Shown here: piece by piece, positions 1 to 64,000 of the stretch
How positions within the stretch are numbered: position 1 is the first letter of the stretch
Layout: each line of letters starts with the position of its first letter
Origin: Candidatus Omnitrophota bacterium
GTDB taxonomy: Bacteria; Omnitrophota; Gorgyraeia; Gygaellales; JBFMHM01
Assembly (NCBI GenBank): GCA_040753015.1
Contig: JBFMHM010000001.1
Location: 8,193-72,192 of the forward strand
DNA: 64,000 nucleotides
Direction of reading: 5' to 3'
Program-made: the position numbers and the translations under genes
Notes under the pieces: generated by a model
The model's input: the letters and a program-made list of their open reading frames with translations, nothing else
Told to the model about the DNA's origin: nothing
The model's database searches: none

Positions 1-44
1 TAGAAGCCTTAACAACGTTTACATTAAAAATAGTTAGCTTACAA

Positions 45-608
45 ATGATTATATTTGGAATAATACTTATTTCTGTGTATTTTTTCTGTCGACATTGCAT
101 AAAAAAACAACTCAAAGAAATAAAATTAGAAAGTAACTATCGGAAAGAAAAAATATTAGTTACTTTGTCATCTATAAGCGTTGCCATATTAACATTGTTT
201 TTTTTACTTAATAAACCGGATTATTATTCAGAGCACTTCTATTTTAATCGCAATGCACCTACTCAGGAAATGATTAAATTTATGGATTACAAGATTCTAA
301 AAGAATTTAATAAAAATAAAGTCGTTGATGTAATAGTTACTTATAATTCAGACATTATAACTGCTATTACGAAACGCAAATCAAATATAAACGATGATAA
401 AGACATAAAAGAAGCTATAAAAAGAAAGTTTATAGATGATTACTTTGTTCTCTCGTTAGGAAAAGATAATATAACTAAAGTTAGCCTATGTACTTACTAT
501 AGCGATTCTTTTACTGCTAAATTGACAAAAATTGGTTACAAGAAATTAAAGAAAAATAAATATATTCGATCAATAGAATTACAAGATACCAATCTTTACG
601 ACAAATAA
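45..608 (+). CDS. hypothetical membrane-anchored protein (N-terminal transmembrane segments, Lys-rich C-terminal part)
   Basis: ORF of 187 aa with a hydrophobic N-terminus (IIFGIILISVYFF, AILTLFFLL). I recognise no family motif. Confidence 0.35.
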   Translation: MIIFGIILISVYFFCRHCIKKQLKEIKLESNYRKEKILVTLSSISVAILTLFFLLNKPDYYSEHFYFNRNAPTQEMIKFMDYKILKEFNKNKVVDVIVTYNSDIITAITKRKSNINDDKDIKEAIKRKFIDDYFVLSLGKDNITKVSLCTYYSDSFTAKLTKIGYKKLKKNKYIRSIELQDTNLYDK

Positions 609-622
609 AATAATTTAAAAAT

Positions 623-2017
623 ATGTACGAGACAGTAATCGGGCTTGAAGTCCACGTGCAACTAAAAACAAATACGAAGAATTTTTGCTCTTGTTCTGCT
701 GAATTTGGTGCACCAGCAAATTCTCACTGCTGCCCAGTTTGTTTAGGCTTACCAGGAAGCTTGCCTGTCTTAAACAGCAAAGCTATACAACTTGGAATTA
801 AGGTTGGCCTTGCATTAAATTGCAAAGTTGCAAACTATATTAAATTTGATCGGAAAAATTATTTTTATCCTGACCTACCTAAAAATTATCAAATATCACA
901 ATTCGATATGCCTATTGCCGAAAACGGAAAATTAGGCGAAATTGGCGTGAAACGAGTACACCTAGAAGAAGATGCCGGAAAATTAATACATGAAGGGAAT
1001 TCAAGTTTAGTAGACTTAAATAGAGCTGGAATGCCGCTTTTAGAAATTGTAAGTGAACCAGATATTAATTCACCAGAAATTGCTTATGAATATTTAACTA
1101 ACCTAAAAGCTATATTACGATATTTAGAAGTTTCTGATTGTGATATGGAAAAAGGTACGCTTCGTTGTGACGCAAATATTTCTATAAGAAAAATTGGCGA
1201 AAAAGAACTTGGCACAAAGACTGAGATTAAAAATTTAAATTCGTTTAAAGCTGTACGCCAGGCATTAGACTACGAAGCAAAACGGCAAATTAAAGAAATT
1301 GAAACAGGCAATAGGATTGTGCAAGAGACACGGCTTTGGGATGACGCAAGAGAAATCACTGTCTCAATGCGTTCAAAAGAAGAAGCGCACGATTACAGGT
1401 ATTTTCCTGAGCCAGACCTCCCGCCATTTATTTTTGACGACAATCAAATCCAAGCAATTAAGAATAGCATACCCGAATTGCCAAAAGAGAAAAAAAATAG
1501 ATTTATTCAAGGCTTCGGACTCTCTGAAAAAGATGCTGAGGTTTTAACCAGTGATAAAAAAATAGCTGATTTTTTTGAAGAAACACTAAAAACATACAAT
1601 AAACCAAAGAATATTTGCAATTGGATTATCGGACCGCTTCTAAGCGAGCTAAACACAAGAAATTTAACAATTGAAACGCTAGGAATTACAAGTCAAGCGT
1701 TAATTGAGCTAATCGAATTTGTCGAAAGCGGAAAAATCAGCAATCTAAAAGGAAAAGAAGCGTTAACCAAAATGCTTGACACAAAAAAATCTGCAAAAGA
1801 AATTATTTCCGAGCTTGGACTCGAACAAATTTCTGATACAGGACAATTACAAACAATTGTTGAAGCAATCATAGCACAAAATGCAAAAAGCGTTTCTGAT
1901 TATAAAAATGGTAACGAAAATGCAATTATGTTTTTAGTTGGCCAGGTAATGAGGCAATCAAAAGGTAAAGCCAACCCAATTGTTGTTAAGGAATTATTAA
2001 AAAATACGCTGAATTGA
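623..2017 (+). CDS. gatB: Asp-tRNA(Asn)/Glu-tRNA(Gln) amidotransferase subunit B
   Basis: The N-terminus MYETVIGLEVHVQLKT...FCSCSAEFG is the canonical GatB start. The length of 464 aa fits GatB and a GatB/YqeY-like C-terminal tail is present. Confidence 0.93.
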   Translation: MYETVIGLEVHVQLKTNTKNFCSCSAEFGAPANSHCCPVCLGLPGSLPVLNSKAIQLGIKVGLALNCKVANYIKFDRKNYFYPDLPKNYQISQFDMPIAENGKLGEIGVKRVHLEEDAGKLIHEGNSSLVDLNRAGMPLLEIVSEPDINSPEIAYEYLTNLKAILRYLEVSDCDMEKGTLRCDANISIRKIGEKELGTKTEIKNLNSFKAVRQALDYEAKRQIKEIETGNRIVQETRLWDDAREITVSMRSKEEAHDYRYFPEPDLPPFIFDDNQIQAIKNSIPELPKEKKNRFIQGFGLSEKDAEVLTSDKKIADFFEETLKTYNKPKNICNWIIGPLLSELNTRNLTIETLGITSQALIELIEFVESGKISNLKGKEALTKMLDTKKSAKEIISELGLEQISDTGQLQTIVEAIIAQNAKSVSDYKNGNENAIMFLVGQVMRQSKGKANPIVVKELLKNTLN

Positions 2018-2022
2018 GCGTC

Positions 2023-2051
2023 TTGACAATACAACTATTTAGTTGTATAAT
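2023..2051 (+). promoter_or_regulatory. sigma70-type promoter (TTGACA-17-TATAAT) with embedded palindrome CAACTATTTAGTTG (2032-2045), putative HigA operator
   Basis: A perfect -35 (2023-2028) and -10 (2046-2051) are separated by a 17-nt spacer. The spacer contains a 6+2+6 inverted repeat. The site lies immediately upstream of the toxin-antitoxin pair. Confidence 0.5.
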
Positions 2052-2077
2052 TTAATTGAGCATAAAAGGAAAATACT

Positions 2078-2428
2078 TTGAGCAATATTAGCTGTTTTTA
2101 CTATCTGACTGAATCTGGTAGATCTCAAGTAAAAGATTTTATTGATTCGCTAGACCAAAGAACTCAAAGAAAATTTTTCTTTATAAAAGGCCTACTGGAA
2201 GAATTTGGTAGGAGCTTGCCAGAACCACACGCAAAACATATAGGCAACGAGATATTTGAATTACGGTTTAGAGGCCAAAAAGGCAACGTTAGAATAATGT
2301 ATTTCTTTTTTCATCACGACAAAGTAATATTTACTAACGGCTTTATTAAAAAAACCAATAAAGCCCCTAAAAAAGAGATAAATACGGCAATTGAACGCAA
2401 AAAGTCATTTTTAGAAAGGCATAAATAA
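2078..2428 (+). CDS. higB: type II toxin, RelE/HigB superfamily (phage Gp49-like / DUF891-type)
   Basis: The motif IMYFFFHHDKVIFTNGFIKKTNKAPKKEI is typical of Gp49-like HigB toxins. The gene is 116 aa, has a TTG start in the ORF track, and is followed by an XRE-type antitoxin. Confidence 0.7.
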   Translation: MSNISCFYYLTESGRSQVKDFIDSLDQRTQRKFFFIKGLLEEFGRSLPEPHAKHIGNEIFELRFRGQKGNVRIMYFFFHHDKVIFTNGFIKKTNKAPKKEINTAIERKKSFLERHK

Positions 2429-2439
2429 AGAGGTGCAAG

Positions 2440-2784
2440 ATGGATATAGAAAAAGTGGATGAACATCTTAAAGAAAAATTAAAGAATCCTTACTTTAAAG
2501 AACTTCATGAGCTCGAAGAACAAAAACTAGGTATTGTTAAAAGAATAATTAGCTACAGGATTAAAAACAATCTTAGCCAAAAGGAATTGGCAAGAAAAAT
2601 AAAGATTACTCAGCAACACATTTCTAAGATCGAAAATGGAGATTTTAGTAGTATAATTACTCTTGAAAAAGTTCTATTAGCCGTTGGTTACACGGTTAGG
2701 ATTAGCGCTGTACCTCTTAACCAAAAAATACGAGACAATATTGAGCACATAATAGCTCAAAATAAATTACAATTCGCTTCATAA
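2440..2784 (+). CDS. higA: HTH XRE-family antitoxin (HigA-like)
   Basis: The helix-turn-helix LSQKELARKIKITQQHISKIENGDF is XRE-type. The 114-aa gene lies downstream of and tightly linked to the RelE-like toxin gene, with 11 nt between them. Confidence 0.7.
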   Translation: MDIEKVDEHLKEKLKNPYFKELHELEEQKLGIVKRIISYRIKNNLSQKELARKIKITQQHISKIENGDFSSIITLEKVLLAVGYTVRISAVPLNQKIRDNIEHIIAQNKLQFAS

Positions 2785-2789
2785 TATAA

Positions 2790-2812
2790 TTGTCGTATCA
2801 GCGATACGACAA
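2790..2812 (+). terminator. perfect 10-bp-arm hairpin TTGTCGTATC-AGC-GATACGACAA followed by TTTAAAAA; possible terminator or operator
   Basis: An inverted repeat is seen directly in the sequence after the higA stop. The T-tract is weak, so the function is uncertain. Confidence 0.35.
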
Positions 2813-2872
2813 TTTAAAAACACAAATAGCATCGTATAACTAGCAAAAGATATTTTAACAAGAGGGGGCTGA

Positions 2873-3589
2873 GTGAAAAGACGGATAGCAATTTTTGGTT
2901 TTATACTCTTATCTATTTTTATTTGTAGAAGTTTTTGTTTTGCGGAAACAGCGTTATCATCAAATGGTAAGCCCGATGATCCAGTATTTCGTGTTGGTTC
3001 CGAAACAATCTACCAAAAAGATATTAATCCATCTGAAGTAGAGATTAAACAAGCTAAAGTTAGGTATACGCAAGAACAATTTAATAATTGGTATTGGTCG
3101 TATAGAACAGGGAAGGCATTTAGCCTAATTAATGATAAAATGATGGAATTATTCTGTCAAAACGCAAATTGCAAATTAGACGAAAAATATGTTACCGAAT
3201 GGCAGACATTTTTGGATAACTCAGTAAAAAACATGGGATTACCTCAAGATGAAAAATCTAGATCAACCCTAGAGATGATGTTCGGAGGAAAACCGTCTAA
3301 TTGGCAAAAAAACAAAGCTCTTTATGAACGTTATGGTGGTAAAATTTATTTTGGCAATCTCGGCTATTACGAGCCAGTAGAAGCACGCTTAAACTTATTT
3401 AACGAAATGGAAAGTAGTGGTAAAATAGAGTTTTACAATCAAGATATTCGTAATAGTATACTGGAGTATTTTAAACGCTCTATGTCAGGTGCTATTGAAA
3501 ACGATAGCGCATTACAAAAACAGACCGGCATGAGTAACCCTTGGGAACGCCCATACTGGAGTAGTGAAGTACAAAAACAGAGCAAATAA
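2873..3589 (+). CDS. secreted hypothetical protein (signal peptide MKRRIAIFGFILLSIFICRSFCFA)
   Basis: GTG start with an RBS-like AGAGGGGG upstream. The N-terminus is a signal peptide. I recognise no catalytic motif. Confidence 0.5.
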   Translation: MKRRIAIFGFILLSIFICRSFCFAETALSSNGKPDDPVFRVGSETIYQKDINPSEVEIKQAKVRYTQEQFNNWYWSYRTGKAFSLINDKMMELFCQNANCKLDEKYVTEWQTFLDNSVKNMGLPQDEKSRSTLEMMFGGKPSNWQKNKALYERYGGKIYFGNLGYYEPVEARLNLFNEMESSGKIEFYNQDIRNSILEYFKRSMSGAIENDSALQKQTGMSNPWERPYWSSEVQKQSK

Positions 3590-3593
3590 TACT

Positions 3594-5600
3594 ATGAATG
3601 AATTTAAAAAAGAAATAGATAAAATTAAACAAGAATTACTAAAATTGACAGCTCGCCTAAATAATTTAGAGGCAACATTTGGCGTTAAGGAACCCGAGAA
3701 ATCACCCTCAAAAACACAGCCTGAAGCTAAAATATTAGCCCCTAAAATAATCCTAGAAGAAGAAGTAGCAACTCACCCAAAAATCGACATTGAGCTAAAA
3801 TTTGGTAAATTCTGGTTAAATAAGATTGGCATTGTAATATTCGCTATGGGAATAGCTTTTCTTATTACCTATACATTCAAATATTTTGGCCCATTTATAA
3901 AGATTCTATTTGGCTATTTAATTGGCGGAGCTTTGTTTTATTTTGGAACAAAAATAGAAAAAAATGAGAAGTTTAAAAACTATGGACACGTGCTTTTAGG
4001 TGGTGGATGGGCTATCATATACTTCACTACTTATGCTATGCATCATTTTGAGGCTTCGCGCATACTAACTAGTAAATTAATTGATATATTTTTTCTTACG
4101 CTTGTAGCATTAGGGATCATTAAATATTCACTAAAATATAAATCCGAAGAACTTACATCAATAACCCTAATTATAGGATATATAACAGCCATATTAGGAA
4201 ATATTGGTTATTTCACACTCGTAAATTCTCTAATTTTAGCAATTATCGCAATAATATTAGTTTATAAATTTAAATGGACGCGAACAATATTTCTAGGAAT
4301 AATCTCGACTTATTTGTTACACGTAATATGGCTACAAGATAAAGTAAATTATTCTTTTATACTTAATGCTGGATTTTTATGTATTTATTGGCTTTTATTT
4401 ACTACGAGTATCCATTTGATTAAATCCAACGAAAAAAATATATTTAATAAATTGGCTATTGCTAACTTTATGAATTTCATTCTTTTCTTTTTTATGTTTT
4501 ATCCTAAATTCATTAAGTTTCATCCAATAAATAAGTTTGATTTTATATTTGCATTAGGCATAATTTACAGCTCCATAGCTTTAATTGTAAGAAAAACTAA
4601 TAACACTAAATTATTTTCAAGTAATATAATTATAGCTGTATCGCTTTTAACATTAGCAATACCATTAAAATTCATGCCGTTTCACGCTAGAATAATTTGG
4701 TCTATAGAATTACCTTTTCTATTGTTATGTGGCATAATATTCAATCTACCTATATTTAGATATTTAGCTTTTGCTTTAATGTTCTTTAATCTATTCGATT
4801 TCTTAAACCAAACATCTTATATTGGTTTTCTTTCATTTTTAGGCTTTGTTTCAACAGCATTATGCTACCTTGTACATAAGAATCAGAGAAACAAGCAGGC
4901 TTTAAGCTTTTCTGAAGTCAAGATAGTACAAAATTTCTACTCAGCTGTATCTATAATTTATCTGATCTTTTTAAGCTGCAAAAACCTTCCACAAGAATGG
5001 GCTACTCTTGGTTTAACTGTAGAATACCTATTTATATTTATATGCGGATACATGTTATTAGACAAATATCTACGGATATATTCACTTATACTACTTGCAA
5101 ACTTAATAATACCACTACTCGAATTCCATGAGCTCTATATGAATAACCCAAAAATTATGTTTTTTCTGTTAAATTCCAATGTACTGACAACAATTCTTGC
5201 AATCATATCCACAAGTATTATCTATTTCTTATATAAACGATTAAATAAACGCGCACTCCTAGATTCTAGAGAGCAGTGGCTGGTAAATAGTGTATTTTTT
5301 ACCGCATTACTTTTATTAATTATCTTGATTTTTCGGTTTGTCATGGATTCGTGGATATCTGTTGTTCTGGGTTTATCAGGTATAATGGCGATTTCAATCG
5401 GGCTTATCTTTAAAGATAAGCTATTTAGACTTGGCGGATTTATTATTTTTTTCATTACATTAACAAGAATTGCCTTTTTTGACTTGGCTGGATTAACCAT
5501 AATCTACAAAATTATTAGTTTTATTATACTTGGCGTAATATTTTTAGCAGTTTCTTTTATTTATACAAAATATAATATTCCAAAATTGGAGAAAAAATGA
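3594..5600 (+). CDS. polytopic integral membrane protein with N-terminal coiled-coil (DUF2339-like architecture)
   Basis: The ORF track starts this gene at 3564, overlapping the upstream gene, but an ATG at 3594 (MNEFKKEIDKIKQELLKLTARLNNLEA) is the more plausible start. More than 15 hydrophobic helices follow. Confidence 0.5.
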   Translation: MNEFKKEIDKIKQELLKLTARLNNLEATFGVKEPEKSPSKTQPEAKILAPKIILEEEVATHPKIDIELKFGKFWLNKIGIVIFAMGIAFLITYTFKYFGPFIKILFGYLIGGALFYFGTKIEKNEKFKNYGHVLLGGGWAIIYFTTYAMHHFEASRILTSKLIDIFFLTLVALGIIKYSLKYKSEELTSITLIIGYITAILGNIGYFTLVNSLILAIIAIILVYKFKWTRTIFLGIISTYLLHVIWLQDKVNYSFILNAGFLCIYWLLFTTSIHLIKSNEKNIFNKLAIANFMNFILFFFMFYPKFIKFHPINKFDFIFALGIIYSSIALIVRKTNNTKLFSSNIIIAVSLLTLAIPLKFMPFHARIIWSIELPFLLLCGIIFNLPIFRYLAFALMFFNLFDFLNQTSYIGFLSFLGFVSTALCYLVHKNQRNKQALSFSEVKIVQNFYSAVSIIYLIFLSCKNLPQEWATLGLTVEYLFIFICGYMLLDKYLRIYSLILLANLIIPLLEFHELYMNNPKIMFFLLNSNVLTTILAIISTSIIYFLYKRLNKRALLDSREQWLVNSVFFTALLLLIILIFRFVMDSWISVVLGLSGIMAISIGLIFKDKLFRLGGFIIFFITLTRIAFFDLAGLTIIYKIISFIILGVIFLAVSFIYTKYNIPKLEKK

Positions 5601-6868
5601 AAAGACGGATAGCAGTAGCGGGATTTATAATTTTATCTATTTTTATTATTTGTAATTTATGCTTTTCTGCTGACATAACAAGGCAATCAAAGGATGAATT
5701 ATATCAAAATATTGAATTATTCTCTGACGCAATTACTTTAATACAGAGTGATTATGTTGATGAAAAAGCGCCAAAAGACCTTATTTATGGCGCATTGCAA
5801 GGAATGCTTTCTTCGCTTGATCCACACAGTCAATTTCTTACGCCAGATGAATTTAAAGATCTTAAAATTGATACATCCGGAAAATTTGGCGGGCTAGGTA
5901 TTGAACTTGGAATAAAAGATGGGCTTCTGACAATAATAACTCCACTCGAGGATGCGCCTGCCTGGCGCGCCGGCGTAAAAGCAGGAGATCGAATCGTAAA
6001 AATTGATGGCCAATCAACAAGGCAACTAACACTTGATGATGCGGTAAAAAAATTGCGCGGTAAACCGGGAACAGAAGTAACAATCACGGTCTTAAGAGAA
6101 AAGGAAGACAAGTTCCTCGATATTAAAATTGTGCGCGATATTATAAAAATAAAAGATATTAAAGATGCGCAAATTTTAGAAGATAATATTGGCTATATTA
6201 GATTAATTGAATTTAGAGAAAATACGGCTAGAGATTTAAATTCAACTCTTGAGCGGCTCACAAAAGAAGGAATGAATGGCCTAATTCTAGATTTACGCAA
6301 TAACCCCGGCGGGCTACTTGACGCGGCAGTAGATGTAACTAGCGAATTTATCGAGCCGCAAAGAATAATTGTTACAACAAAAGGAAGAATTGAAAGACAG
6401 AATTTAGAACTTAAATCTAATTTTTCGAATCCTTACCTTAGTATGCCTATGGTCGTGCTTATAAATCAAGGTTCTGCTTCTGGAAGCGAAATACTTGCTG
6501 GATGCCTACAAGATTATAAACGCGCAATCATCCTAGGAGAACAAAGTTTTGGTAAAGGATCAGTTCAAACAGTCATACCGCTTCCCGATGGATCAGCGCT
6601 TAGACTTACGACTAGTAAATATTTTACTCCTCTCGGACAAACAATCCATGGCAAAGGCATCACTCCTGATATTATCGTAGAATCAACAGAAGTTGTAACT
6701 GAAAAAGAACAAGAAAATGATATAAAAGAGGAAACATTCAGAAAACTTGACAATAAATCTTCAAAAGAAGAAACTCTCAAACCAAGAGAATATAAATCTG
6801 ATTTTCAGATTAGACAGGCAATCGACCTTATAAAAGGAATCCGTATTTATAAAGAACAGGTAAAATGA
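5597..6868 (+). CDS. ctpA: carboxy-terminal processing (tail-specific) protease, S41 family
   Basis: A signal peptide is followed by a PDZ region (GGLGIELGIKDGLLTIITPLEDAPAWRAGVKAGDRIVKIDGQST). The S41 catalytic region follows (LDLRNNPGGLLDAAVDV...SASGSEILAGCLQD...GEQSFGKGSVQT). Confidence 0.9.
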   Translation: MKRRIAVAGFIILSIFIICNLCFSADITRQSKDELYQNIELFSDAITLIQSDYVDEKAPKDLIYGALQGMLSSLDPHSQFLTPDEFKDLKIDTSGKFGGLGIELGIKDGLLTIITPLEDAPAWRAGVKAGDRIVKIDGQSTRQLTLDDAVKKLRGKPGTEVTITVLREKEDKFLDIKIVRDIIKIKDIKDAQILEDNIGYIRLIEFRENTARDLNSTLERLTKEGMNGLILDLRNNPGGLLDAAVDVTSEFIEPQRIIVTTKGRIERQNLELKSNFSNPYLSMPMVVLINQGSASGSEILAGCLQDYKRAIILGEQSFGKGSVQTVIPLPDGSALRLTTSKYFTPLGQTIHGKGITPDIIVESTEVVTEKEQENDIKEETFRKLDNKSSKEETLKPREYKSDFQIRQAIDLIKGIRIYKEQVK

Positions 6869-7692
6869 AAAAAAGAAAACCTAAACATAACAATTCTTTA
6901 TTACTAACGGTAATCGTTATAATTTTAGCTATAATGGCTACAATTATAATTTTAAACAGACCTAAAAAAGTTGTTCCAATAAAAATAATAAAGAAAAAAC
7001 CAGAAATTATGCAAGTGGCACTCGGCCCAAAAATAGCTTTTGTGCTTGACGATTGGGGATACAATTTAAAAAATGAAAAATTTATAAAAGATAAAAATAT
7101 GCCTTTTACACTTGCGATTTTACCTAATTTAAAATATTCAACAACCGTTGCTAAACTTGCATATGCTCATAATAAAGAGATTGTTTTGCATCTTCCGCTC
7201 GAGCCAAAAAATAAACAAGATGGCGCCTTAGAGAATAACACTATTTTAACGACAATGGATAAGGATAAAATTCAATCTATTTTAATTAATGATTTAAAAA
7301 CCGTTCCTCATGCAAAAGGAGCTTCAAATCATCAAGGATCACGTGCAACTGAAGATGAAAAAATAATGGCATATATATTCAATATTATAAAGAAACGAAA
7401 TCTCTATTTTCTTGATAGCCGCTCTACCCAAGATTCTATCTGTCGGGAACTTTCAAAAAAGATGAAAGTAAGGTTTGCCGAACGCGCAGTATTTATAGAT
7501 AATAAAAATGAATTGGATTATATTAAATCGCAAATTAGGCAGTTAATGAGAATTGCAAAAGTAAGAAAAGCAGCTATTGGGATAGGACATGATCGCGAAT
7601 TAACTTTACAAGCAATAAAAGAAATGCTACCTGAAATTAAAAAACAAGGCATCAAATTAGTATTTGTTTCACAGATTCTTAAAAAATGGTAG
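6865..7692 (+). CDS. divergent polysaccharide deacetylase family protein (YibQ-like)
   Basis: An N-terminal transmembrane anchor is followed by IAFVLDDWGYN...MPFTLAILP...HLPLEP...GASNHQGSRAT, as in PF04748-type proteins. Confidence 0.75.
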   Translation: MKKRKPKHNNSLLLTVIVIILAIMATIIILNRPKKVVPIKIIKKKPEIMQVALGPKIAFVLDDWGYNLKNEKFIKDKNMPFTLAILPNLKYSTTVAKLAYAHNKEIVLHLPLEPKNKQDGALENNTILTTMDKDKIQSILINDLKTVPHAKGASNHQGSRATEDEKIMAYIFNIIKKRNLYFLDSRSTQDSICRELSKKMKVRFAERAVFIDNKNELDYIKSQIRQLMRIAKVRKAAIGIGHDRELTLQAIKEMLPEIKKQGIKLVFVSQILKKW

Positions 7693-8648
7693 TCTTAGGC
7701 ATAGAAACATCTTGCGATGAAACCGCAGCAAGCATAGTGAAAAATGGGAAAATCGTTCTTTCAAATAGCGTAAAATCAAGCCTTATTGAACATAAAAAAT
7801 ATGGTGGAGTGATTCCGGAAATTGCATCAAGAATGCATGTAGAAGTTATTGATTACGTGATAAAAGACGCATTAAATATGGCTGGTACAAAATTAGAAGA
7901 TGTTGATTTAATCGCAACGACTTTTGAACCAGGGTTGCCAGGATCGTTGTTAATCGGAACATCATTTGCAAAAGCAATGAGTTTTGCCCTAAATTTAAAA
8001 CTTATTAAGGTAAATCATGTTCATGCGCATCTGTACGCAGCATTTTTAGAAAAACCCAGGCCTAAATTGCCTTCAATAGGGCTTGTAATATCAGGAGGCC
8101 ATTCAAGTATTTTTAAGATTAGCCCTAGTTTTAAATTTCAACTACTTGCTTCAACACAAGACGATGCTATCGGGGAAGCGTTTGATAAAGTGGCAAAAAT
8201 ACTCGGCCTAAGTTATCCCGGTGGGCCGATGATAGAAAAACTTGCAAAATTAGGCGATGAAAATCGCTTTAAATTTATTACATCGAAAAATAGCAATAAA
8301 GATTTTAGCTTCAGCGGAATAAAAACTGCTGTGCTTTATAAAGTAAATGAATTGAAACATAATAAGGTTAATAAAAAATGGCTATGCGATATCGCTGCGT
8401 CTTTCCAAAGAGAAGCTGTTAACATTATCGTAGAAAAAACTATTTTTAATTGCTTATCTAGAAAAATTAACCGTTTAGTTGTTGGCGGCGGCGTAGCAAG
8501 TAATACCTACTTAAGAACAAAATTAAAAGAAAAGGCTGATATGCATAAAATTAAATTACATATCCCTGATAAAAAACTATGCTTAGACAACGCTGCCATG
8601 GTTGCAGGATTAGGTTATCACATATATAAGGAGAGGATAAATAAATGA
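7686..8648 (+). CDS. tsaD: tRNA N6-adenosine threonylcarbamoyltransferase
   Basis: The N-terminus LGIETSCDETAASIV is the Kae1/TsaD signature and metal-binding His residues are present. The gene is 320 aa. Confidence 0.93.
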   Translation: MVVLGIETSCDETAASIVKNGKIVLSNSVKSSLIEHKKYGGVIPEIASRMHVEVIDYVIKDALNMAGTKLEDVDLIATTFEPGLPGSLLIGTSFAKAMSFALNLKLIKVNHVHAHLYAAFLEKPRPKLPSIGLVISGGHSSIFKISPSFKFQLLASTQDDAIGEAFDKVAKILGLSYPGGPMIEKLAKLGDENRFKFITSKNSNKDFSFSGIKTAVLYKVNELKHNKVNKKWLCDIAASFQREAVNIIVEKTIFNCLSRKINRLVVGGGVASNTYLRTKLKEKADMHKIKLHIPDKKLCLDNAAMVAGLGYHIYKERINK

Positions 8649-9070
8649 TGCTGACAGATCAACAAATAATAGTTAGATTAATTGTATCGGTAATACTCAG
8701 CGGGCTAATAGGTTTTGAACGTGAACTCCATAAAAGAACTGCTGGTTTAAGAACACATATGCTGGTATGCGTAGGATCAACACTGATTATGTTGACATCC
8801 CTTTATGTTTTTGATATATATAATGCTACGGTTCCACTAGATCCAACAAGGATTGCCGCAGGCGTTGTTACTGGTATTGGTTTTCTAGGAGCAGGAGCAA
8901 TTTTACGCTCTCGTGAAGGAGCCGTGCAAGGATTAACCACAGCTGCAAGTATATGGGTAGTATCAGGCCTTGGCCTTGCAATAGGATGCGGATTTTATAC
9001 TGCAAGCTTCACTACCTGTGTATTAGTTCTATTTATTTTACATATTTTAAGATACCTAGAGCCTAAATAA
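8645..9070 (+). CDS. MgtC/SapB family membrane protein
   Basis: The motif LIGFERELHKRTAGLRTHMLVCVGSTL is typical of the MgtC N-terminal domain. The gene is 141 aa. Confidence 0.8.
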   Translation: MMLTDQQIIVRLIVSVILSGLIGFERELHKRTAGLRTHMLVCVGSTLIMLTSLYVFDIYNATVPLDPTRIAAGVVTGIGFLGAGAILRSREGAVQGLTTAASIWVVSGLGLAIGCGFYTASFTTCVLVLFILHILRYLEPK

Positions 9071-9081
9071 AGGAGGGTAAA

Positions 9082-9597
9082 ATGGCATTAACCGATATTA
9101 TAAAAAGAAGAAAGGTTGCTGTAGAAAAAATTTTAGATGTTGATGCCAGCATGCAAGGATTACTCTCATTTAAAGACCCAGTAAATTTAAAAATTAACGG
9201 CAAATTCGAAGGAACGCTCGAGACAAAAGGAAATTTGACAATCAGCCAAGGCGCGGAAGTAAAAGCTGATATAAGCGGAGAAAATATCAGTATTGCCGGG
9301 AAAGTAACCGGAAAAATTATTGCGAAAGGTAAATTATTTTTAGCCCGCACCGCTACTGTATCCGGAGATATAAACCCAATAAAATTAGAAATTGAAGAAG
9401 GAGCAATTTTAGAAGGGAATTGTAAGATGTTAAACGAATTATTTAACGCTGATGAACTATCCAGATATCTTGAAATTGAAAAAGATTCTGTCTTGGAATG
9501 GGCAAGGTCTGGAAAAATTCCTGCCATAAAAGATGGCCCAGATTGGAAATTTGAAAGAAGAATAATCGATGACTGGGTCGCCAACGAAAGAACATAG
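9082..9597 (+). CDS. bactofilin-domain protein fused to a C-terminal excisionase-family HTH (HTH_17)
   Basis: The central beta-helical region has the bactofilin (DUF583) pattern: KINGKFEGTLETKGNLTISQGAEVKADISGENISIAGKVTGKIIAKGKL. The C-terminus is LSRYLEIEKDSVLEWARSGKIPAIKDGPDWKFERRIIDDWV. Confidence 0.65.
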   Translation: MALTDIIKRRKVAVEKILDVDASMQGLLSFKDPVNLKINGKFEGTLETKGNLTISQGAEVKADISGENISIAGKVTGKIIAKGKLFLARTATVSGDINPIKLEIEEGAILEGNCKMLNELFNADELSRYLEIEKDSVLEWARSGKIPAIKDGPDWKFERRIIDDWVANERT

Positions 9598-9618
9598 TTT
9601 ATTACTTAAAAAATATTT

Positions 9619-9921
9619 ATGTCTGAAAAATTACTCACAGTTAGAGAAGTAGCTCAAATTTTGCATATAACCGAAAAAGAAGTACTCGATTTGAGCGAAA
9701 ATGGCGCCCTACCAGCTTATAAGATAGCCGGGGTTTACCTAAGATATAAACAGGATCAAGTTGAATCTTATAAAAAAGCACATTTTCTAGAAAATAAACA
9801 TAAGATCCTGCCAAAATTAACTATATCTGATAAATTCAAAGATTTTATATACTTTAATGACTTCTATATTATCTGTGGAGTAGTTATTATAATCATGCTT
9901 TATATTATTTTAAAAGGTTAA
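9619..9921 (+). CDS. excisionase-family HTH DNA-binding protein with C-terminal transmembrane helix
   Basis: The HTH_17 signature LLTVREVAQILHITEKEVLDLSENGALPAYKIAGVYLRYKQDQVESY is present, followed by a hydrophobic C-terminus. Confidence 0.55.
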   Translation: MSEKLLTVREVAQILHITEKEVLDLSENGALPAYKIAGVYLRYKQDQVESYKKAHFLENKHKILPKLTISDKFKDFIYFNDFYIICGVVIIIMLYIILKG

Positions 9922-11259
9922 ATGGGTTTATCTGGATTAGATATATATAAACTTCTGCCAAAAACTAATTGCCGTGAATGTGGGTATTCAAACTGTCTCG
10001 CATTTGCCCTTGCTATCGCAAAAAAGGCGGTTTCCATAGATAAATGCCCCCATATATCAAAAGATGTAAAACAAAAATTACTGGAAGCCGTTCTTCCGGC
10101 AATGAAACTTATCGAGATAGGCATAAATGATAGAAAAAGTTTAACTGGGCAAGAAACGGTATTATTCCGCCATGAAGAAAAATTTCATAATCCCTGCCTT
10201 TTAGGTTACATATTAGATGATAATCTGAATGAAGAAGAATTCGACAAAAGACTGCTAGATATTTCAAACATTAAATTTGAAAGAGTAGGGGAAATAATAA
10301 AACTTGATTTAATAGCACTAAGAAATAAAAGCAATAACTCTGAAAAGTTTAAAAACTGTATTAAAAAAATAGCTTTGCTAAGCAATTTGAACATTGTAAT
10401 AATTACTGATAATTTACAAATTCTAAAAGAATCGATAGATATTATTAAATCAAATAATGCTTTAATTTATTTTACTAAAGATCTGACTGATACCAATGTG
10501 TTAGATCTACTTAAAAAATACAATCCCCCTATAGTTATAAGCGCCGACAGATTAGAGGAATTCGATAATATCATCCCAAAGTTAATTGATATTGGATTAA
10601 ACAATCTCGTTTTAGAGACTAAATCAAAAAATGTACAAAACAAACTCTGGGATTTAACACAAATAAGAAGATTAGCATTAAAGAAAAAAAATAGGGCTTT
10701 CGGATTTCCACAACTTGTCACAGTCAAAAAAGACGATGATTTTAGTGGTGTAATGCAAGCAGCGACTTTTATAACAAAATATGCGAATGTAATCTTATTA
10801 GAAAATTTTGGGCTTGAAGATATTTTTGCCTTATTAACACTACGTCAAAATATATATTCCGACCCTCAAAAACCTCTGCAGGTTGAACCAAAGGCTTATG
10901 CTATAGGACAGGTTACAGATAATTCTCCCGTACTCGTAACTACTAATTTCTCTTTAACCTATTACACTGTCCTTTCAGAAGTAGAAGCCAGCAAAATCCC
11001 ATCATACATAGCAGCAATCAATACTGAAGGAATGTCGGTGCTGACTGCCTGGGCAGCGGAAAAATTTACACCAGAATCAATCACAAAAGGAATTAATGAT
11101 TACGCTATAAAAGATAAAGTCAAGCATAATAAAATAATTATACCCGGATATGTCGCAAACATGAATAAACATTTAGAAGATTTAAGTAAAACAAAAGTAA
11201 TCGTTGGGCCAAAAGAAGCGTCGGGTATCCCCAGTTTACTGAAGAGTTTATATAAATAA
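9922..11259 (+). CDS. acsC: corrinoid iron-sulfur protein large subunit (CO dehydrogenase/acetyl-CoA synthase gamma subunit)
   Basis: The N-terminus LDIYKLLPKTNCRECGYSNCLAFALAIAKKAVSIDKCPH is the AcsC/CdhE [4Fe-4S] motif. The 445-aa length and the following TIM-barrel region fit AcsC. Confidence 0.85.
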   Translation: MGLSGLDIYKLLPKTNCRECGYSNCLAFALAIAKKAVSIDKCPHISKDVKQKLLEAVLPAMKLIEIGINDRKSLTGQETVLFRHEEKFHNPCLLGYILDDNLNEEEFDKRLLDISNIKFERVGEIIKLDLIALRNKSNNSEKFKNCIKKIALLSNLNIVIITDNLQILKESIDIIKSNNALIYFTKDLTDTNVLDLLKKYNPPIVISADRLEEFDNIIPKLIDIGLNNLVLETKSKNVQNKLWDLTQIRRLALKKKNRAFGFPQLVTVKKDDDFSGVMQAATFITKYANVILLENFGLEDIFALLTLRQNIYSDPQKPLQVEPKAYAIGQVTDNSPVLVTTNFSLTYYTVLSEVEASKIPSYIAAINTEGMSVLTAWAAEKFTPESITKGINDYAIKDKVKHNKIIIPGYVANMNKHLEDLSKTKVIVGPKEASGIPSLLKSLYK

Positions 11260-13136
11260 TGATCGAGCGAATTAAAGTAACTTTCTTAGGATATAATAAA
11301 GAAATTTATATAGAAAAAGGCAAATCTATAATGAGTGCGGCTTTATCATGCGGAATTCATCTAAATTCTGTATGCGCAGGAGAAGGAATTTGTGGAAAAT
11401 GTAAAATAAAATTAAGAAGAGGAGAAGTTGATATACAAAATTCTGATGCTATAAGCACTCAAGATTTAAAATACGGCTTTTCCTTAGCCTGCCTAACTTA
11501 CCCAAGAACAAATGTAGTAGTAGAGATACCAAAAAGTTCTCGCATTGAGCCAGTGCTTAGGCAAGAAATTTACTCAAAAGCAAAAACAATAAAACAGGTT
11601 GATTTTAAATCACAAAAGTGCGATTTTAGTTATTTACCAGTTGTAAAAAAAATATATTTAGAACTACCTAAACCAAGCCTAATTGATAATATTAACGACC
11701 TCGACAGAGTATTAAGAGAACTCTCAAAGTATGTAGATATTAATAATATTAAAATTAGCTTAAACAATAGCCGCAATCTATCAAATGTATTGCGTAAAAG
11801 CGATTGGAAAATTACATTAACAATCGGCGAATATAACGAAACATATGAAATATTGAATATCGAACAAGCAGATACGTCAAGTTCAAATTTTGGTTTTGCA
11901 TTTGATATTGGCACAACTACTATTTCGGGAGAACTTATCGATTTAAAAACACAAAAGGTGCTGGGTGCAAAACTAACCTACAATAAACAAGCTAGTTTTG
12001 GTGCGGATGTAATTACAAGAATAGTCCATGCAAAGAATGCTCAGGGGCTTGAAAGATTACATAAAGCAGTAATTGAAGGGATTAATGAAATAATAGAAAA
12101 TTTAATTTCTGAATTTAATATAGATATAAATGATGTTACTTGCTTAACCTGTGCTGGAAATACAACAATGATACATTTACTTATGCGCATTGATCCTAGT
12201 TTTATTAGAAGAGAGCCATATATACCGGCTATAACATTTCTGTCGGCAATAAAAGCTCATGAAATTGGTATACAGATCAGCACGCACGGACTTTTATATA
12301 TTATTGCTGGCATATCAAGTTATCTTGGAGGAGATATCACAAGCGGCATACTTGCAAGCGGCATATACAAAGAACAGAATCCTTGTCTTTTAATCGATAT
12401 TGGAACTAACGGCGAAATTATATTAGGAAATAAAGAATTTTTAATTGGCTGTGCCGCATCTGCTGGGCCTGCATTTGAAGGATCTGGAGTTACATCAGGA
12501 ATGAAAGCAACCAGAGGAGCGATTGAAAAAGTTAAGATTGATAAAAATTTGAATATAACACTTCAAACAATTGATAACGTGAAACCAATTGGTATATGCG
12601 GCTCTGGATACATCAATCTTATAGCAGAAATGCTTAAGGCAAAAATATTGGATAAAAACGGAAAAATATCTATAGTAAAAAATAAACGGGTAAAAAAAAC
12701 AAAGGTGGGATTAGAATTTAAAATCGAAAAAAATATTGTAATTACCGAAGCAGATATAGATAATATTAAACGATCTAAAGCGGCTATTTATGCTGCAATT
12801 ATTACATTACTCGAACATATGCAATTAAATTTTGATTCTATAGATAAAATTTTTATTGCTGGAGGATTTGGTAATTATATCGATATCGAACAAGCGATAA
12901 CTATCGGACTTTTACCTGATATCGACAGAAATAAATTTATATTTATTGGCAACAGTTCTTTGAATGGCGCAAAACAAGCAATCCTATCAAACACAGCATT
13001 TAAAAAAACAAGAGAAATTGCAAAACAAGCAACTTATTTTGAATTATCAACGGATTCTAAGTATATGAATGAATATACCGCTGCTTTGTTTTTTCCGCAT
13101 ACGGATAAAAAACGCTTTCAAACTATAAATATATGA
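11259..13136 (+). CDS. reductive activator of corrinoid Fe-S protein (RACo; 2Fe-2S ferredoxin + ASKHA ATPase, DUF4445)
   Basis: An N-terminal plant-type ferredoxin domain (CGIHLNSVCAGEGICGKCK) is followed by an acetate/sugar kinase-like ATPase fold. At 625 aa it sits between acsC and acsD, as in Wood-Ljungdahl clusters. Confidence 0.8.
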   Translation: MIERIKVTFLGYNKEIYIEKGKSIMSAALSCGIHLNSVCAGEGICGKCKIKLRRGEVDIQNSDAISTQDLKYGFSLACLTYPRTNVVVEIPKSSRIEPVLRQEIYSKAKTIKQVDFKSQKCDFSYLPVVKKIYLELPKPSLIDNINDLDRVLRELSKYVDINNIKISLNNSRNLSNVLRKSDWKITLTIGEYNETYEILNIEQADTSSSNFGFAFDIGTTTISGELIDLKTQKVLGAKLTYNKQASFGADVITRIVHAKNAQGLERLHKAVIEGINEIIENLISEFNIDINDVTCLTCAGNTTMIHLLMRIDPSFIRREPYIPAITFLSAIKAHEIGIQISTHGLLYIIAGISSYLGGDITSGILASGIYKEQNPCLLIDIGTNGEIILGNKEFLIGCAASAGPAFEGSGVTSGMKATRGAIEKVKIDKNLNITLQTIDNVKPIGICGSGYINLIAEMLKAKILDKNGKISIVKNKRVKKTKVGLEFKIEKNIVITEADIDNIKRSKAAIYAAIITLLEHMQLNFDSIDKIFIAGGFGNYIDIEQAITIGLLPDIDRNKFIFIGNSSLNGAKQAILSNTAFKKTREIAKQATYFELSTDSKYMNEYTAALFFPHTDKKRFQTINI

Positions 13137-14026
13137 TATTCGAAACAATTATCGGATCTATTAAAGTTGGCGGAGAGTCAGTTTTACCATTCTTAATTCA
13201 AGAAGGCAAAGTACCTAATAAACCAGTTATTGCTTTCGAAGTATGGGATATGCCTCCTTATGACTTTCCGCAAAGTTTATCTGAACCTTTTGGGAACGCT
13301 TTAAACAACCCATTAGATTGGGCTTTAAAATGCGTTAATGATTATGGAGCAAAATTGCTCTGTATAAAATTACAAAGCATTAATCCTGATACCCTAGATA
13401 AAAATTCTAAAGAAGCAGTCAAATTTATCAATAATCTCATAAAAGCCGTAGATGTGCCATTAATTATTCAAGGATCAGGCAATAAAGAAAAAGATAATTT
13501 AGTTTTGCCAGAGATAGCATCTATTGCAAAAGGAAAAAAATATTTGATTGGATCTGCAACGCAAGACAATTATAAGATATTAGCAAAAACATGTATAGAT
13601 AATAACCACTCAATAATTGCTGAATCGCCCATTGATATAAATATTGCCAAACAACTTAATATTCTTTTAAGCGATGCCGGTGTCGAACCAAGTCGAATCG
13701 TAATCAATCCAACTGTAGGATCTTTAGGGTATGGCCTCGAATACGCGTATTCAATTATGGAAAGGGCGCGATTAGCTGCGCTGGCAGGCGATACCATGCT
13801 TGCACAAAGCTTTATTTGTTTTGCAGGCCAAGAAGCATGGCGGGCAAAAGAAGCAAAGGCAAAAATGTCAGAAATGCCTGCATGGGGTGATGAAAAAAAA
13901 CGTGGCCTCCTATGGGAAATAATTACAGCTATTAGTTTCCTGCAATCTGGTGCTGATATTTTAGTTATGCGCCATCCCAAGGCAATAAAAGCAGTAGAAA
14001 ACTACCTTAACGACCTATTACCGTAA
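13133..14026 (+). CDS. acsD: corrinoid iron-sulfur protein small subunit (CODH/ACS delta subunit)
   Basis: This is a 297-aa TIM-barrel protein in the acsC-RACo-acsD-acsE order. Its sequence (GGESVLPF, EAWRAKEA...WGD) resembles CdhD/AcsD. Confidence 0.7.
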   Translation: MIFETIIGSIKVGGESVLPFLIQEGKVPNKPVIAFEVWDMPPYDFPQSLSEPFGNALNNPLDWALKCVNDYGAKLLCIKLQSINPDTLDKNSKEAVKFINNLIKAVDVPLIIQGSGNKEKDNLVLPEIASIAKGKKYLIGSATQDNYKILAKTCIDNNHSIIAESPIDINIAKQLNILLSDAGVEPSRIVINPTVGSLGYGLEYAYSIMERARLAALAGDTMLAQSFICFAGQEAWRAKEAKAKMSEMPAWGDEKKRGLLWEIITAISFLQSGADILVMRHPKAIKAVENYLNDLLP

Positions 14027-14034
14027 GGAGATTT

Positions 14035-14829
14035 ATGCTTATTATTGGTGAATTAATTAATGGTATGTTTAAAAATGTACGCGAAGCTATTCTTAATAAA
14101 GATAAACAAACTATTATAGATTTAGCAATTAAACAAATCGAGGCGGGAGCAAACGCATTAGATGTCAACGTTGGGCCACTGTCAAAAGAACCTGTTACAG
14201 ATATGGAATGGCTGGTAAACACAATTCAAGAAAAAGTTAATACGCGGTTATGCCTCGATAGCACAAAGCCTGAGCTTATTGAAGCTGGCCTTAAACTTGC
14301 AAAAAATAAAGCTATAATTAATTCAACTACTGCTGATGTAGAAAAATTAAATATTGTCGTGCCACTAGCTTTACGATATAATGCATCTTTAATCGGGCTT
14401 GCTTTAAATAAAAAGGGCGTGCCGCAGGATAAAGACAGAAGGCTAGAACTCGCGGCTGAAATTGTAGGATTTTGCGAAGCAGAAAATTTTCCAATTAAAG
14501 AATTGTATTTAGATCCAATTGTCCTGCCTATAAATGTGGCGCAGGCCCAATCAAATATAATATTTGATAGTATAAAAGAATTTAAATTACTATCGGACCC
14601 GAGCCCAAATACAATTATTGGATTAAGTAATTCTTCTCAAGGGGCAAAAAATAGAAGGATTATCAACAAAACTTATGCAATTATGTCTATGCTTTCAGGA
14701 TTAGATGCGGCAATATTAGACCCGCTAGATAAAGATTTGATTGATTTAATAATAACTAGTGAAATAATTTTAAATAAACAAATCTACTGCGATTCATTCC
14801 TAGAAGCATATAGAAAAAAGGCGGGGTAG
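14035..14829 (+). CDS. acsE: methyltetrahydrofolate:corrinoid/iron-sulfur protein methyltransferase (pterin-binding domain)
   Basis: The sequence MLIIGELINGM...AIKQIEAGANALDVNVGP...RLCLDSTKPELIEAGLKL is the DHPS-like pterin-binding fold typical of AcsE. The gene is 264 aa. Confidence 0.82.
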   Translation: MLIIGELINGMFKNVREAILNKDKQTIIDLAIKQIEAGANALDVNVGPLSKEPVTDMEWLVNTIQEKVNTRLCLDSTKPELIEAGLKLAKNKAIINSTTADVEKLNIVVPLALRYNASLIGLALNKKGVPQDKDRRLELAAEIVGFCEAENFPIKELYLDPIVLPINVAQAQSNIIFDSIKEFKLLSDPSPNTIIGLSNSSQGAKNRRIINKTYAIMSMLSGLDAAILDPLDKDLIDLIITSEIILNKQIYCDSFLEAYRKKAG

Positions 14830-14893
14830 CTCAGCCTGGTAGAGCAAGCGGCTCATACCCGCTCGGCCGGTGGTTCAAATCCACTCCCCGTCA
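14820..14893 (+). tRNA. tRNA with CAT anticodon (elongator Met or lysidine-type Ile2)
   Basis: I folded it by hand. The acceptor stem is GGCGGGG/CCCCGTC, the D arm GCTC...GAGC, the anticodon stem AGCGG/CCGCT with loop CTCATAC, and the T arm GGTGG-TTCAAAT-CCACT. The 1-72 pair is matched and the anticodon stem is not GGG/CCC, so it is not the initiator. Its first base lies within the acsE stop codon. Confidence 0.85.
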
Positions 14894-14912
14894 TTTAAAA
14901 AATCAAAAATAA

Positions 14913-15902
14913 TTGAAATCCCATATTATTGAACAATTTTTAAAAACTTCTTGCCGCGCCGGACTAATTAATAAGAATGATCGTATATTAATTGGTGTCT
15001 CTGGTGGGCCGGATTCAGTTTGTTTACTTTATCTGCTTAACTCAATTAAAAAAAAGTTTAATCTCTATTTGCATATTGCTCATCTTGATCATGGCCTAAG
15101 AAAAGATTCACATAGCGATAGGCTATTCGTTGAACAACTCGTAAAAAAACTAAACTTACCGTGCGCAACCGAAAAAATTCAGGTTAAAAAAATTGCCCGA
15201 AAATCACTTGAAGAAACTGCCAGAGAAATTCGTTATGATTTTTTCTTTAAGATTGCGAAAAAAAAATTAATAACAAAAATTGCCGTGGGACATAACTTAG
15301 ACGATCAAGCAGAAACCGTTTTAATGCGGATTATTCGAGGCAGCGGAATCGAAGGTATGTCAGCAATTTCACCAAAGAAACAAATTAATGGCTTTACAAT
15401 TATTAGGCCTTTAATTGAAACTATGCGATATGATATTGAAAAATATTTAAAACAGAAACGAATCGCACCAAGACAAGATTATACAAATAAAGATGCAAAA
15501 TTTCTAAGAAATAGAATTAGAAAAAATTTACTGCCAATATTAGAACAGTATAATCCAAATATTAAAAAAAATCTTAGTAATCTCGCTCAAATATTAAGCC
15601 AAGATTTTGATTACTTGAACAATCAGGCTTTAGAATTTTTCAATAAAAAAATTAGTAAAAAAAGAGGGCTTGTAAAAATTAATTTAGATGCACTTAAAAA
15701 GCTACACCCGTCATTACAAAATCTCGTTATCAGAAATTCAATTGAATACCTAGCAGGAAATAAGAGGCAATTTAGTTTTGTGCATCTAAAAGAAATTCAA
15801 GAACTTATCAGTTTTCGTCCGAATAAATCTATTGTTGACTTACCCCATAAAATACAAGCTATAAAAACCAAAAAATCTCTTGTCCTCCAAGTCAAAGCAT
15901 AA
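14913..15902 (+). CDS. tilS: tRNA(Ile)-lysidine synthetase
   Basis: The PP-loop LIGVSGGPDSVCLL and HLDHGLR are present. The 329-aa gene lies upstream of ftsH, which is the conserved tilS-ftsH arrangement. Confidence 0.9.
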   Translation: MKSHIIEQFLKTSCRAGLINKNDRILIGVSGGPDSVCLLYLLNSIKKKFNLYLHIAHLDHGLRKDSHSDRLFVEQLVKKLNLPCATEKIQVKKIARKSLEETAREIRYDFFFKIAKKKLITKIAVGHNLDDQAETVLMRIIRGSGIEGMSAISPKKQINGFTIIRPLIETMRYDIEKYLKQKRIAPRQDYTNKDAKFLRNRIRKNLLPILEQYNPNIKKNLSNLAQILSQDFDYLNNQALEFFNKKISKKRGLVKINLDALKKLHPSLQNLVIRNSIEYLAGNKRQFSFVHLKEIQELISFRPNKSIVDLPHKIQAIKTKKSLVLQVKA

Positions 15903-15943
15903 TATAATAAAAATTTAAGTTACTAAATTTCACTGGAGAAAAT

Positions 15944-17857
15944 ATGAATAATCACAAACAGAAAAAAAATAATCATACTATTAACAAAATAAAGCCCGGA
16001 TTCGATAAATCTTTTTTCTTTTGGCTTTTAGTTATTATGGCCATTGTTTATCTTTTTAGAGAAAGTTCCAATATCGCAACACCAGTAAAAAATATTAACT
16101 ACGGCAACTTTTTTCAGATTTTAAAAGATAATGATAAGACGCAAGAAATAAAATCAATAATCAAAATTGAATCTGAGCTAAAAGGTGAGTTTTCAGATGG
16201 AAGCTTATTTAAAGTTGATATTCCTCAAGCGCTTGAAGATAAAGACCTTATTCCAACATTAAGAGAAAATATTAAAGATTTTAAAATTCAACAAAGAAGC
16301 TTATTTTGGTCATTCATCGGATCATTATTTCCATTTATTCTTTTAATTTTATTTTGGTGGATGATGGCATCGCGCGGCCAAGAATTAGGTAACCGAATAT
16401 TAGGATTTGGTAAGTCTAGAGCGCAGTTACTCGATACAAAAGAAAAAAAGAAAAAAATAACCTTTCAAGACGTTGCTGGAGTTGATGAGGCAAAAGAAGA
16501 GCTTCAAGAAGTTATTGAATTTTTAAAAGATCCTAAAAAATTTCAACGGCTTGGCGGAAAAATCCCTAAAGGCGTTCTACTCGTAGGGCCTCCAGGATGC
16601 GGAAAAACTTTGATTGCTAAAGCTGTCGCGGGAGAAGCCGAAGTACCATTTTTTTCAATAAGTGGCAGTGATTTTGTTGAAATGTTTGTAGGAGTAGGGG
16701 CTTCCCGCGTGAGAGATTTATTTGACCAGGCAAAACGCACTGCTAAAATTGCCGGTAACAAAGGATGCATAATTTTTATTGACGAAATCGATGCTGTAGG
16801 ACGGCTAAGATTTTCTGGGCTTGGCGGAGGCCATGACGAACGAGAACAAACACTTAATGCACTTTTAGTTGAAATGGATGGTTTTAATCCTAATGAAGGT
16901 ATAATTTTAGTAGCTGCAACTAATAGGCCAGATACTCTCGATCCAGCCCTTCTTCGCCCAGGTAGGTTCGATCGCCATATCGTCGTTGACAGGCCAGACG
17001 TAAAAGGACGAGAAGCAATTTTAAAAGTCCATACGAAAAACATAAAAGTTGACCCTAATGTCGACTTAAATTCTATAGCAAGGCAAACTCCTGGATTTTC
17101 TGGGGCAGATCTTGCCAATCTTTGTAATGAGGCAGCACTTTTGGCTGCGCGCCACGACAAAGAAACGGTTACAATGAAAGAAATGCAAGATGCGATTGAA
17201 AGAGTCATCGCCGGCCCAGAGAGAAAATCACGTGTGATTTCAAAAAAAGAGAAAGAAATTGTTGCTTATCATGAATCTGGCCATACGCTTGTTTCACTAC
17301 TTGTCCCCGGTGTTGACCCGTTACACAAGGTATCTATTATTCCAAGAGGAATTGCTGCTTTAGGTTATACCATGCAACTTCCTGAGCATGACCGCTATAT
17401 CATTACACGCAACGAATTGATTGGCAGAATAACTGTACTTCTAGGAGGCAGGGCATCGGAAGAAATTACTATAGGCGACAAAACAACAGGTGCAGAAAAT
17501 GACCTCGAAGTTGCAACACAACTCGCTAGAAAAATGGTTTGCGAATTTGGTATGTCTGATAAACTCGGACATTTAACACTTGGCAGAAGAAATGGCCCTG
17601 TGTTTTTAGGTAAAGATTTGGTGGAGGAAAGGAATTATAGCGAAGAAACAGCCGAAAAAATTGATACGGAGATTCATAAAATTATAGATGATGCATATAA
17701 CAATGCAAAGAAGCTTTTAACTGAAAATAAAGATAAACTTATAAAATTAGCTAATACACTCCTTGAAAAAGAAGTAATGGATGAAAAAGAAGTAAGGTTG
17801 GTTACCGGGCTTACAAAACTAGAAGAACAGACGAATAAAGATATAAGTAATGTCTAA
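15944..17857 (+). CDS. ftsH: ATP-dependent zinc metalloprotease FtsH
   Basis: The Walker A motif GPPGCGKT is present. The AAA domain is followed by an M41 zinc protease domain with the His-Glu-x-x-His zinc-binding motif (HESGH). N-terminal transmembrane helices are present. Confidence 0.97.
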
Positions 17858-18704
17858 AGATTTAATTCTGGACTTAGGCCGTTACAAACATAACTGTACC
17901 AAGCGGCCTCTGATTATGGGAATTTTAAATATAACTCCCGATTCTTTTAGTCATGATGGTTTATATGGAAGCCGAATGTCTGCAATAATAAAAAAAGCAA
18001 TGAAGATGGAGGAAGACGGCGCTGATATAATTGATATTGGAGGCGAATCTAGCAGACCTTTCTCAAAACCAATATTAATAAAAGAGGAAATCTTAAGAAT
18101 AATTCCTGTAATAAAAAAAATAATAAAAAAAATCCATATACCAATATCAGTTGATACTTACAAACCTCAAGTTGCAAAAGAAGCTTTAGATAACGGAGCG
18201 GCTATAATTAATGATATAACCGCGCTTAGTTATGATGTAAACATGGCTAAGATTATTAAAGAATTTAATGCGACTGTCATACTTATGCATATGCAAGGGA
18301 ATCCTAAAACGATGCAAAACAAACCAAAATATAAATCAGTAATTAATGATATTTATTTATATCTTCAAAAATCAATCAATATGGCAAATAGTTTTGGCAT
18401 AAAAAGTAAAAAAATTATAATTGATCCTGGTATAGGTTTTGGAAAAACAGTAGTTGATAATTTAAGAATTATAAAAAAATTAGGTACGTTTAAAAAGTTA
18501 AACCAGCCAATTTTAATTGGGATTTCTAGAAAATCATTTATTGGAAAAATTTTAAATATAGATGTAAAAAAACGGCTTGTTGGAACAATCGCAAGCGAAT
18601 GCATTGCTATTATTAATGGTGCAAATATTTTAAGGGTGCATGATGTTAAAGAAACTAAACAAATGATCGATATATGCCAAGCGATATCCAATTCACAAAT
18701 ATAA
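17850..18704 (+). CDS. folP: dihydropteroate synthase
   Basis: The sequence ILNITPDSFSHDGLY...ADIIDIGGESSRP is the DHPS pterin-binding signature. Confidence 0.9.
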   Translation: MSKDLILDLGRYKHNCTKRPLIMGILNITPDSFSHDGLYGSRMSAIIKKAMKMEEDGADIIDIGGESSRPFSKPILIKEEILRIIPVIKKIIKKIHIPISVDTYKPQVAKEALDNGAAIINDITALSYDVNMAKIIKEFNATVILMHMQGNPKTMQNKPKYKSVINDIYLYLQKSINMANSFGIKSKKIIIDPGIGFGKTVVDNLRIIKKLGTFKKLNQPILIGISRKSFIGKILNIDVKKRLVGTIASECIAIINGANILRVHDVKETKQMIDICQAISNSQI

Positions 18705-19471
18705 TTCAACTATTAAATATAAGTAAACCACTGTTTGAAATAATAATTTTGTGGTTTGTATTGTATCAAATTATGCTTTTTTTCGAAGGAACTAGGGCCT
18801 TTCAAGTGCTTAGAGGAATCATAGTTCTAATCCTTGCTTTCATTATTGTTCAATCATTAAAATTCTATACACTTGAATGGCTATTAACAAGGATTTTTGC
18901 AATTTCAATTATTGCATTTTTAATTATATTCCAGCCCGAAATCAGGCAGGGCTTGGCTCGCATCGGAAGAAAACATTTATTTCATACAAGCCTTGGCGAA
19001 GAAGAGCTAGAAGAAATGTTAAGTGAAATAATAAATTCGTCTATTAAGATGGCCCATCGTAAAAATGGAGCATTGATTGTTATCGAAAAAGAAGATACGC
19101 TCAAACAATTCATTGAAACTGGCATAGTTATCGATGGCAAAATCAGCGAAGAAATAATGCAATCAATTTTTAATCCCTTAAGCGTTCTGCATGATGGGGC
19201 AATCATAATACAGGCAGGCAGAATAATTGCTGCTGGATGCGTTCTCCCTTTATCCGAAATCCCAAAACTGGAAAGGCATTTAGGTACGCGCCATCGCGCG
19301 GCAATTGGCTTAACCGAACAAACCGATGCAATCGTTATTGTTGTCTCAGAAGAAAATGGTACAATTTCTCTAGCCGAGGAAGGACGCTTAATGCAAAATT
19401 TAGACAAAGAAGAATTATTTAAGAAACTTAAAAATTCACTCAGATCAAACGATGGCAAAAATAAAAAATAA
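18674..19471 (+). CDS. cdaA: diadenylate cyclase (c-di-AMP synthase), membrane-anchored
   Basis: Three N-terminal transmembrane helices are followed by the DAC domain (DGAIIIQAGRIIAAGCVLPLSE...TRHRAAIGLTEQTDAIVIVVSEENG). Confidence 0.9.
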   Translation: MPSDIQFTNIIQLLNISKPLFEIIILWFVLYQIMLFFEGTRAFQVLRGIIVLILAFIIVQSLKFYTLEWLLTRIFAISIIAFLIIFQPEIRQGLARIGRKHLFHTSLGEEELEEMLSEIINSSIKMAHRKNGALIVIEKEDTLKQFIETGIVIDGKISEEIMQSIFNPLSVLHDGAIIIQAGRIIAAGCVLPLSEIPKLERHLGTRHRAAIGLTEQTDAIVIVVSEENGTISLAEEGRLMQNLDKEELFKKLKNSLRSNDGKNKK

Positions 19472-19584
19472 ATTATTTATTTTCTTCGCTACTCATCCAT
19501 GGCTAAAATTAATTTCATTAATATTAGCTATTTTAATGTGGTTATTTGTTAAAGAAGAAATAAATAAATTCAATCATTAATATT

Positions 19585-20301
19585 ATGACAAAGCTAGGTG
19601 TTAATATTGACCATATTGCTTCGATAAGAAACTTGCGTTCTGGAGTTGAACCAGAGCCCGTTACTGCTAGCTGTATTTGTGAGCTAGCAGGTGCAGATAG
19701 TATTGTTGTGCATCTTAGAGAGGACCGAAGACATATAAAAGACAGGGATCTATTTATTTTAAAACATATAGTGAAAACAAAATTAAATCTTGAAATGAGC
19801 ATATCAAAAGAAATCGTTGATATTGCCTGCCAAGTTAAACCTAACCAAGCTACGTTAGTACCTGAAAGACGGCTTGAAATAACAACTGAAGGCGGATTAG
19901 ATGTAATAAAATACAAAAGTCAAATTAGAAACATTATTAAAAAACTTAAAAAAAATAATATTGAAGTTAGTCTATTTATTGATCCTGACAATAGGCAGAT
20001 AACCGCTTCAAAAGAAATTGGCGTAAAAATAGTTGAATTACATACTGGCAAATATGCAAATTCTTCTAGCGAAAAATTAAAAAATAGATTTTTAGAAGAA
20101 TTGACTAACTCGGTAAATTTTGCAAGAGAATTGGGTTTAACAATAAACGCAGGGCACGGGCTTAATTATTATAATGTAAAACCTATTGCACAAATTCAAG
20201 GAATCGAAGAATTGAATATCGGTTATTCTATTATTTGTCGCGCTGCTATTGTTGGACTAGAAAAAGCCGTAAGAGATATGATAAAAATAATAAATAAATG
20301 A
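19585..20301 (+). CDS. pdxJ: pyridoxine 5'-phosphate synthase
   Basis: The sequence LGVNIDHIASIRNLR...GADSIVVHLREDRRHI is the PdxJ signature. Confidence 0.92.
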   Translation: MTKLGVNIDHIASIRNLRSGVEPEPVTASCICELAGADSIVVHLREDRRHIKDRDLFILKHIVKTKLNLEMSISKEIVDIACQVKPNQATLVPERRLEITTEGGLDVIKYKSQIRNIIKKLKKNNIEVSLFIDPDNRQITASKEIGVKIVELHTGKYANSSSEKLKNRFLEELTNSVNFARELGLTINAGHGLNYYNVKPIAQIQGIEELNIGYSIICRAAIVGLEKAVRDMIKIINK

Positions 20302-20657
20302 TTACAGGATGCGGAATAGATATAGTAGAGGTTAAGAGAATAAAAAACGCTGTTAACAAGTGGGGTAAAGAATTTTTAAAAAGAATTTTTACGGAACGCG
20401 AGCTTGAATGTGCAAAAAATAGAAACTTCAATTTTGAACATCTTGCCGGACGGTTTGCTGTTAAAGAAGCTGTAGTTAAAGCCCTAAATGACGGTAAAAC
20501 CACTTTCCGTGATATAGAGGTTTTAAATAAAAAAGATGGTATGCCTTATTGTATAATAAAAACTATTTCATATAAAAAAGACTCTGATATTTTAATTTCT
20601 ATTTCTCACATAAAAACTCATGCAATTGCCAACGCAATTATTCAAACGAAAAGCTGA
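20298..20657 (+). CDS. acpS: holo-[acyl-carrier-protein] synthase
   Basis: The N-terminus GCGIDIVEVKRI and FAVKEAVVKAL are the AcpS signatures. The gene is 119 aa. Confidence 0.9.
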   Translation: MITGCGIDIVEVKRIKNAVNKWGKEFLKRIFTERELECAKNRNFNFEHLAGRFAVKEAVVKALNDGKTTFRDIEVLNKKDGMPYCIIKTISYKKDSDILISISHIKTHAIANAIIQTKS

Positions 20658-21489
20658 TTCCCATAAGAATAATTTCGGCCATATATTTATTTTAGCTGGC
20701 TCTTATGGTTTAACCGGCGCGGGCATTCTGGCAAGCCAAGCAGCTATGCGCTCAGGCGCCGGGTTGGTTACACTAGGGATACCTAAAAGCTTAAATCAAA
20801 TTATCGCTTCCCGCTTATTAGAAGCGATGACAAAACCCTTTAAAGAAACAGATCGCAAAACACTAAGCATAGAGGCTTATTCAGAAATCATTAAATTTAT
20901 AACAAAAGTTAACGTACTAGTAATTGGCCCCGGGCTCTCACAGAATAAATCTACTGCTAAGTTAATAAGAAAATTATTATCTTCTAGAATTAATATTCCT
21001 ATTGTTATTGATGCAGATGCAATTAATGCTTGTGGAGGGTATTTAAAAATTTTATGCCGAACAAAAAAAAGAATAATTATAACCCCTCATCCGGGTGAAT
21101 TTTCTCGCCTGATTAATAAACCAATAGAATACATACAAAAAAACCGGTTAACGCTCGCTAGAGAATTCGCAAAAAAATATAATTTAACAGTAATTTTAAA
21201 AGGCCATAATACTATTGTTTGTAATCAAAAAGGTGAAATTTATATAAACAAAACGGGGAACCCTGGAATGGCTACAGCTGGATCGGGCGATGTATTAAGT
21301 GGAATCATTGGCGCCCTGCTAAGTCAAGGGCTTAGCGAATTTAATGCCAGCGTATTAGCTGTTTATATTCACGGGCTTAGCGGTGATTTAGCAAAAGAAG
21401 AGATAGGAGAGATTAGCCTAATTGCAAGCGATCTTATAAATTTTCTTCCCAAAGCTTTTAAAAAATTATATAATACACAAACAATATGA
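20620..21489 (+). CDS. nnrD: ADP-dependent (S)-NAD(P)H-hydrate dehydratase (YjeF C-terminal domain)
   Basis: The sequence HKNNFGHIFILAGSYGLTGAGILAS...GSGDVLSGIIGALL is the carbohydrate-kinase-like Nnr2 signature. Confidence 0.85.
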   Translation: MQLPTQLFKRKADSHKNNFGHIFILAGSYGLTGAGILASQAAMRSGAGLVTLGIPKSLNQIIASRLLEAMTKPFKETDRKTLSIEAYSEIIKFITKVNVLVIGPGLSQNKSTAKLIRKLLSSRINIPIVIDADAINACGGYLKILCRTKKRIIITPHPGEFSRLINKPIEYIQKNRLTLAREFAKKYNLTVILKGHNTIVCNQKGEIYINKTGNPGMATAGSGDVLSGIIGALLSQGLSEFNASVLAVYIHGLSGDLAKEEIGEISLIASDLINFLPKAFKKLYNTQTI

Positions 21490-21917
21490 AACATAAAATT
21501 TATTATCTGTTTATAATAGGATTATTTTTGAGTGGCTGTGTATTAGTTGAGCCATTTAAAAAATTTTTAGGAACTTCTACTCAGAGCTTAGAAAAAGCTA
21601 AGTCAAGCGGCGTGTCTAAAATTTATGACTATAAAAAAGAAGTTTGTTTTAATAAAACACTTACAGTATTAAAAAATATGCAGGCGTATATCTTTATCGA
21701 AGATAGGCAAAAAAGTGTTATTGTCGTAATGAACCTAAGGAAAAGCGAGGATTTAAAAAAACAAGATGAGACAGATACAACCGAACTTGGTATTTTCTTT
21801 GAGAAGCAGGAGCTAAACAAAACAAAGATTACCATAACAAGCTTGAGTAAAGTTTTGCTTAGTGAATATTCGCAAAAGATTTTTGATAATTTAGATAAAG
21901 AATTGGCTGGGAAATAA
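21486..21917 (+). CDS. hypothetical lipoprotein
   Basis: A signal peptide with the lipobox LFLSGC is present. There are no other motifs. Confidence 0.5.
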   Translation: MKHKIYYLFIIGLFLSGCVLVEPFKKFLGTSTQSLEKAKSSGVSKIYDYKKEVCFNKTLTVLKNMQAYIFIEDRQKSVIVVMNLRKSEDLKKQDETDTTELGIFFEKQELNKTKITITSLSKVLLSEYSQKIFDNLDKELAGK

Positions 21918-21945
21918 TATAATAACAAAACCGCGTAATATTTAT

Positions 21946-22018
21946 GCTGGCGTAGCTCAGTCGGTAGAGCAGCTGTTTTGTAAACAGCGGGTCGGGGGTT
22001 CGATTCCTCTCGCCAGCT
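21946..22018 (+). tRNA. tRNA-Thr (anticodon TGT)
   Basis: By hand-fold, the acceptor stem is GCTGGCG/CGCCAGC, the anticodon stem GCTGT/ACAGC with loop TTTGTAA, and the T loop TTCGATT. Confidence 0.85.
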
Positions 22019-22039
22019 TACTGATTTATTTGACAATTC

Positions 22040-22122
<83 letters not shown>

Positions 22123-22164
22123 TAGAAAATTGAACAATAGGTTTGATTTAAGAAAGGATGGTTT

Positions 22165-22764
22165 ATGATAAAAATTATTGATCTATTCTATAAAACTATA
22201 ACAAAACCAAACGAAGCTTTTAAAAGAATAAAAGAAGAAAAACCCATTACAGATGCTTTTATAATTTTTTTCATATATGCTTTTGTAAATTATTTTATAT
22301 CTAAGATTTCAATTATGAAAAATCCGGAATTATTCAAAGAATTAGTAGGACCACAAGCAAAACTCATTTTTAATCCTATTATAAGCATAATATCAAGTGC
22401 GATCTGGCTTTTTATTTTTAACGGAATTTTGCTATTTTTTGTAAAAAAGAAAAATAATTCTTTAAAATATTCTGATATACTAACATTAGATTTTTTTACA
22501 CTTACTCCTATTATTTTATTATTTATCCCTCAATTGTTATTATTAAAATTACACTTATTTTCGCTCGTCTATTTTATGAGTTTTATTCAACTAATCTGGT
22601 GTTTAATATTATTAATTATAGGTATTAAAGTATTTATTTCACTTGAGACGAAAGATGCATTAATTATTTATATAAAAAGCTCTCTGATATTTGCTCTGGT
22701 TATATTAATATCTATATTTCTTTCAACAAAACTTATTGGTTCTGGGATTTATCCAATAAAATGA
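22165..22764 (+). CDS. Yip1-family integral membrane protein
   Basis: The N-terminus DLFYKTITKPNEAFKRIKEE is followed by five transmembrane helices, which is the Yip1/DUF1282 architecture. The gene is inserted between tRNA-Tyr and tRNA-Gly. Confidence 0.5.
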   Translation: MIKIIDLFYKTITKPNEAFKRIKEEKPITDAFIIFFIYAFVNYFISKISIMKNPELFKELVGPQAKLIFNPIISIISSAIWLFIFNGILLFFVKKKNNSLKYSDILTLDFFTLTPIILLFIPQLLLLKLHLFSLVYFMSFIQLIWCLILLIIGIKVFISLETKDALIIYIKSSLIFALVILISIFLSTKLIGSGIYPIK

Positions 22765-22769
22765 AAACT

Positions 22770-22840
22770 GCGGGTGTAGTTCAATGGTAGAACAATAGCC
22801 TTCCAAGCTATATATGACGGTTCGATTCCGTTCACCCGCT
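22770..22840 (+). tRNA. tRNA-Gly (anticodon TCC)
   Basis: The acceptor stem is GCGGGTG/CACCCGC, the anticodon stem ATAGC/GCTAT with loop CTTCCAA, and the T loop TTCGATT. Confidence 0.85.
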
Positions 22841-22847
22841 CTAAAAG

Positions 22848-23588
22848 ATGATTGAACAATTCCTAACTCCAGTTTATATCGAAGCCTTTGACCTAAACGA
22901 TGCCTGGTTTCAATGTTTATCGGCAATTTTAGAAAAAGGATATACTTATATAATTAAACAAGGTAGCTACGAAGGCCAACGGCGCCTAGAATTTGATTTT
23001 GTTACTATTAGAGTAAAACGTCCGGCACATCAAATAATCCCAATTATACCGGAAGGAATGCCAATTCCCGCGCCTACTGATATGAATTATATCGAGGGTT
23101 ATCTATCCTATCTTTTAACAGGCGCAAAGACCGAAAGCGAAGATTACACTTACGGAGAAAGATTAGTATCTCCAAAAATAAGACTGCCCGAGAATAACGG
23201 CCTTTACAAAGAAATACCTATCGGCCCTAGCCAAATTGAAGAAGTAATAAAAATGTATAAAGATAAGGGCGAAGGAACAAATCAAGCTGTAATGGAAATT
23301 GGTATGCCCTCTGACATAGTACTTACAGATCCTCCTTGTTTAAGAATTATAGATACGCGCCTTCGCTATGGAAAATTACATTTTATATTATACTTTCGTT
23401 CTTGGGACCTTTGGGGAGGCTTCCCGTCGAATATGGGAGGCCTTGAACTTGTGAAGCAATATATGGCTAGCGAAATCGGCGTAGAGAATGGAGAGATCAT
23501 CGCTGTGAGCAAAGGCCTACACCTATATGAATATGCATGGGAACTTGCAAAACTAAGAACAAATAAGAATGATTTAAAAATAGTTTAA
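22848..23588 (+). CDS. thymidylate synthase-fold protein, short archaeal/methanogen-type ThyA-like
   Basis: The sequence DPPCLRIIDTRLRYGKLHFILYFRSWDLWGGFPSNMGGLELV aligns with the ThyA active-site region (PCH...GKL...RS.D...G.P.N). It is 246 aa, shorter than bacterial ThyA. Confidence 0.55.
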   Translation: MIEQFLTPVYIEAFDLNDAWFQCLSAILEKGYTYIIKQGSYEGQRRLEFDFVTIRVKRPAHQIIPIIPEGMPIPAPTDMNYIEGYLSYLLTGAKTESEDYTYGERLVSPKIRLPENNGLYKEIPIGPSQIEEVIKMYKDKGEGTNQAVMEIGMPSDIVLTDPPCLRIIDTRLRYGKLHFILYFRSWDLWGGFPSNMGGLELVKQYMASEIGVENGEIIAVSKGLHLYEYAWELAKLRTNKNDLKIV

Positions 23589-23589
23589 A

Positions 23590-24597
23590 ATGCAAAAACA
23601 AGTAAAAAAAATCTGTGTTTTAGGAGATGGCGGATGGGGAACAGCGTTAGCGATTATGCTTTCAAATAAAAACTATGACGTTACTATCTGGGGAGCATTT
23701 CCGGATTACTTAGACTACTTAAGAAAAAACAGGAATAATATCCGTTATTTACCGCAAATCAAAATTCCTACAAAAATCAAATTTAATTCTGATATAAATG
23801 AATCTGTTAAAAACTCCGAAATAATAATTTTAGCAATTCCTTCTCAATTTATGCGTAAGGTTATAAAAAAAATTAAAACAGCATGTTTAAAAGAAAAGGT
23901 TTTCGTCAGTCTGACTAAAGGCATAGAAAATAAATCGTTGAAGAGAATGAGCGAGGTTATTTTTGAAGAACTAGGTAGTATTAATTTAGCAGTTCTTTCT
24001 GGTCCAACAATTGCAGATGAAGTTGCAAAACAAATTCCGACAACTGCCGTTATTGCCTCAAGCAATAAAAAGTTATCAAAACTACTACAAGAAGTCTTTA
24101 TGACTAAATTTTTTAGGATTTATACGTCATCTGATATTATTGGCGTAGAACTTGGCGGAAGCCTAAAAAATATAATCGCTATTGCCTGCGGTATTTCCGA
24201 CGGATTAGGTTTTGGTACAAATACAAAAGCTGCTATTCTTTCTAGAGGGCTGGCAGAAATTATACGCCTAGGAAAAAAATTAGGTGCAAAAGAAGAAACC
24301 TTTTCAGGATTAACAGGTTTAGGCGATCTAGTTACAACCTGCATTAATCCAAAGAGTCGGAATCATTATGTAGGCGAAGAAATAGGTAAAGGGAAGAGCT
24401 TAAAAACCATTTTAAAAAATTTTAAAATGGTTGCTGAAGGTGTGCCTACAGCAAAAAGTGCATATATATTAAGCAATAAATTCAATGTTGAGATGCCTAT
24501 CTCGGAACAAGTTTATCTTGTACTTTATAAAAATAAATCTCCAAAGCAAGCTGTATTTGACCTAATGACTCGCGCGAAAAAACATGAAACAGCTTAA
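23590..24597 (+). CDS. gpsA: NAD(P)H-dependent glycerol-3-phosphate dehydrogenase
   Basis: The Rossmann motif KICVLGDGGWGTALA is present and the GpsA C-terminal domain follows. Confidence 0.92.
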   Translation: MQKQVKKICVLGDGGWGTALAIMLSNKNYDVTIWGAFPDYLDYLRKNRNNIRYLPQIKIPTKIKFNSDINESVKNSEIIILAIPSQFMRKVIKKIKTACLKEKVFVSLTKGIENKSLKRMSEVIFEELGSINLAVLSGPTIADEVAKQIPTTAVIASSNKKLSKLLQEVFMTKFFRIYTSSDIIGVELGGSLKNIIAIACGISDGLGFGTNTKAAILSRGLAEIIRLGKKLGAKEETFSGLTGLGDLVTTCINPKSRNHYVGEEIGKGKSLKTILKNFKMVAEGVPTAKSAYILSNKFNVEMPISEQVYLVLYKNKSPKQAVFDLMTRAKKHETA

Positions 24598-24649
24598 ATT
24601 CACCCTTTACAATAATCAAAAAAATAGTTATAATTAATAAAATTTGTAA

Positions 24650-24724
24650 CGGGGAGTGGCTCAGCTTGGCTAGAGCGCTTGAATGGGGTTCAAGAGGTCA
24701 TGAGTTCAAATCTCATCTCCCCGA
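24650..24724 (+). tRNA. tRNA-Pro (anticodon GGG)
   Basis: The acceptor stem is CGGGGAG/CTCCCCG with the C1-G72 pair typical of tRNA-Pro. The anticodon stem is CTTGA/TCAAG with loop ATGGGGT (G37). The T arm is ATGAG-TTCAAAT-CTCAT. Confidence 0.8.
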
Positions 24725-24742
24725 TAGAACTAAAATAATGAG

Positions 24743-25105
24743 GTGCCTATGACATATTCCGGTCCTGATCGAAGAAAACATGAGAGGATTAGTAAAAAAT
24801 TTATCGTAACCTATAAAGTTAGAGACGAAATGAATAATTATGACATCACTCAGACAAAAAATGTTAGTCTCGGCGGCATGCTTATTTCGACAAACAGATC
24901 ATTTAAATCCGGCACAATCCTTTCTCTAGAAACCAGGCTTCCATTCGTACCAGACAAAATTATACTTTATGCTAAAGTTATTGAATCAAAAGAAGTCGTC
25001 GAAGGCCTAATTTATGACACACGATTATGTTTTCAAGAACTAGATAAACAATCTAAGGAATCGTTAGAAAAAGCAGTTAGTTTTTATCTAAAACCTAAGG
25101 ATTAA
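24743..25105 (+). CDS. PilZ-domain (c-di-GMP-binding) protein
   Basis: The RxxxR motif (RRKHER) and the (D/N)xSxGG motif (NVSLGGM) are both present. The gene is 120 aa. Confidence 0.7.
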   Translation: MPMTYSGPDRRKHERISKKFIVTYKVRDEMNNYDITQTKNVSLGGMLISTNRSFKSGTILSLETRLPFVPDKIILYAKVIESKEVVEGLIYDTRLCFQELDKQSKESLEKAVSFYLKPKD

Positions 25106-25109
25106 TATA

Positions 25110-26405
25110 ATGAACAAAATTAACATTGGTTTAATTGGGTGTGGAGAAATAGGCAGCGGCGTTGTAAAAATTTTGAATGAAAGAAAAACTCTATTAAAAC
25201 AAAAAATCGGCGTGGAACTTGTATTAAAAAAAATCTGCGATAAGAATCTAAATTATAAACGCCGTGTAAAAATTAACCTTGGGTTATTAACAAAAAATGT
25301 TCGCGAGATATTAGATGACCCGCAAATAGATATAGTTGTTGAATTAATCGGCGGCATCAATCCTGCAAAAGATTTTATAATAGAAGCGCTTAAAAAATCT
25401 AAATATGTAGTAACTGCAAATAAGGCGCTGCTTGCTACTTTTGGCAAAGAACTTTTCGATGCCGCAAGGACAGCTAATAAGAATATTTATTTTGAGGCAT
25501 CAGTGGCCGGAGGCATACCGGTCATAAAAAGTATAAAAGAAGGGCTAGTTGCAAATAGATTTCTTGGGATTTATGGTATTGTAAACGGGACGTGTAATTA
25601 TATTTTATCAAAAATGTCTCAAGATGGATTATCGTTTGCCGAAAGCTTAAAAGAAGCAAAGAAAAAAGGTTTCGCAGAAAAAAATCCTCGATTAGATTTA
25701 GAAGGCATTGATTCGGCCCATAAATTAATACTTCTTACCTATCTTGCATTTGGCAGATTAATACCGCTAGAACATATTAGAGTAGAAGGCATAACCCATA
25801 TTTCATTATCTGATATAAGATATGCTGATGAACTAAATCTGGCGATAAAATTACTGGCTATTGCCAAAAAAGAAGGCAACAAACTTGATGTCAGAGTACA
25901 CCCAACGCTTATTCATAAGAAACATTTACTTGCCTCTGTAAAATGGGAATATAATGCAATCTATGTTTCTAGCGATCTTGCCGGAAAACAATTATTTTAT
26001 GGAAAGGGTGCTGGGCAATTGCCTACGGCGTCTGCCGTAGTAAGCGACCTGGTTGACTTAGCCAAAGATATAAAAGCCGGGCTTTTCAGGCCTACACTAG
26101 AAATAAATCCTGATACGAGTGTAAAACTCCTACAAGATAAGGACAACATAGAAAGCCGTTATTATATTCGCTTTGTTGCGGTTGATAAACCGGGCGTCCT
26201 TGCTCAAATTGCAGGAATATTAGCTAAGTTTAATATTAGCATAGCTTCTGTAACGCAAAAAGAAAAAGATAGAGCAAAAGTTGTTCCAGTGGTAATGATA
26301 ACCCACGAAGTTAAAGAGGGGCTTATGCGACGTGCACTTGAAAGAATTGATAACCTCGCCCTGGTAAAGGGAAAAACTGTAGCTATAAGAATGGAAGATC
26401 TCTAA
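25110..26405 (+). CDS. hom: homoserine dehydrogenase (with C-terminal ACT domain)
   Basis: The Rossmann motif [13 protein letters not shown] is present, together with the homoserine dehydrogenase catalytic region and an ACT-like C-terminus. Confidence 0.92.
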
Positions 26406-27463
26406 TGTTAGGCTGCGGTATAATATCCAGATATAAAGCTTATCTTCCTGTAAGCTCAAAAACCCCTATAATTACGCTTAACGAAGGCAACACGCCTTTG
26501 ATATTCGCTCCATATTTAAGTAAACTAACTGGCAAAAATTATCAAGTATACCTAAAATACGAAGGATTAAACCCTACTGGCTCTTTTAAAGATCGCGGTA
26601 TGACTATGGCAATATCTAAAGCAAAAGAAGAAGGCGCAAAAGCGGTAATTTGCGCATCTACTGGAAACACATCCGCTTCTGCTGCTGCATATTCAGCAAA
26701 AGCTAATATTAACTGCATTGTCTTAATTCCCGAGGGGGCAATCGCTCTCGGTAAACTTGCTCAAGCTCTAATTCATGGAGCAAACGTAATCGCAATAAAA
26801 GGAAATTTTGACAAAGCTCTAGAACTTGTAAAACAAATATCTATGAATTACCCTGTAAAATTAGTCAATTCTATAAATCCCTACCGCATTGAAGGACAGA
26901 AAACTGCCAGCTTTGAAATATGTGATTTTTTAGGATATGCACCAGATTATCATATATTGCCTGTTGGTAATGCTGGGAATATTACTGCTTATTGGAAGGG
27001 CTATTGTGAATATAGGATGTTTGGGAAAATTAAATCCTTACCAAAAATGCTTGGTTTTCAAGCGAGCAATTCGGCGCCGATTGTAAAAGGGCATGCAATT
27101 AAAAATCCAAAAACAATCGCAACAGCAATAAAAATTGGTAACCCTGCAAGCTGGCTGGGAGCAATCAAAGCAAGAGATGATTCCGGAGGATTAATAGAAG
27201 CGGTAACAGATAAAGAAATAATTAATGCCTATAAAACACTTGCTTCTAATGAAGGAATTTTTGCCGAACCAGCGTCCTGCGCATCAATTGCCGGTTTAAT
27301 CAAATTGATAAAAAATAAATACTTCAAAAAATCTTCAACAATTGTTTGCACCTTAACTGGCCATGGCTTAAAAGACCCTGAGCGAGCAATAAAAAGTGTA
27401 AAAAAACCAAAAATTTTAAAACCTGAAATTAAAAATTTATTAAAAGAATTAAACCTAAAATGA
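26405..27463 (+). CDS. thrC: threonine synthase
   Basis: The PLP-lysine region [32 protein letters not shown] is the ThrC signature. Confidence 0.93.
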
Positions 27464-28686
27464 AATACATAGTCATCATTCCCGACGGTATGGCCGATTA
27501 TCCTCTAGAGAAACTTGGCGGGAAAACTCCCCTTGAAGCTGCCCGTAAACCTAATATGGATAATCTAGCAAAGTTAGGGCAAATAGGTATGACAAAAACT
27601 GTCCCGGAAGGATTAACACCTGCTTCTGATGTTGCAAATCTATCAATTTTCGGCTATGATCCAGATAAATTTTATTCTGGGCGCGGCCCGCTAGAAGCTG
27701 CAAATCTTGGAATTAAACTTGCAATAAACGAAATTGCTTTTAGGTGTAATTTTGTTACTGTTGAAAATGACACTATGGTAGATTATAGCGCAGGCCACAT
27801 AAGCTCTGAAGAAGCAAAGGTGTTAATTGATTTTTTAAATAAAAAATTATCGGATAAACATGTAAAATTCTATCCAGGGATAAGTTATCGCAATATCCTA
27901 GTAATAGATGAAGGGCTAGGCCTCGATTATAAAAACCTAAACTGTACTGCTCCTCATGATATTATGGAAAAAAATGTTATTAAAAATTACCCTAAGGGCA
28001 ATGGTAATAATATACTGATAAATCTAATGGAAAAATCAAAAGAATTGCTTGCTAACCATGACATAAATCATGTCAGGATAGATTTAAAAGAAAACCCGGC
28101 AAATATGATTTGGCTCTGGGGCCAAGGAAAAACTCCGATATTGCCAAAATTTAAAGAAAAATATAATGTTACAGGTGGAGTTATATCTGCTGTAGATTTA
28201 ATAAGAGGAATGGGTAAAATACTCGGATTAAAAAGTGAAAAAGTCAGCGGGGCAACTGGCTATTATGATACAGATTACCAGGCTAAAGCAAAAGCTGCTC
28301 TAGAAATATTAGAAAATAATGATTTTGTTTATATTCATATTGAATCGCCTGATGAAGCAGGGCATAATGGTAATCTACAGGAAAAAATATTAGGTATTGA
28401 AAGGATTGATAAATTTATCTTGGGGCCTATAATCAACGCTTTAAAAAATAAAAATGAGAATTTTCGAATATTGGTTATGCCAGATCATGCAACACCGATT
28501 AAACTTAAAACTCATACTGCAGATGATGTATGTTATTTAATTGCTGGAGAGGGCATTCCTGCTTCAGGCAAAGAAACATTTAACGAGAAAGAAGCAAAAG
28601 AGACTGGATTATATTTTAAACATGCACATAATATAATGAATTATTTAATAAATTTAACTCGGGAAGAACCTGAAAAAAATATTTAA
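27460..28686 (+). CDS. cofactor-independent phosphoglycerate mutase homolog (archaeal ApgM type) embedded in threonine operon; probable non-orthologous homoserine kinase
   Basis: The N-terminus [16 protein letters not shown]...[13 protein letters not shown] and the metalloenzyme domain are ApgM-like. It sits between thrC and lysC, where thrB would be expected. No canonical thrB is present in the operon. Confidence 0.8.
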
Positions 28687-28696
28687 TAATTAATAT

Positions 28697-29923
28697 ATGC
28701 GAAATAAATTAATTGTACAGAAATTTGGAGGTTCCTCTGTAAGTAGCATAGAAAGAATTAAAAACGCTGCTTTAAGGGCTTTGAGTTACGCTAAAAAAGG
28801 TTATAAACTAGTTATTGTTGTTTCTGCAATGGGAGATACAACTGATGAATTAATTGATTTATCGAGCCAAATTACAAAAAATCCTAACCCGCGCGAGATG
28901 GATATGCTACTCTCAACAGGTGAGCAAGTATCAAGCGCACTTCTTGCTATGTCATTGCAAAAGCTGGGCCTTAAAGCAATATCCTTGACTGGCTGGCAAA
29001 GCGGCATAGCAAGTGAAGACGTCCATGGAAAAGCAAGAATTATAAAAATTACACCAAAAAGAATTGAAGAAGAATTAAAACATAATAAAATAGTCGTAGT
29101 AACCGGCTTTCAGGGAATTAATTCAAAAGAAGATATTGCCACATTAGGCCGAGGAGGATCAGATTTATCAGCGGTAGCTCTTGCCTATGCATTAGACGCA
29201 AAAATATGTGAAATTTATACAGACGTAAACGGGATTTATACAACTGACCCGCGTATTGAGCCAAAAGCAAAAAAAATAAAACAGATAACTTACGATGAAA
29301 TGCTTGAGATGGCATCATTAGGCGCTCAAGTAATGCAAGCACGTTCAATTCTATTTGCTAAAAAATTCGGCGTAACAATACATGTTAGGTCATCACTTAA
29401 TAAAAAAGCGGGAACGGTTATTTTGAGGGAGGCAAAAATGCTTGAAGAATCGGTTGTAAGCGCTGTAACCTTAAATCAAAGCGAAGCAAAGATTACGATC
29501 TGCGACGTACCCGATAAGCCCGGAATCGCCGCAACAATATTTAAAGAAATTTCAAAAGAAGGCGTTAATGTTGATATGATTGTACAAAATGTTTCCCGCG
29601 CCTCTACTACTGATTTATCTTTTACGGTATCAAAAGGTGAATTAAAACGAGCCTTACGAACGTCAAGGAAAGCAGCTAATAAAATCGGCGCAGGAAAAGT
29701 ATTTTTTGACTCTGATATTGCAAGAGTCTCTATAGTCGGCGTAGGCATGAGATCACATTCTGGCATTGCCTCAAAAATGTTTGAAATACTAGCAGATAAT
29801 AATATCAACATTGAAATGATCTCTACTTCGGAAATATCAATTAGCTGTATCATTCAAAAGAAATTTGGTAAAAAAGCAGTACAGGTGCTTCATGATAAAT
29901 TTGGCTTAGGAGTCAAACAGTGA
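28697..29923 (+). CDS. lysC: aspartate kinase (with two ACT domains)
   Basis: The N-terminus KLIVQKFGGSSVSS, the kinase domain and C-terminal ACT repeats are present. Confidence 0.93.
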   Translation: MRNKLIVQKFGGSSVSSIERIKNAALRALSYAKKGYKLVIVVSAMGDTTDELIDLSSQITKNPNPREMDMLLSTGEQVSSALLAMSLQKLGLKAISLTGWQSGIASEDVHGKARIIKITPKRIEEELKHNKIVVVTGFQGINSKEDIATLGRGGSDLSAVALAYALDAKICEIYTDVNGIYTTDPRIEPKAKKIKQITYDEMLEMASLGAQVMQARSILFAKKFGVTIHVRSSLNKKAGTVILREAKMLEESVVSAVTLNQSEAKITICDVPDKPGIAATIFKEISKEGVNVDMIVQNVSRASTTDLSFTVSKGELKRALRTSRKAANKIGAGKVFFDSDIARVSIVGVGMRSHSGIASKMFEILADNNINIEMISTSEISISCIIQKKFGKKAVQVLHDKFGLGVKQ

Positions 29924-31485
29924 AAGAAATTTATTTATACGATACAACCTTAAGAGATGGTGCTCAAACGGAAGGTATTTCCTATTCTCTAAACGACAAA
30001 ATAAGGATTGCTAGGAAACTTGATGAGATAGGCATCCATTTTATAGAAGGCGGTTGGCCAGCAAATTCAAAAGATAAAGCTTTTTTTGATGAGTTAATAA
30101 AGAAACCGTTAAAAAAAAGTTGCTTAACAGCTTTCGGTTCAACACGCCGCCCACATATAAATATTACTAAAGATGAAAATCTAAAAGGCCTGCTTACCGC
30201 TCAAACTAAAGTTATTACGGTATTTGGTAAAACCTGGGATCTACATGTAAGAGACGTTTTAAAAACCACTCTTGATGAAAATTTAAAGATGATTTATGAA
30301 ACAGTACATTATCTAAAAACAAAGAAAAAACAAGTTTTTTATGATGCCGAACATTTTTTTGACGCCTATAAAAATAATCCGGAATATACTTTAAAAACTT
30401 TATCAGCAGCAATAAATGCTGGGGCCGATAGAATAATTTTTTGTGATACAAATGGCGGCACTTTAACTGAAGATATTAAACCAATAATCAGCGAAATAAA
30501 CAGAAATTTCAAAAGTGATTTTGGTATTCACTGTCATAATGATTTAGGGTTAGCTATTGCAAATAGCATTACTGCATTAAACTCAGGATGCACTCAAGTC
30601 CAAGGCACGTTTAACGGCTATGGCGAGCGCTGTGGAAACGCTGATCTTGTAGCAATTATTGGAATATTAAAATTAAAAATGGGAATTAACTGTGTCAGCG
30701 ATATTGCAATAAAAGAATTAACAAAGGCTGCGCGCTTTATAAGCGAAGTTTCAAATATGAAGCAAGAAGAAAGACAGCCATTTGTAGGCCATAGCGCCTT
30801 CGCACATAAAGGCGGCGTACATATTAATGCAGTGCTTAAGAATTCTAAAAGCTATGAGCATATTGACCCAAAATTAGTTGGTAACCACAGGCGCGTTTTA
30901 GTATCAGAGCTTGCCGGAAAAAGCCCAATCTTAATTAAAGCAAAAGAAATGGAGTTAGATTTAGATAAAAATTCTCCCCGCACGAAAAAAATACTCGAAT
31001 TATTACAAAACTTAGAACATAAAGGTTACGCCTTTGAAGCAGCTGACGCATCTTTCGAAGTTCTAGTTAAAAAAGGGCTTGGAAAATATAAGAAATTTTT
31101 TGATTTAGATAGTTTCCGCGTAATTATCGAAAAAAGAGAAAACGGTAAGCTTTATAGCGAGGCAACAATTAAAATACGCGTAAATAATATTTTAGAGCAA
31201 ACAGCAGCAGAAGGCGATGGCCCAGTAAATGCCCTTGATAATGCACTAAGAAAAGCCTTGCTTGGATTTTATCCAAGCCTTTCAAAAATGCACCTATCTG
31301 ACTTTAAGGTTAGAGTGCTTGATGAGAAAGCCGGCACTGCAGCTAAAGTACGTGTTTTAATCCAATCGCAAGACCAGGCTGAATCATGGACAACCGTCGG
31401 TGTTTCAGAAAATATTATTGAGGCCTCCTGGCAAGCGCTTGTTGACAGCGTAGAGTATAAACTGCTCAAAGATAAAACAAAATGA
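29920..31485 (+). CDS. cimA: citramalate synthase / LeuA-family 2-alkylmalate synthase (long form with C-terminal regulatory domain)
   Basis: The HMGL-like TIM barrel is shown by LYDTTLRDGAQTEGISYS...HCHNDLGLAIANS. The length is 521 aa and a LeuA-dimer domain is present. Confidence 0.72.
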   Translation: MKEIYLYDTTLRDGAQTEGISYSLNDKIRIARKLDEIGIHFIEGGWPANSKDKAFFDELIKKPLKKSCLTAFGSTRRPHINITKDENLKGLLTAQTKVITVFGKTWDLHVRDVLKTTLDENLKMIYETVHYLKTKKKQVFYDAEHFFDAYKNNPEYTLKTLSAAINAGADRIIFCDTNGGTLTEDIKPIISEINRNFKSDFGIHCHNDLGLAIANSITALNSGCTQVQGTFNGYGERCGNADLVAIIGILKLKMGINCVSDIAIKELTKAARFISEVSNMKQEERQPFVGHSAFAHKGGVHINAVLKNSKSYEHIDPKLVGNHRRVLVSELAGKSPILIKAKEMELDLDKNSPRTKKILELLQNLEHKGYAFEAADASFEVLVKKGLGKYKKFFDLDSFRVIIEKRENGKLYSEATIKIRVNNILEQTAAEGDGPVNALDNALRKALLGFYPSLSKMHLSDFKVRVLDEKAGTAAKVRVLIQSQDQAESWTTVGVSENIIEASWQALVDSVEYKLLKDKTK

Positions 31486-34184
31486 GTCTTGAGCTTTCTA
31501 AACAATACAACCCACGAGAAGTCGAAGACTCTATTTATAATTTTTGGCTTACAAAAAATTATTTTCATGCCGAAGCAGACGCCTCAAAAAAACCATATAC
31601 AATAGTTATCCCTCCGCCCAATGTTACTGGTATTTTACATATGGGCCATGCTTTAAATAATACAATCCAAGACATCTTAATCCGCGCAAAGAGAATGCAG
31701 GGCTTTAATTGCCTCTGGGTACCAGGTACTGACCATGCTGGCATTGCCACGCAAAATGTTGTGGAAAAAAAGATAAAAAAAGAAAAAAATTTAACCCGGC
31801 AAGATTTAGGTAGAGAAAAATTCTTAGAGGAAGTTTGGAATTGGCGAAATGAATATGGCTCTACAATTATAAGCCAATTGAAAAAGCTGGGCTCCTCTTG
31901 CGACTGGCAAAGGCTTTCGTTTACCATGGATGAAGGCTATTCTAAATCCGTCCAAGAGGTATTTATAACACTTTTTAATGCCGGCCTAATTTATCGTGGA
32001 AATTATATTATAAACTGGTGCCCTAGATGCCAAACTGCATTATCAGATGAAGAAGCCCCACATAAAGATTTAGATGGATTCTTATATTATATAAAATATC
32101 CCATTAAAGATACTAAAAATTATATAACTGTTGCAACAACTCGCCCCGAAACAATGCTTGGCGATAAAGCTATTGCAATAAATCCAAAAGATAAACGTTT
32201 TAAACATTTAATTGGTAAAACTGTAATTTTGCCATTAATTGAAAAAGAAATTCCCATAATCGCTGATGAATTAGTTGATATGGAATTTGGCACTGGTTTC
32301 GTTAAAGTAACTCCAGCACATGACCCTAATGACTTCATTATGGGTAAACGCCATAATTTAGAGCCGCTTAAAATTATGACCCCGGATGGGAAAATTAGCG
32401 AAAATTCTGGCGATTACAACGGAATGGATAGGTTTGAAGCAAGAGAAGCAATAATTGAAGATTTAAAAGAACGTAAACTGTTAGAAAAAATTGAACCACA
32501 CAAACATGCAGTTGGCCACTGTTACCGCTGCCACACAATAATAGAACCATACCTATCTTTACAATGGTTTGTTAAAATGAAACCGCTTTCTGAAGAAGCA
32601 GTTAGAGTAGTTAAGTCTGGAAAAATAAAATTTCATCCGGCTCGTTGGAAAAAAATTTATCTTAATTGGTTTAACAATCTACAAGATTGGTGCATTTCAC
32701 GGCAAATTTGGTGGGGACACAGAATTCCTGTCTATTATTGTAAAAAATGTCAAGAGACAGGAATTCTGAATGAAAAAATCAAAAATCAAAATTCAAAAAT
32801 AGAACAAAGAGGTGTGATTGTTTCAAAAACAAAGTCGGATAAGTGCCCGAATTGTGGTTCAAGCGACATCTATCAAGATGAAGATGTTTTAGATACGTGG
32901 TTTTCATCATGGCTTTGGCCGTTTGCCACGCTTAACTGGCCAAAAGAGCAAAGCGAAAAAGAATTAAAATACTTTTACCCCACGAATACATTGGTTACAG
33001 CTCAAGAAATTATATTTTTCTGGGTTGCGCGCATGATTATGGCTGGCATTTATTTTATGAAAGACATTCCGTTTCGTGATGTTTATATCCATGGCACTGT
33101 GCGCGATGACACTGGAAAAAAAATGTCAAAGTCATTAGGAAACATTATTGACCCGCTTGAAATAATAAATAATTTTGGCGCAGATGCGCTACGCTTTTCA
33201 ATCATAAGCTTGACCAGCGCTGGGCAAGACGTCTATTTATCAAACGAAAAATTCCAAGCTGGAAGAAACTTTGCTAATAAAATTTGGAATGCCTCAAGAT
33301 TCGTCTTAATAAATTTAGAGCCGGAAAAAATTAATGTCGATCTATGCATTTACTCAAAAGATAATCTAAAAGAATTAAAAGATAGATGGATTCTAAGTCG
33401 ATTTTATCAAACACTAGCGCAAGTATCAAAGTCAATTGATCAATTTAAAATTAATGAAGCAATAAAGCAAATTTATGAATTTTTCTGGCATGAATTTTGC
33501 GACTGGTATATTGAGCTTTCAAAACAAGACATAAAAAATCCAACTACGCAAGTAATTTTGTACAAAGTATTAGAAAAAACCCTGCGCATTCTACACCCGT
33601 TTATGCCATTTATTACAGAACAAATTTGGCAAAGCCTGTCTGGAGAAAAATCAGAATCAATAATGATAGCTTCGTGGCCGCATTTACAAAAACAATTTAT
33701 TTCAAAAGAAATAGATAGCCAAATGCAAGTTATAATTGACTTAATCGCATCGGTTCGCAACCTTCGCGCAGAGATAAAAATTGACCCTTCTAAAACTATT
33801 GATTTAATTATTTATTCAAAAAATAAGGATATAATTAAACTCTTAAAAGAAAATTCTGGTTACATTCAAAAATTAGGACAGGTTTTAAATATAACTTTTC
33901 AAGAAAAAGAAGCACGTCCAAAAAATGCTGTATCAGCAGTTTCTGGTAAAATTAGTTTCCATATTCCGCTTGAAGGCATTATCGACATCGGGAAAGAACT
34001 CCTACGGGTTAATAAAGAAATAGAGAATATCGAAAATTTCTTAAAGAACTCAAGCACAAAGTTAAATAATAAAGACTTTTTAAAAAACGCGCCTCTTGAG
34101 GTAATCGAAAAAGAAAAACAAAAACGAATTGACCTAAAAGAAAAACTAGAAAAATTAAAAACATACTCAAAGTTTCTTAGCTGA
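31482..34184 (+). CDS. valS: valine--tRNA ligase
   Basis: The HIGH motif (PPPNVTGILHMGHA), the KMSKS motif (KMSKSLGN), an editing domain and a C-terminal coiled coil are present. The gene is 900 aa. Confidence 0.97.
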   Translation: MSLELSKQYNPREVEDSIYNFWLTKNYFHAEADASKKPYTIVIPPPNVTGILHMGHALNNTIQDILIRAKRMQGFNCLWVPGTDHAGIATQNVVEKKIKKEKNLTRQDLGREKFLEEVWNWRNEYGSTIISQLKKLGSSCDWQRLSFTMDEGYSKSVQEVFITLFNAGLIYRGNYIINWCPRCQTALSDEEAPHKDLDGFLYYIKYPIKDTKNYITVATTRPETMLGDKAIAINPKDKRFKHLIGKTVILPLIEKEIPIIADELVDMEFGTGFVKVTPAHDPNDFIMGKRHNLEPLKIMTPDGKISENSGDYNGMDRFEAREAIIEDLKERKLLEKIEPHKHAVGHCYRCHTIIEPYLSLQWFVKMKPLSEEAVRVVKSGKIKFHPARWKKIYLNWFNNLQDWCISRQIWWGHRIPVYYCKKCQETGILNEKIKNQNSKIEQRGVIVSKTKSDKCPNCGSSDIYQDEDVLDTWFSSWLWPFATLNWPKEQSEKELKYFYPTNTLVTAQEIIFFWVARMIMAGIYFMKDIPFRDVYIHGTVRDDTGKKMSKSLGNIIDPLEIINNFGADALRFSIISLTSAGQDVYLSNEKFQAGRNFANKIWNASRFVLINLEPEKINVDLCIYSKDNLKELKDRWILSRFYQTLAQVSKSIDQFKINEAIKQIYEFFWHEFCDWYIELSKQDIKNPTTQVILYKVLEKTLRILHPFMPFITEQIWQSLSGEKSESIMIASWPHLQKQFISKEIDSQMQVIIDLIASVRNLRAEIKIDPSKTIDLIIYSKNKDIIKLLKENSGYIQKLGQVLNITFQEKEARPKNAVSAVSGKISFHIPLEGIIDIGKELLRVNKEIENIENFLKNSSTKLNNKDFLKNAPLEVIEKEKQKRIDLKEKLEKLKTYSKFLS

Positions 34185-34200
34185 TCCATTTCGCACCTCT

Positions 34201-34247
34201 GTAAGCGTCTCGCCGAAAATCAGGCGGATGAAAGCGCTTACATTTTT
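34201..34247 (+). terminator. intrinsic terminator after valS (GTAAGCG...CGCTTAC stem, ATTTTT)
   Basis: An inverted repeat with an inner CGCC/GGCG helix is followed by a T-run. Confidence 0.5.
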
Positions 34248-34297
34248 CGCCCCAAAACCCTTGAAATTGGCCTTTTCTTGTTGCATACTTATTATAT

Positions 34298-37200
34298 ATG
34301 ATTAAACGTATATTTATCTTATTATTGGTAGGGATTTTTTGTTTTAACCACTTATGTTATGGTTTTCAAAACATAAGTGCCTCGAAGCGCGTAACACTTT
34401 CGGGGCCAACATTATTAGGCATTGATTTAAATGGTAGAGACGCGCTGCAGTGCGTCTCTACGGGTATCCAATTCAATCTAAACATCCCCAAAGGCACTAT
34501 TCTTAATCTAGACCAACGTAACAACCTTAAAACCAACATAAACTACTTTCTAACAGCTCTAACCATACAAGACTCTGAATTCTGGGTTAACCTAAACCCA
34601 AACCAGCCTAACAGGCTTACAGGAACAAATATTGCCTACACAGACATGGGCAAGCATCTATTACTCCTAGACCTAAAGCTTAAGAAAGACACAACCTTTG
34701 CATTGTTTCCCGGATTATCACAAGGAGCCACAACATACTGGGAACGTGTGTTTGCTAAAGCTAAAGCTTTAGCAAAATCAAATATCAAATATCAAAAATC
34801 AAATATACAAACTAAAAATCAAAAAGAAGAACAAAACCGAAGAACCGAAGAACTGACGAACAGTCGAACTGTCTCTATCCCCACAACCTTCCGTGTCTGG
34901 ATAGTTCCAGACAAGGCAGAAGTATACGAAGATGGCAAAGGTAGCTGTGTAATAACCAAATCAACATTGAAAGTGTTACTGGAAAGTGAGTATCTACAAC
35001 TCCCCCAGACCCCCTCTTTACCAAAGAGGGGGATAAAGGGGGAGTTTGATAACAACCAAGAGTTACAATCCTACTGTGAATCGCAGCTAAAAGAACTAAT
35101 ACTTCCTAACCTAACACATAAAGTAAACCATGATCCAAGCTACGAGCCACTAAGACAGATATACAATGCAATTATTCTTGCGAAGTGGTTTAAAGCCAAT
35201 GCTTTAAACAGCAAGAATAATAATTACCAATTACCAAATCCCAATGTCAAATCAATTACTAATGACCAATCAACCAATAAAAACCAATTCGAACAGATCA
35301 TTAATTCTAATAATTTAAAGGGGTTAATATCTAAGGATCCAATAACAAAAGAACAAATCTTTGCTGCCTACTTAGACTCAGTAAAACAAGGCGAATACCA
35401 TCTTACCAAGACTAACTACAATGAAGAGCTGAAGGCTAATATTAGGAGAAGTTATGTGAGCGGGGGAGCAGAGTTTACAGCTATAGCTTTAACAGTTGAC
35501 CCAACTGCGACAAGCAAGGCAGGTGCACTTGCAACAGATAATTTAGGAGCAGCAGTTACATTAACAGATAGTCAAAATCAATCAATAAATGTAGCTATAA
35601 AAACTGATTTTGATAGTTCTAACGCAATGGATGTAACTAGTCGAGTAGAGCCGCGATTAATCGCGTCTCTACAAGGTGATATTAAAATATTTGTTTGTCC
35701 ATCTTTAAGTCAATTTGATAACCAAGATAATTTTTCTCTCATTGCTCACGCAGGCAGGGGTGGAGTAAGGGTAGTAGATGGAGTTACCCATAAGCATACC
35801 TTGCGTCAAATATATCTATCCCCTAAACAATTTGAGCTTGTGCAAGGCTTAACCCAAGAAGCCAAAGAACAATTCTGGAAACATGAAATAGCACATCTTG
35901 AACATCCGGAGATGAGCGAAGAAGAGGTGCAAGCGGTTGCGCCGACGGATAAGGTAAGGGAAGAACTCATTGATCCTGATTTAAGAAAATTACTAGAAGC
36001 AGAAAAGGTTCTAAGCATAGAAGAAATAGATCTTTCCGAAGCCTACGTATATGCTGCTGATGACATTGCAGCTATTGCTCAAAACAAACCCGAGCTTGCC
36101 GATAAAGCTCTTGCCGTCTTAGAAAACATCCTAATAAAAACCATCCTAATCCTAAACAGAGAAGAATTAGATCTTTGCGAAGCCTACGTATATGCTGCTA
36201 ATGCCATTGCAGTTATTGCTCAAAACAAACCCGAGCTTATCCGTGAAAGTACCCTCGCTGTTTTAAAAAACATCTTAAACAGCGAAAAATTACATACTTC
36301 CGCCTACGTATATGCTGCTAATGCCATTGCAGCTTACTATGCAAAAGTAAATAAACCTATCCCAGCGGCAGCGCTAAAGGCCCTTCGTCTTCGCTACATA
36401 CGGTTTACCGATCGTGGCATTAGTTTTCATGATGCATCTGCCTTTGCCGAAGGTTTACTTAAAACAGCTTCTCCAGTAACTCTTAAGCCTTTACCCGAGG
36501 CTCTGCCCAAGAAAGAAGCTATAGATTTAAACAGTATCCCTAAACAAGATAACCTCGATGATTTGTTAAAAGATTATACTTTTGTCCGCGCTCAAGGAAG
36601 AACATTAATCTACAAACACAAAACAACAGGTAAATTCTTAGCCTTAAAGCTACTTAAAAAAGATGAAAGTCCAGCAGAACTTACTCATGAAAGCAATATG
36701 TTCGAATACTTTAACAAACATAGGCAAACATTGGGATTACAATCAATCTTTCCTATGTCTATGGTTCTTAACTCTGAGGGTGATAAAGTGTTAAGTGTGG
36801 TTAATTTGCCTCGAGATGCATTAGCTGATTTATCTGTTTCGGTTGAAAAAACAAAGCAATGCTATACAGTTATGGCATATACTACAACTAGCTTTGATTA
36901 CTTTACGTATCTTGATGATCCTGTTTTAAGTAAAGAAGAATTTAATCAAGCAACTGAAAAATCTGTACATGACTTATTTGCTCTCGCAAGTTACGGAATT
37001 ATTCATACTGCATTACTAAGTATTTTTCATACCGTAGAGCAGGATAAAGATAGGCAAGATGCGGGTAAGTATATTTGGATGACAAGTATAATTAGAAAGT
37101 TGACTACAGGTACAGGTAGACTAGAAAATTGGTTAATTGCTGCAAAATACCCTAATTTAAGGCGATCCGGCTTAGCTGATCTAGCTGACATAACTACTCT

Positions 37201-40200
37201 TGATGAATTAATAACTGATCCAAACCATCTTGGAAGCATTCATTTATCCGAAGCAAGAGAATTCTATAATAATCAAGAAGTATTAAAACGCGTATTTCTT
37301 GCAAATTACATAGGAGATTATCTATTGACCTTTGCTTTAATTACAGGTTCGCGATTACATAAACGCAATGAATTTAATTGGCAAGACCCAGAACAATTAG
37401 CCAAGTTTATGCAGGAATTATTTACTCAAGCATTTACTGTAAGTAGATCCCAAGAACAAGCCAATACTGTAGCTAAAGCAATTGACTGGGCTCGTCTTGC
37501 CAGACAAATGAGCTATTTTATGTCAGGGGCGTATGTAGCTGATTTTAGCCCAAAAAACCCACACAGAAATATTCCAGTTGGAATGTTTGAAGGCGAAGAA
37601 ATTTGCTCACTAGGTTCTTTTGACGAAAGTCTTTGGTCAGAAGTTTTTGGTTGGACAAGCCTTGTCCAAGATAATCCTGAAGATAATCCATCAGCGCTTG
37701 GCCCCTTTAACGGCCCTTTTCCATTAACTGAACTGGTTAAAGCATTGTATGTTTATGCAAGCTTACTTGCTACAGATACACAGACTACAGAAGAACAAAC
37801 TGCTGACACCACCATTGCCTCAACAGGCGAGAAGGGTGCAACGCGAGCTGAACACGAGGTATATCATAAACAAGGTAAATTTGAAGAAGTAATTACTGAT
37901 ATTGCTAAAAAAATTGAAGCAGAAAAAAGAGCTGATGGTAAATATGACTTACGCGCTAAAGTTCAAGAAAAAGGTGGTAGTATTCAAAAAATATTTAGCC
38001 AATTACGCATTGAAAATGATGGAATACTTGTAATTATTGACATTCGTTTTCATAGAGACCATGCCGGCAGAAACGAATTCGCGGTCTATGCCCGAAGTGA
38101 AGCTAAAGCTCAACACGAGCTAAGTGAATTACGCGACTGGCGAGATTTTGCAATTGAACAAAACATTGCCACTTTAGAAGATATACAACAAGGCTTACTT
38201 GGAACTAAACTAAGAGAATGGATGAATGATGGAGCCATTCAAGATGCAGAACGCGCCCATCGCAAAAGCTTAATTGAAGAAAAAAGCAAAGCCTTTCATA
38301 GAAAAGCACTTGAGATTGAGGTAAAATCTGATTTCGAAGATATCGAAGAGCCAGGTTACAAAGCTGTTACATTTATCCTTCCAGAAGCGACAGATGGCCA
38401 AGGTGATTTTATGGATTTACTTTCTACGGCAAGGGTATTTCAAAAATCAAATCCTACTAAAAAAGTAAGAATAGCGCTAGAAAGAGCCTCTGCTTATAAA
38501 AAACTTACTAAATTGTTTCCTGATTTTGATCCAGAAAAAATTAGCAATACAGTAGATGACATAGTAGTAATTAATGCTGAACAAGACCCAACTTTTATAG
38601 ATAGCCTTTTGTGTAATAAAGTAAGTATTATTCTTTTATCAGCAGATAAATCACCACCGGCTTTAGGTTTATCAGCAGTTAATATTTATCTGGAAGAACC
38701 TGGTGCTTCAAAAAGAATATATCTGCCGACTAATTTAAAACGCGGAGAAGTTTATAAAGATAAACAAGGGCGCTTACATATTGTTTATACCACTGGTTTT
38801 AGCACAGATTCTTTAGGTATGGTTATAGATAAAACTTTAAAACAAAAGATGCAAACTGCAGGTAACTCAAAGCAAAACCTATTACATTCTTTAGCTCAAG
38901 AAAAACCCGGCCTTCAATTACCAGCTGATACCATAGATTCCAAATGGGGATTTGTTTATTATAATAGTTCTCATGTTGAAGTTGTTTATAGTAGTTTTGG
39001 ATATTTTTCTTTTTTATATCAAGCGTTAAAAAATGGGAATATTGATAAAGGACAAAAAATTACAATATTTGACTTTAGCGATACCGTTGATTCCTGTGAT
39101 GGAGTGCGTAACTATGATGCTTATAAAGCTTTTACCCATATTTTTCCTGACGGCAAGATAATAGTGGGAGAAAAATTTCCTAATGTTAGAGTTGTTCATG
39201 TCTCTATGGCATCACATAATTTATTCTTGAGATTTATGTATATGGCAGAGCTGCCTATATTAGTTACAGGTACAAGAAGTTTAACAGAGGCAATCGAATT
39301 AGGCAAACCCTTTGTTTATGACTTAATGAATTGGAAAGTCGGCCTTGTGCAGGGCATGGTTGAGCAGGCAATTCGTCATATGCCTTTGGACCAAGCATTA
39401 ATAATCGCGGCTTGTTTAAATGGCTACCCTGCAATAGACGAACAAGAAAAATATACGAGATTACTTACATTATACAGACAATTAAGAACGCAAATCCCAC
39501 TTGTAAAGTCACCCGATGATATAGGTTTAGTGCTAAATCAATTTGCAGAAAATAATGGGTTAGATAGGAATAAATTTGGCTATGCATTTTGGGAACCTCT
39601 TAAAAGTGTTACCGGCCCCGAAATAACTGAAGAAGAATTAGTTGCATTAAAAATTTGTTGGATTATGCTAGGTGGTTTAAGAAGCATTCACTTAAAACAT
39701 AGTCCCAGGATTTTATATGATTCTATTTATCAAGAAGCATTTAGAGCTTTGACAGAAGTATTAGCAAATTTACCTGCGTTAGAGGATAATTTAGCGCAGC
39801 AAATAACTACATTAGTTGATGCTTATAACCAAGATGAGCAAGAGGCACTTAGAATTTTACGAACAAATGTTGATGCCGCTGTTGGCCAAAAAGAAGACGA
39901 AATTGACTTTATTATCTCAAGTGATGGAGGCGTAGCTGATAAAGATGTTTCGTTGCTTCCTCCCAAGTACGACGGAGAGCGATTTAGCCCGCAGACTATC
40001 TATGATTTTGGCGCAGGTTTATCTCCTCTAGAAAGACAGCACTTAAGGCGAAGCTTGGTTAGGTTAACGGCTCAACTAAGAAATAAGGATGTAGCCGTGC
40101 GAACTCAAGCAGTAACTGCTTTGATAAATCTTTTCGCCAATGAATTTGGGCTTTTTTCAAGAGGTATTCTTCAACAGGCATATCAGAATCAAGAACAATT

Positions 40201-43200
40201 AACTAATCTTTTTATACTTATGCGCCCTCTTTTAGAAAATACTCTCTTAAATGGAAGCGAAGCAGATGATGCCTATCAAAACTTAGCTAATCAACTTGCT
40301 AATCCAACCACTGGTTCTAGTCAAGAAACTATCCTAAGGACTGCCAATAACCTTGGTTGGAATTTAATCTTTATTAATGATAGGCCAATATTTGTTTTAA
40401 CTGATGAAGCGCATAATTACGCCACATCAACTGCTTCAGATGAGGTGCGCCTTGTTAATCTTTTGCCAGAAGGAATAGTTTTATCAAATGCACGTCCAGT
40501 ACAGGCAAGTGAGGTTACGCAACCTGATGTTAGCGCACCAGTAGTTTCGCAGCCAGTGCAATTACCACAGCCACAGCAGCCAACTACTGCTTTAGTTGTA
40601 CCTAACCAAGTACAAGGAGTACTTGTTAAACCGCGTACAATTGCCGGAGTAATTGCTAAGTTTAAGCCTATAAATTATCAACCAACACTAAACAGGCCGC
40701 TTATTCAAAGAATTGCAATACTTATTAACGAAGGCGATTATAACCAAGCAGCTACGCTTATCCAAAACAACCATACAAGAGCACAAGCGCAGGCACTCTT
40801 AACCGAGCTTTTAATTGCACACCCAGGTCCGCAAACATTCGAGTTACTAGCTTATTTAGATATAGGTCTAGCAACAGATAGTTTTATGCAGGCATTTGCT
40901 ACAACTAATGGCGAACTAAATTTAGAACGCATAAACAATATTATATTTATGCTCTCACTCATACAAAGAGACAGAATTTATCTTTGGCAAGCGCAGTCGG
41001 ATTTACGTTCCGCTGGAACGCTTAGGGAGAGCCTGCCATTTTCTTGTTTTATTCTTGCCAGAATGAGCCAAGAGAGGGAATATCAGCCATTTGTTGCAAG
41101 AATGAGAAGGCTTATTGATGATATTGTGCCACTTGGAACAGTTGCTGGGTTAAACCGCATAGAAACATTACTTAAAATTGTTAATGATTTAGCACCAGAA
41201 GCTCTAGTTGCACAAGAACAAACATATTCCTTCGCAAGAAGCATTGATGAAATTGATGAAATTGTTGCTAGCTTAAATAGCGCAGGAGATGATTTAAGCG
41301 CTGTTTCAGATTATTGTATTCTAGGTCGTTCGCCAACCAATGTACTTCGTGCGGTTAAAAAATATGCAGCAGCCAAGATTCTTCCCTGGCGAGCAGTTTT
41401 AGTTAGATTACTTTCAGCGCAATCACCAGAAGCTATTGCAACATTTATTGCTGTGCTTGACCAGCAGCAAACAGCTTGGTATCGAAATGATTTAGGCGAT
41501 GAATTAGAAAGAGTAGAGTTTTTCTCTACCTTGCTTGCAGAAATTGACAGAGAACTTGCCATAAACACTATAGACGTGCTTGTTACTGACCAAATACTTT
41601 ATCATCAAGACTCACGCAGATTAGCAGAGCGTATTCTTCTTGGCCCGGCAATTGAAGCAATAGATGCAATGGTTGCAATACACACTGAACTTTGCAAAAG
41701 AGATAGCCGTTATAATACAGAGTTTGAATTCCAGCTAACCGGTGTGTTACTTGCTGAAGACTTGACTAAAGGCCAAAGACAGCAAGCAGTTAAAAGATGT
41801 GCTCAAATCATCGAAACTACTGATGATAATTGGCATAAACTAAAAGCTGACTTCCGTGTACTTATTGCAATGCGTACCGACTCAGGTCAAGCCCGCAAAG
41901 ATGCAATCGCTGAGTTGGGGAGGTTAGGCACACCCGATGCTGTGGATGTGTTGCTTGGGCTACTAATACAAAGGAGCATACCTAGATATAGTTTACTAAA
42001 AGCATTGGCTAGGGGTTTAACTGTGGACCGAAAAACAGATGAGGATAAAATTTTTCAAGACGGTCTTAAAACAATTCATTCAGGTAGATATATTAAAGAA
42101 GCTATAAATGCGCTCTCTCAGTTAGCACGAACAGATTTGGATAGTTTTACAGCGCCTCAAGTATTTTTTATTAAATGGCTTGGTATGTATCTGAATTATC
42201 AGAATATAAATGGCGCTTATCTTCCAAATGATTCGGATAGGGTTGGCATTGTTAATATTTATATTATTCTAGGATTCCGCGGGCATAGTTATGCAGTATC
42301 AAAGTTTATTCAAGAGTGTGAGGGATATGATAAACTTCCTGATCTTCCACGAGATGATTTAAGGGGATGGTTTAATCCAGAAATCGAACAATGGGTTGTT
42401 TGGCGAAGAGATTTAATTGAAAAATTAGCTGATCCTAGATTAGATCAAGCTAATTGGCAATTTGAACAAAACCAATTTTTTCTTCTTCTAGAAGCAATTG
42501 GCGTGCCAAAAGAAGTTTCACGTAATATACGTCAACTATGTATTAGTGAAGATAAAAATGAAACAATAGCTGCAATCCAAGCCCTTGGCGAAAGTAAGCA
42601 TTCCGCTTCTGTTGAATTGCTCATCGATTGTTGTTTACCAATTGAACAACGTTCTATGTCTATTACTCACTTGAAATATAGAGATAAAGATGGCCGAAGA
42701 GGTCTTGACAACGATATTTGTCAAGCCGCGATTATAGCATTAGGTAAAATCGCTGACCCTCGCGCAGTTGAGCCTTTGATTGAATGTTTGAAGGATACGA
42801 ACAAATATGTTCGTCGCAACGCTGTCGAAGCTCTTGCTAAAATTGGCATGCCGGCATTGCCTGCATTAGAAGCAACTTTACGCCGTCCAGAGTATAATAA
42901 AGTTATTGCTGAAATACAAAGAATAATTGATCGTATTCGCGCTAAAAATCCTAGCATAACCGAGCATCAATTTTTCGCTCCGGTTTTATCGTCCGCTTTA
43001 AAACAAGAACTTATCGCTAAATTAAATGGCTCGGATTTATTAGATGCCCCTATTGCTGAACGGACAAAGCAAGTAATTAGAATATTAACTAGCGATAAAT
43101 ATTATGATGAGCAATCATTTAACTTGCTCATTGCCGCTTTAAATGAAATTAAAGCTGGAATACGCATTAACTTAGAAGGCCTGCATATTGCCGGTGATTA

Positions 43201-43405
43201 TAAAGAAATATTAGAGCTAGTGCTTAAGCCGCTTACCGATGACCTTGCCGCGGCTAATGCAAGCGATCCAAATACAACATTAGAAGGAATGGAAGTATTA
43301 GCCAAAGCACAATCTGTATCGTCTAAAGGGCAAGGCGCAAAAACCGCGCCTGTTACAACCGGCGGCATTGACCTATCGCAAATACAGATTACGATGATTG
43401 GATAA
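34298..43405 (+). CDS. giant secreted multidomain protein (3035 aa) with HEAT/PBS-lyase-type repeats
   Basis: An uninterrupted 9.1-kb ORF with an N-terminal signal peptide ([22 protein letters not shown]). HEAT_2/PBS-type repeats lie near aa 570-680 ([20 protein letters not shown] x3). More lie in the C-terminal part ([40 protein letters not shown]). A Pro/Gln-rich linker is present. I could not assign the central domains. Confidence 0.8.
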   Translation: [3035 protein letters not shown]

Positions 43406-43463
43406 AAATTATTATTTCTCTGCTAAATTAATATGCTATAATTATGATTATTCAAATTTAATC

Positions 43464-44300
43464 ATGCAAAACTTTTCGCCTAAAAAACTAATTTTATCAG
43501 CACTAAAAGAAGATGCTGCGTTTAACGATATAACTTCTAAAACATTTATCCCAAAAAACTCGAAATCAAAAGCTTATCTAATTAATAAAGAACCCTGCGT
43601 TTTATGCGGCATAAATATTTTTAGACAAACGTTCCAAATGCTCGACAAAAACATCAAATTTACCTCTAAATATAAAGATGGCGCAATCCTAAGTAACAAC
43701 ACAAAAGTTGCTTTCATCTCTGGAAATACGCAAAAAATACTTTCTGCTGAACGCGTCGCCTTAAATTTTTTAACTCACCTATCTGGCGTTGCAACTTTAA
43801 CTAAAAAATTTGTTGACGCCATAAAACCATACAAAACTAAAATTATGGATACACGAAAAACTTTACCCGGGTTGCGTACATTAGAAAAATACGCTGTCCG
43901 ATGTGGCGGCGGATTCAATCATCGCATCAGCCTAAAAGATCAAATGTTAATAAAAGATAACCACCTTGCAGCTATCAATAAAGATTGGCCGACAATCCAT
44001 AAAGTAATTAAAAAAGCTAGGAGTAAGAATATAATTACTGAACTCGAAGTAACAAATTTAAATGATTTTAAAAAAGCCTTAGAAATAAAACCAGATATCA
44101 TCATGCTTGATAATATGAATTTAAAAGATATAAAAACCGCTGTTAAGTTACGCAACTTAAATAATGTTGAACTTGAAGTATCGGGGAACATTAATTTAAA
44201 AAATATAAGAGAAGTCGCTAAAACAGGCGTTGATAGAATCTCCATAGGCGCGTTAACTCATTCAGCGCAAGCCCCTGACTTTTCACTAGAGGTAAATTAA
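43464..44300 (+). CDS. nadC: nicotinate-nucleotide pyrophosphorylase (quinolinate phosphoribosyltransferase)
   Basis: The sequence AERVALNFLTHLSGVAT...DTRKTLPGLR...IKDNH is the NadC signature. The ORF track starts at 43398 inside the giant gene, but an ATG at 43464 (MQNFSPKK) is the likelier start. Confidence 0.88.
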   Translation: MQNFSPKKLILSALKEDAAFNDITSKTFIPKNSKSKAYLINKEPCVLCGINIFRQTFQMLDKNIKFTSKYKDGAILSNNTKVAFISGNTQKILSAERVALNFLTHLSGVATLTKKFVDAIKPYKTKIMDTRKTLPGLRTLEKYAVRCGGGFNHRISLKDQMLIKDNHLAAINKDWPTIHKVIKKARSKNIITELEVTNLNDFKKALEIKPDIIMLDNMNLKDIKTAVKLRNLNNVELEVSGNINLKNIREVAKTGVDRISIGALTHSAQAPDFSLEVN

Positions 44301-44301
44301 C

Positions 44302-44802
44302 ATGAAAAACATAAAAAATAATTTTATTATAGCGATATGTTTGTATTTGATTGATGTGTTTATACTGAACCAAGGAATAATTGCTATTTTTGTAATTTTT
44401 ATAATAATTTTTTTCCTTTTTCCAAGATTATTATTTACTATATTCAAAAAAGACAAAATGATAACTCAAGAAAGAGCAATTATTCTTCTTATATACATTT
44501 TAATGGTTATTGGTATAATCACTTCCAATAAACTAAATAATAAAATTGCGTTTATGCGTGCCAAAAAAATAATTCAGGCATGCGAAGAGTATAAATCAAA
44601 ATATCAAACATATCCAAACAAGCTATATGATCTTGTTCCAGAGTTTATAACTAAAATTCCTGTGGCTAAGCTTACGTTACAATTTAATAAATTCTACTAT
44701 ATTTCAAGTAATAATATGCATGCTATTTATTTCGTAAGCCGCCCGCCTTTTGGCAGGCCTATTTATAATCTAGAAAAAGGTTCTTGGGGATATCTAGACT
44801 AA
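44302..44802 (+). CDS. hypothetical small membrane protein
   Basis: Two or three transmembrane helices. No motifs. Confidence 0.4.
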   Translation: MKNIKNNFIIAICLYLIDVFILNQGIIAIFVIFIIIFFLFPRLLFTIFKKDKMITQERAIILLIYILMVIGIITSNKLNNKIAFMRAKKIIQACEEYKSKYQTYPNKLYDLVPEFITKIPVAKLTLQFNKFYYISSNNMHAIYFVSRPPFGRPIYNLEKGSWGYLD

Positions 44803-44818
44803 ATCGAATATCTAAAAC

Positions 44819-44847
44819 TTGAAAATCATTAAAAAATGTGGTATATT
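44819..44847 (+). promoter_or_regulatory. strong sigma70-type promoter TTGAAA-17-TATATT with extended -10 TG
   Basis: The -35 is at 44819-44824, the spacer is 17 nt, TG lies at -15/-14 and the -10 is at 44842-44847. It would drive the ORF-free region downstream. Confidence 0.5.
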
Positions 44848-44854
44848 TATATTA

Positions 44855-45151
44855 GAAGCAGGGCCGATAAAGGCAAACCACGAGAAATCGTGGGACATCA
44901 TAATGTAACAGTAAACGTCAATTAAACATTATGATCTCGAAATATAGCTTGTAAGTAAAAAATTAAGCTATAATCGAGGCAAAGCCGCAAGCCTAAATTG
45001 TTTAAGGAAGCAAGTCAGGCTTAAACAACAAGGTGGTTGGGTTGCCAAAGAGCGCCAGAACAGATCGAGGTGAGGAGAAGCAAAAATAGCGCCTCCTTAT
45101 CGGCCATTATTTATGATATAATAATCCCGAACATTAATTCGGGATTTTTTT
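44855..45151 (+). ncRNA. candidate structured non-coding RNA of about 295 nt, class unknown
   Basis: No ORF of 60 aa or more exists in 400 bp. The 5' GGCCGATAAAGG pairs with the 3' CCTCCTTATCGGCC. Internal hairpins include CCACGA-gaaa-TCGTGG, ATCATAATGT...ACATTATGAT, TATAGCTT...AAGCTATA and TTGTTTAAG-13nt-CTTAAACAA. The 3' end is a strong intrinsic terminator ATCCCGAA-cattaa-TTCGGGAT plus T7 (45124-45151). Confidence 0.45.
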
Positions 45152-45207
45152 ATTTATGCCACATTTTGGCATAAATAACCCACCAACGGGTTAGTGGCGG
45201 GTAAACA

Positions 45208-47196
45208 ATGTATTTTACGATGAAGAAATTTATTCTAAAAGCTCCGTACAAACCAGCTGGCGATCAACCAAAGGCAATTAAAGAATTAACCGCGGGTATT
45301 TTAGCTAAACAAAAATACCAAACGCTTCTTGGCGTAACCGGCTCCGGTAAAACATTTTGTCTAGCTAATGTTATAAAAAATATTAATAAACCAATCCTTG
45401 TTATATCCCCTAATAAAACTTTGGCGGCGCAGCTTTATTCTGAATTCAAAGAATACTTCCCACAAAATGCTGTTGAATATTTTGTAAGTTACTACGACTA
45501 CTATCAGCCAGAAAGCTACATTCCTCAAACTGATACCTATATTGAAAAAGATGCCTCAATCAATGACCGGCTTGACCGCCTTAGGCTTTCTGCAACCAGC
45601 TCGCTTATATCAAGAAACGATGTAATAATAGTTTCGTCTGTTTCATGTATATACAATTTAGGAGACCCGGCAGAATACAAAGATCAACTTATAGTTTTAA
45701 AAAATAATCAAAATATAGATCGCGACAATCTGCTGCGCCAATTAATTGAAATCCAGTATGAAAGGAATGATTACGAATTCACCAGAGGCAAAATCCGCGT
45801 AAGAGGCAATATCATTGAAGTGCTTCCTGCTTATAAAAAAGAGGCGTTTAGAATTGAGCTGTTTGATGATAAAATACAAAATATTACCGAGTTTGATCCT
45901 ATTAGCGGCAACTCTATCTCTAAATTAGAAAAAATTGCAATTTATCCAGCAAAACATTTTCTTATTTCTAAATCTCAAATTGATAACGCTGAAAAATCGA
46001 TTCAAGAAGAACTAGAAAAACAACTCAAAACTTTAAAGTCAAATGGCAAGCTTCTAGAAGCACAACGCCTCCAGTCGCGCACGAAATACGATCTTGAAAT
46101 GCTGCGTGAAATTGGTTATTGTCACGGCATAGAAAATTATTCTAGGCACTTATCAGCCAGGCCTCCTGGATCACGGCCATACTGTTTAATAGATTATTTT
46201 CCCAGAGATTTTCTTGTTATCATAGATGAATCACACGTAACCATACCTCAAATTCGAGGAATGTACGAAGGAGATAAAGCGCGTAAACAAACGCTTGTAG
46301 AATTTGGGTTTCGCCTGCCAAGCTGCCTTGATAATCGGCCGCTTCGTTTTGATGAGTTTGAAAACATGATAAATCAATCTATCTTTGTTTCGGCTACCCC
46401 GGCAGAATTTGAAATTAATAAATCAAAAAGTAATGTTATTGAACAAATCATAAGGCCTACTGGCCTTGCAGACCCTGAAATAATTATCCGCTCAACAAAT
46501 AATCAAATCGAGGATTTGATAAAAGAGATAAATATCCGTGTTAAAAAAAATGAGCGTGTATTAGTAACCACCTTAACTAAAAGAATGTCGGAAGACCTAA
46601 CAGCTTATCTAAAAGAAAAAGGAATAAAAGTTGAATATTTACATTCGGAAATACAAACAATACATAGATCTAAAATTTTACAAGACTTAAGAAAAAAGAA
46701 ATTCGACTGTGTTGTTGGAATCAACCTTCTAAGGGAGGGGCTTGATTTACCAGAGGTTTCGCTTGTTGCTATCTTAGATGCCGATAAAGAAGGATTCTTA
46801 CGCTCAACTACTTCACTAATCCAAACTGCCGGCCGTGCAGCACGAAACATAAACGGTAAAGTAATTATGTATGCAGATAATTTGACTGGGTCAATTAAAA
46901 GGGCGATTAGCGAAAGTGGACGGCGCCGAAAAATCCAACTAGAATTTAACAAAAAAAATAAGGTTACACCCAAATCAATTCAAAAAGCAATTAAAGAAGG
47001 TATTGAACAATACGATGAGGCAAAAAATTTAGTTTTTGAGGTAACCGAAGAGAGCAAGGATGAATACGAATTAAGGGAGTATATTGCAAGCCTTGAATAT
47101 GAAATGGAGCTAGCTAGCCGTAACCTACAGTTTGAAAAAGCCGCAGAACTAAGGGATAAGATTAAAGAATTGACCAAGCTAAAAAAGAAGGTATAA
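45208..47196 (+). CDS. uvrB: excinuclease ABC subunit B
   Basis: The sequence APYKPAGDQPKAI...LLGVTGSGKTF is the UvrB signature, and helicase motifs plus a C-terminal UvrB/UvrC-interaction coiled coil are present. The true start is probably the MKKFIL codon at 45220. Confidence 0.95.
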   Translation: MYFTMKKFILKAPYKPAGDQPKAIKELTAGILAKQKYQTLLGVTGSGKTFCLANVIKNINKPILVISPNKTLAAQLYSEFKEYFPQNAVEYFVSYYDYYQPESYIPQTDTYIEKDASINDRLDRLRLSATSSLISRNDVIIVSSVSCIYNLGDPAEYKDQLIVLKNNQNIDRDNLLRQLIEIQYERNDYEFTRGKIRVRGNIIEVLPAYKKEAFRIELFDDKIQNITEFDPISGNSISKLEKIAIYPAKHFLISKSQIDNAEKSIQEELEKQLKTLKSNGKLLEAQRLQSRTKYDLEMLREIGYCHGIENYSRHLSARPPGSRPYCLIDYFPRDFLVIIDESHVTIPQIRGMYEGDKARKQTLVEFGFRLPSCLDNRPLRFDEFENMINQSIFVSATPAEFEINKSKSNVIEQIIRPTGLADPEIIIRSTNNQIEDLIKEINIRVKKNERVLVTTLTKRMSEDLTAYLKEKGIKVEYLHSEIQTIHRSKILQDLRKKKFDCVVGINLLREGLDLPEVSLVAILDADKEGFLRSTTSLIQTAGRAARNINGKVIMYADNLTGSIKRAISESGRRRKIQLEFNKKNKVTPKSIQKAIKEGIEQYDEAKNLVFEVTEESKDEYELREYIASLEYEMELASRNLQFEKAAELRDKIKELTKLKKKV

Positions 47197-47205
47197 TTTA
47201 ATAAT

Positions 47206-47946
47206 ATGAGTCTAGTAATCGACATTGGCAACACAACAATTCACTTCGGTATTTTTGGAAAAGATAAATTAATTAAAAATTTCAAAGTAGAGACGCATTG
47301 CAATGCATCTCTACAAATAATAAAGTTAATTAAAAATAATTTTAAAATCCATCCTAACAAAATTATTATTTGCTCTGTAGTCCCAAAAGAAACTATCCGC
47401 CTTAAAAAAAATTTAAAACAAATTTTTAAAATTAATCCAATTATAGTTGGCCGCGATTTAGTTGTACCGATAAAAAATTTATACCTCAAACCAAAACAAG
47501 TTGGTCAGGACCGGCTTGTTAATGCTTATGCCGGTGTGGCATTTTACGGCAGCCCATTAATAGTAGTTGACTTTGGCACCGCGATTACTTTTGACATAAT
47601 CTCCAAGAATAAAGAATATTTAGGTGGAATGATTTTACCCGGCCTAAATATGTCACTAGAAGCACTTGGTCAAAAAACCGCACTTTTACCAAAGGTTAAA
47701 CTAACTAAACCAAAAGAATTTATTGGCCGTGATACAAAACAAAGCATACTTAGCGGAATAGTATATGGCTTTAGCGCAATGACGGATAATTTAACAGAAA
47801 GAATCAAAACAAAAATTGGTAAAAACGCTAAAATAATTGCAACTGGCGGAAATACAGATCTAGTTTCAAAATTCTCTAACAATATTAATGTCGTCGATAA
47901 AAATCTTACCTTAAAAGGATTAAATTTACTTGCACAACTTAGATAA
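47206..47946 (+). CDS. coaX: type III pantothenate kinase
   Basis: The N-terminus LVIDIGNTTIHFGIF and an ASKHA fold are present. The gene is 246 aa. Confidence 0.9.
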   Translation: MSLVIDIGNTTIHFGIFGKDKLIKNFKVETHCNASLQIIKLIKNNFKIHPNKIIICSVVPKETIRLKKNLKQIFKINPIIVGRDLVVPIKNLYLKPKQVGQDRLVNAYAGVAFYGSPLIVVDFGTAITFDIISKNKEYLGGMILPGLNMSLEALGQKTALLPKVKLTKPKEFIGRDTKQSILSGIVYGFSAMTDNLTERIKTKIGKNAKIIATGGNTDLVSKFSNNINVVDKNLTLKGLNLLAQLR

Positions 47947-47990
47947 TTATGATATACTTTTTATAAGTGAATAAAAGATTAGAAAACTAA

Positions 47991-48031
47991 AGGCTGTAAG
48001 GATTAGCAAATCTAACCTTACAGCCTTTTTC
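47991..48031 (+). terminator. intrinsic terminator after coaX (AGGCTGTAAGG...CCTTACAGCCT + TTTTT)
   Basis: An 11-bp perfect stem is followed by a T-run. Confidence 0.6.
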
Positions 48032-48054
48032 TTTATAACCCAAGGAGAACAACA

Positions 48055-48258
48055 ATGCATACTGGAAAAATAAAAAAAATAGTTCGTGACAGAGGCTTTG
48101 GTTTTATCAGTGACACAGACGGCCGAGAAGTATTTTTTCATCAATCAAGTTTAGTAGATGCAACATTTAATGACTTAAACGACGAACAAACTTTAGAATT
48201 TGATGTTGAAAAATCCGCAAAAGGGCCATGTGCAATTAATGTAAAAATCTTAAAATAA
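48055..48258 (+). CDS. cspA: cold-shock protein (CSD, CspA family)
   Basis: The sequence GKIKKIVRDRGFGFISDTDGREVFFHQS carries the RNP1 motif (GFGFI). Confidence 0.92.
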   Translation: MHTGKIKKIVRDRGFGFISDTDGREVFFHQSSLVDATFNDLNDEQTLEFDVEKSAKGPCAINVKILK

Positions 48259-48270
48259 AATATAGCTTAT

Positions 48271-49572
48271 ATGAAAATAGTTTTTATTGAACCTGCTGCC
48301 TCAAAAGCAAATGTTTATAGCAAATTACATATGCCTCTTTTAGGCCCTTTATACTTAGGAACAATTCTTAAAAATCTAGGGCACGAGGTTACAGTTTACA
48401 ATGAAAATATATATAAACCAGACTATTCTAAGATAAACGCTGATATTATAGGAATTTCTATTTTAACCTCAACAGCAAAACGCGGTTACGATATTGCTAC
48501 GTTATTTCCAAAAGAAAAAGTAATAATTGGTGGCGTGCATGCCAGCCTTTTACCTGAAGAAGCATTACGATTTGCCAGACAAGTAGTTATCGGTGAAGCC
48601 GAAAGTATAATTGCTAAAGTAATAGACGGTTCAATCAAAGATAAAGTTGTACAAGGTGTAGCTATCCAAAATTTAGACGAACTGCCATTTCCAGATTTTT
48701 CTTTGATTAAAGGCTATAAACCAAAACCAATCATTATGCCCATATCTAGTTCGCGAGGATGCCCCTTTGATTGCACATTCTGCTCTGTAACAAAAATATT
48801 CGGCAGGGCATACCGTTTTCGCAGCGCTGAAAACATCCTTAAGGAATTAAAATCAAGGGATGCAAAATCGTTCTTTTTTTGTGATGATAATTTTACGGCT
48901 AACCCAGAACGCACACGTATTTTATGTGAACTTATGTTAAAACACAAAACCCCGCGCTGGACAGCTCAAGTTCGTTGCGATGCAACCAAAAATGATTCAC
49001 TTTTAGGCCTTATGGCAAAAAGTGGATGCAGTGTCGTCTGCGTAGGGTTTGAATCAATTAATGTTAAAACTCTTTCTGCCTTCGAGAAAAAACAAAGCGT
49101 TAACGACATAATTAGCGCGATTCGTTCTTTCCATAGAAAAAAAATTAAAATTCACGGAATGTTTGTTTTAGGTAGCGATAGCGATGATGAAAAGACTGTA
49201 TGGGAAACTCTCAAATTTGCAATAAAGGAAAAAATTGACACTATTCAAATGATGATCTTAACGCCTTTTCCGGGAACTAAGGTTCACGAAGAGTTAAATA
49301 AGGAAAAACGGATATTTAACCGCGACTGGAGCTTATACGACGCCCAACATGCTGTATTCAATCCAAAATTAATATCGGCAAAACAATTACAAATAGCATC
49401 GCTTAAGGCACATGCAAAATTTTATTCTTTTTCTTCATCTTTATGTTTACTCCTTAAGCTGAATTTTCGCAATGCATTTTTTCGTTTTATGGGGTATAGA
49501 ATTGTTAAAGAATGGATAAGATGCAATTGTAAAATGCAATGGCTGTTACAAGTTTCACCAAAAATGAGTTAA
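48271..49572 (+). CDS. B12-binding domain radical SAM protein
   Basis: An N-terminal cobalamin-binding-like Rossmann domain is followed by the CxxxCxxC motif (SSRGCPFDCTFCSV) and a radical SAM core. Substrate unknown. Confidence 0.75.
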   Translation: MKIVFIEPAASKANVYSKLHMPLLGPLYLGTILKNLGHEVTVYNENIYKPDYSKINADIIGISILTSTAKRGYDIATLFPKEKVIIGGVHASLLPEEALRFARQVVIGEAESIIAKVIDGSIKDKVVQGVAIQNLDELPFPDFSLIKGYKPKPIIMPISSSRGCPFDCTFCSVTKIFGRAYRFRSAENILKELKSRDAKSFFFCDDNFTANPERTRILCELMLKHKTPRWTAQVRCDATKNDSLLGLMAKSGCSVVCVGFESINVKTLSAFEKKQSVNDIISAIRSFHRKKIKIHGMFVLGSDSDDEKTVWETLKFAIKEKIDTIQMMILTPFPGTKVHEELNKEKRIFNRDWSLYDAQHAVFNPKLISAKQLQIASLKAHAKFYSFSSSLCLLLKLNFRNAFFRFMGYRIVKEWIRCNCKMQWLLQVSPKMS

Positions 49573-49737
49573 AATGAAACATATTAAAGTTTCGCACAAG
49601 GGAAGAAAATGCAGATACCGTAATTGCACAAATATTCTAAGCATTTACAACCACGAAAACTACTGCCATGTCCATATCTCAATAATTAACGATAGAATTC
49701 CCGTTAAAACTCCCAAAACAAAATAAAAATTTTTTTC

Positions 49738-49766
49738 TTGACAAACTTTTTTCCATCATTTATAAT
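49738..49766 (+). promoter_or_regulatory. consensus sigma70-type promoter TTGACA-17-TATAAT for groESL
   Basis: A perfect -35 at 49738-49743 and a perfect -10 at 49761-49766. Confidence 0.6.
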
Positions 49767-49792
49767 TAGCACTCGTTATCGTTGAGTGCTAA
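49766..49792 (+). promoter_or_regulatory. CIRCE element (HrcA operator) TTAGCACTC-N9-GAGTGCTAA
   Basis: A perfect match to the CIRCE consensus inverted repeat, overlapping the -10 and lying upstream of groES. Confidence 0.9.
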
Positions 49793-49824
49793 AAACAACA
49801 ATAAACCATAAAGGAGGTGGATAC

Positions 49825-50115
49825 ATGTCTATACAACCATTGGGTGACAGAGTGCTAATAAAAGCGCTTGAAGCAGAAGAAAAAACAAAAGGCGGCATAG
49901 TTCTTCCTGATACAGCAAAAGAGAAACCACAGGAAGGAAAAGTCGTCGCGGTAGGTAAAGGCAAAACGCTAGATAACGGCTCAATACAAACACTTGAAGT
50001 TAAAGCCGGAGATAAAGTACTTTACGGAAAATATTCTGGCACAGAAATCACAACTAAAGAAGGCGAAGAATATCTAATAATGAAAGAAGAAGATATCTTA
50101 GCTATAGTGAAATAA
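49825..50115 (+). CDS. groES: co-chaperonin GroES
   Basis: The sequence [13 protein letters not shown]...[23 protein letters not shown] is the GroES signature. The RBS AAAGGAGG lies 6 nt upstream of the ATG at 49825. The ORF-track start at 49786 is too early. Confidence 0.93.
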
Positions 50116-50129
50116 GAGGAGGAAACGTA

Positions 50130-51761
50130 ATGTCAAAACAATTGCTGTATAATGAAGAAGCAAGGCGTAAAATCCTTTCCGGTGTTGAGCAATTAGCTGC
50201 GGCAGTAAAGGTAACACTCGGGCCAAAAGGAAGAAATGTCGTAATCGACAAAAAATTTGGTTCACCAACAATCACAAAAGACGGTGTAACCGTTGCAAAA
50301 GAGGTTGAACTCGAATGCCCTTATGAAAATATGGGTGCACAGCTAATCAAAGAAGTTGCAGAAAAAACTTCTGATTTAGCAGGCGATGGTACAACCACAG
50401 CAACAATTTTAGCTGAAGCAATTTATCGCGAAGGCTTAAAAAATGTTACAGCTGGCGCAAACCCAATGGCATTAAAAAGGGGTATTGAGCAAGCAGTAGA
50501 AAAAATTACCGAAGAATTAAAAACATTATCAAAACCAATTAAAGACAAAAAAGAAATTGCACAAGTTGGATCAATTGCCGCAAATGGCGATACCGAAATT
50601 GGCAATTTAATTGCTGAAGCAATGGATAAAGCCGGAAAAGACGGCGTTATTACCGTTGAAGAGGCAAAATCAATTGCAACCACCTTAGATGTTGTTGAGG
50701 GTATGCAATTTGATCAAGGATATTTATCTCCATATTTTTCTACTGATATGGAAAGAATGGAATGCATCCTTGATGAGCCATATATTTTAATCCATGAGAA
50801 AAAAATATCTGCTTTAAAAGATATGCTTCCATTGTTAGAAAAAATTGCGCGTGCTGGCAAACCAATGCTAATTATTGCCGAAGAAGTTGAAGGCGAAGCA
50901 CTTGCAACATTAGTTGTCAATAAACTTCGCGGAACACTAACCTGTGTAGCTGTAAAAGCTCCCGGTTATGGCGACAGGCGCAAAGCAATGCTCGAAGATA
51001 TCGCAATTCTAACCGGCGGTAAAGCTATAACTGAAGATCTTGGCATAAAGCTAGAAAATGTCGATATTTCAGACCTTGGCCGCGCAAAAAGGGTTAAAAT
51101 TGATAAAGAAAATACAACTATCGTTGAAGGCGCAGGAAAAACTGCTGCTATAAACGGCAGAATTAATCAAATCAGAAAACAAATCGAAGAAACAGATTCT
51201 GATTATGATAAAGAAAAGCTACAAGAACGCTTAGCAAAACTTGCTGGCGGAGTTGCCGTAATCAATGTTGGCGCTGCAACTGAAACTGAAATGAAAGAGA
51301 AAAAAGCCCGCGTTGAAGATGCGCTACATGCAACAAGAGCTGCACGCGAAGAAGGTGTTGTACCAGGTGGTGGAGTAGCATTAGTTAGGGCTCTGCCTTG
51401 CCTTGAAAAAATTAAACTTGATGGCGATGAAAAAATCGGTGCGAATATTGTAAGGCGCGCACTGGAAGAGCCTATAAGACAGTTGGCAGAGAATGCCGCT
51501 CTAGAAGGTTCTGTAATCGTACAAAAAGTTAAAGAAGGAAAAGGCAACTTTGGCTTCAATGTCGCAACTGGTGAATATACCGATATGATGGATGCCGGGA
51601 TAATTGACCCAACAAAAGTTACCCGCACAGCACTACAAAATGCATCTAGTATCGCATCATTACTTCTTACAACTGAGTGCGTCATTACCGACAAACCAGA
51701 AGAGAAAAAAGAAGCAGCAATGCCTCCAATGCCTCCAGGCGGCGGCTACGGCGGATATTAA
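50130..51761 (+). CDS. groEL: chaperonin GroEL
   Basis: The ATP-binding motif [15 protein letters not shown]...[10 protein letters not shown] and the C-terminal GGM-like tail ([12 protein letters not shown]) are present. Confidence 0.97.
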
Positions 51762-51793
51762 CCAATTTTTTCTAACGAAAAAATTGCCTAAAA

Positions 51794-51918
51794 GGCTGCA
51801 AGTTTAAATCTGATAAGATTTAAACTGTTATGCAGGTTACACTGAACCGTGATTTTTACGGGGCAGTGTTAAGTCATAGCGAAAATCAACCCCGCCTCTA
51901 AACAGAGGCGGGGTTTTT
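51794..51918 (+). ncRNA. structured RNA element, copy A of a tandem pair, ending in intrinsic terminator (CCCCGCCTCT-aaac-AGAGGCGGGG-TTTTT)
   Basis: It is paralogous to copy B. P1 is CTGCA/TGCAG, the P2 hairpin is GTTTAAATC-tgataa-GATTTAAAC, and the motif GGTTACACTGAACCGT is conserved. Confidence 0.45.
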
Positions 51919-51973
51919 ATTTGCTTGCAATGTCTATTATCCCGAATTTTGCAATAGCAAAATTCGCCCCTGA

Positions 51974-52109
51974 GGGCCGCAAGATTAAATCTCGTCGAGA
52001 TTTAATCTGTTCTGCGGGTTACCCTGGACCGTCAGCGAAGCGCTTTGACTGGTTCGGTGGTTAATACAAAAAAACCAACCCCATCTCTAGAAATAGGGAT
52101 GGGGTTTTT
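51974..52109 (+). ncRNA. structured RNA element, copy B of the tandem pair, ending in intrinsic terminator (CCCCATCTCTAG-aaa-TAGGGATGGGG-TTTTT)
   Basis: P1 is CCGCA/TGCGG and P2 is AGATTAAATCTC-gtcga-GAGATTTAATCT. Both are compensatory relative to copy A. The conserved motif is GGTTACCCTGGACCGT. Confidence 0.45.
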
Positions 52110-52138
52110 CTTTACCAACATTCTACCCAAAAATTTTC

Positions 52139-52167
52139 TTGACACCTGTATAAACATACAGTATTAT
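52139..52167 (+). promoter_or_regulatory. promoter TTGACA-17-TATTAT with LexA (SOS) box CTGTATAAACATACAG in the spacer (52146-52161)
   Basis: This is the gamma-proteobacterial-type CTGT-N8-ACAG palindrome, flanked by A...TA. It overlaps the promoter of the gene encoding a LexA domain, which is the classic autoregulatory layout. Confidence 0.7.
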
Positions 52168-52174
52168 AACGTTC

Positions 52175-53680
52175 ATGATACGCCAAAGAAAAAAAAATAT
52201 AAAACTTACTAAACGTCAGGAACAAATTTTTAATTTTATTGTTAAAAACATAAAAAACTTCGGTTTCCCGCCTTCTATTTCAGAGTTTCAAAAAAAATTC
52301 TCTTTTAAATCACCTAATGCCGTTCAAAGCCATCTCAATAGCCTAGAAAAAAAAGGTTTTATTTCTCGACATCCGCATAAATCACGCGCTATAGAAATTT
52401 TAATTAATCAAAAAACGATGCTAAATAACTCTAATTCTACAATGGATATCCCCATTGTTGGCCGTGTTGCGGCCGGCGCGCCAATCATAGCCGAAGAAAA
52501 TATCGAAGGAACGCTCGCGGTCGATAAAACGCTTGTTAAAGATCCAAATAAAACTTTTGCTTTACAGGTAAGAGGCGACAGTATGATTAATGCAGGAATC
52601 CTGAATAATGACTTTGTAGTTGTCCAACAACAATCTACTGCGGATGAGGGTGAAATCGTCGTTGCTCTTATTGGCGAAGAAGCCACAGTAAAAAGATTTT
52701 ATAAAGAAAAAGATTGCATTAAATTAATTGCCGAAAATGAGAATTTTGCGCCAATAATAATAACGCCAAAAGATAATGATATTCAAATATTGGGAAAAGT
52801 AAAAGGTGTTATAAGGAAATTTAAAACAGATAACACCATCGCACCAATTAAACAAGCTGCACGCTCGCCTAACAAAGAAAAGAGCGATGTCTTTTTTAAA
52901 TCAGAAAACATAAAAATTTTGAATAATGATATACTTAACACTGAAAATATTTTACCATCTAGTGTTGATTTAATAATTACCTCTCCGCCATATAATCTTG
53001 ATATTAAATATGGTGCTCATGACGACAAACTGTCTTATGAAGAATACCTCAAATTTAGTAAAGAGTGGATGGCTAGATGTTTTGAGCTTGCCAAAGACGA
53101 TGGACGCTTTTGTTTAAATATCCCGCTTGATAAAAATAAGAACGGACAACAAAGCGTTTGCGCTGATATTACATCAATTGCAAAACATATAGGCTGGCAT
53201 TATCATTCTACGATAATTTGGAATGAAGGTAATATTTCTAGACGTACAGCATGGGGTTCATGGCTTAGCGCTTCAGCCCCCTATGTCATTGCGCCTGTTG
53301 AAGTAATTGTAGTTTTTTATAAAAAATTTTGGAAAAAACAAAAACCAGGAAAATCTGATATAACAAAAGAAGAATTTATGGAATGGACTAATGGTGTTTG
53401 GTCTTTTAACGGCGAAAGCAAAAAAAGAATAGGGCACCCTGCGCCATTCCCTGTGGAGCTGCCAAAAAGATGTATTAAACTCTTTAGCTATACTACTGAT
53501 ACCATCTTAGATCCATTTCTAGGGAGCGGATCAACTTTACTAGCTTGTATTAAAGAAAAAAGGGGCGGCATAGGCGTAGATATAGATAGACAATATTGTG
53601 ATTTAGCAAAAAGAAGGATAATGAATTATAATGCCCAGTGTAATTTTAACTTTAAGGAGACAGTATGTCAGGAGAAATAG
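52175..53680 (+). CDS. LexA repressor (wHTH + S24 autopeptidase) fused in-frame to a beta-class DNA methyltransferase (N4-cytosine/N6-adenine type)
   Basis: Residues 1-216 are a complete LexA. The DNA-binding domain is FPPSISEFQKKFSFKSPNAVQSHLNSLEKKGFI, the cleavage site is VAA-GAP, and the catalytic Ser and Lys are at GDSM and VKRF with E. coli-like spacing. Residues 260-501 are an MTase with motif IV (SPPY) preceding motif I (DPFLGSGST). There is no stop codon or separate start between the two parts. Confidence 0.8.
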   Translation: MIRQRKKNIKLTKRQEQIFNFIVKNIKNFGFPPSISEFQKKFSFKSPNAVQSHLNSLEKKGFISRHPHKSRAIEILINQKTMLNNSNSTMDIPIVGRVAAGAPIIAEENIEGTLAVDKTLVKDPNKTFALQVRGDSMINAGILNNDFVVVQQQSTADEGEIVVALIGEEATVKRFYKEKDCIKLIAENENFAPIIITPKDNDIQILGKVKGVIRKFKTDNTIAPIKQAARSPNKEKSDVFFKSENIKILNNDILNTENILPSSVDLIITSPPYNLDIKYGAHDDKLSYEEYLKFSKEWMARCFELAKDDGRFCLNIPLDKNKNGQQSVCADITSIAKHIGWHYHSTIIWNEGNISRRTAWGSWLSASAPYVIAPVEVIVVFYKKFWKKQKPGKSDITKEEFMEWTNGVWSFNGESKKRIGHPAPFPVELPKRCIKLFSYTTDTILDPFLGSGSTLLACIKEKRGGIGVDIDRQYCDLAKRRIMNYNAQCNFNFKETVCQEK

Positions 53681-54249
53681 TCCAATCCAATTTGATAATG
53701 GAATATTTTAAAAATCATCCCAACCAAGATATTAAACATCCTGAGATTGTTGATTGGGTAACAGCTGAATACAATAAAAGAACTGGTAAGGTTTTTCGAG
53801 ATCCAGATAGAGCTATTAGAAAGCTATCCCAAGAAGGACAATTAATAAAAATTAAAAAAGGTGTGTATAAGTATGACCCTTCTTTTATTAAAAATCGAAA
53901 ATTAAAAGATTTTACAACTGAACAAAAGAAAGAAATATTTAAACGAGATGCTTATAAATGCGTGGTTTGTGGCCGCGGAATTAATGACGGAGTAGAAATT
54001 CACGCTGATCATATAAAGCCAAGAGATTTAGGCGGTGAATCAAAAATAGAAAATGGTCAAACATTGTGTGCCCAGCATAACTTTCAAAAGAAAAATTATA
54101 AACAGACAGAAACAGGAAAGAAGATGTTTATAAGACTTTGTGAATTAGCAAAAAAATCTAAAGATAAAAAGTTGCAAAAATTTTGTGAAGAAGTATTAAC
54201 AGTCTATGAAAAAAATAATATTAACGGTCACATAAGATGGAATAAATAG
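53665..54249 (+). CDS. HNH endonuclease with N-terminal winged-helix-like domain (putative restriction endonuclease partner of the MTase)
   Basis: The HNH motif is CVVCGRGINDGVEIHADHIKPRDLGGESKIENGQTLCAQHN. The gene overlaps the upstream ORF by 16 nt with a GGAGA RBS, which indicates translational coupling. Confidence 0.7.
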   Translation: MSGEIVQSNLIMEYFKNHPNQDIKHPEIVDWVTAEYNKRTGKVFRDPDRAIRKLSQEGQLIKIKKGVYKYDPSFIKNRKLKDFTTEQKKEIFKRDAYKCVVCGRGINDGVEIHADHIKPRDLGGESKIENGQTLCAQHNFQKKNYKQTETGKKMFIRLCELAKKSKDKKLQKFCEEVLTVYEKNNINGHIRWNK

Positions 54250-54263
54250 AGGAATATAGACAT

Positions 54264-54896
54264 ATGGGTATTTTATATCTTGATTTGTTATTAATAATAA
54301 TCGGGATCTCTGCATTGTTGGGAGAAAATAAGATTGATAAAATTGGAACTTTTTTCTATTTAATGTTTATATTCGGTTTTTTCTTTACTCTCGGGGAAGC
54401 TTTAACAAAAATTGTTACAAGAAAAGACTATAATTTGTGGATGATATTTTTTATTTTTACCTTTTTTATAATTATAAATTTTAGGCAAGTTAAAAACTTT
54501 ACCACTTTCGTTGTTTGTAGTAAGATAATAACGTTAAATTACGATTTAGAAACAGAAGAATTTAAAAATAATAAGAAAATAAAAATAGCTACTCCCGAAG
54601 GCAGGTGTATTATTGCTAAAGAAAATGGACTGTATCGCATATATTTGCCTCGAAAGATTGTAGATGTAAATCTTTTTTATACTTCTTATGATGCTAACGG
54701 AATACACAAAGGTCGTATTTTATGGATTAAGGATGTGGATTTTACATTTAAAGATAGGTATATAGAATCATATCACGTTTTAAACGAAAGTGCTAATAAT
54801 GGAAAAGGAAGGCATCTAATAAAATATTACTATCGGTTGAATATTTTTGAGCTTTTAAAAAAATCCAGTAGTTTTTGGAGAAGCTATTTAGAATAA
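54264..54896 (+). CDS. hypothetical membrane protein (3 N-terminal TM helices + soluble C-terminal domain)
   Basis: Hydrophobicity only. No motifs. Confidence 0.4.
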   Translation: MGILYLDLLLIIIGISALLGENKIDKIGTFFYLMFIFGFFFTLGEALTKIVTRKDYNLWMIFFIFTFFIIINFRQVKNFTTFVVCSKIITLNYDLETEEFKNNKKIKIATPEGRCIIAKENGLYRIYLPRKIVDVNLFYTSYDANGIHKGRILWIKDVDFTFKDRYIESYHVLNESANNGKGRHLIKYYYRLNIFELLKKSSSFWRSYLE

Positions 54897-54948
54897 TCCC
54901 AGACCATAATCAGAATTCCGAAGACACAGCAGTTAATTAACCCTTAAA

Positions 54949-56088
54949 ATGAAAAAGCTCTTGGCAATTTTTGCACTAATCCTCACGATAACAACAAACT
55001 CTTTCGCCTCGGAAATTTGGTATCAGGCTCGGGTAAGAGATGCGAGTGATCGGAGTTATGAGAAAGAAGTTATTGCGCTACTTGATTCTGCCAAACAATC
55101 AATTACAATCTCAATGTACGTCATCAAACCGCATGAAATAAAAAACCACCCAGTAAATCTTCTGCTTAATGATCTTTTAGAGGCTAGAGGCCGAGGGGTT
55201 GAAGTAAATATCTACCTAAATGCCAGGTTTAACAATGTCTTAGAATCTGGCGATATTACGCGTAATCCTATTTATGCCACACTAGAACAAAAAGGCGCAA
55301 AAATATACTTTGTATCAAGCGCAACCATGCTTCACGATAAACTTATTATCATTGACGAGCGCTACATCGTAGAAGGTAGCACAAATTGGAGCGTTGCCGC
55401 TCTAAAAAATAATCTTGAATCAGCAACAATCATAGATTCACCTGAGCTTGCCAAAAGAAAATTATCTAGAATCAGCCAATTACCGTTAGAAGGCCAAGCA
55501 AAGCCAACCACCAAAGAAGAAAAGCCAATAGTTGCCAATTTACCACCAGAAATAGAAATAAAAGCTTGCCTTATTACCGATAAAAACTTTTTCTCTAAAA
55601 TGGTGAGAAACCGAGACGAACATACAATTGATCTATATCTTTATTTAATTGGGTTATCACAAGCCTATAACTCAAATGAATTCTTTATAGATCTTGAAAC
55701 AATACCACTCGATATTTCGCTTCCTAAAAAATGGCCCGAAACTGCTAAACGCCGCCAAATCATAAAATTATTAAAGAAGCTTTCGAAAAACTATCATCTT
55801 ATACAAGTAGAATTTTATCCCGCTAAAGATAGCTGGGTAAAATTAATAAACTTACCTGGCGAATCATTTCTTATCCCCAATACTTATTTTACTGAAGTTT
55901 ATATTAATCGCTTTAGCGCAAAAGCTCAACTGCTCATCCTGACAGATTTTCTTTTAAAGAAAGAGGGAAAAAGTATTTATTCTACATCTCTAGCTGATCT
56001 TAGCCGACTCCTTAACCTTAACCCCAAGATAATCTCCAAGGCGTTGTCAGAAGTAAAAAACTACACAGAGAATCAAAGAATTGACTAA
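54949..56088 (+). CDS. secreted phospholipase-D-superfamily (single HKD motif, Nuc-like) protein with uncharacterised C-terminal domain
   Basis: A signal peptide MKKLLAIFALILTITTNSFA is followed by the HKD motif region LHDKLIIIDERYIVEGSTNWS. Confidence 0.65.
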   Translation: MKKLLAIFALILTITTNSFASEIWYQARVRDASDRSYEKEVIALLDSAKQSITISMYVIKPHEIKNHPVNLLLNDLLEARGRGVEVNIYLNARFNNVLESGDITRNPIYATLEQKGAKIYFVSSATMLHDKLIIIDERYIVEGSTNWSVAALKNNLESATIIDSPELAKRKLSRISQLPLEGQAKPTTKEEKPIVANLPPEIEIKACLITDKNFFSKMVRNRDEHTIDLYLYLIGLSQAYNSNEFFIDLETIPLDISLPKKWPETAKRRQIIKLLKKLSKNYHLIQVEFYPAKDSWVKLINLPGESFLIPNTYFTEVYINRFSAKAQLLILTDFLLKKEGKSIYSTSLADLSRLLNLNPKIISKALSEVKNYTENQRID

Positions 56089-56115
56089 AATTAAAAAAAG
56101 CTTATAATTAAACTA

Positions 56116-56601
56116 ATGTTAGATTATTTAGGCATATTTAAAGAATTAAACAAAAGAAAAATAAAGTATATTGTCGTAGGGGGAATGGCAATAAACCTAT
56201 ATGGCATCCCACGAATGACCTATGACTTAGATTTCATACTTTTACTCGAAAATAACAATATTAAAAAATTTATTACTTTAATGAAAAAATGGGGCTTTAA
56301 ACCAAAAGTGCCCGTAAATATAATGGATTTTTCAAATAAAGACAAAAGAAATGACTGGATAAAGAATAAAAATATGAAGGCCTTCAATCTAGTAAATCTG
56401 AATTGGGGAATTGCAGAAATTGACATAATTATCGATAGCCCAGTTAATTACGAAAAAGCTTATAAGAACATTAAATACATATCCTTACGGAATACACAGA
56501 TTCCAACTATAGGCATAGACGATCTTATCAAAATGAAGCATAAAACCGGAAGAAAACAAGATTTAGCCGATGTCAAAACTTTAATGAAATTGAAAAGATG
56601 A
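56116..56601 (+). CDS. minimal nucleotidyltransferase-fold protein (AbiEii/DUF-type NTase)
   Basis: The sequence YIVVGGMAINLYGIPRMTYDLDFIL has the GG...G..R.T.DLD nucleotidyltransferase signature. Confidence 0.45.
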   Translation: MLDYLGIFKELNKRKIKYIVVGGMAINLYGIPRMTYDLDFILLLENNNIKKFITLMKKWGFKPKVPVNIMDFSNKDKRNDWIKNKNMKAFNLVNLNWGIAEIDIIIDSPVNYEKAYKNIKYISLRNTQIPTIGIDDLIKMKHKTGRKQDLADVKTLMKLKR

Positions 56602-56774
56602 AACCTAAGACTAACGGATTCGAATATTATTTAACTAAAGATCAAATCAAACGATACAGCGCTATGCCTTTAGAAAATAGGTTGGCATGGCTTTATCAGG
56701 CAAACCTCTTAAGAAAATACTATCCTAAAAAAATCATAAGATTGCAAAATTTATTCCGCGAAGGAAAAATTTAA
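56598..56774 (+). CDS. small ORF (58 aa) translationally coupled (ATGA overlap) to the NTase gene; possible partner protein
   Basis: I translate it as MKPKTNGFEYYLTKDQIKRYSAMPLENRLAWLYQANLLRKYYPKKIIRLQNLFREGKI. There is no family assignment. Confidence 0.25.
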   Translation: MKPKTNGFEYYLTKDQIKRYSAMPLENRLAWLYQANLLRKYYPKKIIRLQNLFREGKI

Positions 56775-56918
56775 ACGTATCTTTAACCCCAGAATAATCT
56801 CAAAAAGCTCTACTCAAACTTAACATCAAACTTAAAAAATATTGCTTTTAACAAAAATAAATGCTATATTACTGTTTTGCAAGGAATTATAAAAATTTAT
56901 ATAAAGGGGTGATAAAAA

Positions 56919-57083
56919 ATGCCGCATGTACAAATAAAAAAAGATGAGCCTTTCGAAGCAGCTCTTAGAAGATTTAAAAAACAGATCGAAAGAGAAGGCA
57001 TCTTAAAAGAAGTAAAAGACCGTAAACATTACGAAAAGCCTAGCCAGAGGAAAAGAAAAAGAGCACCGCGCTCATCTAGATAA
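56919..57083 (+). CDS. rpsU: 30S ribosomal protein S21
   Basis: My manual translation gives [54 protein letters not shown]. This matches the S21 consensus (MPxIxVxENEPFDxALRRFKR...G.L.E.R.R.FYEKP). It is absent from the ORF track because it is shorter than 60 aa. Confidence 0.85.
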
Positions 57084-57114
57084 TTTAGTAAAAATTATTT
57101 CAACAGCAAAAAAT

Positions 57115-57927
57115 ATGTTAAGAGAACCTGCTGTAGCCGGAAGATTTTATCCGCAAAGTAAATCTGACCTAATTAAACAAATTACAAGCTTTCTGCCTAA
57201 AAAAATACAAAAAAAAGACGTTGTTGGCGCTATATTACCTCATGCAGGTTACATTTACTCTGGTAAGGTAGCCGTAGAAACTGCTTGTATAATTGAACCC
57301 AAAAAAATATTTATAGTAATCGGGCCAAATCATTCTGGAATTGGTGAAAACTTTAGTATACAAACTAAAGGAAAATGGTTAACTCCTCTAGGAGAGGTGG
57401 CTATTGAAGAATATCTGGCTTCGGAATTATTAAAAAATTCTCTTCTTTTAAAGGAAGATTCCCTGGCCCATAAATTTGAACACTCTATTGAAGTAGAACT
57501 ACCTATTTTACAGTATTTTAATACTAGCTTCAAATTCATACCAATTGCAATAATGTCATCTGACACGGAAAAACTTAAAGAATTCGGCAACGAACTAGCT
57601 ATAAATCTTGAGAAATCGGGAAGAATTAAAGATATAGTTATAATTGCTTCAAGCGATATGACTCATTATGAAAAACACGAAGAAGCTTCTAAAAAAGACA
57701 AAGTTGCTATTGATGCGATCTTAAGTTTAGATGCCGATCTTTTGGTGAAAAACTTAACTAAGTTAAACATAACTATGTGCGGCTGGGGCCCGGCAATAAT
57801 ACTTTTATCTTATGCAAAAAAAATTAAAGCTAATAAAACAAAACTTATCAAATATCAAACAAGCGCTGCCGCAAGCGGTGATTATAATAGCGTTGTTGGA
57901 TATGCCGGTATAATTATAACGAGGTGA
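57115..57927 (+). CDS. MEMO1-family protein (AmmeMemoRadiSam system protein B)
   Basis: The sequence MLREPAVAGRFYP...ILPHAGYIYSGKVA is the Memo-like dioxygenase-fold signature. Confidence 0.85.
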   Translation: MLREPAVAGRFYPQSKSDLIKQITSFLPKKIQKKDVVGAILPHAGYIYSGKVAVETACIIEPKKIFIVIGPNHSGIGENFSIQTKGKWLTPLGEVAIEEYLASELLKNSLLLKEDSLAHKFEHSIEVELPILQYFNTSFKFIPIAIMSSDTEKLKEFGNELAINLEKSGRIKDIVIIASSDMTHYEKHEEASKKDKVAIDAILSLDADLLVKNLTKLNITMCGWGPAIILLSYAKKIKANKTKLIKYQTSAAASGDYNSVVGYAGIIITR

Positions 57928-57930
57928 TTC

Positions 57931-58305
57931 ATGAATGAACAAAAGAAGGTAGACGAAAGCTGGAAAGAAAAAGCAAAAGATAATGAAGAAACAATACAAA
58001 ATAAATCCGGGCAAGATTTTATGCCTGAAGCAACATTTGCAATGTTAATTTCAAGCTTAGCAATACAAGCAACAATTTCTCTTGGTGAAATAGAAAGCCC
58101 CTTAACAAATAAAAAGGAAATTGATCTTAAACAAGCAAAGTATTTGATTGATACATTGGGTATGCTACAAGAAAAAACAAAGAATAATTTAACAAAAGAA
58201 GAAACAACTATGATGGAAAATGTGCTTTTTGAGCTAAGGACGATATTTTTAGAAAAATCAAATTCGCCGCAATTAAATAAAAACGAAGAAGTAAAGGAGA
58301 AATAA
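57931..58305 (+). CDS. DUF1844 domain protein
   Basis: The sequence PEATFAMLISSLAIQATISLGEI...IDTLGMLQEKTKNNL matches the DUF1844 pattern. Confidence 0.6.
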   Translation: MNEQKKVDESWKEKAKDNEETIQNKSGQDFMPEATFAMLISSLAIQATISLGEIESPLTNKKEIDLKQAKYLIDTLGMLQEKTKNNLTKEETTMMENVLFELRTIFLEKSNSPQLNKNEEVKEK

Positions 58306-58306
58306 A

Positions 58307-58477
58307 ATGATTGATAAAGAATTATTGGATATATTAATCTGCCCTGCCTGCCATGGTGAAATAGAACTGAAATCATTCGAGAAGAATATCCAAAAAATAT
58401 GCTGCAAAAAATGCGGCAGGAAATACCCTGTTAGAGACGATATACCAATAATGTTAATTGATGAAGCAGAAATATAA
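58307..58477 (+). CDS. Trm112/YcaR-family small zinc-ribbon protein (UPF0434)
   Basis: My manual translation gives MIDKELLDILICPACHGEIEL...CCKKCGRKYPVRDDIPIMLIDEAEI. The CPxC...C..C motif and DGIP(I/V)ML are the family signature. The gene is 56 aa and absent from the ORF track. Confidence 0.75.
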   Translation: MIDKELLDILICPACHGEIELKSFEKNIQKICCKKCGRKYPVRDDIPIMLIDEAEI

Positions 58478-58503
58478 TAGTTAAAAAATAAAAGGATATA
58501 TAG

Positions 58504-58965
58504 ATGAAAAAAATATTAGTAATTCATGGGCCTAATTTAGATTTATTAGGAATAAGAGAGCCAGAAGTTTATGGCAAGCTTACGCTTAACGAAATTAATT
58601 CTAAGCTCAAATTAATAGCAAAACAAAAAAAAATTGGATTAAAGATTATTCAATCAAACCACGAAGGAGATATTGTTGATTTAATCGGCAAGGCGAAAAA
58701 TACATTTGGTGCAATACTAATAAATCCTGCCGCCTACACACACACATCCGTTGCAATAAGAGATGCGATTGCCGCATGCGGTATTCCTACGGTTGAGGTA
58801 CATCTGTCTAATATCTATGCCAGAGAGGAATTTCGCCATACTTCGCTAATTTCCGCTGTCAGCTCTGGCCAAATATGCGGCTTTGGCTTACTTAGTTACA
58901 CATTAGGCCTCGAAGCTGCTATATCACTTGTAAATTATGAAAGACCTACTAAAAGAAATCCTTAA
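58504..58965 (+). CDS. aroQ: type II 3-dehydroquinate dehydratase
   Basis: The sequence [21 protein letters not shown]...HEGDIVDLI...[12 protein letters not shown] is the AroQ signature. Confidence 0.92.
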
Positions 58966-60004
58966 GCTTTTAGATAAAAATAATATCGATTCTTTAATAA
59001 TAAAACATCCTGCGAACGTTTCTTATTTATCCGGATTTAACGCAAGAGAAGCGGTTATACTTGTATCTCATAAACAATCTTTTTTTATTACTGATTTCCG
59101 TTACTTAGGCGAAGCAAAAATTTATCTTAAAAATAAAAATTTAAAGATTGAATGTGTTACTAAAAATAATTCTCTGGGCTTAGTAACAGATCTAATAAAA
59201 AAATTGAGATTAAAAAGAATAGGGTTTGAAGCACAAAAAATAAATTTTGTAGAATATAAATATTTACTAAAAAACTCTTGTGGTTTTTTTAAAATTATAC
59301 CCACTTTTAATCTTGTTGAAATTCTAAGAGTAAAAAAATCAGAATGTGAAATAAGTAAAATAAAAACTAGTGTATTAAAATTAGTAAATATTTTTAAAGA
59401 TATAAAAAATATTTTACGGCCGCAGATTACAGAAATAGAACTTGCTGCAGAAATTGAAAAAATGATTAGGAATATTTCTACAAGGCCGCCTGCATTCGAG
59501 CCAATTATAGCTTCAGGCCTACAATCAAGCCTTCCGCATGCAATAAGTACAAAAAATAAAATAAATAAAACATCCCCAATATTAGTTGATATCGGCTTAG
59601 ATTTATCAGGTTATAAATCCGACTTGACAAGGGTGTTTTTTTTAAGTAAAATAAGCCGTAAAATTAGTAAAATTTATGATATTGTAAAATTTGCTCAAGA
59701 AAAAGCTATAGAAAACATAAAACCGGGCGTAAGCTGTAATTATATTGATAGAATTGCGCGCAATATTATTGAAAACAAAGGATTTGGAAAATTTTTCGGG
59801 CATTCATTAGGCCATGGCATAGGCCTTGAGGTACATGAAAATCCAAGCATTAATCCAATAAATACGCAACCTCTAGAAGAAGGCATGGTTATAACTATTG
59901 AACCGGCGATATATTTACCGGGTGAATTTGGTATAAGGTTAGAAGACATGGTTCTAGTAACAAAAACAAACTACGAGGTGTTAAGTGGCTCTCTCTCCAA
60001 ATGA
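58937..60004 (+). CDS. pepP: M24-family Xaa-Pro aminopeptidase/dipeptidase
   Basis: The sequence [16 protein letters not shown]...[13 protein letters not shown] shows the pita-bread-fold metal ligands. It lies upstream of efp, as in many bacteria. Confidence 0.85.
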
Positions 60005-60542
60005 ATTAAAAGCAGGATTAACGGTCCTAGTTAATAATATAGTTTATCTTATCTTAAGTGTTGACCACGTAAAACCCGGTAAGGGCGCAGCTTTCTCTCG
60101 GGCTAAACTGCGTGATTTAAAAACCGGCAATGTACTTGAGAAAACATTTAGAAATGAACAAATTCAGGAAGCATTTGTCGAAAAAAAACCTTCTCAATTT
60201 ACTTATAAATCCGGAGACGATTATCACTTTATGGATCAGGAAACCTTTGAAGAAATTATTATATCTAAAGAACAATTAGCTGATAATGTAAAATTCTTAA
60301 AAGATAATCTTGTAATCGATATCTTATGCTACAAAGATGAAATCTTAAATATAAACTTGCCTAATTTTATAGAGTTTAAAGTTATTGCTACTGAACCCGG
60401 AATAAAAGGCGACACTGCAAAATCTTCCGGAAAGCCTGCGACAATTGAAACAGGTGCAGAAATACAAGTACCTTTATTTATAAATATAGGTGATATTATA
60501 AAAATAGACACGAGAACTGGAGAATATTTAGGTAGAGTCTAA
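59985..60542 (+). CDS. efp: elongation factor P
   Basis: The KPGKGAAFSRAKLRDLKTGNVLEKTF loop region is present and the gene is 185 aa. Confidence 0.92.
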   Translation: MALSPNELKAGLTVLVNNIVYLILSVDHVKPGKGAAFSRAKLRDLKTGNVLEKTFRNEQIQEAFVEKKPSQFTYKSGDDYHFMDQETFEEIIISKEQLADNVKFLKDNLVIDILCYKDEILNINLPNFIEFKVIATEPGIKGDTAKSSGKPATIETGAEIQVPLFINIGDIIKIDTRTGEYLGRV

Positions 60543-60557
60543 TAGCGAAAGGGTATT

Positions 60558-61010
60558 ATGAATATAAAAGAAATTAAAGAAATGATAAACCTGATGAATG
60601 AAAATAATCTTAACGAACTTGAAATTGAAAAAGAAGGAACCCGTATAAAGCTAAAACGAGGCAATGCGCAAGAAATACAAAATCCGGCACCGGTTATCAT
60701 TGAAAAAACAACACCGTTAATTAATCAACCAACAACTACACAAAAAACACAAGAAACCCTAAAAACAAATACTGTAGAAATAAAAGCGCCAATGGTAGGG
60801 ACTTTCTATCGCGCGCCCAGCCCAGAAGCGCAACCATTTGTAGAAATTGGACAAGTTGTCTCTCCTAAAGATACAGTATGTATAATTGAAGCAATGAAAT
60901 TGATGAATGAAATCAAAGCTGAAATTAAAGGAAAGATTGTCGAAATATTGATCGAGAATGCACAGCCTATCGAATTTGGCCAACCGTTATTTATAATTGA
61001 ACCTGCCTAA
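60558..61010 (+). CDS. accB: acetyl-CoA carboxylase biotin carboxyl carrier protein
   Basis: The C-terminal biotinyl domain is present, with EAMKLMNEI carrying the biotinylated Lys in the AMKM-type motif. Confidence 0.9.
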
Positions 61011-62379
61011 GATGTTTTCAAAAATTCTAATTGCAAACCGCGGTGAAATAGCAGTCCGTATAATTCGCGCCTGCAAAGAAATGGGAATTAAAACTGTTGT
61101 GGTTTACTCTGAAGCAGACCGAAAAAGTATGCACGTACGGCTTGCCGACGAAGCAATTTGTATCGGACCAGCATCTTCGACAGCAAGTTACTTAAATATA
61201 CCAGCGATAATAAGTGCGGCTGAAATAACTGATGTTGAAGCAATACACCCCGGATATGGATTCTTAGCAGAAAACGCTCACTTTGCAGAAATTTGCGAAT
61301 CTTGCCATATCTTCTTTATCGGGCCAACACCTCAAAATATAAAATTAATGGGTGATAAGATGGCTGCTCGCACGCATATGCAGAAAATAAAAGTCCCTGT
61401 CGTACCAGGAAGCCAAGATATAATAAAAACAAAAGAAGAAGCATTAAAAATTGCAAATAAAATTAAGTTTCCTGTTATCATCAAAGCGGCCGCTGGCGGC
61501 GGAGGTAAAGGAATGCGCATTGCTCACAATGAAATTAGTTTAATAAATTCATTTATGACAGCGCAGGCAGAAGCTGAAGCAAGTTTTAAAAATTCAAATG
61601 TCTATATAGAAAAATATCTCGAGGAACCGCGCCATATAGAAGTACAAATACTCGCTGATAAATTTGGTAATACAATTTATCTTGGTGAAAGAGAATGTTC
61701 AATTCAAAGACGGCATCAAAAATTATTAGAGGAAGCACCATCAAGCACAGTTGACAATAAATTACGAAAAAAATTAGGAGAACTCGCTGTTAAAGCTGCT
61801 AAATCTATCAATTATGTGAGTGCTGGAACAATCGAATTCCTGCTTGAGAAAAACCATAATATTTATTTCATGGAAATGAATACACGTATACAGGTAGAAC
61901 ATCCGGTAACTGAAATGGTTACTGGCATTGACATTTTAAAAGAACAAATTAAAATAGCCGCTGGCTTGAAATTAAAAATCCAACAGCAAGATGTGCGTAT
62001 TCACGGTGCGGCAATTGAGTGCCGTATAAATGCTGAAGATTATGAAAAAGGTTTTTTGCCCTGCCCGGGAAAAATTGATTTTATTAACCTGCCTTCAGGG
62101 CCGGGGATACGAGTAGATACCCACGTATACCAAGGATATGAAATAAGCCCCTATTACGATTCTTTGATTGCAAAAATAATAAGCTATGGCAAGAATCGTC
62201 ATGAAGCAATTGCTATTATGAAAAGGGCATTAGATGAGCTTTTTATTGAGCCAATAAAAACCAGTGCTGGTTTTCATAAAATTATCCTCGAAAATCCTTT
62301 ATTTCTAGAGGGTAAATTTTCTACTTCGTTTGTACAAAAATTACTGGAAAAAACTGAAAATGAGGAAAAAAATAAATGA
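60997..62379 (+). CDS. accC: acetyl-CoA carboxylase biotin carboxylase subunit
   Basis: The N-terminus [18 protein letters not shown], an ATP-grasp domain and [14 protein letters not shown] are present. The gene is 460 aa. Confidence 0.95.
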
Positions 62380-62735
62380 AAGATAAGAATCAAACAGATC
62401 TGGGAGCAATAAAAATTCATAAACAAGTAATCGCATCAGTGGCAAAACATGCCGCCCTTGAAGTAGAAGGCGTAAAAACTGTTGGTAAAAAATTTGAAAT
62501 GTTTATTCACGAAATCTTAGGAATAGAAAAAATATTGTCCGGAATAAAAATAGATATCGAAAAAAACGAAGATGTAAAAATTGAAATCGGCATCATTGTA
62601 AAGTATGGCCACAAGGTTTCAGAAGTCGCCTCAAATGTACAAGATAATATCTTGAAGATGGCAGAAAAAATGCTCGATATAAATTTAAAAGAAGTAAATG
62701 TTAATATTTTGGGTATAGAAAAGGAGGATAAATGA
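62376..62735 (+). CDS. Asp23/Gls24 family (alkaline shock protein)
   Basis: The N-terminus [22 protein letters not shown] is typical of Asp23. Confidence 0.8.
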
Positions 62736-63331
62736 GATTATTTTCTGTTTTAGGCGTAATATTTTATACCACTGTACTTTTAATTTTAGGCAGTTTTATG
62801 ATTATACTGGCACTACAAGTCATTACGCCTTCGGATGTTCTCGTATTTCTACAACAAGTATATCAAAATATTAACTCAAGGTTGATCTTTGGATTAGCTG
62901 GATTATTAATTATGCTTATAAGTATATCTTTTGCTCAAATAATTTTGGGTAAAATGCAAAGAGAAAAAACTATAGGTTTTCCTACACCTTCTGGCAAAGT
63001 TATAATAAGCTTATCGGCAATAGAAGATTTAATTAAAAAAATGCTTGTACGGATTCCTGAAATAAAAGAAAGCCGCCCTGACATTATTGCACATAAAAAA
63101 CGGTTAGATGTAAATTTAAGGCTCGTATTAAATTCTGAAACTAATATAAGCGAACTAACCACAAGACTACAAACTATGATTATAGAAAAAATACAACAAG
63201 TATTAAGCGTGGATGAGGAAATTATGGTAAAAATCCATGTTGCAAAAATTGTTGCCAAGGATTTTAAGCATGGTAAAAAAAATGAAAGCGAAGAAGAACA
63301 AATTCCCTTCCCTGATACTTTTAGAAAATGA
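62732..63331 (+). CDS. membrane anchor protein (AmaP-like) co-operonic with Asp23
   Basis: Two N-terminal transmembrane helices. An Asp23-adjacent position of this kind is typical of AmaP. Confidence 0.5.
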   Translation: MRLFSVLGVIFYTTVLLILGSFMIILALQVITPSDVLVFLQQVYQNINSRLIFGLAGLLIMLISISFAQIILGKMQREKTIGFPTPSGKVIISLSAIEDLIKKMLVRIPEIKESRPDIIAHKKRLDVNLRLVLNSETNISELTTRLQTMIIEKIQQVLSVDEEIMVKIHVAKIVAKDFKHGKKNESEEEQIPFPDTFRK

Positions 63332-63894
63332 AAGATAACATAATAAGAATTTTGGAAGAAAGCATTGAGGTCAAAAAAAAGGTCATTGAAACTCAATTAG
63401 AAAACATAATTAAAGCTGTTAATACTATCAGTGATTGCTTTAAGAATAAAGGTAAAATAATTTTATTCGGTAACGGCGGCTCAGCCGCAGACTGTCAACA
63501 TATAGCTGCAGAATTAGTCGGGCGCTTTAAAAAAGAAAGGCGGGCATATCCAGCAACTGCATTAACAACTGATAGTTCTATTTTAACAGCTATAGGAAAC
63601 GATTATAATTTTAATAATATATTTTCAAGGCAAATCGAGGCCTTAGGCAATAGAGGCGATGTAGCAATAGGAATATCTACGAGTGGCAACTCCCAAAATA
63701 TCATTGAAGCAATTATTACAGCAAATAATAAAGGGTTAAAAACTATCACATTAACCGGTAACGGTGGGGGTAAACTTAAAACATTATCCAATATCTCAAT
63801 TGAGGTTCCTTCAACAAACACACCAAGAATTCAAGAAACCCATATAGCAATTGCCCATATAATCTGCGAATTAGTTGAAAATACGCTAACATAA
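63328..63894 (+). CDS. gmhA: D-sedoheptulose 7-phosphate isomerase (SIS domain)
   Basis: The sequence ILFGNGGSAADCQHIAAEL...ISTSGNSQNI is the GmhA SIS signature. Confidence 0.85.
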   Translation: MKDNIIRILEESIEVKKKVIETQLENIIKAVNTISDCFKNKGKIILFGNGGSAADCQHIAAELVGRFKKERRAYPATALTTDSSILTAIGNDYNFNNIFSRQIEALGNRGDVAIGISTSGNSQNIIEAIITANNKGLKTITLTGNGGGKLKTLSNISIEVPSTNTPRIQETHIAIAHIICELVENTLT

Positions 63895-64000
63895 TTTTCT
63901 TAAAAAATATGATAAATAATAAGATTAAAAGTCTTGGTGCTTTACTAAAAGTTATAAAAAAATTAAAAGCTAATAATTCTGCCAAAATTGTTTTTACTAA

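What the first reader, a model, noticed from the sequence alone, without database searches (positions are those of the whole stretch)
34298..43405. 3035-aa secreted giant protein with HEAT/PBS-lyase repeats at both ends and unassigned central domains
A single uninterrupted 9.1-kb ORF with a signal peptide. HEAT-like repeats, matching PF13646/PF03130 by eye, occur near aa 570-680 and 2650-2870. A Pro/Gln-rich linker ([13 protein letters not shown]) is present. An HExxH motif ([13 protein letters not shown], nt ~35870-35910) lies in an otherwise unassigned N-terminal region. A segment near aa 740-1000 ([11 protein letters not shown]...ELTHES...YGIIHTAL...GLADLADI) is loosely reminiscent of an atypical kinase fold. 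A central region reads [23 protein letters not shown]. Giant HEAT-repeat exported proteins are typical of host- or partner-interaction factors and effectors in symbionts and CPR-like bacteria. Parts of the gene look GC-richer than its neighbours by eye (not computed), which would fit horizontal acquisition.
Basis: partly seen in the sequence, partly recalled or inferred. Interest (0 to 1): 0.7.

Follow-up and report, generated by a model that had tools for sequence, protein, structure and literature searches.

The report
Exported modular protein with SidJ-like enzyme
This 3,035-residue exported protein of an uncultured Omnitrophota bacterium belongs to a family that keeps the same leader and tail but swaps its middle; here the middle carries a relative of the Legionella protein-glutamylating enzyme SidJ and a relative of the protein-rhamnosylating enzyme EarP, so it probably modifies other proteins chemically, perhaps in a partner or prey cell.

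Summary
The ORF (34298-43405, +) is real and uninterrupted. It is NCBI protein MEW5757890.1 of a Candidatus Omnitrophota MAG, annotated only as 'HEAT repeat domain-containing protein'. It is more than a solenoid. Its parts in order are:
- a Sec-type signal peptide;
- a ~360-aa leader module of unassigned fold that is always N-terminal in its family;
- three tandem helical repeats;
- a SidJ-type kinase-fold domain (E 1e-24 to 4e-35) that keeps every SidJ residue shown to matter, including the donor-glutamate arginine;
- a His-rich module of unknown family;
- a ~1,100-aa helical scaffold with a few true HEAT units;
- a short 'GGIDL' tail shared by 70 of 73 relatives.

At least five paralogues in the same genome share the leader but differ in payload. 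HEAT repeats 'at both ends' and horizontal transfer are not supported (GC3 z=0.4, codon-usage r=0.93), and the first HExxH site remains unassigned. The most likely reading is an exported modular carrier of protein-modifying enzymes. Delivery into another cell is inferred, not shown. It is a new variant of a known kind.

The parts
34298..43405 (+). Whole gene, 3035 codons plus stop; NCBI MEW5757890.1, Candidatus Omnitrophota MAG, contig of 417,111 bp
34298..34363 (+). Sec-type signal peptide, aa 1-22 (MIKR / [12 protein letters not shown] / NHLCYG, likely cut before FQN). It is the only hydrophobic segment in the protein.
   Evidence: family N-termini with AxA-type sites. No SignalP was available; the cleavage site is inferred.
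34400..35473 (+). Leader module, aa ~35-392, alpha/beta, unassigned fold. Invariant motifs are WVNLxP, WIVPD, LRQxY...W.K and Y.SGG. It is always N-terminal and never repeated in its family.
35747..35938 (+). Unassigned, with weak hits to NCBIfam LIC13344 family (E 4e-5) and phrog_9200 (E 2e-5).
   Evidence: not related to the His-rich module by hhalign (probability 0.4%)
36020..36415 (+). Three tandem ~45-aa helical repeats, aa 575-706, leading into the kinase-fold unit. Not recognised as HEAT by Pfam.
   Evidence: weak NCBIfam SidJ-related model positions 5-78 at aa 628-697 (E 0.16)
36371..37768 (+). SidJ-type kinase-fold domain, aa ~692-1157 (core matching SidJ 345-557 is aa 761-976). Conserved residues: R768, K784, E798, H911, R919, Y925, R941, N953, D961, D964.
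   Evidence: residue roles from PMC6858067 and 10.1101/2021.04.13.439722
37769..38344 (+). His-rich module of unknown family, aa 1158-1349: (E/D)HExxH ... DHAGR ... QHELxEL..W. It recurs one to three times in other giant proteins, often directly after the leader module.
38360..39847 (+). EarP-like GT-B glycosyltransferase, aa ~1355-1690, plus a helical extension to ~1850. D1366 and D1370 correspond to EarP D13 and D17. T1657 and T1659 stand in place of EarP R271 and E273.
39986..43321 (+). C-terminal scaffold, aa ~1897-3008, shared with paralogues P0001 (42% identity) and P0002 (34%). It includes the Pro/Gln-rich linker at aa 2085-2097 (nt 40550-40588).
42713..42898 (+). Two canonical PBS-type HEAT units, aa 2806-2867 (a weaker unit lies at aa 2533-2552, nt 41894-41953)
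43361..43402 (+). C-terminal tail [14 protein letters not shown], a shortened form of the family's C-terminal signature GGIDLN...PVIINIxP..LLLG

Best explanation
The gene encodes a Sec-exported member of an Omnitrophota-specific family of modular proteins. The family has a conserved leader module at the N-terminus, a conserved 'GGIDL' tail at the C-terminus, and an exchangeable payload between them.

In this paralogue the payload has three enzyme-like parts. The first is a SidJ-type kinase-fold enzyme. By analogy with SidJ, it should use ATP to adenylate a carboxylate on a target protein and then attach free glutamate. The second is a His-rich module of unknown role. The third is an EarP-like GT-B glycosyltransferase domain with an incomplete EarP catalytic set. 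A long helical scaffold with HEAT units follows and probably holds protein partners.

ATP/glutamate-dependent and nucleotide-sugar-dependent chemistry needs cytoplasmic cofactors. The most coherent model is therefore that the payload acts inside, or at the interface with, another cell, as an effector-like protein modifier.

Shown: the ORF, the export signal layout, the domain identities, the conserved catalytic residues, the family's modular architecture, and the paralogy. Inferred: the cleavage site, enzymatic activity, glutamylation as the reaction, the targets, and delivery into another cell.
For: SidJ homology is found with two independent libraries: PDB sequences, E 1e-24 to 3e-26 over SidJ 345-557, and NCBIfam SidJ_poly_Glu E 4e-35 and SidJ-related pseudokinase E 2e-32.

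All residues shown by mutagenesis to matter in SidJ are conserved. These are the kinase-cleft residues R352, K367, E381, N534, D542 and D545, the migrated-pocket residues H492, R500 and Y506, and the donor-Glu residue R522 (roles). They are also conserved in two further homologues.

On export, there is a single N-terminal hydrophobic segment, and the family has canonical signal peptides.

On modularity, the leader module is found in 100 of 202 collected proteins, always at the N-terminus. The GGIDL motif is in 70 of 73 tails against 4 internal occurrences in about 168,000 residues. Payloads differ widely: kinases, GNAT, methyltransferases, glycolytic enzymes, NadC. The modules recombine. Query aa 435-1904 is simply absent from paralogue P0002 on the same contig. 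Five paralogues occur in one MAG.

On lifestyle, Omnitrophota are predicted to be host-dependent or predatory (PMC10066038; 10.1101/2023.11.21.568195).
Against: There is no direct evidence of secretion beyond the inner membrane or of entry into another cell. Sec alone reaches only the periplasm of a diderm.

No secretion-system or pilus genes lie in the window, and no conserved neighbour is shared with other family members.

The leader module and the tail match nothing of known function, so a trafficking role is a guess.

The query's tail is truncated and lacks the second motif, PVIINIxP.

The GT-B domain lacks EarP's invariant R271 and E273; E273A/Q inactivates EarP, so it may be inactive or may use a different chemistry.

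SidJ's activator site (the calmodulin IQ motif) and its substrate-binding N-terminal domain are absent, so the activation mechanism and the target are unknown.

The bit scores are far below both NCBIfam cutoffs.

The sequence comes from a MAG with near-identical leader modules in several paralogues, and one paralogue breaks at a contig end. A chimeric join between leader and payload cannot be fully excluded.
Confidence: 0.5

Rival explanations
1. It is a surface- or periplasm-retained scaffold or 'coat' protein of the Archaeovorin type. The protein stays on the producer's envelope. The HEAT and helical regions organise complexes or bind prey surfaces. The enzyme-like domains act on envelope components or on the cell's own exported giant proteins, or serve only as binding modules.
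For: Published reading of Omnitrophota giant proteins: HEAT repeats are the most frequent domain, are predicted to be extracellular, and are proposed to assemble complexes or bind surfaces (10.1101/2023.11.21.568195). 94% of long Omnitrophota proteins carry a signal peptide or TM helices (10.64898/2026.06.07.730766). The GT-B domain lacks two EarP catalytic residues. The conserved tail could be an anchoring signal.
Against: The SidJ-type domain keeps its complete ATP, metal, adenylate and donor-Glu residue set, which is hard to explain for a pure binding module. ATP and nucleotide sugars are not expected outside the cytoplasm (established knowledge). There are no TM helices beyond the signal peptide, unlike most described giants. 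At 3,035 aa the protein is far below the sizes described for Archaeovorins.
Confidence: 0.27
2. It is a membrane-tethered cytoplasmic enzyme. The N-terminal hydrophobic helix is an uncleaved anchor, the bulk of the protein faces the producer's cytoplasm, and the SidJ-like and GT-B domains modify the cell's own proteins.
For: This would supply ATP, glutamate and nucleotide sugars directly. Family payloads include plainly cytoplasmic enzymes such as NadC and whole sets of glycolytic enzymes. The gene sits among housekeeping genes. Authors of the giant-protein papers themselves doubt some extracellular predictions.
Against: The positive charges (K3, R4) precede the hydrophobic segment, which by the positive-inside rule puts the bulk outside. 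Relatives have textbook cleavable signal peptides with small residues at -3 and -1. The leader module always follows directly after the signal peptide.
Confidence: 0.15
3. One reading: a horizontally acquired HEAT-repeat effector with a zinc-metalloprotease (HExxH) head.
For: Two HExxH motifs are present, which is unlikely by chance (P of two or more = 0.0016 in shuffles). The second lies in a conserved His/Glu-rich module. GC is slightly above the window mean (z=1.3).
Against: No metalloprotease family or structure matches either site. HEAT units are few and only C-terminal. GC3 and codon usage are native. Paralogues exist in the same genome. The flanks are housekeeping genes with no mobile elements.
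Confidence: 0.05
4. It is an assembly or annotation artefact: several genes, or parts of different paralogues, were fused into one ORF.
For: It is a metagenome-assembled genome. Leader modules of paralogues are 68-90% identical, and one paralogue ends at a contig edge.
Against: The frame is open for 9.1 kb in AT-rich DNA where stops are frequent, and codon usage is uniform along the gene. The same leader-payload-scaffold-tail order is seen in P0001 and P0002. The C-terminal tail is nearly identical between the query and P0001.
Confidence: 0.03

Closest known systems
SidJ / SdjA of Legionella pneumophila (calmodulin-dependent kinase-fold protein glutamylases; NCBIfam NF033873)
   Same: The kinase-like domain is homologous at 32% identity over 211 aligned residues. 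The kinase-cleft residues, the migrated nucleotide pocket and the donor-glutamate arginine are all conserved. It sits in a protein that leaves the producer's cytoplasm.
   Different: There is no IQ calmodulin-binding motif, no SidE-binding N-terminal domain and no SidE-type partner. Export is by a Sec signal peptide, not Dot/Icm. The domain is embedded in a 3,035-aa multidomain protein. The score of 121 bits is far below the family cutoff of 400. The organism is not known to meet eukaryotic hosts.
'SidJ-related pseudokinase' (NCBIfam NF033874) and the uncharacterised SidJ homologues noted in Elusimicrobia, Desulfovibrio, Waddlia, archaea and viruses
   Same: Same superfamily, with catalytic motifs kept and IQ motif and SidE partner absent. 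The literature already predicts different substrates and activation for these.
   Different: The score of 113 bits is below the cutoff of 300. The described homologues are stand-alone proteins of about 500 aa, whereas this one is a payload module behind a leader. No paper in the searchable library links SidJ to Omnitrophota.
EarP (EF-P arginine rhamnosyltransferase, GT104, Pfam PF10093)
   Different: The R271 equivalent is Thr (21 of 23 in the family), and the E273 equivalent is Thr in the query (Asp in 16 of 23). The query has no Pfam EarP hit. There is an extra ~160-aa helical extension. Stand-alone relatives are not next to efp or rml genes.
Archaeovorins and other giant Omnitrophota proteins (West-Roberts et al. 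2023 preprint; 2026 complete-genome preprint)
   Same: Same phylum. Large exported proteins that mix HEAT repeats with cytoplasm-type enzyme domains (glycosyltransferases, kinases, sugar metabolism). Some relatives of the His-rich module carry C39 peptidase domains.
   Different: Ten to fifty times smaller, with no TM helices beyond the signal peptide. The SidJ-like and EarP-like domains, the leader module and the GGIDL tail are not mentioned in those papers. There are no pilZ, secretion or solute-binding neighbours.
Polymorphic toxins and MARTX-type modular effectors (comparison from general knowledge, not tested)
   Same: Conserved trafficking ends with exchangeable enzymatic payloads, and several paralogues per genome.
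   Different: No homology to Rhs, CDI, MARTX repeats or their processing domains was detected. No immunity gene is evident. Payloads in this family include ordinary metabolic enzymes.

Membership tests
SidJ family polyglutamylase (NF033873) | Kinase-cleft residues R352, K367, E381, N534, D542, D545 | tested here: met
   They map to R768, K784, E798, N953, D961, D964 (roles)
SidJ family polyglutamylase (NF033873) | Migrated nucleotide pocket H492, R500, Y506 and donor-Glu R522 | tested here: met
   They map to H911, R919, Y925, R941 (roles). N733 could not be mapped.
SidJ family polyglutamylase (NF033873) | C-terminal IQ calmodulin-binding motif | tested here: not met
   No IQ-like pattern anywhere in the protein (relaxed pattern search). 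The alignment to SidJ ends at residue 557.
SidJ family polyglutamylase (NF033873) | SidE-binding N-terminal domain, and SidE-type substrate in the genome | tested here: not met
   Homology covers SidJ 345-557 only. No mART/PDE domain was found in the protein or the window. The rest of the genome was not searched.
SidJ family polyglutamylase (NF033873) | Curated whole-protein score cutoff (400 bits) | tested here: not met
   121.4 bits
SidJ family polyglutamylase (NF033873) | ATP-dependent protein glutamylation activity | not testable with these tools
   Requires biochemistry
SidJ-related pseudokinase (NF033874) | Curated score cutoff (300 bits) over a 507-position model | tested here: not met
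   112.8 bits, model positions 97-343
EarP (PF10093 / GT104) | GT-B fold closest to EarP | tested here: met
EarP (PF10093 / GT104) | Invariant acidic pair D13 and D17 | tested here: met
   D1366 and D1370 in DGQGD. The D17 column is 23/23 Asp and the D13 column 10/23 Asp in the family.
EarP (PF10093 / GT104) | Invariant E273 (essential) and R271 | tested here: not met
   RGEDS aligns to TGTRS: R271 maps to T1657 and E273 to T1659 (roles). The mapping is by profile alignment, not by structural superposition.
EarP (PF10093 / GT104) | Pfam gathering score (25 bits) | tested here: not met
   The query has no hit. Relative P0085 scores 22.9 bits.
EarP (PF10093 / GT104) | EF-P Arg32 as acceptor; dTDP-rhamnose as donor | not testable with these tools
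   Context gives no support: no efp or rml genes lie next to stand-alone relatives.
HEAT / PBS-lyase repeat proteins (PF13646, PF03130) | Repeats above the Pfam gathering score | tested here: met
   HEAT_2 65.4 bits against 27.7 and HEAT_PBS 41.1 against 20.9, at aa ~2530-2870 only. The aa 575-706 repeats are not matched.
Archaeovorin-type giant proteins | Size of about 30,000 aa or more, many TM helices, glycosyltransferase, methyltransferase, hydrolase, peptidase and NUDIX domains, SecA-like or C39 domains | tested here: not met
   3,035 aa, one hydrophobic segment, and none of the named Pfam domains except HEAT (definition)
Zincin metallopeptidases | HExxH plus a third ligand in a recognisable protease fold | tested here: inconclusive
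   HExxH occurs at aa 529 and 1186 (P of two or more = 0.0016). No Pfam, NCBIfam or PDB match.
Sec (SPase I) substrates | n-h-c signal peptide with small residues at -3 and -1 | tested here: met
   MIKR + 12 hydrophobic residues + NHLCYG|F (C at -3, G at -1) by inspection, and conserved across the family. SignalP was not available.

The most novel reading that the evidence does not exclude
The leader module (aa ~35-392) and the GGIDL tail may together define a previously undescribed export or delivery cassette of Omnitrophota. It would carry exchangeable, catalytically competent cytoplasm-type enzymes out of the cell and into or onto prey or host cells. The payloads include a SidJ-type glutamylase, an EarP-like glycosyltransferase, NadC and whole glycolytic enzyme sets. 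On this reading, this protein would be the first SidJ-type protein glutamylase used in a bacterium-prokaryote interaction.
Probability: 0.25. Interest if true: 0.8.

Novelty: new variant of a known kind. Interest (0 to 1): 0.6.

Why it matters
What the large exported multi-enzyme proteins of Omnitrophota do is an open question; the published accounts list Pfam domains and speculate about cell-wall degradation. This protein is small enough to express in pieces and gives two concrete, assayable activities. One is a SidJ-type domain with a complete catalytic set, testable for ATP-dependent adenylation and glutamylation. The other is an EarP-like glycosyltransferase.

It also exposes a simple family grammar: signal peptide, strictly N-terminal leader module, swappable payload, GGIDL tail. 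This grammar could be used to catalogue payloads across the phylum and to test how these proteins are trafficked.

For the SidJ field, it would provide a calmodulin-independent homologue in a prokaryote-associated setting, which bears on how this unusual kinase-fold chemistry is activated and what else it modifies.

If the domains prove inactive, the finding reduces to a better annotation of a 'HEAT repeat domain-containing protein'.

Tried and rejected
1. Horizontal transfer. Rejected by GC3, RSCU, housekeeping flanks and in-genome paralogues.

2. HEAT repeats at aa 570-680. These are real tandem helical repeats, but no HEAT model or self-derived HEAT profile matches them.

3. The aa 484-547 HAGR...HExxH stretch as a diverged copy of the His-rich module. 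HMM and hhalign show no relation.

4. The His-rich module as a known family. No Pfam or PDB match.

6. The tail as a known sorting signal. No NCBIfam hit for two family tails, and no literature hit for the motifs.

7. Word-indexed homology search of the central region and of the SidJ-like region. It found none and one hit respectively. The exhaustive search was needed.

8. Genome-contig scan with the leader module found nothing. Exact look-ups of P0001, P0002 and P0204 contigs were not on record, so paralogue DNA and neighbourhoods could not be read.

9. A dedicated transporter or island next to family members. Neighbours are unrelated housekeeping genes.

10. The ORF after nadC (44302-44802) as a detached family tail. 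It is a small membrane protein with no such motif.

11. efp or rml context for the EarP-like family. Absent.

12. The PADLOC scan was not completed: the one attempt failed on a frame error and was not repeated.

Full report
**1. The observation**

The window holds one uninterrupted ORF at 34298..43405 on the + strand, 3035 codons. The exact protein is in public data as NCBI MEW5757890.1, 'MAG: HEAT repeat domain-containing protein [Candidatus Omnitrophota bacterium]', on a 417,111-bp contig. The flanking ValS and the nearby GroEL of the window are in the same record.

The only hydrophobic segment is aa 1-24. It has the layout of a Sec signal peptide: MIKR, then 12 hydrophobic residues, then NHLCYG before FQN.

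Pfam finds significant matches only to HEAT-type models, all in the last ~500 residues. A profile built from the protein's own two best HEAT units finds one further weak unit at aa 2533-2552 and nothing near the N-terminus.

Copies 1 and 2 are 67% identical and score 21 SD above shuffles. No HEAT or Arm model recognises them.

**2. Surroundings and origin**

All ORFs with family matches in the 64-kb window lie on the + strand, and most are housekeeping. They include gatB, ftsH, CODH/ACS delta subunit and RACo, homoserine dehydrogenase, aspartate kinase, a LeuA-like synthase, valS directly upstream, nadC directly downstream, uvrB, coaX and groEL. There are no secretion, pilus or mobile-element genes next to the gene.

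The gene's GC is 0.379 against 0.331 +/- 0.037 for the other 45 ORFs (z=1.3). GC3 is 0.264 against 0.251 (z=0.4). Its relative synonymous codon usage correlates with the rest of the window at r=0.925, higher than for any other long ORF. The small GC excess therefore reflects amino-acid composition, not foreign origin.

**3. Anatomy, part by part**

(a) Leader module, aa ~35-392. A search of 5.8 billion proteins returned 73 hits. Nearly all that carry a source name are from Omnitrophota, and they are 1,678-4,941 aa long. BLAST mapping shows that what they share with the query is the N-terminal ~400 residues. Their N-termini are canonical signal peptides.

It always starts within the first 130 residues and is never repeated or internal.

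(b) aa 484-547. It gives two weak hits to small uncharacterised families, NCBIfam LIC13344 (E 4e-5) and phrog_9200 (E 2e-5). It is otherwise unassigned.

(c) SidJ-type domain, aa ~692-1157. Sequence search against PDB chains matches Legionella SidJ residues 345-557 at E 1e-24 (3e-26 for the excised region) with 32% identity. NCBIfam independently gives SidJ_poly_Glu E 4e-35 and 'SidJ-related pseudokinase' E 2e-32, both far below the curated cutoffs.

Every residue reported to matter in SidJ is conserved:
- the kinase-cleft residues R352, K367, E381, N534, D542 and D545;
- H492 and Y506 of the migrated nucleotide pocket (PMC6858067);
- R500;
- R522, which positions the donor glutamate (10.1101/2021.04.13.439722).

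The same positions are kept in the two other homologues found, P0003 and P0202.

SidJ's calmodulin IQ motif and SidE-binding N-terminal domain are absent. This agrees with what that preprint states for all non-Legionella homologues.

(d) His-rich module, aa 1158-1349. The word-indexed search found nothing for the central 750 residues. An exhaustive HMMER pass over 1.84 billion representatives found 128 relatives and split the region in two.

The first part is a ~190-aa module with conserved (E/D)HExxH, DHAGR and QHELxEL..W. It is present one to three times in 86 collected proteins. In many it comes directly after the leader module. It has no Pfam or PDB match, and its function is unknown. The conserved His/Glu set suggests metal binding, and a self-processing role is possible, but that is conjecture.

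(e) EarP-like GT-B, aa ~1355-1850. The second part also exists as stand-alone proteins of 430-590 aa. These are annotated as hypothetical in a Deltaproteobacteria MAG and a Woesearchaeota archaeon.

EarP's invariant essential residues are D13, D17 and E273, with R271 also invariant (PMC5615199). The query has D1366 and D1370 for the first two. It has T1657 and T1659 in place of R271 and E273. The family as a whole has Thr at the first position and mostly Asp at the second. So the domain is EarP-like in fold, is not an EarP, and may be inactive or differently wired.

(f) Scaffold, aa ~1897-3008. This region includes the Pro/Gln-rich linker and the HEAT units. It is shared with two paralogues, P0001 at 42% identity and P0002 at 34%.

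(g) Tail. The protein ends [14 protein letters not shown]. Of the 73 relatives, 70 have GG[IV][DN][LFIM] in their last 220 residues, against four occurrences in about 168,000 internal residues. Forty-three also have a PVIINIxP-type motif, which never occurs internally. The query and P0001 carry a shortened tail without the second motif.

**4. A modular family with paralogues in one genome**

P0002 lies on the same 417-kb contig. P0001 and P0004 carry the same locus-tag prefix. P0204 is a contig-end fragment 90% identical to the query's first 256 residues.

Their signal peptides are nearly identical, and their leader modules are 35% (P0004) to 90% identical to the query's; P0001 and P0002 are 74% and 68%. 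Their middles differ. Query aa 435-1904 has no counterpart in P0002, and P0001 has about 680 residues of unrelated sequence there.

Across the collected proteins the modules recombine: leader + His-rich module (24 proteins), leader + GT-B (1), leader + SidJ-like (1) and SidJ-like + His-rich module (1). Payloads elsewhere in the family include protein kinases, GNATs, methyltransferases, HD domains, phosphoglucomutase, and in one case six or more glycolytic enzyme domains.

P0026 carries a complete NadC as an internal payload followed by the canonical tail. This is notable because nadC is the separate gene just downstream of the query.

Neighbourhoods of three other members are unrelated housekeeping genes.

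**5. How it most likely works**

Shown: an export signal, a strictly N-terminal conserved module, an exchangeable payload and a conserved C-terminal motif. Also shown: a SidJ-type domain with a full catalytic residue set, and an EarP-like GT-B with a partial one.

Inferred: the SidJ-type domain adenylates a carboxylate on a target protein and then ligates glutamate. This rests on the SidJ mechanism and the conserved R941. Also inferred: the helical scaffold binds partners.

The chemistry needs ATP, glutamate and possibly a nucleotide sugar, which are not expected in the periplasm or outside the cell. The payload therefore most plausibly works in another cell's cytoplasm or at a cell-cell interface. 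This fits the host-dependent or predatory lifestyle proposed for Omnitrophota and SidJ's own logic as an effector that is inactive in the producer.

I put this at about 0.5. The main rivals are a surface-retained scaffold or coat protein (0.27) and a membrane-tethered cytoplasmic enzyme (0.15). The cytoplasm-type payloads of the family, NadC and glycolysis enzymes, are the strongest argument for the last of these. The canonical cleavable signal peptides are the strongest argument against it.

**6. Comparison with what is known, and novelty**

SidJ homologues outside Legionella are known but uncharacterised. No searchable paper links SidJ with Omnitrophota.

Large Omnitrophota proteins that mix HEAT repeats and enzyme domains are described in two preprints and one paper. 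Those accounts concern proteins of 10,000 aa or more and do not mention the leader module, the tail, or SidJ-like or EarP-like domains.

The protein fails defining tests for SidJ proper (IQ motif, N-terminal domain, curated cutoff), for EarP (E273, R271, Pfam threshold) and for Archaeovorins (size, TM helices, domain set). It is best described as a new variant of a known kind: an Omnitrophota exported multi-enzyme protein with a new payload and a newly recognised family grammar.

**7. Caveats**

The sequence comes from a MAG, and the similar leader modules of its paralogues are a possible source of chimeric assembly. SignalP was not available. The EarP residue mapping rests on profile alignment, not on superposition. 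Only two structure predictions were possible, so the His-rich module, the aa 440-700 region and the C-terminal scaffold remain unmodelled. The family census is limited to the 202 proteins collected here.

Noticed in passing
window 52175-56601: A small defence-like cluster. It has a 501-aa ORF that fuses LexA DNA-binding and S24 peptidase domains to an N6/N4 DNA methylase, then an HNH endonuclease (53665-54249), an unassigned ORF (54264-54896), a PLD-like nuclease (54949-56088) and a DUF6036 nucleotidyltransferase (56116-56601). GC here is 0.31-0.32. The LexA-methylase fusion is unusual.
   Followed up: no
window 43398-44300 (nadC): The mechanical ORF starts at TTG 43398 and overlaps the giant gene's stop by 8 nt. 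However, the QRPTase_N domain begins only at residue 44, and an in-frame ATG (MQNFSPKK...) lies at 43464. The true start is therefore probably downstream and the overlap is probably not real.
   Followed up: partly
L001 33-5174 (P0026): A 1,713-aa relative carries the same leader module and HEAT repeats, plus a complete NadC (QRPTase_N and QRPTase_C) as an internal payload, followed by the canonical GGIDFN...PVILNIIP tail. A core NAD-biosynthesis enzyme thus sits inside a signal-peptide-bearing protein, and the same enzyme is the separate downstream neighbour in the window.
   Followed up: partly
P0066 (4,793 aa; no locus fetched): A family member with the same leader module whose precomputed Pfam list includes enolase, fructose-bisphosphate aldolase, GAPDH, triosephosphate isomerase, phosphoglycerate kinase and PEP-utilising enzyme domains in one polypeptide.
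   Followed up: no
C-termini and N-termini of P0006, P0011, P0012, P0017, P0025, P0029, P0048, P0071: This is a second subfamily. After the signal peptide these proteins have 'FRPLHLRYL', and they end with '...CIADILR.EEE....T..LKEILVLLES...' after a GGID-like motif, where the majority have PVIINIxP. The N-terminal and C-terminal subtypes co-vary.
   Followed up: partly
P0075, P0084, P0174, P0078, P0186 N-termini: Giant proteins that carry the His-rich module but not the leader module share a different conserved N-terminus (…P(F/L)(R/K)V(I/M)…ITLWSFLFN…AWAARTPLEL…). This suggests at least one more leader type.
   Followed up: no
P0204 (AB1755_05745, partial): A 256-aa fragment at a contig end is 90% identical to the query's N-terminus. 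The assembly apparently breaks inside the repeated leader module, so the number of paralogues in this genome is probably underestimated.
   Followed up: partly
window 44302-44802: A 166-aa ORF with no family match. Its N-terminal half is strongly hydrophobic (probably two or three TM helices). It lies between nadC and uvrB.
   Followed up: no
window 1-64000: Every ORF with a family match and all five tRNA genes (Met, Thr, Tyr, Gly, Pro) are on the + strand, and cumulative GC skew rises almost monotonically across the window. This is consistent with a single replichore with extreme co-orientation.
   Followed up: no
window 9922-13136: A CODH/acetyl-CoA synthase delta subunit (CdhD) and the corrinoid reductive activator RACo lie side by side, indicating Wood-Ljungdahl pathway genes in this Omnitrophota genome.
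   Followed up: no
window 34412-34441 (aa 39-48, [10 protein letters not shown]): A GIDLN string like that of the C-terminal tail also occurs right after the signal peptide of the query and of P0001. Whether the two ends are related or interact is unknown.
   Followed up: no

Follow-up and report, generated by a model that had tools for sequence, protein, structure and literature searches.

A predicted RNA of ~290 nt with its own promoter and terminator occupies a gene-free stretch ahead of uvrB in the 64-kb window (the whole stretch of DNA that was analyzed), where it lies between an ORF of 166 amino acids and uvrB. The coordinates of its features are collected in Table 1.

Transcription signals, coding potential and fold

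The initial annotation had described this locus as an ORF-free, structured non-coding transcription unit bounded by a near-consensus promoter and a strong terminator, and this description was borne out. The promoter was recovered by a consensus scan, with agreement at 10 of 12 consensus positions in addition to the extended -10 TG, and the terminator scan returned a 9-bp stem (45123-45146) followed by T7 at the 3' end of the locus. The ORF listing holds no frame of 46 or more amino acids within 44803-45207, so that nothing longer than 45 amino acids lies between the 166-aa ORF (44302-44802) and uvrB, and the unit is conserved and covaries in relatives, as described below. The RNA is predicted to start at about 44854-44856, and its near-consensus extended -10 promoter hints, in an only suggestive way, at very high expression. 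The terminator, termed T2, matches the AAUCCCAACAGAAAUGUUGGGAU(5-9) of relatives, with two compensatory changes in its stem. The statement that the locus is richer in GC than its surroundings was correct in part: its 3' two-thirds (0.39-0.42) exceed the upstream ORF (0.20-0.33) but not uvrB (0.34-0.40).

The small ORFs in the RNA locus are not conserved among relatives in a peptide-level comparison. The matches span 11-21 amino acids only, mostly 11-16, and all derive from two plus-strand ORFs that cross the 5' part of the RNA in two different frames; moreover, the longest ORFs within the RNAs of relatives differ in strand, frame and length. A hidden small protein was rejected on this lack of conservation, and the short conserved internal ORF that would have spoken against the initial annotation was not found. 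The 5' part of the RNA that is read by both plus-strand ORFs is also the site of the invariant core nucleotides.

The 300 nt from 44852 to 45151 fold with a minimum free energy (MFE) of -94.4 kcal/mol, compared with -58.3 +/- 4.3 kcal/mol for 200 dinucleotide shuffles (z = -8.45), none of which was as stable as the real sequence. The MFE fold contains the long-range pairing noticed at the outset, namely GGCCGATAAAGG (44862-44873) with CCTCCTTATCGGCC (45092-45105), as well as five internal hairpins, where at least four had been claimed.

Table 1. Features of the RNA locus (positions in the window; A1 is the subfamily alignment described in the text)
Feature	Position	Strand	Sequence or pairing	Basis
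Promoter	44819..44847	+	TTGAAA -35 (44819-24), 17-nt spacer, extended -10 TGg (44839-41) and TATATT (44842-47)	Consensus scan
P0, 5' strand	44862..44871	+	GGCCGAUAAA, pairs with 45096-45105	MFE fold
GEMM hairpin 1	44872..44896	+		Rfam alignment; fits GEMM definition of PMC1950547
HpA	44897..44935	+	10-bp stem AUCAUAAUGU/ACAUUAUGAU, 19-nt loop	
HpB	44936..44978	+	Base CUCGA...UCGAG, inner stem AUAGCUU/AAGCUAU	
2-bp stem closure and AAA linker	44979..44983	+		Rfam alignment; columns invariant in A1
GEMM hairpin 2 (P3 of crystal structures)	44983..45043	+		Rfam alignment and covariation
GCC closing the aptamer core	45044..45046	+		Rfam alignment; both Cs invariant in A1
Alternative local hairpin	45069..45101	+	GGUGAGGAG (45069-77) with CUCCUUAUC (45093-101)	
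P0, 3' strand	45092..45105	+	CCUCCUUAUCGGCC	MFE fold and subfamily alignment
Terminator T2	45123..45151	+	AAUCCCGAAC-AUUA-AUUCGGGAUU, then U-run	Terminator scan

The aptamer core and its two-hairpin insertion

The full RF01051 model (c-di-GMP-I, GEMM-I; model positions 1-87) aligns to 44862-45049 with 32.9 bits, which corresponds to E = 1.2e-4 for a scan of the locus and to 0.013 for the whole window. The match was obtained in a permissive scan, since the gathering threshold of RF01051 is 35 bits and no Rfam family reaches its gathering score at the locus; three relatives lie above that of RF01051 (L033 and L039 with 37.0 bits, L050 with 36.5 bits). The score of the window RNA is lowered by insertion penalties, which arise from two departures from the model: a 101-nt stretch stands against 19 model positions, owing to an insertion of 82 nt, and hairpin 2 carries a 21-nt extension. 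Because the score is below 35 bits, the RNA was filed as a GEMM-I variant and not as a plain member of the family.

The structure was assessed using MAFFT alignments, RNAalifold and explicit pair counts. The main alignment, A1, is a structure-blind MAFFT alignment of 13 distinct sequences of one subfamily, including that of the window; 11 of the 13 come from one fairly close clade. Standard pairs make up 97.2% of the cells at the 58 base-paired positions of A1, and 22 pairs have changed on both sides, compared with 5.5 +/- 1.6 in column shuffles and with 3-6 when the partners were slid by 1-3 columns. Being rich in AT and more divergent than any other member of A1, the window sequence contributes many of the compensatory changes, which fall in HpA, HpB, hairpin 1, hairpin 2 and T2. 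The conservation and covariation in relatives on which the initial annotation had made its proposal depend are thus both present.

GEMM RNAs are defined by a 2-bp and a 6-bp stem, a 3-nt internal loop and an AAA linker between two hairpins, and hairpin 2 is expected to carry a tetraloop receptor where the loop of hairpin 1 is GAAA (PMC1950547). In the window RNA, hairpin 1 comprises GC 44873-74 as the 5' side of the 2-bp stem, an AAA internal loop and the 6-bp stem CCACGA/UCGUGG with its GAAA tetraloop (44884-87), followed by GAC; four of the six pairs of this stem covary in A1. The 2-bp stem is closed by pairing of GC 44979-80 with GC 44873-74 and is followed by the AAA linker, and the motif GC-AAA-GCC at 44979-44986 is invariant in 13/13 subfamily members. 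Hairpin 2 has an extended distal stem, UUGUUUAAG/CUUAAACAA, and 7 of its 18 pairs have changed on both sides in A1. Its CCUAAA (44987-92) and CAAGG (45029-33) resemble a tetraloop receptor without forming the canonical 11-nt motif; the corresponding CCUACG...UAUGG of relatives is a near-canonical receptor. In the closing GCC, the base before the two invariant Cs is G or A in A1. The sequence hallmarks of the core are accordingly GGCAAA, the 6-bp stem with its GAAA loop, GGGAC, GC-AAA-GCC, CCUAAA and the closing GGGUUGCC.

The nucleotides G44872, A44981 and C45045, which we take to be the equivalents of the ligand contacts G20, A47 and C92 in the crystal structures of Vc2, fall on conserved RF01051 positions and do not vary in A1. 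At the site that separates binders of c-di-GMP from those of c-GAMP, the window RNA has G. The core of the RNA is thus very probably a GEMM-I aptamer. From the conserved equivalents of the ligand contacts, the GAAA tetraloop, the receptor-like motif and the AAA linker, we infer that it would bind c-di-GMP; the insertion adjoins nucleotides to which canonical aptamers owe tertiary contacts, and binding could be altered or lost.

Three parts of the initial annotation have to be revised in this light. It had reported no hallmark of a riboswitch, but its check covered the B12 box only, and the GEMM-I core motifs are present; the novel class that it had proposed has a c-di-GMP-I aptamer at its core, with the RF01051 match extending over the full model; and the 6S-like RNA that it had considered finds no 6S match at the locus up to E = 10. 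tmRNA, RNase P RNA, SRP RNA and 6S RNA were all excluded, as the locus gave no ARAGORN match and no Rfam match to them up to E = 10.

The insertion of 82 nt (44897-44978) lies between GGGAC and GCAAAGCC, within the first GEMM hairpin, and consists of HpA and HpB, which both emerge from the internal loop of hairpin 1 at its 3' side. HpB is flanked without a gap by HpA on one side and by GCAAAGCC on the other. Seven of the eight aligned pairs of HpA have changed on both sides in the subfamily. Each of the 26 distinct inserts collected is taken up from end to end by two helices that abut each other, with a mean of 12.8 uninterrupted terminal base pairs per insert compared with 5.7 after shuffling (p <= 0.04 for each insert), and several pair types occur at every stem position in these 26 sequences. 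There is no second copy of the insert in the 64-kb window, and an origin as a repeat or mobile element was rejected on this basis.

In the predicted fold, HpA and HpB would widen hairpin 1 to a four-way junction. The window RNA shares with Vc2-type GEMM-I aptamers the layout of 2-bp and 6-bp stems, the AAA internal loop, the AAA linker and the second hairpin, and differs from RF01051 in this two-hairpin module, in its extended hairpin 2, in a closing helix of 10-12 bp and in controlling no ORF directly. The original description of GEMM reported stems of variable length and no modular stems (PMC1950547; Weinberg et al. 2007), and a full-text search of the literature returned no paper naming both c-di-GMP riboswitches and Omnitrophota. 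As far as checked, a four-way-junction GEMM-I RNA is apparently undescribed, and published alignments may contain examples that went unremarked.

Relatives, gene neighborhoods and competing pairings

One genome per GTDB species was scanned for the pattern AAGGCAAACC-N10-18-GGGAC-N65-95-GCAAAGCC, which returned 46 loci, ~16 of them with a real insertion. The carriers of a true insertion in named genomes belong to Omnitrophota (~13), Planctomycetales (2) and the PVC group (1). Tandem ordinary GEMM-I aptamers, found in Bipolaricaulota and 'Thermotogae' MAGs, were left out as non-insertions, as were matches combining a single aptamer with a chance GCAAAGCC; two loci (L004 and L041) were left out as chance matches and one (L040) is ambiguous as an insertion case. 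A narrower pattern applied to metagenomes gave 14 further loci, all of the insertion type. The expanded core has no match in viral contigs, and a phage origin was rejected for this reason.

Members of the subfamily share a layout of promoter, closing helix P0, expanded aptamer, long hairpin 2, short linker and a trailing terminator AAUCCCAACAGAAAUGUUGGGAU(n), and a TTGAAA / extended -10 promoter stands ahead of every member read. Their gene neighbors vary. The RNA of the main clade is flanked by a lipoprotein gene and, downstream, a GH1 glycosidase gene, that of L033 lies ahead of a tRNA_bind gene and that of the window ahead of uvrB; the three contexts agree in having the next gene on the strand of the RNA. 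In the GH1 and tRNA_bind contexts, a promoter-like site follows the RNA terminator and precedes the next ORF, and in the main clade an extended -10 element lies ~7 nt before the downstream ATG, from which the downstream mRNA would be leaderless and would not be mimicked by a read-through transcript. In the window, the consensus scan found no sigma-70-like promoter between T2 and uvrB, and uvrB-coaX may therefore depend on read-through of the RNA unit.

The initial annotation had called for a search for homologs in synteny with uvrB, and such synteny did not hold. The UvrB of the window is identical to a protein of a Candidatus Omnitrophota MAG, the next-best UvrB is only 75% identical, and in the near relatives compared (L001 and L002, at 74-75% UvrB identity) nadC directly precedes uvrB with a gap of 1-3 nt, coaX follows, and neither a GEMM core nor the RNA lies between nadC and uvrB. 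From this adjacency of nadC and uvrB, the 166-aa ORF and the RNA locus evidently represent a ~900-bp lineage-specific insertion into the operon. Synteny of the RNA with uvrB was rejected, and its position ahead of this gene, which has no comparative support, is a peculiarity of this genome. A link to the 166-aa ORF was likewise rejected: this ORF has no Pfam domain, and its four homologs belong to different operons, none of which has a GEMM core in the vicinity.

Some members of the insertion class have the layout of a cis-acting riboswitch, in which the aptamer and an overlapping terminator are followed by an ORF. The downstream genes in such cases, as identified by Pfam, encode a T2SSE/MshEN ATPase (L036), a prepilin (L039), a response regulator with HisKA (L003) and a GAF protein (L051). 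Pilin-like ORFs stand downstream in L010 and L020 as judged from N-terminal sequence alone, that of L010 being without a Pfam match. Genes of these kinds are typical of c-di-GMP control, and their presence speaks both for c-di-GMP as the ligand and for an expanded fold that is competent.

P0 comprises nine Watson-Crick pairs in the window, where the innermost position is A-C and adds none, and its 3' strand sits 45 nt past the aptamer. It is kept in 13/13 subfamily members (99% of cells paired) with a length of 10-12 bp, pairing GCCGAUAAA with UUUAUCGGC, and shows little covariation because its sequence is nearly invariant. AGG 44871-73 is able to extend the pairing to CCU 45092-94, in competition with the use of the same bases by the aptamer core.

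The 3' strand of P0 can also enter a local hairpin (Table 1), so that the two helices are mutually exclusive, and an equivalent hairpin is possible in 13/13 subfamily members. The upstream strand of this hairpin, referred to as the decoy, reads GAUGAAGG, GUAAAGGCA, AUAAGGG or AAAAGG in relatives, resembles the 5' strand of P0 and varies in step with the 3' strand. P0 is favored over the local hairpin by 5-12 kcal/mol in every member, and the latter is therefore regarded as a kinetic alternative. In most relatives the local hairpin begins in the 3' GCCGA of the aptamer and is followed by a U-run, forming a putative terminator, T1, which the terminator scanner called in L061 (10156-10182) and L033 (6405-6422); T2 was called 17 nt past T1 in L061. 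The T2 of relatives does not overlap the aptamer and lies ~20-45 nt beyond the local hairpin. In the window, the competing hairpin is without a U-run, and T2, which does not overlap the aptamer, is the sole terminator. An inspection by eye for anti-terminator pairing between T2 and the aptamer found 4-5 bp only, which were not considered meaningful.

Proposed function and comparison with known systems

The reading proposed here, to which we attach a fair degree of confidence on sequence evidence, is that of an autonomously transcribed c-di-GMP-binding RNA with an expanded GEMM-I core. An autonomous gene would produce a ~290-nt RNA containing a c-di-GMP-I core with a four-way junction, c-di-GMP would bind at the aptamer core, and the 3' strand of P0 would switch between the 5' end and its decoy copy. 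In relatives, the local hairpin with its U-run would act as T1, a ligand-sensitive terminator, and T2 would end the transcript ~20-45 nt beyond; the window RNA would have lost the T1 U-run and been left with T2. The RNA would then act as a free molecule that buffers or sponges up c-di-GMP, or that engages an RNA or a protein in a ligand-gated way, and not as a classical leader. Because the transcript ends before any ORF and the neighboring genes are unrelated, we infer a free c-di-GMP-binding molecule, and an autonomous RNA is somewhat favored over a leader; the promoter, terminator, fold, covariation, GEMM-I core and changing gene context are seen in the sequences, and binding of c-di-GMP, an exchange of P0 for the local hairpin and a free-standing role would follow from them.

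The leading alternative is control in cis through leaky read-through, in which the RNA would be a classical leader and c-di-GMP would set the passage of polymerase through T2 into uvrB-coaX in the window and into the GH1 glycosidase gene in relatives. The shared strand of RNA and next gene in all three contexts agrees with such control, as does the interval without a detected promoter between T2 and uvrB: the ancestral nadC-uvrB-coaX operon has been split by the 166-aa ORF and the RNA, and uvrB needs a source of transcription. The T1 of relatives also overlaps the GCCGA that borders the aptamer on its 3' side, as is usual for an ON switch (PMC1950547). However, T2 combines a strong hairpin with a run of U and has no convincing alternative pairing to the aptamer, the window RNA has no U-run at the T1 position, and the downstream genes vary by context and are not typical targets of c-di-GMP; in relatives, moreover, an extended -10 promoter that belongs to the downstream gene stands near its ATG. 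The second terminator of the Bc1 riboswitch abolishes the ligand response (PMC11218506). Regulation of this kind is therefore considered unlikely, although it keeps some weight. A ligand-gated trans-acting sRNA, in which c-di-GMP would expose the purine-rich decoy GAGGUGAGGAG or the 3' tail to an RNA or protein, would make use of the RNA's own promoter and terminator and of the exclusive pairings that are kept in 13/13 members, with the decoy changing along with its partner strand. The decoy sequence differs between the window and its relatives, however, and P0 is ahead by 5-12 kcal/mol even without ligand, which makes this mode of action improbable.

The two remaining explanations deny the RNA either a function or its kinship. 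If the 82-nt insertion had broken the aptamer, the locus would be a decayed riboswitch remnant with neither binding nor function, which would account for a score under the gathering threshold and for an insertion within the most conserved hairpin; conserved aptamers without a ligand response are known (PMC11218506). Decay is nevertheless very hard to reconcile with an insertion that is a conserved, covarying module in 26 distinct sequences, with named carriers in Omnitrophota, Planctomycetales and the PVC group, and that is not repeated within the window, with core nucleotides that are invariant though the region has 20-40% GC, and with the placement of other such aptamers, as in typical riboswitches, ahead of pilus and signaling genes. 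A chance resemblance to GEMM-I in an unrelated new class of ncRNA, whether 6S-like or other, could be argued from the failure of the locus to pass any Rfam gathering threshold, but is scarcely credible given the full-length RF01051 match at E = 1.2e-4, relatives that pass the threshold, the presence of all GEMM sequence hallmarks and the lack of any tmRNA, RNase P, SRP or 6S match up to E = 10.

Several consequences can be named. Named genomes from Omnitrophota and the PVC superphylum carry the expanded GEMM-I aptamer, which the standard Rfam threshold recovers only patchily, and counts of c-di-GMP riboswitches in these phyla are therefore probably underestimates. The two-hairpin module provides a natural experiment on the extent to which the GEMM-I junction tolerates remodeling with the binding pocket retained. 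An RNA that is linked to c-di-GMP and has a near-consensus promoter also offers a handle for metatranscriptomics of lifestyle switching in uncultivated Omnitrophota. Members of this phylum are ultra-small and putatively predatory or host-dependent. That they possess a dedicated, strongly transcribed, free-standing c-di-GMP-sensing RNA, built on a four-way-junction GEMM-I aptamer and acting in trans as a buffer or ligand-gated partner, is a tentative suggestion, less likely than not. If it is true, HpA and HpB would make up a functional domain of a new kind, which might for instance bind a protein or tune the response to the ligand.

Two known systems bear on this proposal. The merRNA of Bdellovibrio bacteriovorus, an orphan c-di-GMP riboswitch RNA with massive expression, has been proposed to serve as a sponge or store of the messenger (PMC3627812). 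Both RNAs place a c-di-GMP-I aptamer in a stand-alone non-coding transcript without a conserved downstream ORF, and by sequence signals alone, namely its promoter, its terminator, its three gene contexts and its lack of a conserved ORF, the window RNA is merRNA-like. They differ in that merRNA is 445 nt long and reported as restricted to Bdellovibrio (PMC3627812), whereas the window RNA is ~290 nt long; the massive expression of merRNA has been measured, whereas the window RNA is known from its sequence; and no HpA/HpB module is described for merRNA. The subfamily provides comparative support, from sequence signals, for the idea of free-standing riboswitch RNAs, for which merRNA has so far been the main example. 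Omnitrophota have also been proposed to be predators (bioRxiv 2023.11.21.568195), and the parallel with the Bdellovibrio host of merRNA is suggestive only; if the tentative suggestion on Omnitrophota made above is true, the merRNA principle would have arisen in a predatory lineage for a second time and independently.

The second system is the Bc1 riboswitch of the Bacillus cereus group (Bacillus thuringiensis), in which the first terminator, T1, opens with c-di-GMP and the second, T2, persists and masks the response (PMC11218506). Two intrinsic terminators tens of nucleotides apart are found both in Bc1 and in relatives of the window RNA such as L061, which share the T1/T2 arrangement. Bc1 differs in being a 5' leader of protein genes with a canonical aptamer, and the window RNA itself is unlike Bc1 in having T2 as its only terminator, the T1-equivalent hairpin being without a U-run, so that it is not a dual-terminator RNA. 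Taken together, the best reading is that the window RNA would be analogous to merRNA in its free-standing transcript and to the dual-terminator Bc1 in the arrangement that its relatives retain.

Sequences surrounding the RNA in the window

The ∼290-nt c-di-GMP-I (GEMM-I) RNA that precedes uvrB was inserted into the nadC–uvrB–coaX operon together with a 166-aa ORF, which is very AT-rich and hydrophobic in its N-terminal segments. No Pfam domain was found in this ORF, and its only four homologues (36–46% identity) are located in operons of other hypothetical proteins. The gene directly 5' of nadC is a 3035-aa ORF; according to the literature, large genes are a hallmark of the Omnitrophota.

Directly 3' of the trailing terminator of the RNA (T2), a perfect 12-bp inverted repeat (TTATTTATGCCA-CATT/T-TGGCATAAATAA) is followed by a second hairpin, CCACCAACGGGTTAGTGG, just 5' of the uvrB start, and the T2 hairpin itself is flanked on each side by the direct repeat TTATTTATG. 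These elements could constitute an operator, additional terminators or an insertion scar.

Coordinates of features in the window and in individual loci from the GEMM core scans
Sequence	Coordinates	Feature	Annotation or location
Window	34298-43405	3035-aa ORF	
Window	44302-44802	166-aa ORF	NCBI: hypothetical protein
Window	45108-16, 45151-59	Direct repeat pair	
Window	45150-45207	Perfect 12-bp inverted repeat and second hairpin	Between terminator and uvrB start
L033	6471-6532	Promoter-like site and terminator-like hairpin	Between RNA and tRNA_bind gene
L014	1223-1460	Expanded aptamer with extra 3' half of hairpin 2	Extra half 3' of expanded aptamer
L051	2484-2700	Expanded aptamer with extra 3' half of hairpin 2	Extra half 3' of expanded aptamer
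L036	5395-5452	nhaA-I motif	Omnitrophica WOR_2 genome

Transcription signals downstream of the RNA in related loci

In the main-clade loci (L052, L055, L061, L049 and others), in which a GH1 glycosidase gene lies downstream of the RNA, an extended −10 element, TGGTATAAT, is situated just 3' of T2, and a −35-like hexamer for the same gene sits within the 3' arm of T2. Since this −10 element is only ∼7 nt 5' of the ATG, the arrangement suggests that the GH1 mRNA is leaderless. The subfamily member L033 carries a promoter-like TTGCAA-17-TATAAT, directly followed by a terminator-like hairpin, ACCCCTTATAAAAGGGGT, with a T-run; this region may represent a further tiny transcription unit or an attenuator.

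Other arrangements of GEMM-I aptamers

In two loci with the expanded aptamer, L014 and the cis-type carrier L051, hairpin 2 is partly repeated (…GAUAGCCGGGUUGCCG / …GACAGCCAAGCUGCCG). As the second copy comprises the 3' half only, this suggests that one 5' half is contested by two alternative 3' halves. Another cis-type carrier, L036, contains an nhaA-I (Na+) riboswitch motif, which scored above threshold (47.2 versus a gathering score of 37 bits). A highly conserved layout is common to L006, L007, L009, L011, L013, L019, L023 and other loci from Bipolaricaulota/'Thermotogae' MAGs, in which a tandem pair of GEMM-I aptamers precedes the conserved segment AAUGGUGGCCGAGCCGCUAGAUGCGCUC, next to which come GGAGGUG and then an ORF with a start (MRMNKL...) resembling a signal peptide. 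Within that phylum, these loci appear to make up a conserved regulon controlled by tandem c-di-GMP riboswitches.

Follow-up and report, generated by a model that had tools for sequence, protein, structure and literature searches.

The two structured elements that follow groEL in the genome studied here are best explained by duplication of the complete 3'UTR of the groES-groEL mRNA, in tandem and head-to-tail. They belong to a Candidatus Omnitrophota MAG, of which a stretch of 64,000 nucleotides was analysed (hereafter, the window; ~33% G+C); all the coordinates given below are positions of this window and all the features described lie on its + strand. The two copies, named units A and B, are ~80-83% identical in alignment and are arranged head-to-tail directly 3' of the groEL stop codon. 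The boundary of the duplicated unit coincides with this stop codon, as is expected for a local duplication. The locus offers a clean case of tandem duplication of an entire 3'UTR, with every helix preserved by compensatory change, and this pattern argues that selection can act on the structure of bacterial 3'UTRs outside the terminator as well. The reach of the observation is that of one uncultivated genome with no detectable homologs in the collections searched. The units are, for now, a candidate structured RNA and not yet a family. They represent a new and lineage-specific case of something already known, the structured 3'UTR with tandem intrinsic terminators. To our knowledge, the Omnitrophota are a phylum without any characterised regulatory RNA.

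Locus and anatomy of the duplicated 3'UTR

The groES promoter (TTGACA-17-TATAAT, 49738-49766, a 12/12 sigma-70 match) is overlapped by a perfect CIRCE operator, TTAGCACTC-N9-GAGTGCTAA (49766-49792), and is followed by groES (49825-50115) and groEL (50130-51761, stop codon TAA at 51759-51761), whose product is 100% identical to a Candidatus Omnitrophota MAG protein in NCBI. On the other side, the downstream limit of the RNA module is set by the promoter of the next operon (TTGACA-17-TATTAT, 52139-52167, sigma-70 match 11/12), which lies downstream of the terminator of unit B (52106) and holds in its spacer an SOS-type box of the form CTGT-N8-ACAG (CTGTATAAACATACAG, 52146-52161). This operon encodes a fusion of LexA (wHTH+S24) to an N6/N4 methyltransferase, assigned by Pfam (LexA-MTase, 52175-53680), and an HNH endonuclease whose gene overlaps it (53665-54249) and is preceded by its own Shine-Dalgarno sequence, AAGGAG (53655-53660). 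Both genes are neighbours of the RNA module and lie outside it; a PLD-like protein and an AbiEii-like protein complete the list of neighbouring genes, together with groEL.

Unit A (~51755-51925), as delimited by alignment and folds, is the complete groEL 3'UTR and extends from the stop-codon region to ~10 nt beyond its terminator. It is separated by a junction of 8 nt (51926-51933) from unit B (~51934-52116), in which the whole 3'UTR module is repeated and which was defined in the same way. The homology between the units starts in the region of the groEL stop codon, which reads TATTAACC in A and TATTATCC in B, where the position of the former stop codon TAA is now occupied by TAT, and it ends ~10 nt beyond each terminator. 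A first-pass annotation of this DNA, made from the sequence alone, had placed the copies at 51794-51918 and 51974-52109: the element sequences that it quoted are all present where it located them, and the copies are indeed two, but each of them is longer than described, as a 5' hairpin, P0, and the mini-hairpin that follows it had been missed.

In unit A, P0 is an AU-rich hairpin of 10 bp predicted by folding, CAAUUUUUUC-UAAC-GAAAAAAUUG (51763-51772/51777-51786), which starts 2 nt past the groEL stop codon; its counterpart in unit B, CGAAUUUUGC-AAUA-GCAAAAUUCG (51943-51952/51957-51966), has three pairs changed on both sides with respect to A. P0 is followed by the mini-hairpin, GCC-UAAAA-GGC in A (51786-51796) and GCCC-CUGA-GGGC in B (51966-51977), and then by the bipartite P1, which spans 51796-51835 in A and 51977-52017 in B. 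P1 is formed by an outer helix of 5 bp, CTGCA/TGCAG in A (51796-51800/51831-51835) and CCGCA/TGCGG in B (51977-51981/52013-52017), and by an inner hairpin of 11 bp closed by a GAUA loop in A (51801-51811/51816-51826) and of 12 bp in B, AGAUUAAAUCUC/GAGAUUUAAUCU (51982-51993/51997-52008). The two parts are joined on the 3' side by a bulge, GUUA in A (4 nt, 51827-51830) and GUUC in B (52009-52012). The differences in the outer helix and the inner hairpins, already reported in the first pass, lie at the positions quoted there. The loop of P0 and the bulge of P1 are complementary in A (UAAC and GUUA) and not in B (AAUA and GUUC), so a kissing interaction between them was set aside and the complementarity of A taken as chance.

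P1 is followed in unit A by an unpaired GUU linker (51836-51838) and by P2, folded as ACACUG-AA-CCGU / ACGG-GG-CAGUGU with a tandem A.G internal loop (51839-51869). In unit B, P2 is an imperfect hairpin of 17 bp (52021-52061) with two G.U pairs and two bulged U, in which a 9-nt insertion extends the stem; in comparison with A, its 5' arm is nearly identical and its 3' arm is remodelled. This region contains the stretch GGTTAC(A/C)CTG(A/G)ACCGT (51835-51850 and 52017-52032), identical between the copies at 14 of 16 nt, which had been described as a conserved single-stranded motif. The shared sequence is present as described; its single-stranded character is not, since ACNCUGRACCGU is the 5' arm of P2, so that 12 of the 16 nt are paired within this helix and just the GUU linker is unpaired. 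The retention in sequence of the linker and the 5' arm, with a remodelled 3' arm, hints at a sequence-specific role beyond that of a barrier, for example as a seed or a protein site. A 26-nt pattern common to both units has 2 matches in the window, against 0.00 expected.

Each unit ends with an intrinsic terminator. That of unit A (51888-51915) has a stem of 12 pairs, 8 of which are G-C, a 4-nt AAAC loop, a TTTATTT tail with the U5 tail extending to 51918, and an A-tract upstream; that of unit B (52077-52106) has 13 pairs, a 4-nt GAAA loop, a TTTCTTT tail with the U5 tail extending to 52111, and an A7 tract upstream. Both therefore show the features by which intrinsic terminators are recognised, i.e., a G+C-rich stem, a loop of 3-8 nt, a U-tract and a location at a gene end on the + strand. 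The stems, of 12 and 13 bp, and the T5 behind each of them agree with the GC-rich hairpins seen at the end of each copy in the first pass. In the region as a whole, 8 terminator-like sites were counted versus 2.9 expected from shuffled sequences. In unit B, P1, P2 and the terminator are all longer than in unit A. Small ORFs also span the units, such as that at 51921-52064; these were rejected as genes, their frame being broken by the indels between A and B and no Shine-Dalgarno sequence preceding them.

Preservation of structure and distribution of the units

The core units fold with z-scores of -9.5 (A) and -6.9 (B), and none of 200 shuffled sequences folded as well; for the extended units the values are -9.2 and -6.6, respectively, and all the hairpins are predicted independently in each copy. 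In a sliding fold of 120 nt along both strands of the 64 kb, the region ranks first in structure, with a residual z of -7.4. The + strand folds more stably than the - strand (-57.6 vs -51.5 kcal/mol and -61.4 vs -49.7 kcal/mol), and three G.U pairs occur, all of them on the + strand. Strand stability, G.U pairs and the top structural rank together favour an RNA of the + strand over a DNA palindrome.

The comparison of the two copies was based on five helices aligned by position from separate folds of A and B, for a total of 50 pairs. Most of these (38/50) are unchanged. Double compensatory changes account for 8 pairs, three in P0, one each in outer P1, inner P1 and P2, and two in the terminator; a further 2 pairs carry a change on a single side that is compatible with pairing as G.U, 2 A.G mismatches of unit A become pairs in unit B, and no pair is disrupted. 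When the same 18 stem substitutions were placed at random on copy A, ~13 pairs were disrupted on average, with a minimum of 4, and none of 200,000 trials left every pair intact. Covariation that preserves pairing, proposed in the first-pass annotation, is thus confirmed as a comparison between two paralogs only, and it is more extensive than had been claimed. It argues for selection having held the upstream hairpins P0-P2 in both copies, with the proviso that two paralogs are not independent lineages. Furthermore, since P0-P2 are intact in both copies and lengthened in B, these hairpins are expected to act at the RNA level.

The units match no known family. At the gathering threshold, Rfam 15 returned only 5 tRNAs in the window, and at E<=10 nothing meaningful was obtained for the units; the best sub-threshold matches, to ncr1175 (29.8 bits, threshold 60) and to the trpB motif (24.9 bits, threshold 59), align only with generic hairpin-plus-terminator features. 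The initial impression that no Rfam family could be recognised by eye is therefore borne out by the covariance-model scan. A third copy in the 64-kb window was found neither by pattern, allowing 3 mismatches, nor with a covariance model composed of P1, the linker and P2 (R1), run with filters off. A high-copy interspersed repeat, named in the first pass as the case that would speak against a structured RNA, is at odds with the two adjacent copies that are the only ones within the 64 kb.

Searches of wider collections gave a similar picture. GTDB species genomes and JGI metagenomes were scanned with the exact pattern CTGTTNNNNNGGTTACNCTGNACCGT, all 19 fixed bases being required, a search that diverged homologs would escape; it returned 1 and 6 matches, respectively, which were judged to be chance because they lie within coding or high-GC sequence, such as a crotonase-like VTLNR motif, and their flanks are not homologous. 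In IMG/VR, 96 stretches with the 14-base core were found, and none of the 80 of these 96 loci searched with R1 passed; blastn in distant mode against phages and plasmids gave no match. The regions downstream of groEL in 7 distinct Omnitrophota relatives, with groEL 83-85% identical, contain no homolog by inspection or with R1, and no copy of the unit was found in ~66 kb of the DNA of relatives. In these 7 Omnitrophota the groEL 3' regions are short or unrelated, with a plain terminator or an unrelated structure, which indicates that groESL does not in general require a long structured 3'UTR. Some relatives share the synteny uvrB - pantothenate kinase - groES - groEL. The closest groEL proteins being 83-85% identical, this lineage has no close relative in the collections searched; with the C-terminal 150 aa of groEL as query, nothing above ~74% identity was retrieved. 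As far as seen, the element is lineage-specific and belongs to one uncultivated genome.

Transcription, proposed working and rival readings

No sigma-70-like promoter was detected between 51761 and 52139, whereas near-consensus sigma-70 promoters are present elsewhere, at groES and at LexA-MTase. A TATTAT hexamer ahead of unit B (51935-51940) has neither a -35 element nor a correctly placed TG. Sequences resembling sigma-32, sigma-54 or extended -10 promoters upstream of unit B were considered by eye and discarded, being mis-spaced or not conserved between the units. It appears, then, that the units are probably not transcribed independently, and the groES promoter is presumed to be the source of the transcripts that reach them; the 5' and 3' ends of these transcripts are inferred from sequence. 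Among the origins proposed in the first-pass annotation, that of 3'UTR-derived RNAs of groEL fits best, in that unit A starts 2 nt past the stop codon, no promoter intervenes and the duplicated unit is the whole 3'UTR.

Downstream, the LexA-MTase ATG at 52175 lies 7 nt past the -10 hexamer and has no Shine-Dalgarno sequence, so that the LexA-MTase mRNA is predicted to be leaderless and its translation to rely on an AUG at the 5' end. A homologous LexA-MTase and HNH cassette at another locus (L009; 79% aa identity) has a promoter and operator that are letter-for-letter the same; in this one close homolog inspected, the 88 nt upstream are unrelated to the units. A link between the units and the restriction-modification (R-M) cassette was rejected on this ground, and the RNA units are, by these sequences, independent of the cassette.

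The reading that we favour, and consider rather probable, is that of a tandemly duplicated, structured groESL 3'UTR whose twin terminators insulate the R-M operon. Transcription would start at the sigma-70 groES promoter, under CIRCE control, and reach the units as the last part of the groESL message; in each of them P0, the mini-hairpin, the bipartite P1, P2 and the terminator would fold during transcription, as all the hairpins are local and can therefore form while the RNA is made. Most transcripts would stop at terminator A (12 bp, U5), the read-through would be caught by terminator B (13 bp, U5), and the two together would shield the LexA-methylase/HNH operon from heavy heat-shock transcription. 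The suggested design logic lies in the position of twin terminators between a heat-shock operon and an R-M operon made of a leaderless methylase and a nuclease with its own ribosome-binding site: as LexA-MTase is predicted to be leaderless and HNH has its own Shine-Dalgarno sequence, read-through would favour the nuclease over the methylase. This rationale for insulation is one that we infer, as is a stabilising or processing role for the upstream hairpins. Most likely, P0-P2 would either hold up 3'-exonucleases or be sites of processing, setting the stability of the groESL mRNA, and the shape of P1, with two stems and a one-sided 4-nt internal loop, resembles an RNase III site. As a counterpoint, a simple back-up terminator leaves unexplained the intact, and even extended, P0-P2 of unit B.

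It is possible, though unlikely, that the units are paralogous trans-acting sRNAs, cut by RNase E or RNase III from the groESL 3'UTR or made from weak promoters of their own, with GUUAC(A/C)CUG(A/G)ACCGU serving as a seed or protein site that couples other genes to heat-shock expression. A location in the 3'UTR with a shared mRNA terminator is a hallmark of type II 3'UTR-derived sRNAs; between the stop codon (51761) and the terminator (51915) unit A is promoter-free and so has the location typical of such RNAs, which holds for unit B only with read-through of terminator A. The conserved 5' arm and linker next to the remodelled 3' arm of P2, the structure kept in both copies, and an A-rich spacer followed by terminator and U-tail, resembling an Hfq-type module, would also suit sRNAs, and TATTAT at 51935-51940 could serve unit B as a -10. 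Against this, the hexamer lacks the other promoter elements and neither unit has a sigma-70-like promoter, leaving the duplicated sRNAs envisaged in the first pass, if taken to have promoters of their own, unsupported; the putative seed is mostly buried in P2, a target scan of the 64 kb with the 26-mer scored only its own antisense strand and a tRNA, and no conservation of the seed is demonstrable as no homolog was found in any collection searched. A rather small chance is given to a related proposal in which the groESL tail holds two paralogous riboregulators, acting either as sRNAs released at the RNase III-like P1 or through thermolabile AU-rich hairpins (P0, inner P1) that adjust mRNA lifetime to temperature, with the GUUAC(A/C)CUG(A/G)ACCGU arm as seed or protein site; if true, they would form a new structured RNA class with no relative in Rfam. 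That the two copies belong instead to an intergenic repeat family, dispersed and possibly mobile, of the REP/BIME, MITE or terminator-cassette type, and are adjacent by chance, is improbable. Hairpin-rich intergenic repeats do occur at gene 3' ends, as REP elements show, and the contig, of which 64 kb were covered by the copy count, measures at least 417 kb, but neither pattern nor covariance model gave a further copy in that stretch, the ~66 kb of relatives contain none, and the exact-pattern matches in GTDB and JGI are due to chance. Moreover, the units have no flanking terminal inverted repeats or target duplications: one end reads TATTAACC... and the other ...TTTGCT, which do not form an inverted repeat. 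The neighbourhood contains neither a transposase nor a RAYT gene, and the unit boundary falls at the groEL stop codon.

Quite improbable, too, is a role at the DNA level only, in which the hairpins would be palindromes bound by proteins or by-products of template switching, termination being their one function as RNA. In DNA, P0, inner P1 and the terminators each form a perfect inverted repeat. Template switching during replication can yield apparent compensatory double changes in one step, and the compensatory changes in these perfect palindromes could instead stem from intrastrand switching of this kind. P2 does not conform to such an origin, being imperfect, with bulges and with G.U pairs, which form only in + strand RNA, and the greater stability of the + strand fold also speaks for RNA; furthermore, both half-sites change together, unlike the fixed half-sites recognised by a dimeric protein, and the five helices have no half-site in common. 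The least probable reading, which we regard as very improbable, is that of tandem attenuators or riboswitches gating read-through from groEL into the LexA-methylase operon, as had also been suggested in the first pass. Tandem structured domains, each with a terminator and placed ahead of an operon, do recall tandem riboswitches, but the promoter and operator of the operon lie 3' of the terminator of unit B, and read-through RNA would not yield LexA-MTase protein if the gene is translated from a leaderless message, as predicted, which argues against gating. The L009 cassette has the same promoter and operator without the element, unit A starts at a stop codon rather than after a promoter, and no Rfam aptamer matches. 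In truncated MFE folds from which the 3' arm of the terminator was removed, no competing antiterminator pairing appeared: P0, P1 and P2 remain folded, and for the 5' arm the only partners available are of 4-5 bp, of the GGUU/AACC type, none of which rivals the stems of 12-13 bp. Other candidates were rejected as well. Type III toxin-antitoxin repeats similar to ToxI have a period of ~34-45 nt, versus ~180 nt here, and the downstream gene is a LexA-S24-methyltransferase and not of the ToxN/AbiQ type; integron attC sites, IS200/IS605 ends and retron ncRNAs were dismissed on anatomy and neighbours.

Comparison with known systems

The duplicated groESL 3'UTR shares features with several known arrangements. 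As in the tandem intrinsic terminators found after highly expressed operons, hairpins of 12-13 bp with a tetraloop, U5 and an A-tract are placed in series; unlike in those, a structured region of ~90-130 nt has been duplicated as well and is held by compensatory change, which a back-up terminator does not need. Type II 3'UTR-derived sRNAs are known from enterobacteria, such as CpxQ, NarS and GlnZ (PMC7038943, PMC9731577). Like these, the units occupy the 3'UTR of an mRNA and use its terminator, lack a dedicated promoter, and carry a conserved stretch before the terminator; they differ in that this stretch is mostly paired, the phylum is unrelated, no sequence homology exists and there are two tandem paralogs, known from their sequence alone.

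The stable hairpins located just 3' of the coding region could block 3'-5' exonucleases in the way of REP/BIME elements of the E. coli malE-malF type, but the 64 kb contain just 2 copies, next to each other rather than dispersed, and the units have no REP-like conserved tetranucleotide and no RAYT gene nearby, and are far longer, with five helices. The RNase III signals of the phage T7 type (e.g., R1.1) are resembled by P1, in which coaxial stems of 5 bp and 11-12 bp flank a one-sided 4-nt internal loop; in the T7 sites a geometry of this kind directs a single RNase III cut, after which the RNA upstream ends in a protective 3' hairpin. The likeness is one of shape only, no sequence similarity having been found. 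Finally, tandem riboswitches, e.g., the tandem glycine riboswitch, also consist of two similar structured domains in series with a terminator each; the groESL units differ from them in lying after a stop codon and before the downstream promoter; they also lack an antiterminator and a match to any Rfam aptamer, and elsewhere the downstream gene occurs without them.

groES promoter and groEL 3' regions

A perfect CIRCE element (TTAGCACTC-N9-GAGTGCTAA; 49766-49792, forward strand) shares one base, the last of the hexamer, with the consensus -10 hexamer of groES, and this implies HrcA control in this Omnitrophota genome. At the other end of the operon, some Omnitrophota relatives carry groEL 3' repeats of their own, which are unrelated; in the groEL region of one (L013), GGGACUGUCCC occurs twice upstream of the terminator (4632-4790, forward strand), and in that of another (L111), repeats of ATAGTCGATAGTCTATAGT precede the terminator (1736-1810, forward strand). 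Long groEL 3'UTRs may have originated repeatedly within Omnitrophota.

A riboswitch-like site and a giant repeat ORF

Upstream of uvrB (45208), a stretch at 44862-45049 (forward strand) resembles the c-di-GMP-I riboswitch aptamer (RF01051) and ranks second in structure within the window. The match falls just short of threshold: it scores 32.9 bits where the gathering score is 35, with E = 8e-5 for a search space of 411 nt, and its first hairpin holds a 101-nt insertion. It is preceded by a promoter-like TTGAAA...TATATT and followed by an intrinsic terminator (45117-45150). Separately, a giant ORF of 3035 aa (34298-43405, forward strand) contains in-frame tandem repeats at 36011-36334, whose periods are 141 and 120 nt and whose copies share 91-94% identity.

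The LexA-methyltransferase operon and adjacent island

The restriction-modification segment at 52139-54249 (forward strand) comprises a promoter, a gene fusing an N6/N4 DNA methyltransferase to a complete LexA (wHTH and S24 peptidase), and an HNH endonuclease gene that overlaps the end of the fusion gene and then runs on 3'. The promoter spacer contains CTGTATAAACATACAG (CTGT-N8-ACAG), and the ATG lies 7 nt past the -10 hexamer, so that a leaderless mRNA is predicted. The fusion would be an SOS-cleavable controller of the restriction-modification system. A small defence-like island follows (54264-56601, forward strand), encoding a 210-aa hydrophobic protein without annotation, probably a membrane protein, a 379-aa PLD-like (PLDc_2) protein and a 161-aa DUF6036/AbiEii-like nucleotidyltransferase. 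The counterpart cassette in a Logan assembly (L009, 1-2199) is 79% identical and has the same promoter and operator; the database contains hundreds of LexA-methyltransferase fusions, only a few of which carry a source name, and these are from Patescibacteria/CPR.

Follow-up and report, generated by a model that had tools for sequence, protein, structure and literature searches.

In this analysis, we describe an operon in which the gene for a complete LexA repressor runs without interruption into a DNA methyltransferase (MTase), the resulting 501-aa fusion being followed by an overlapping gene for an HNH nuclease and the two genes lying behind a promoter whose spacer is filled by a predicted LexA operator. 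From this anatomy, it is very probable that we are dealing with a restriction-modification (R-M) operon that has an autoregulated LexA at its head or fused to it. We also regard as likely the fuller chain of events, in which an R-M operon was captured by an autoregulated lexA and LexA would serve as its cleavable, SOS-responsive controller. As judged from sequence comparisons, the fusion represents one extreme of a broader tendency, with the lexA genes of Omnitrophota heading varied R-M operons and the LexA of CPR bacteria being fused to several unrelated MTases.

Architecture of the operon

The features of the operon are given below, with positions counted in the window, i.e., the whole 64-kb stretch of DNA that was analysed.

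51888..51915, + strand: first of two intrinsic terminators, insulating the operon from groEL (12-bp stem with 8 GC pairs, then a T run)
52077..52106, + strand: second intrinsic terminator, directly 5' of the promoter (13-bp stem, then a T run)
52139..52167, + strand: sigma70-type promoter (TTGACA at 52139-52144, 17-nt spacer, TATTAT at 52162-52167; 11/12 matches)
52146..52161, + strand: predicted LexA operator CTGTATAAACATACAG (CTGT-N8-ACAG), inside the promoter spacer; 13 nt separate it from the ATG
52175..53680, + strand: LexA::DNA methyltransferase fusion gene, 501 aa (ORF list, Pfam, NCBIfam)
52202..52390, + strand: LexA winged-HTH DNA-binding domain, residues 10-72 (PF01726, LexA_DNA_bind, 81.8 bits)
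52451..52801, + strand: S24 autoprotease and dimerisation domain, residues 93-209 (PF00717, Peptidase_S24, 122.5 bits)
52472-52477, + strand: scissile bond Ala100-Gly101 in the S24 domain (GRVAA|GAPII)
52580-52582, + strand: catalytic Ser136 in the S24 domain (GDSM)
52691-52693, + strand: catalytic Lys173 in the S24 domain (VKRF)
52823..52888, + strand: linker, residues 217-238, weakly conserved, with indels among fusions (pLDDT <50)
52889..53677, + strand: beta-class amino-methyltransferase, residues 239-501 (PF01555, N6_N4_Mtase, at residues 264-479, 162.5 bits)
52982-52993, + strand: MTase motif IV, SPPY, residues 270-273
53510-53536, + strand: MTase motif I, DPFLGSGST, residues 446-454
53654..53659, + strand: Shine-Dalgarno sequence AAGGAG of the HNH gene, within the 3' end of the fusion gene and 5 nt before the HNH ATG
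53665..54249, + strand: HNH restriction-endonuclease candidate, 194 aa (PF01844, 34.7 bits; HNH_5, 29 bits)
53959-54114, + strand: HNH core, residues 99-150 (motif HADH...N...HN)

The fusion reading frame (52175-53680) contains no stop and, from codon 2 to M82, no in-frame ATG, GTG or TTG. Its LexA half scores 229.9 bits against the NCBIfam lexA equivalog TIGR00498 over residues 10-216 (cutoff 110.95) and is matched by the PDB LexA 8s7g over residues 9-215 (E = 9e-43). Regarding the C-terminal half, SPPY precedes DPFLGSGST, which is the beta-class order (IV-TRD-I circular permutation), the PF01555 match spans the full model and the PADLOC type II MTase model PDLC03353 matches over its full length (317.8 bits). 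The SPPY motif, together with PDB relatives that include the N4-cytosine MTases 8s9n and 1boo, indicates that the enzyme is probably N4-cytosine specific (m4C). The first-pass annotation had proposed a single reading frame holding a complete LexA and then a beta-class MTase; this frame is present, the profiles LexA_DNA_bind, Peptidase_S24 and N6_N4_Mtase were all recovered from it, and every motif quoted at the time (FSFKSPNAVQSHLNSLEKKGFI, GRVAA|GAPII, GDSM, VKRF, SPPY and DPFLGSGST) was found. The E. coli-like spacing of the catalytic residues, as then described, holds from Ser to Lys (37 in both proteins) but not from Gly to Ser (35 here versus 34 in E. coli LexA, whose residues are numbered A84/G85, S119 and K156), and the linker, put at about 40 aa, proved to be of about 20 aa (217-238), stand-alone homologous MTases aligning from residue ~233. 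This linker has a mean identity of 24% among CPR fusions. An AlphaFold2 model of the fusion is of high confidence in the LexA half only, the MTase half being poor because the alignment consisted of only 17 sequences. GC3 is ~0.26 throughout, in both halves of the fusion as in the genome, and is thus uninformative on recent transfer.

The TTGACA/TATTAT pair is the best sigma70-like site between 51.7 and 57.2 kb, and its 17-nt spacer is filled by CTGTATAAACATACAG. This LexA box, already reported in the promoter by the earlier annotation and confirmed at 52146-52161, is the sole perfect CTGT-N8-ACAG of the 64-kb window (0.29 expected per window). Such a palindromic operator over the operon's own promoter would correspond to the arrangement of autoregulated lexA genes. 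Indeed, the same promoter layout is found at L001, L007, L008, L040-L042, L123 and L124, the promoter-operator being kept in nine related Omnitrophota-type loci; homologous boxes are present at all Omnitrophota-type lexA loci, and a box identical to that of the window lies 5' of the stand-alone lexA in L040. A second, weaker promoter-like site (53603-53632) lies just 5' of the HNH gene, so that the nuclease is perhaps not fully LexA-controlled. The groEL-lexA intergenic region gave no Rfam match above the gathering score. The neighbours of the operon include a DrmC-like PLD nuclease and an AbiEii-like NTase, both of defence type.

The HNH gene and its partner methyltransferase

The HNH gene overlaps the fusion gene by 16 nt (53665-54249 versus 52175-53680), as had been noticed at first reading. 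Of the winged-helix plus HNH nuclease proposed for its product, the HNH part stands on the PF01844 match, the winged helix being weakly indicated (AbiEi_4, 18.6 bits, below cutoff). The protein matches PADLOC REase_II models weakly (24.7 bits), and no close characterised relative among restriction endonucleases (REases) was found for it. The MTase and HNH genes are kept as a pair in L001, L002-L006, L038, L039, L129 and L133. Their adjacency, seen in more than nine loci, takes overlapping, spaced and convergent forms, and the two proteins diverge in parallel across loci (78-86% versus 54-64%). Free-standing M+HNH cassettes, with the same gene order and overlapping or nearly overlapping genes, occur in L038 and L039 and also on the viral contigs L129 and L133; their MTases are 75-79% and their HNH proteins 78-85% identical to those of the fusion operon, and they have neither the LexA moiety nor a CTGT-N8-ACAG box in their promoter. 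The R-M-like nature of the module initially suggested is supported, the MTase and the HNH protein forming a conserved two-gene cassette typical of type II R-M.

Recurrence of LexA-MTase fusions

A second fusion accompanied by its HNH gene was found in an independent sample, with the same 501-aa architecture, the same 16-nt overlap and 79%/86% identity, and fusion and HNH genes at ~50% identity occur in CPR loci with differing neighbourhoods. A search for homologous fusions, as the first-pass annotation had advised, returned more than 85 fusion clusters in CPR/Patescibacteria from NCBI, JGI, ENA and Logan assemblies and, at the level of 50% identity, five distinct representatives. Ala-Gly, Ser, Lys, SPPY and DPFxGSG are invariant in 87/87 aligned fusions. 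This recurrence in independent assemblies, with all the catalytic residues kept, supports a genuine fusion under selection. In databases, these proteins are usually named either "transcriptional repressor LexA" or "site-specific DNA-methyltransferase". The architecture, announced as undescribed, is thus abundant in public databases rather than rare; it has nonetheless found no describing paper, LexA-MTase fusions and lexA-R-M operons being undescribed in the full-text literature searched and in a 2025 R-M review. They may be mentioned by Sanchez-Osuna, Barbe and Erill in 2017 (Environ Microbiol 19:3465), a study reportedly devoted to the Patescibacteria SOS network. CCGAA-N6-CCGAA repeats were also noticed in our material and are of interest for comparison with the LexA motif of CPR.

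Linkage of unfused lexA genes to R-M systems

In 9/10 Omnitrophota-type lexA loci, an MTase either is fused to LexA or follows in tight coupling, versus 0/21 controls (Fisher p = 5e-7), the controls including Firmicutes/gut LexAs of 45-50% identity that came from a metagenome scan with the LexA half and are not members of the clade. The R-M systems found downstream are of different types. Indeed, behind the closest unfused lexA genes of Omnitrophota (59-74% identity, same promoter-operator) lie, at a distance of -4 to +25 nt, MTases belonging to other R-M systems, their partners being REases of the AlwI, BsaWI or PabI families or a D12+N6_N4 MTase pair. L007, L040 and L124 represent such unfused lexA-M-R operons. 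Beyond lexA itself, no synteny was detected between the window and the closest stand-alone lexA loci.

Independent origins of the fusions

In the LexA tree, the window's fusion and P0001 are placed with 30/30 sampled stand-alone LexAs and apart from all CPR fusions (99/100 bootstraps), and in the MTase tree the window, P0001 and the stand-alone MTases are separated from the CPR fusions (100/100 bootstraps). The LexA half clusters with stand-alone LexAs of the Omnitrophota/Atribacteria type and has ordinary LexAs of ~210 aa as its nearest relatives, and the MTase and HNH protein of the window group with the free-standing M+HNH cassettes. On the evidence of these domain trees, the window's fusion and that of CPR had separate origins. 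Moreover, in CPR, protein comparisons place LexA in fusion with at least five further MTase lineages: P0264, P0277, P0323, P0356 and locus L014 carry fusions with different MTase lineages, the identity among the MTases of P0264, P0277, P0323, P0356 and P0062 being 24-44% and the L014 MTase being ~25% identical to that of the window. Within the CPR fusions, MTase cores are 85-97% identical versus 40-58% for LexA. This may reflect recent transfer of M-HNH cassettes or, equally well, a slow-evolving MTase in an old fusion, since identity among the HNH proteins of three CPR loci is just ~50%.

Proposed mechanism and alternative explanations

In the reading that we favour, an autoregulated lexA of Omnitrophota would have lost its stop codon and taken up, at its 3' end, a type II R-M cassette composed of an SPPY MTase, probably m4C, and a small HNH nuclease, so that LexA and MTase became a single polypeptide. 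The whole operon would be transcribed from a single sigma70 promoter and, the spacer of this promoter being the LexA operator, the fusion protein would both protect the genome and repress its own synthesis as well as that of the nuclease. Repressor and methylase would be produced 1:1, with the methylase translated ahead of the nuclease, which would tie nuclease expression to the prior presence of the methylase. Owing to the strict conservation of the Ala-Gly site and of the Ser/Lys dyad, we infer that RecA*-stimulated self-cleavage could remove the DNA-binding domain and derepress the operon, resulting in an SOS-inducible R-M system. On balance, we lean towards SOS inducibility through cleavage, with less assurance than for the anatomy of the operon. 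Against this, switching on a nuclease while the DNA is damaged seems hazardous, with no obvious gain for the cell.

The LexA moiety might instead be a paralogue dedicated to R-M control, a separate stand-alone lexA running the SOS regulon, maybe with heterodimers or shared operators, a situation that we consider rather unlikely. The 64-kb window has one operator only, and boxes with one mismatch are about as numerous in it as chance predicts (13 versus 10.2 expected); it hence gives no sign of a wider SOS regulon run by this LexA. Among CPR bacteria, stand-alone and fused LexAs are interleaved at 60-69% identity. A 211-aa stand-alone LexA (P0413) and a 472-aa fusion (P0032) share 61% identity, and only one contig is on record for each, with a length of 69,348 bp and identical sources in both cases. 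One CPR contig thus probably encodes both forms, although their co-location derives solely from the equal 69,348-bp figure, and fused copies may therefore be dedicated paralogues and not the SOS master regulator. However, the LexA half has the full lexA equivalog score (229.9 bits) and ordinary LexAs as its nearest relatives, and the window contains no second lexA or S24 domain. Such a division of labour would alter what else is regulated but leave the working of the operon itself unchanged.

It is improbable, in our opinion, that the operon functions as an SOS-triggered suicide or addiction module, in which the cleaved S24-MTase fragment would be degraded by ClpXP/Lon at the same time as repression of the HNH gene is lifted. 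The ratio of methylase to nuclease would then collapse and the cell's own DNA be cut, leading to abortive infection or to post-segregational killing tied to lexA. In E. coli, the LexA fragments are degraded by ClpXP/Lon and the end of the N-fragment (...GRVAA) is recognised by ClpX; cleavage of the fusion would leave an identical ...GRVAA C-terminus. In addition, the MTase can be made only as a fusion, since it has no internal start codon before M299, and the DrmC-like and AbiEii-like genes adjoin the operon. Derepression would, however, also boost the synthesis of new full-length MTase, the cleaved protein would retain an intact MTase domain, and the unfused lexA-M-R operons (L007, L040 and L124) cannot act in this way, yet exhibit the same linkage.

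More doubtful still is an explanation without any R-M system, according to which the MTase would be an orphan epigenetic regulator brought to LexA sites or their vicinity, with the HNH protein serving as a repair or selfish homing nuclease. Related MTases are indeed solitary on most of the viral contigs found and in L036/L037, and the resemblance of the HNH protein to known REases is weak. Nevertheless, the varied arrangements and parallel divergence of the adjacent MTase and HNH genes in more than nine loci, the full-length match of the MTase to a type II MTase model and the recognisable REases of the AlwI, BsaWI and PabI families in unfused lexA operons all argue for restriction. Finally, an assembly or sequencing artefact, in which a lost stop codon or a frameshift would have merged two separate genes, is effectively refuted and was rejected on recurrence in independent assemblies (the 501-aa architecture at 79% identity in a different sample, the >85 clusters from four sources and the five distinct representatives), NCBI numbering leaving exactly one protein between GroEL (MEW5757898) and HNH (MEW5757900), although the exact 501-aa sequence is missing from the protein collection, where its neighbours are present and where neither the 501-aa form nor an M82-start form was found.

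Comparison with known systems and implications

The timing and dosing of nuclease versus methylase is a classic problem of R-M systems, and the known solutions to this balance are C proteins, promoter methylation, antisense RNA and HTH-MTase fusions. The fusion reported here is best read as resembling the HTH-MTase "regulatory methylases", a cleavable LexA as controller appearing to be new. The class of dual-function regulatory MTases (SsoII/Ecl18kI/EcoRII) has been described (PMC12707154). Like the fusion, enzymes of the M.Ecl18kI, M.SsoII, M.EcoRII and M.MspI type possess an N-terminal DNA-binding domain and a flexible linker, and the fusion has the dual-function features of an N-terminal DNA-binding domain and a predicted operator in the R-M promoter region. 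However, these regulatory MTases are C5-cytosine enzymes with a simple HTH of ~70 aa, devoid of a protease module and not known to receive any signal, and the M and R promoters on which they act overlap or diverge, whereas the fusion combines a full LexA (wHTH and S24) with a beta-class amino-MTase in an operon where M and R are co-directional behind an SOS-box operator. The relation is hence one of analogy and not of membership, because the enzyme is beta-class and not C5, the LexA is complete and there is one promoter.

With LexA itself (TIGR00498) and autoregulated lexA genes, the fusion shares the domain order, the Ala-Gly site, the Ser/Lys dyad and a CTGT-N8-ACAG box over its own promoter. 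Unlike ordinary LexA, it has a 285-aa C-terminal enzymatic extension, and the cargo of its operon is a restriction system instead of repair genes. In C-protein R-M systems such as PvuII, BamHI and Esp1396I, a transcription factor encoded in the operon sets the timing and level of the REase relative to the MTase (PMC2175313; PMC12707154 section 13). These systems thus have in common with the fusion operon a dedicated transcription factor encoded in the R-M operon itself, but C proteins are small HTH activator/repressors encoded by a gene of their own, which bind C-boxes and mostly share a transcript with the REase; neither a cleavage switch nor a connection with DNA damage is known for them. 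Between the operon promoter and the HNH gene, no separate small HTH reading frame was found, the only operator being the LexA box. Repressors that sense DNA damage or a related signal and raise the expression of immune operons also include CapH/CapP of CBASS, in which the repressor is cleaved by a protease, and WYL-type BrxR/PafBC-like regulators. They belong to other protein families, with a regulator that is not fused to the effector and no known use of RecA*/LexA chemistry, whereas in the fusion LexA is joined to the MTase.

The existence of at least two origins (one in Omnitrophota, the rest in CPR, where several different MTases are involved), together with unfused lexA genes standing almost always before R-M systems, argues for selection and not accident. 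Such repeated evolution in ultra-small bacteria suggests that LexA is widely used there as an R-M on/off switch. As a tentative proposal, to which we give slightly less than even chances, LexA may have been repeatedly and independently recruited in Omnitrophota and CPR, two unrelated groups, as a signal-responsive controller of R-M that either heads the operon or is joined in-frame to the methylase, RecA*-triggered cleavage gating restriction immunity or suicide; degradation of the S24-MTase fragment would turn this proposal into R-M-mediated suicide instead of gated immunity. If true, this would constitute a general and previously undescribed regulatory link from SOS to R-M, as well as a natural fusion of a cleavable repressor with an enzyme, by which the amount of enzyme would be signalled to the promoter of its own gene. 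To the known means of balancing nuclease and methylase, a cleavable LexA controller would add a signal input, i.e., DNA damage or phage-induced RecA*, and thereby connect the SOS response to restriction immunity. For comparative genomics of the SOS response, it would mean that hundreds of "LexA" database entries are bifunctional enzymes. Such fusions would also provide a compact natural design for synthetic, damage-inducible and self-reporting enzyme expression, and they bear on the biology of defence islands in uncultivated bacteria with reduced genomes.

The LexA-methyltransferase fusion

The open reading frame at 52175-53680 (+ strand) runs for 501 codons without interruption. Profile searches have recovered from it each of the domains expected by the first-pass annotation, which had described a full LexA and a DNA methyltransferase (MTase) in one ORF, and the motifs lie at the places it had indicated.

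Domains of the fusion protein
residues 10-72: LexA_DNA_bind, 81.8 bits
residues 93-209: Peptidase_S24, 122.5 bits
residues 264-479: N6_N4_Mtase, 162.5 bits

Residues 1-216 score 229.9 bits with the NCBI LexA equivalog model TIGR00498 (cutoff 110.95) and are matched by solved LexA structures (E = 9e-43); by every sequence-level criterion of membership, this half would be classed as a LexA. The protein carries the scissile Ala100-Gly101 bond, Ser136 and Lys173, followed by SPPY (270-273, motif IV) and DPFLGSGST (446-454, motif I), an order which makes the MTase half, a PF01555 enzyme, beta-class. Two details had to be corrected: the linker counts about 20 residues (217-238) instead of about 40, and the Gly-to-Ser distance, said to equal that of E. 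coli LexA, is off by one residue. Regarding the MTase, no in-frame start in the ORF gives a separate complete enzyme, the first Met of this half being M299, so that it can be made only as a fusion.

The fusion is real and recurs in independent assemblies. On the 417-kb contig of the Candidatus Omnitrophota MAG from which the window comes, GroEL is NCBI MEW5757898, while the HNH protein, the ORF after it and the PLD-like protein are MEW5757900, 901 and 902, so that exactly one number remains free for the fusion. The locus L001, from an independent assembly (Logan SRR22387965), encodes a 501-aa fusion 79% identical to that of the window and an HNH protein gene 86% identical, with the 16-nt overlap and the promoter-operator likewise kept. 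Homologous fusions, which the first-pass annotation had suggested seeking, also comprise more than 85 additional 90%-identity clusters (455-504 aa, ~50% identity) sharing the three-domain architecture. The named ones (Vogel-, Portnoy- and Jorgensenbacteria, Paceibacterota) all belong to CPR/Patescibacteria, and database names are 'transcriptional repressor LexA' or 'site-specific DNA-methyltransferase'. Across 87 aligned fusions, the Ala-Gly site, Ser, Lys, SPPY and DPFxGSG(S/T)T are invariant, conservation being lowest in the linker; protease and MTase activities hence both appear to be under purifying selection.

Operon, promoter and surroundings

Features of the operon and of the region 3' of it
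52146-52161: predicted LexA operator CTGTATAAACATACAG, a CTGT-N8-ACAG match
53665-54249, + strand: HNH gene, 194 aa (PF01844, 34.7 bits)
within 54264-56601, + strand: multi-pass membrane ORF, 210 aa, without family match
within 54264-56601, + strand: PLD-like nuclease, 379 aa (PLDc_2 76.9 bits; PADLOC DrmC 55 bits)
within 54264-56601, + strand: DUF6036/AbiEii-like nucleotidyltransferase

The LexA box ascribed earlier to the operon promoter is indeed present: no perfect CTGT-N8-ACAG other than CTGTATAAACATACAG occurs in the 64 kb of the window (0.29 expected), and this one exactly fills the 17-nt spacer of a TTGACA/TATTAT pair, the top sigma70-like promoter across 51.7-57.2 kb. The HNH motif and the 16-nt overlap of its gene with the fusion gene, both previously noted, were likewise found, with AAGGAG 5 nt 5' of the HNH ATG. 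Two strong intrinsic terminators part groEL from the operon promoter, and none was detected on the + strand from 52175 to ~57000. A weaker promoter-like site at 53603-53632, directly 5' of the HNH gene, might allow nuclease expression without LexA control.

The gap between groEL and the promoter holds two tandem paralogous units (51790-51925 and 51968-52116, + strand, ~135-150 nt each). In both, a 5' hairpin and the conserved CTGTTNTGCNGGTTACNCTGNACCGT core are accompanied by a strong intrinsic terminator whose stem carries compensatory changes. The units may represent a pair of small-RNA genes; Rfam gave no family at gathering score, and the 25-nt core has no further copy in the window outside them. 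The region 3' of the HNH gene resembles a defence island, and its genes are absent from L001. Nearly all long ORFs of the window lie on the + strand, including a single ORF of 3035 aa (34298-43405).

A probable restriction-modification cassette and its separate fusions to LexA

In CPR loci with differing neighbours (nusA; nrdD/nrdG; an AAA ATPase and another HNH), the fusion invariably has a 195-200-aa HNH homologue at its side, be it overlapping, 20-nt spaced or convergent. LexA-free pairs occur in L038 and L039 (MTase 75-79%, HNH 78-85% identity to the window's), and the pair is also present on the predicted viral contigs L129 and L133. Given this recurrent pairing and the full-length match of the PADLOC type II MTase model to the MTase half (317.8 bits), we read MTase and HNH as a mobile type II restriction-modification (R-M) cassette. 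Its SPPY motif, like the presence of N4-cytosine MTases among its PDB relatives, suggests that the enzyme makes m4C.

Related MTases (P0308, P0331 and others of 400-500 aa) bear ParB_N or HTH_ParB at their N-terminus, and the family thus appears ready to gain N-terminal DNA-binding partners. Six proteins of 400-424 aa (P0105, P0112, P0115, P0116, P0118, P0120) are S24::MTase variants without the LexA DNA-binding domain, in which the Ala/Ser-Gly site is retained and the MTase is that of the fusions; P0112, on an 11.9-kb contig, has a genuine Met start and hence represents a UmuD-like::MTase architecture.

The LexA half of the window shares 57-74% identity with stand-alone ~210-aa LexAs of Omnitrophota, Atribacteria and Elusimicrobiota, and 30-42% with the LexA halves of CPR fusions. 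In a neighbour-joining tree, it groups, together with the fusion P0001, with 30/30 sampled stand-alone LexAs, all CPR fusions falling outside (bootstrap 99/100). The MTase tree separates the window, P0001 and 28 stand-alone MTases from 31 CPR fusions and six S24-MTase variants (100/100), and the HNH grouping tracks it. The simplest history would be that a free cassette was fused to a native Omnitrophota lexA, apart from the CPR event(s).

An exhaustive search among 50%-identity representatives, with architecture then confirmed with Pfam, added four full-length fusions (P0264, P0277, P0323, P0356). All four combine a CPR-type LexA half (43-71% mutual identity) with an MTase half just 24-44% identical to those of the other three and of the main family, and all retain AAG, GxSM, Lys and SPPY. 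Another fusion, in the Paceibacterota locus L014 (2375-7242), has an MTase ~25% identical to the window's. It is flanked on one side by a GmrSD-type (type IV) restriction gene and on the other by an unknown ORF of 208 aa, convergent and overlapping, beyond which comes a NERD nuclease gene. Counting the main family, these four and L014, the MTase lineages found in LexA fusions number at least six. The surroundings of L014 form another defence-island context.

lexA-headed operons without fusion

The close unfused lexA relatives inspected share the promoter-operator cTTGACA(a/c)CTGTA-N6-TACAGTAT..., the box of L040 being identical to that of the window, and an MTase gene lies at -4 to +25 nt after lexA. 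The R-M systems differ.

Genes after lexA in unfused loci
L007, L008: D12 MTase, AlwI-family REase, N6_N4 MTase
L040: 452-aa MTase, BsaWI-family REase
L041: two MTase-like genes
L042, L123: D12 MTase, N6_N4 MTase, two unknown ORFs
L124/L125: N6_N4 MTase, PabI-family REase, Eco57I-like protein

Counting distinct loci, with one genome per species for the controls, an MTase is fused to or tightly coupled 3' of lexA in 9/10 Omnitrophota-type loci versus 0/21 loci of other phyla (Fisher p = 5e-7, merely indicative since loci are phylogenetically non-independent). The sole exception, L043/L044, has no downstream MTase and a degenerate box; in every coupled case the first gene after lexA is the MTase. 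From locus to locus lexA and its operator stay the same and the R-M cargo changes, and the fusion is an extreme form of this wider linkage.

CTGT-N8-ACAG is absent from the CPR fusion loci. Direct repeats CCGAA-N6-CCGAA lie beside a TATAAT-like element, at most 60 nt from the fusion start, in L002, L006 (two inverted copies) and L014, and are absent from L004. They are candidates for the LexA operator of CPR, which would then have the unusual form of a direct repeat. A 12-mer, AAGTTATCCACA, containing the perfect DnaA-box consensus TTATCCACA, is present in three diverged CPR loci (L002 ~5940-5960; L004 ~5905-5920 and ~2480-2495; L006 ~5905-5920), in each of them 60-100 nt 5' of the fusion start and in L004 also 5' of nrdD. 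Stand-alone CPR LexAs (~200-215 aa, on long contigs) interleave with fused ones at 60-69% identity. Five of them (P0393, P0398, P0413, P0427, P0461) have a common ~14-aa C-terminal tail, GF.SF.KKL.WMK, extending past the normal LexA end, where fusions have their linker.

Proposed mechanism

The arrangement is conserved: an SOS-type operator occupies the spacer of a single promoter, repressor, autoprotease and MTase all appear intact within one polypeptide, and a nuclease gene is translationally linked 3'. The fusion would dimerise via its S24 domain and repress its own operon, which would couple repressor to MTase 1:1 and place the MTase before the nuclease in a naive cell; other systems leave this task to C proteins or to HTH-MTase 'regulatory methylases' (PMC12707154, PMC2760811, PMC3978073, PMC2175313). 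RecA* on single-stranded DNA would trigger Ala100-Gly101 cleavage, freeing the DNA-binding domain and derepressing both genes, and would thereby render the R-M system SOS-inducible. That fusions of independent origin keep site and dyad invariant is the main argument that cleavage matters. Comparative evidence supports the module and its LexA control well, and its SOS induction we infer.

If the S24-MTase fragment is stable, induction would strengthen immunity. If it is degraded, damage would favour the nuclease and turn the operon into a suicide or addiction module; by analogy, E. coli LexA cleavage fragments are degraded, and the N-fragment of the fusion would end ...GRVAA, as E. coli's does. 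The fused LexA may also be an R-M-dedicated paralogue sharing operators with a master LexA. The stand-alone CPR LexA P0413 (211 aa) and the fusion P0032 (472 aa) are 61% identical and are each found, from the same sources, on exactly one 69,348-bp contig, probably the same one; with the interleaved CPR LexAs, this pair indicates that some genomes may hold both forms. Within the 64 kb of the window, neither a second lexA nor an excess of degenerate LexA boxes was found, and paralogue status would likely leave the working of the operon itself unchanged.

Relation to known systems

As a regulatory design, the fusion would work like dual-function MTase repressors, by analogy and not homology: these pair a C5 MTase with a short HTH, lack a protease and have competing promoters, whereas that of the window joins a beta-class enzyme to a full LexA. 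The paper by Sanchez-Osuna, Barbe and Erill from 2017 on the Patescibacteria SOS network is the likeliest to have noticed such fusions. In the full-text literature searched, that paper not being covered, no LexA-MTase fusion or lexA-headed R-M operon was found described, and LexA is nowhere mentioned in a 2025 review of R-M biology (PMC12707154) some 270,000 characters long. The architecture is not unique, LexA::MTase proteins being plentiful in public databases. The wider pattern is of more interest than the fusion itself: in two lineages of ultra-small bacteria, R-M systems have recruited LexA repeatedly and convergently.
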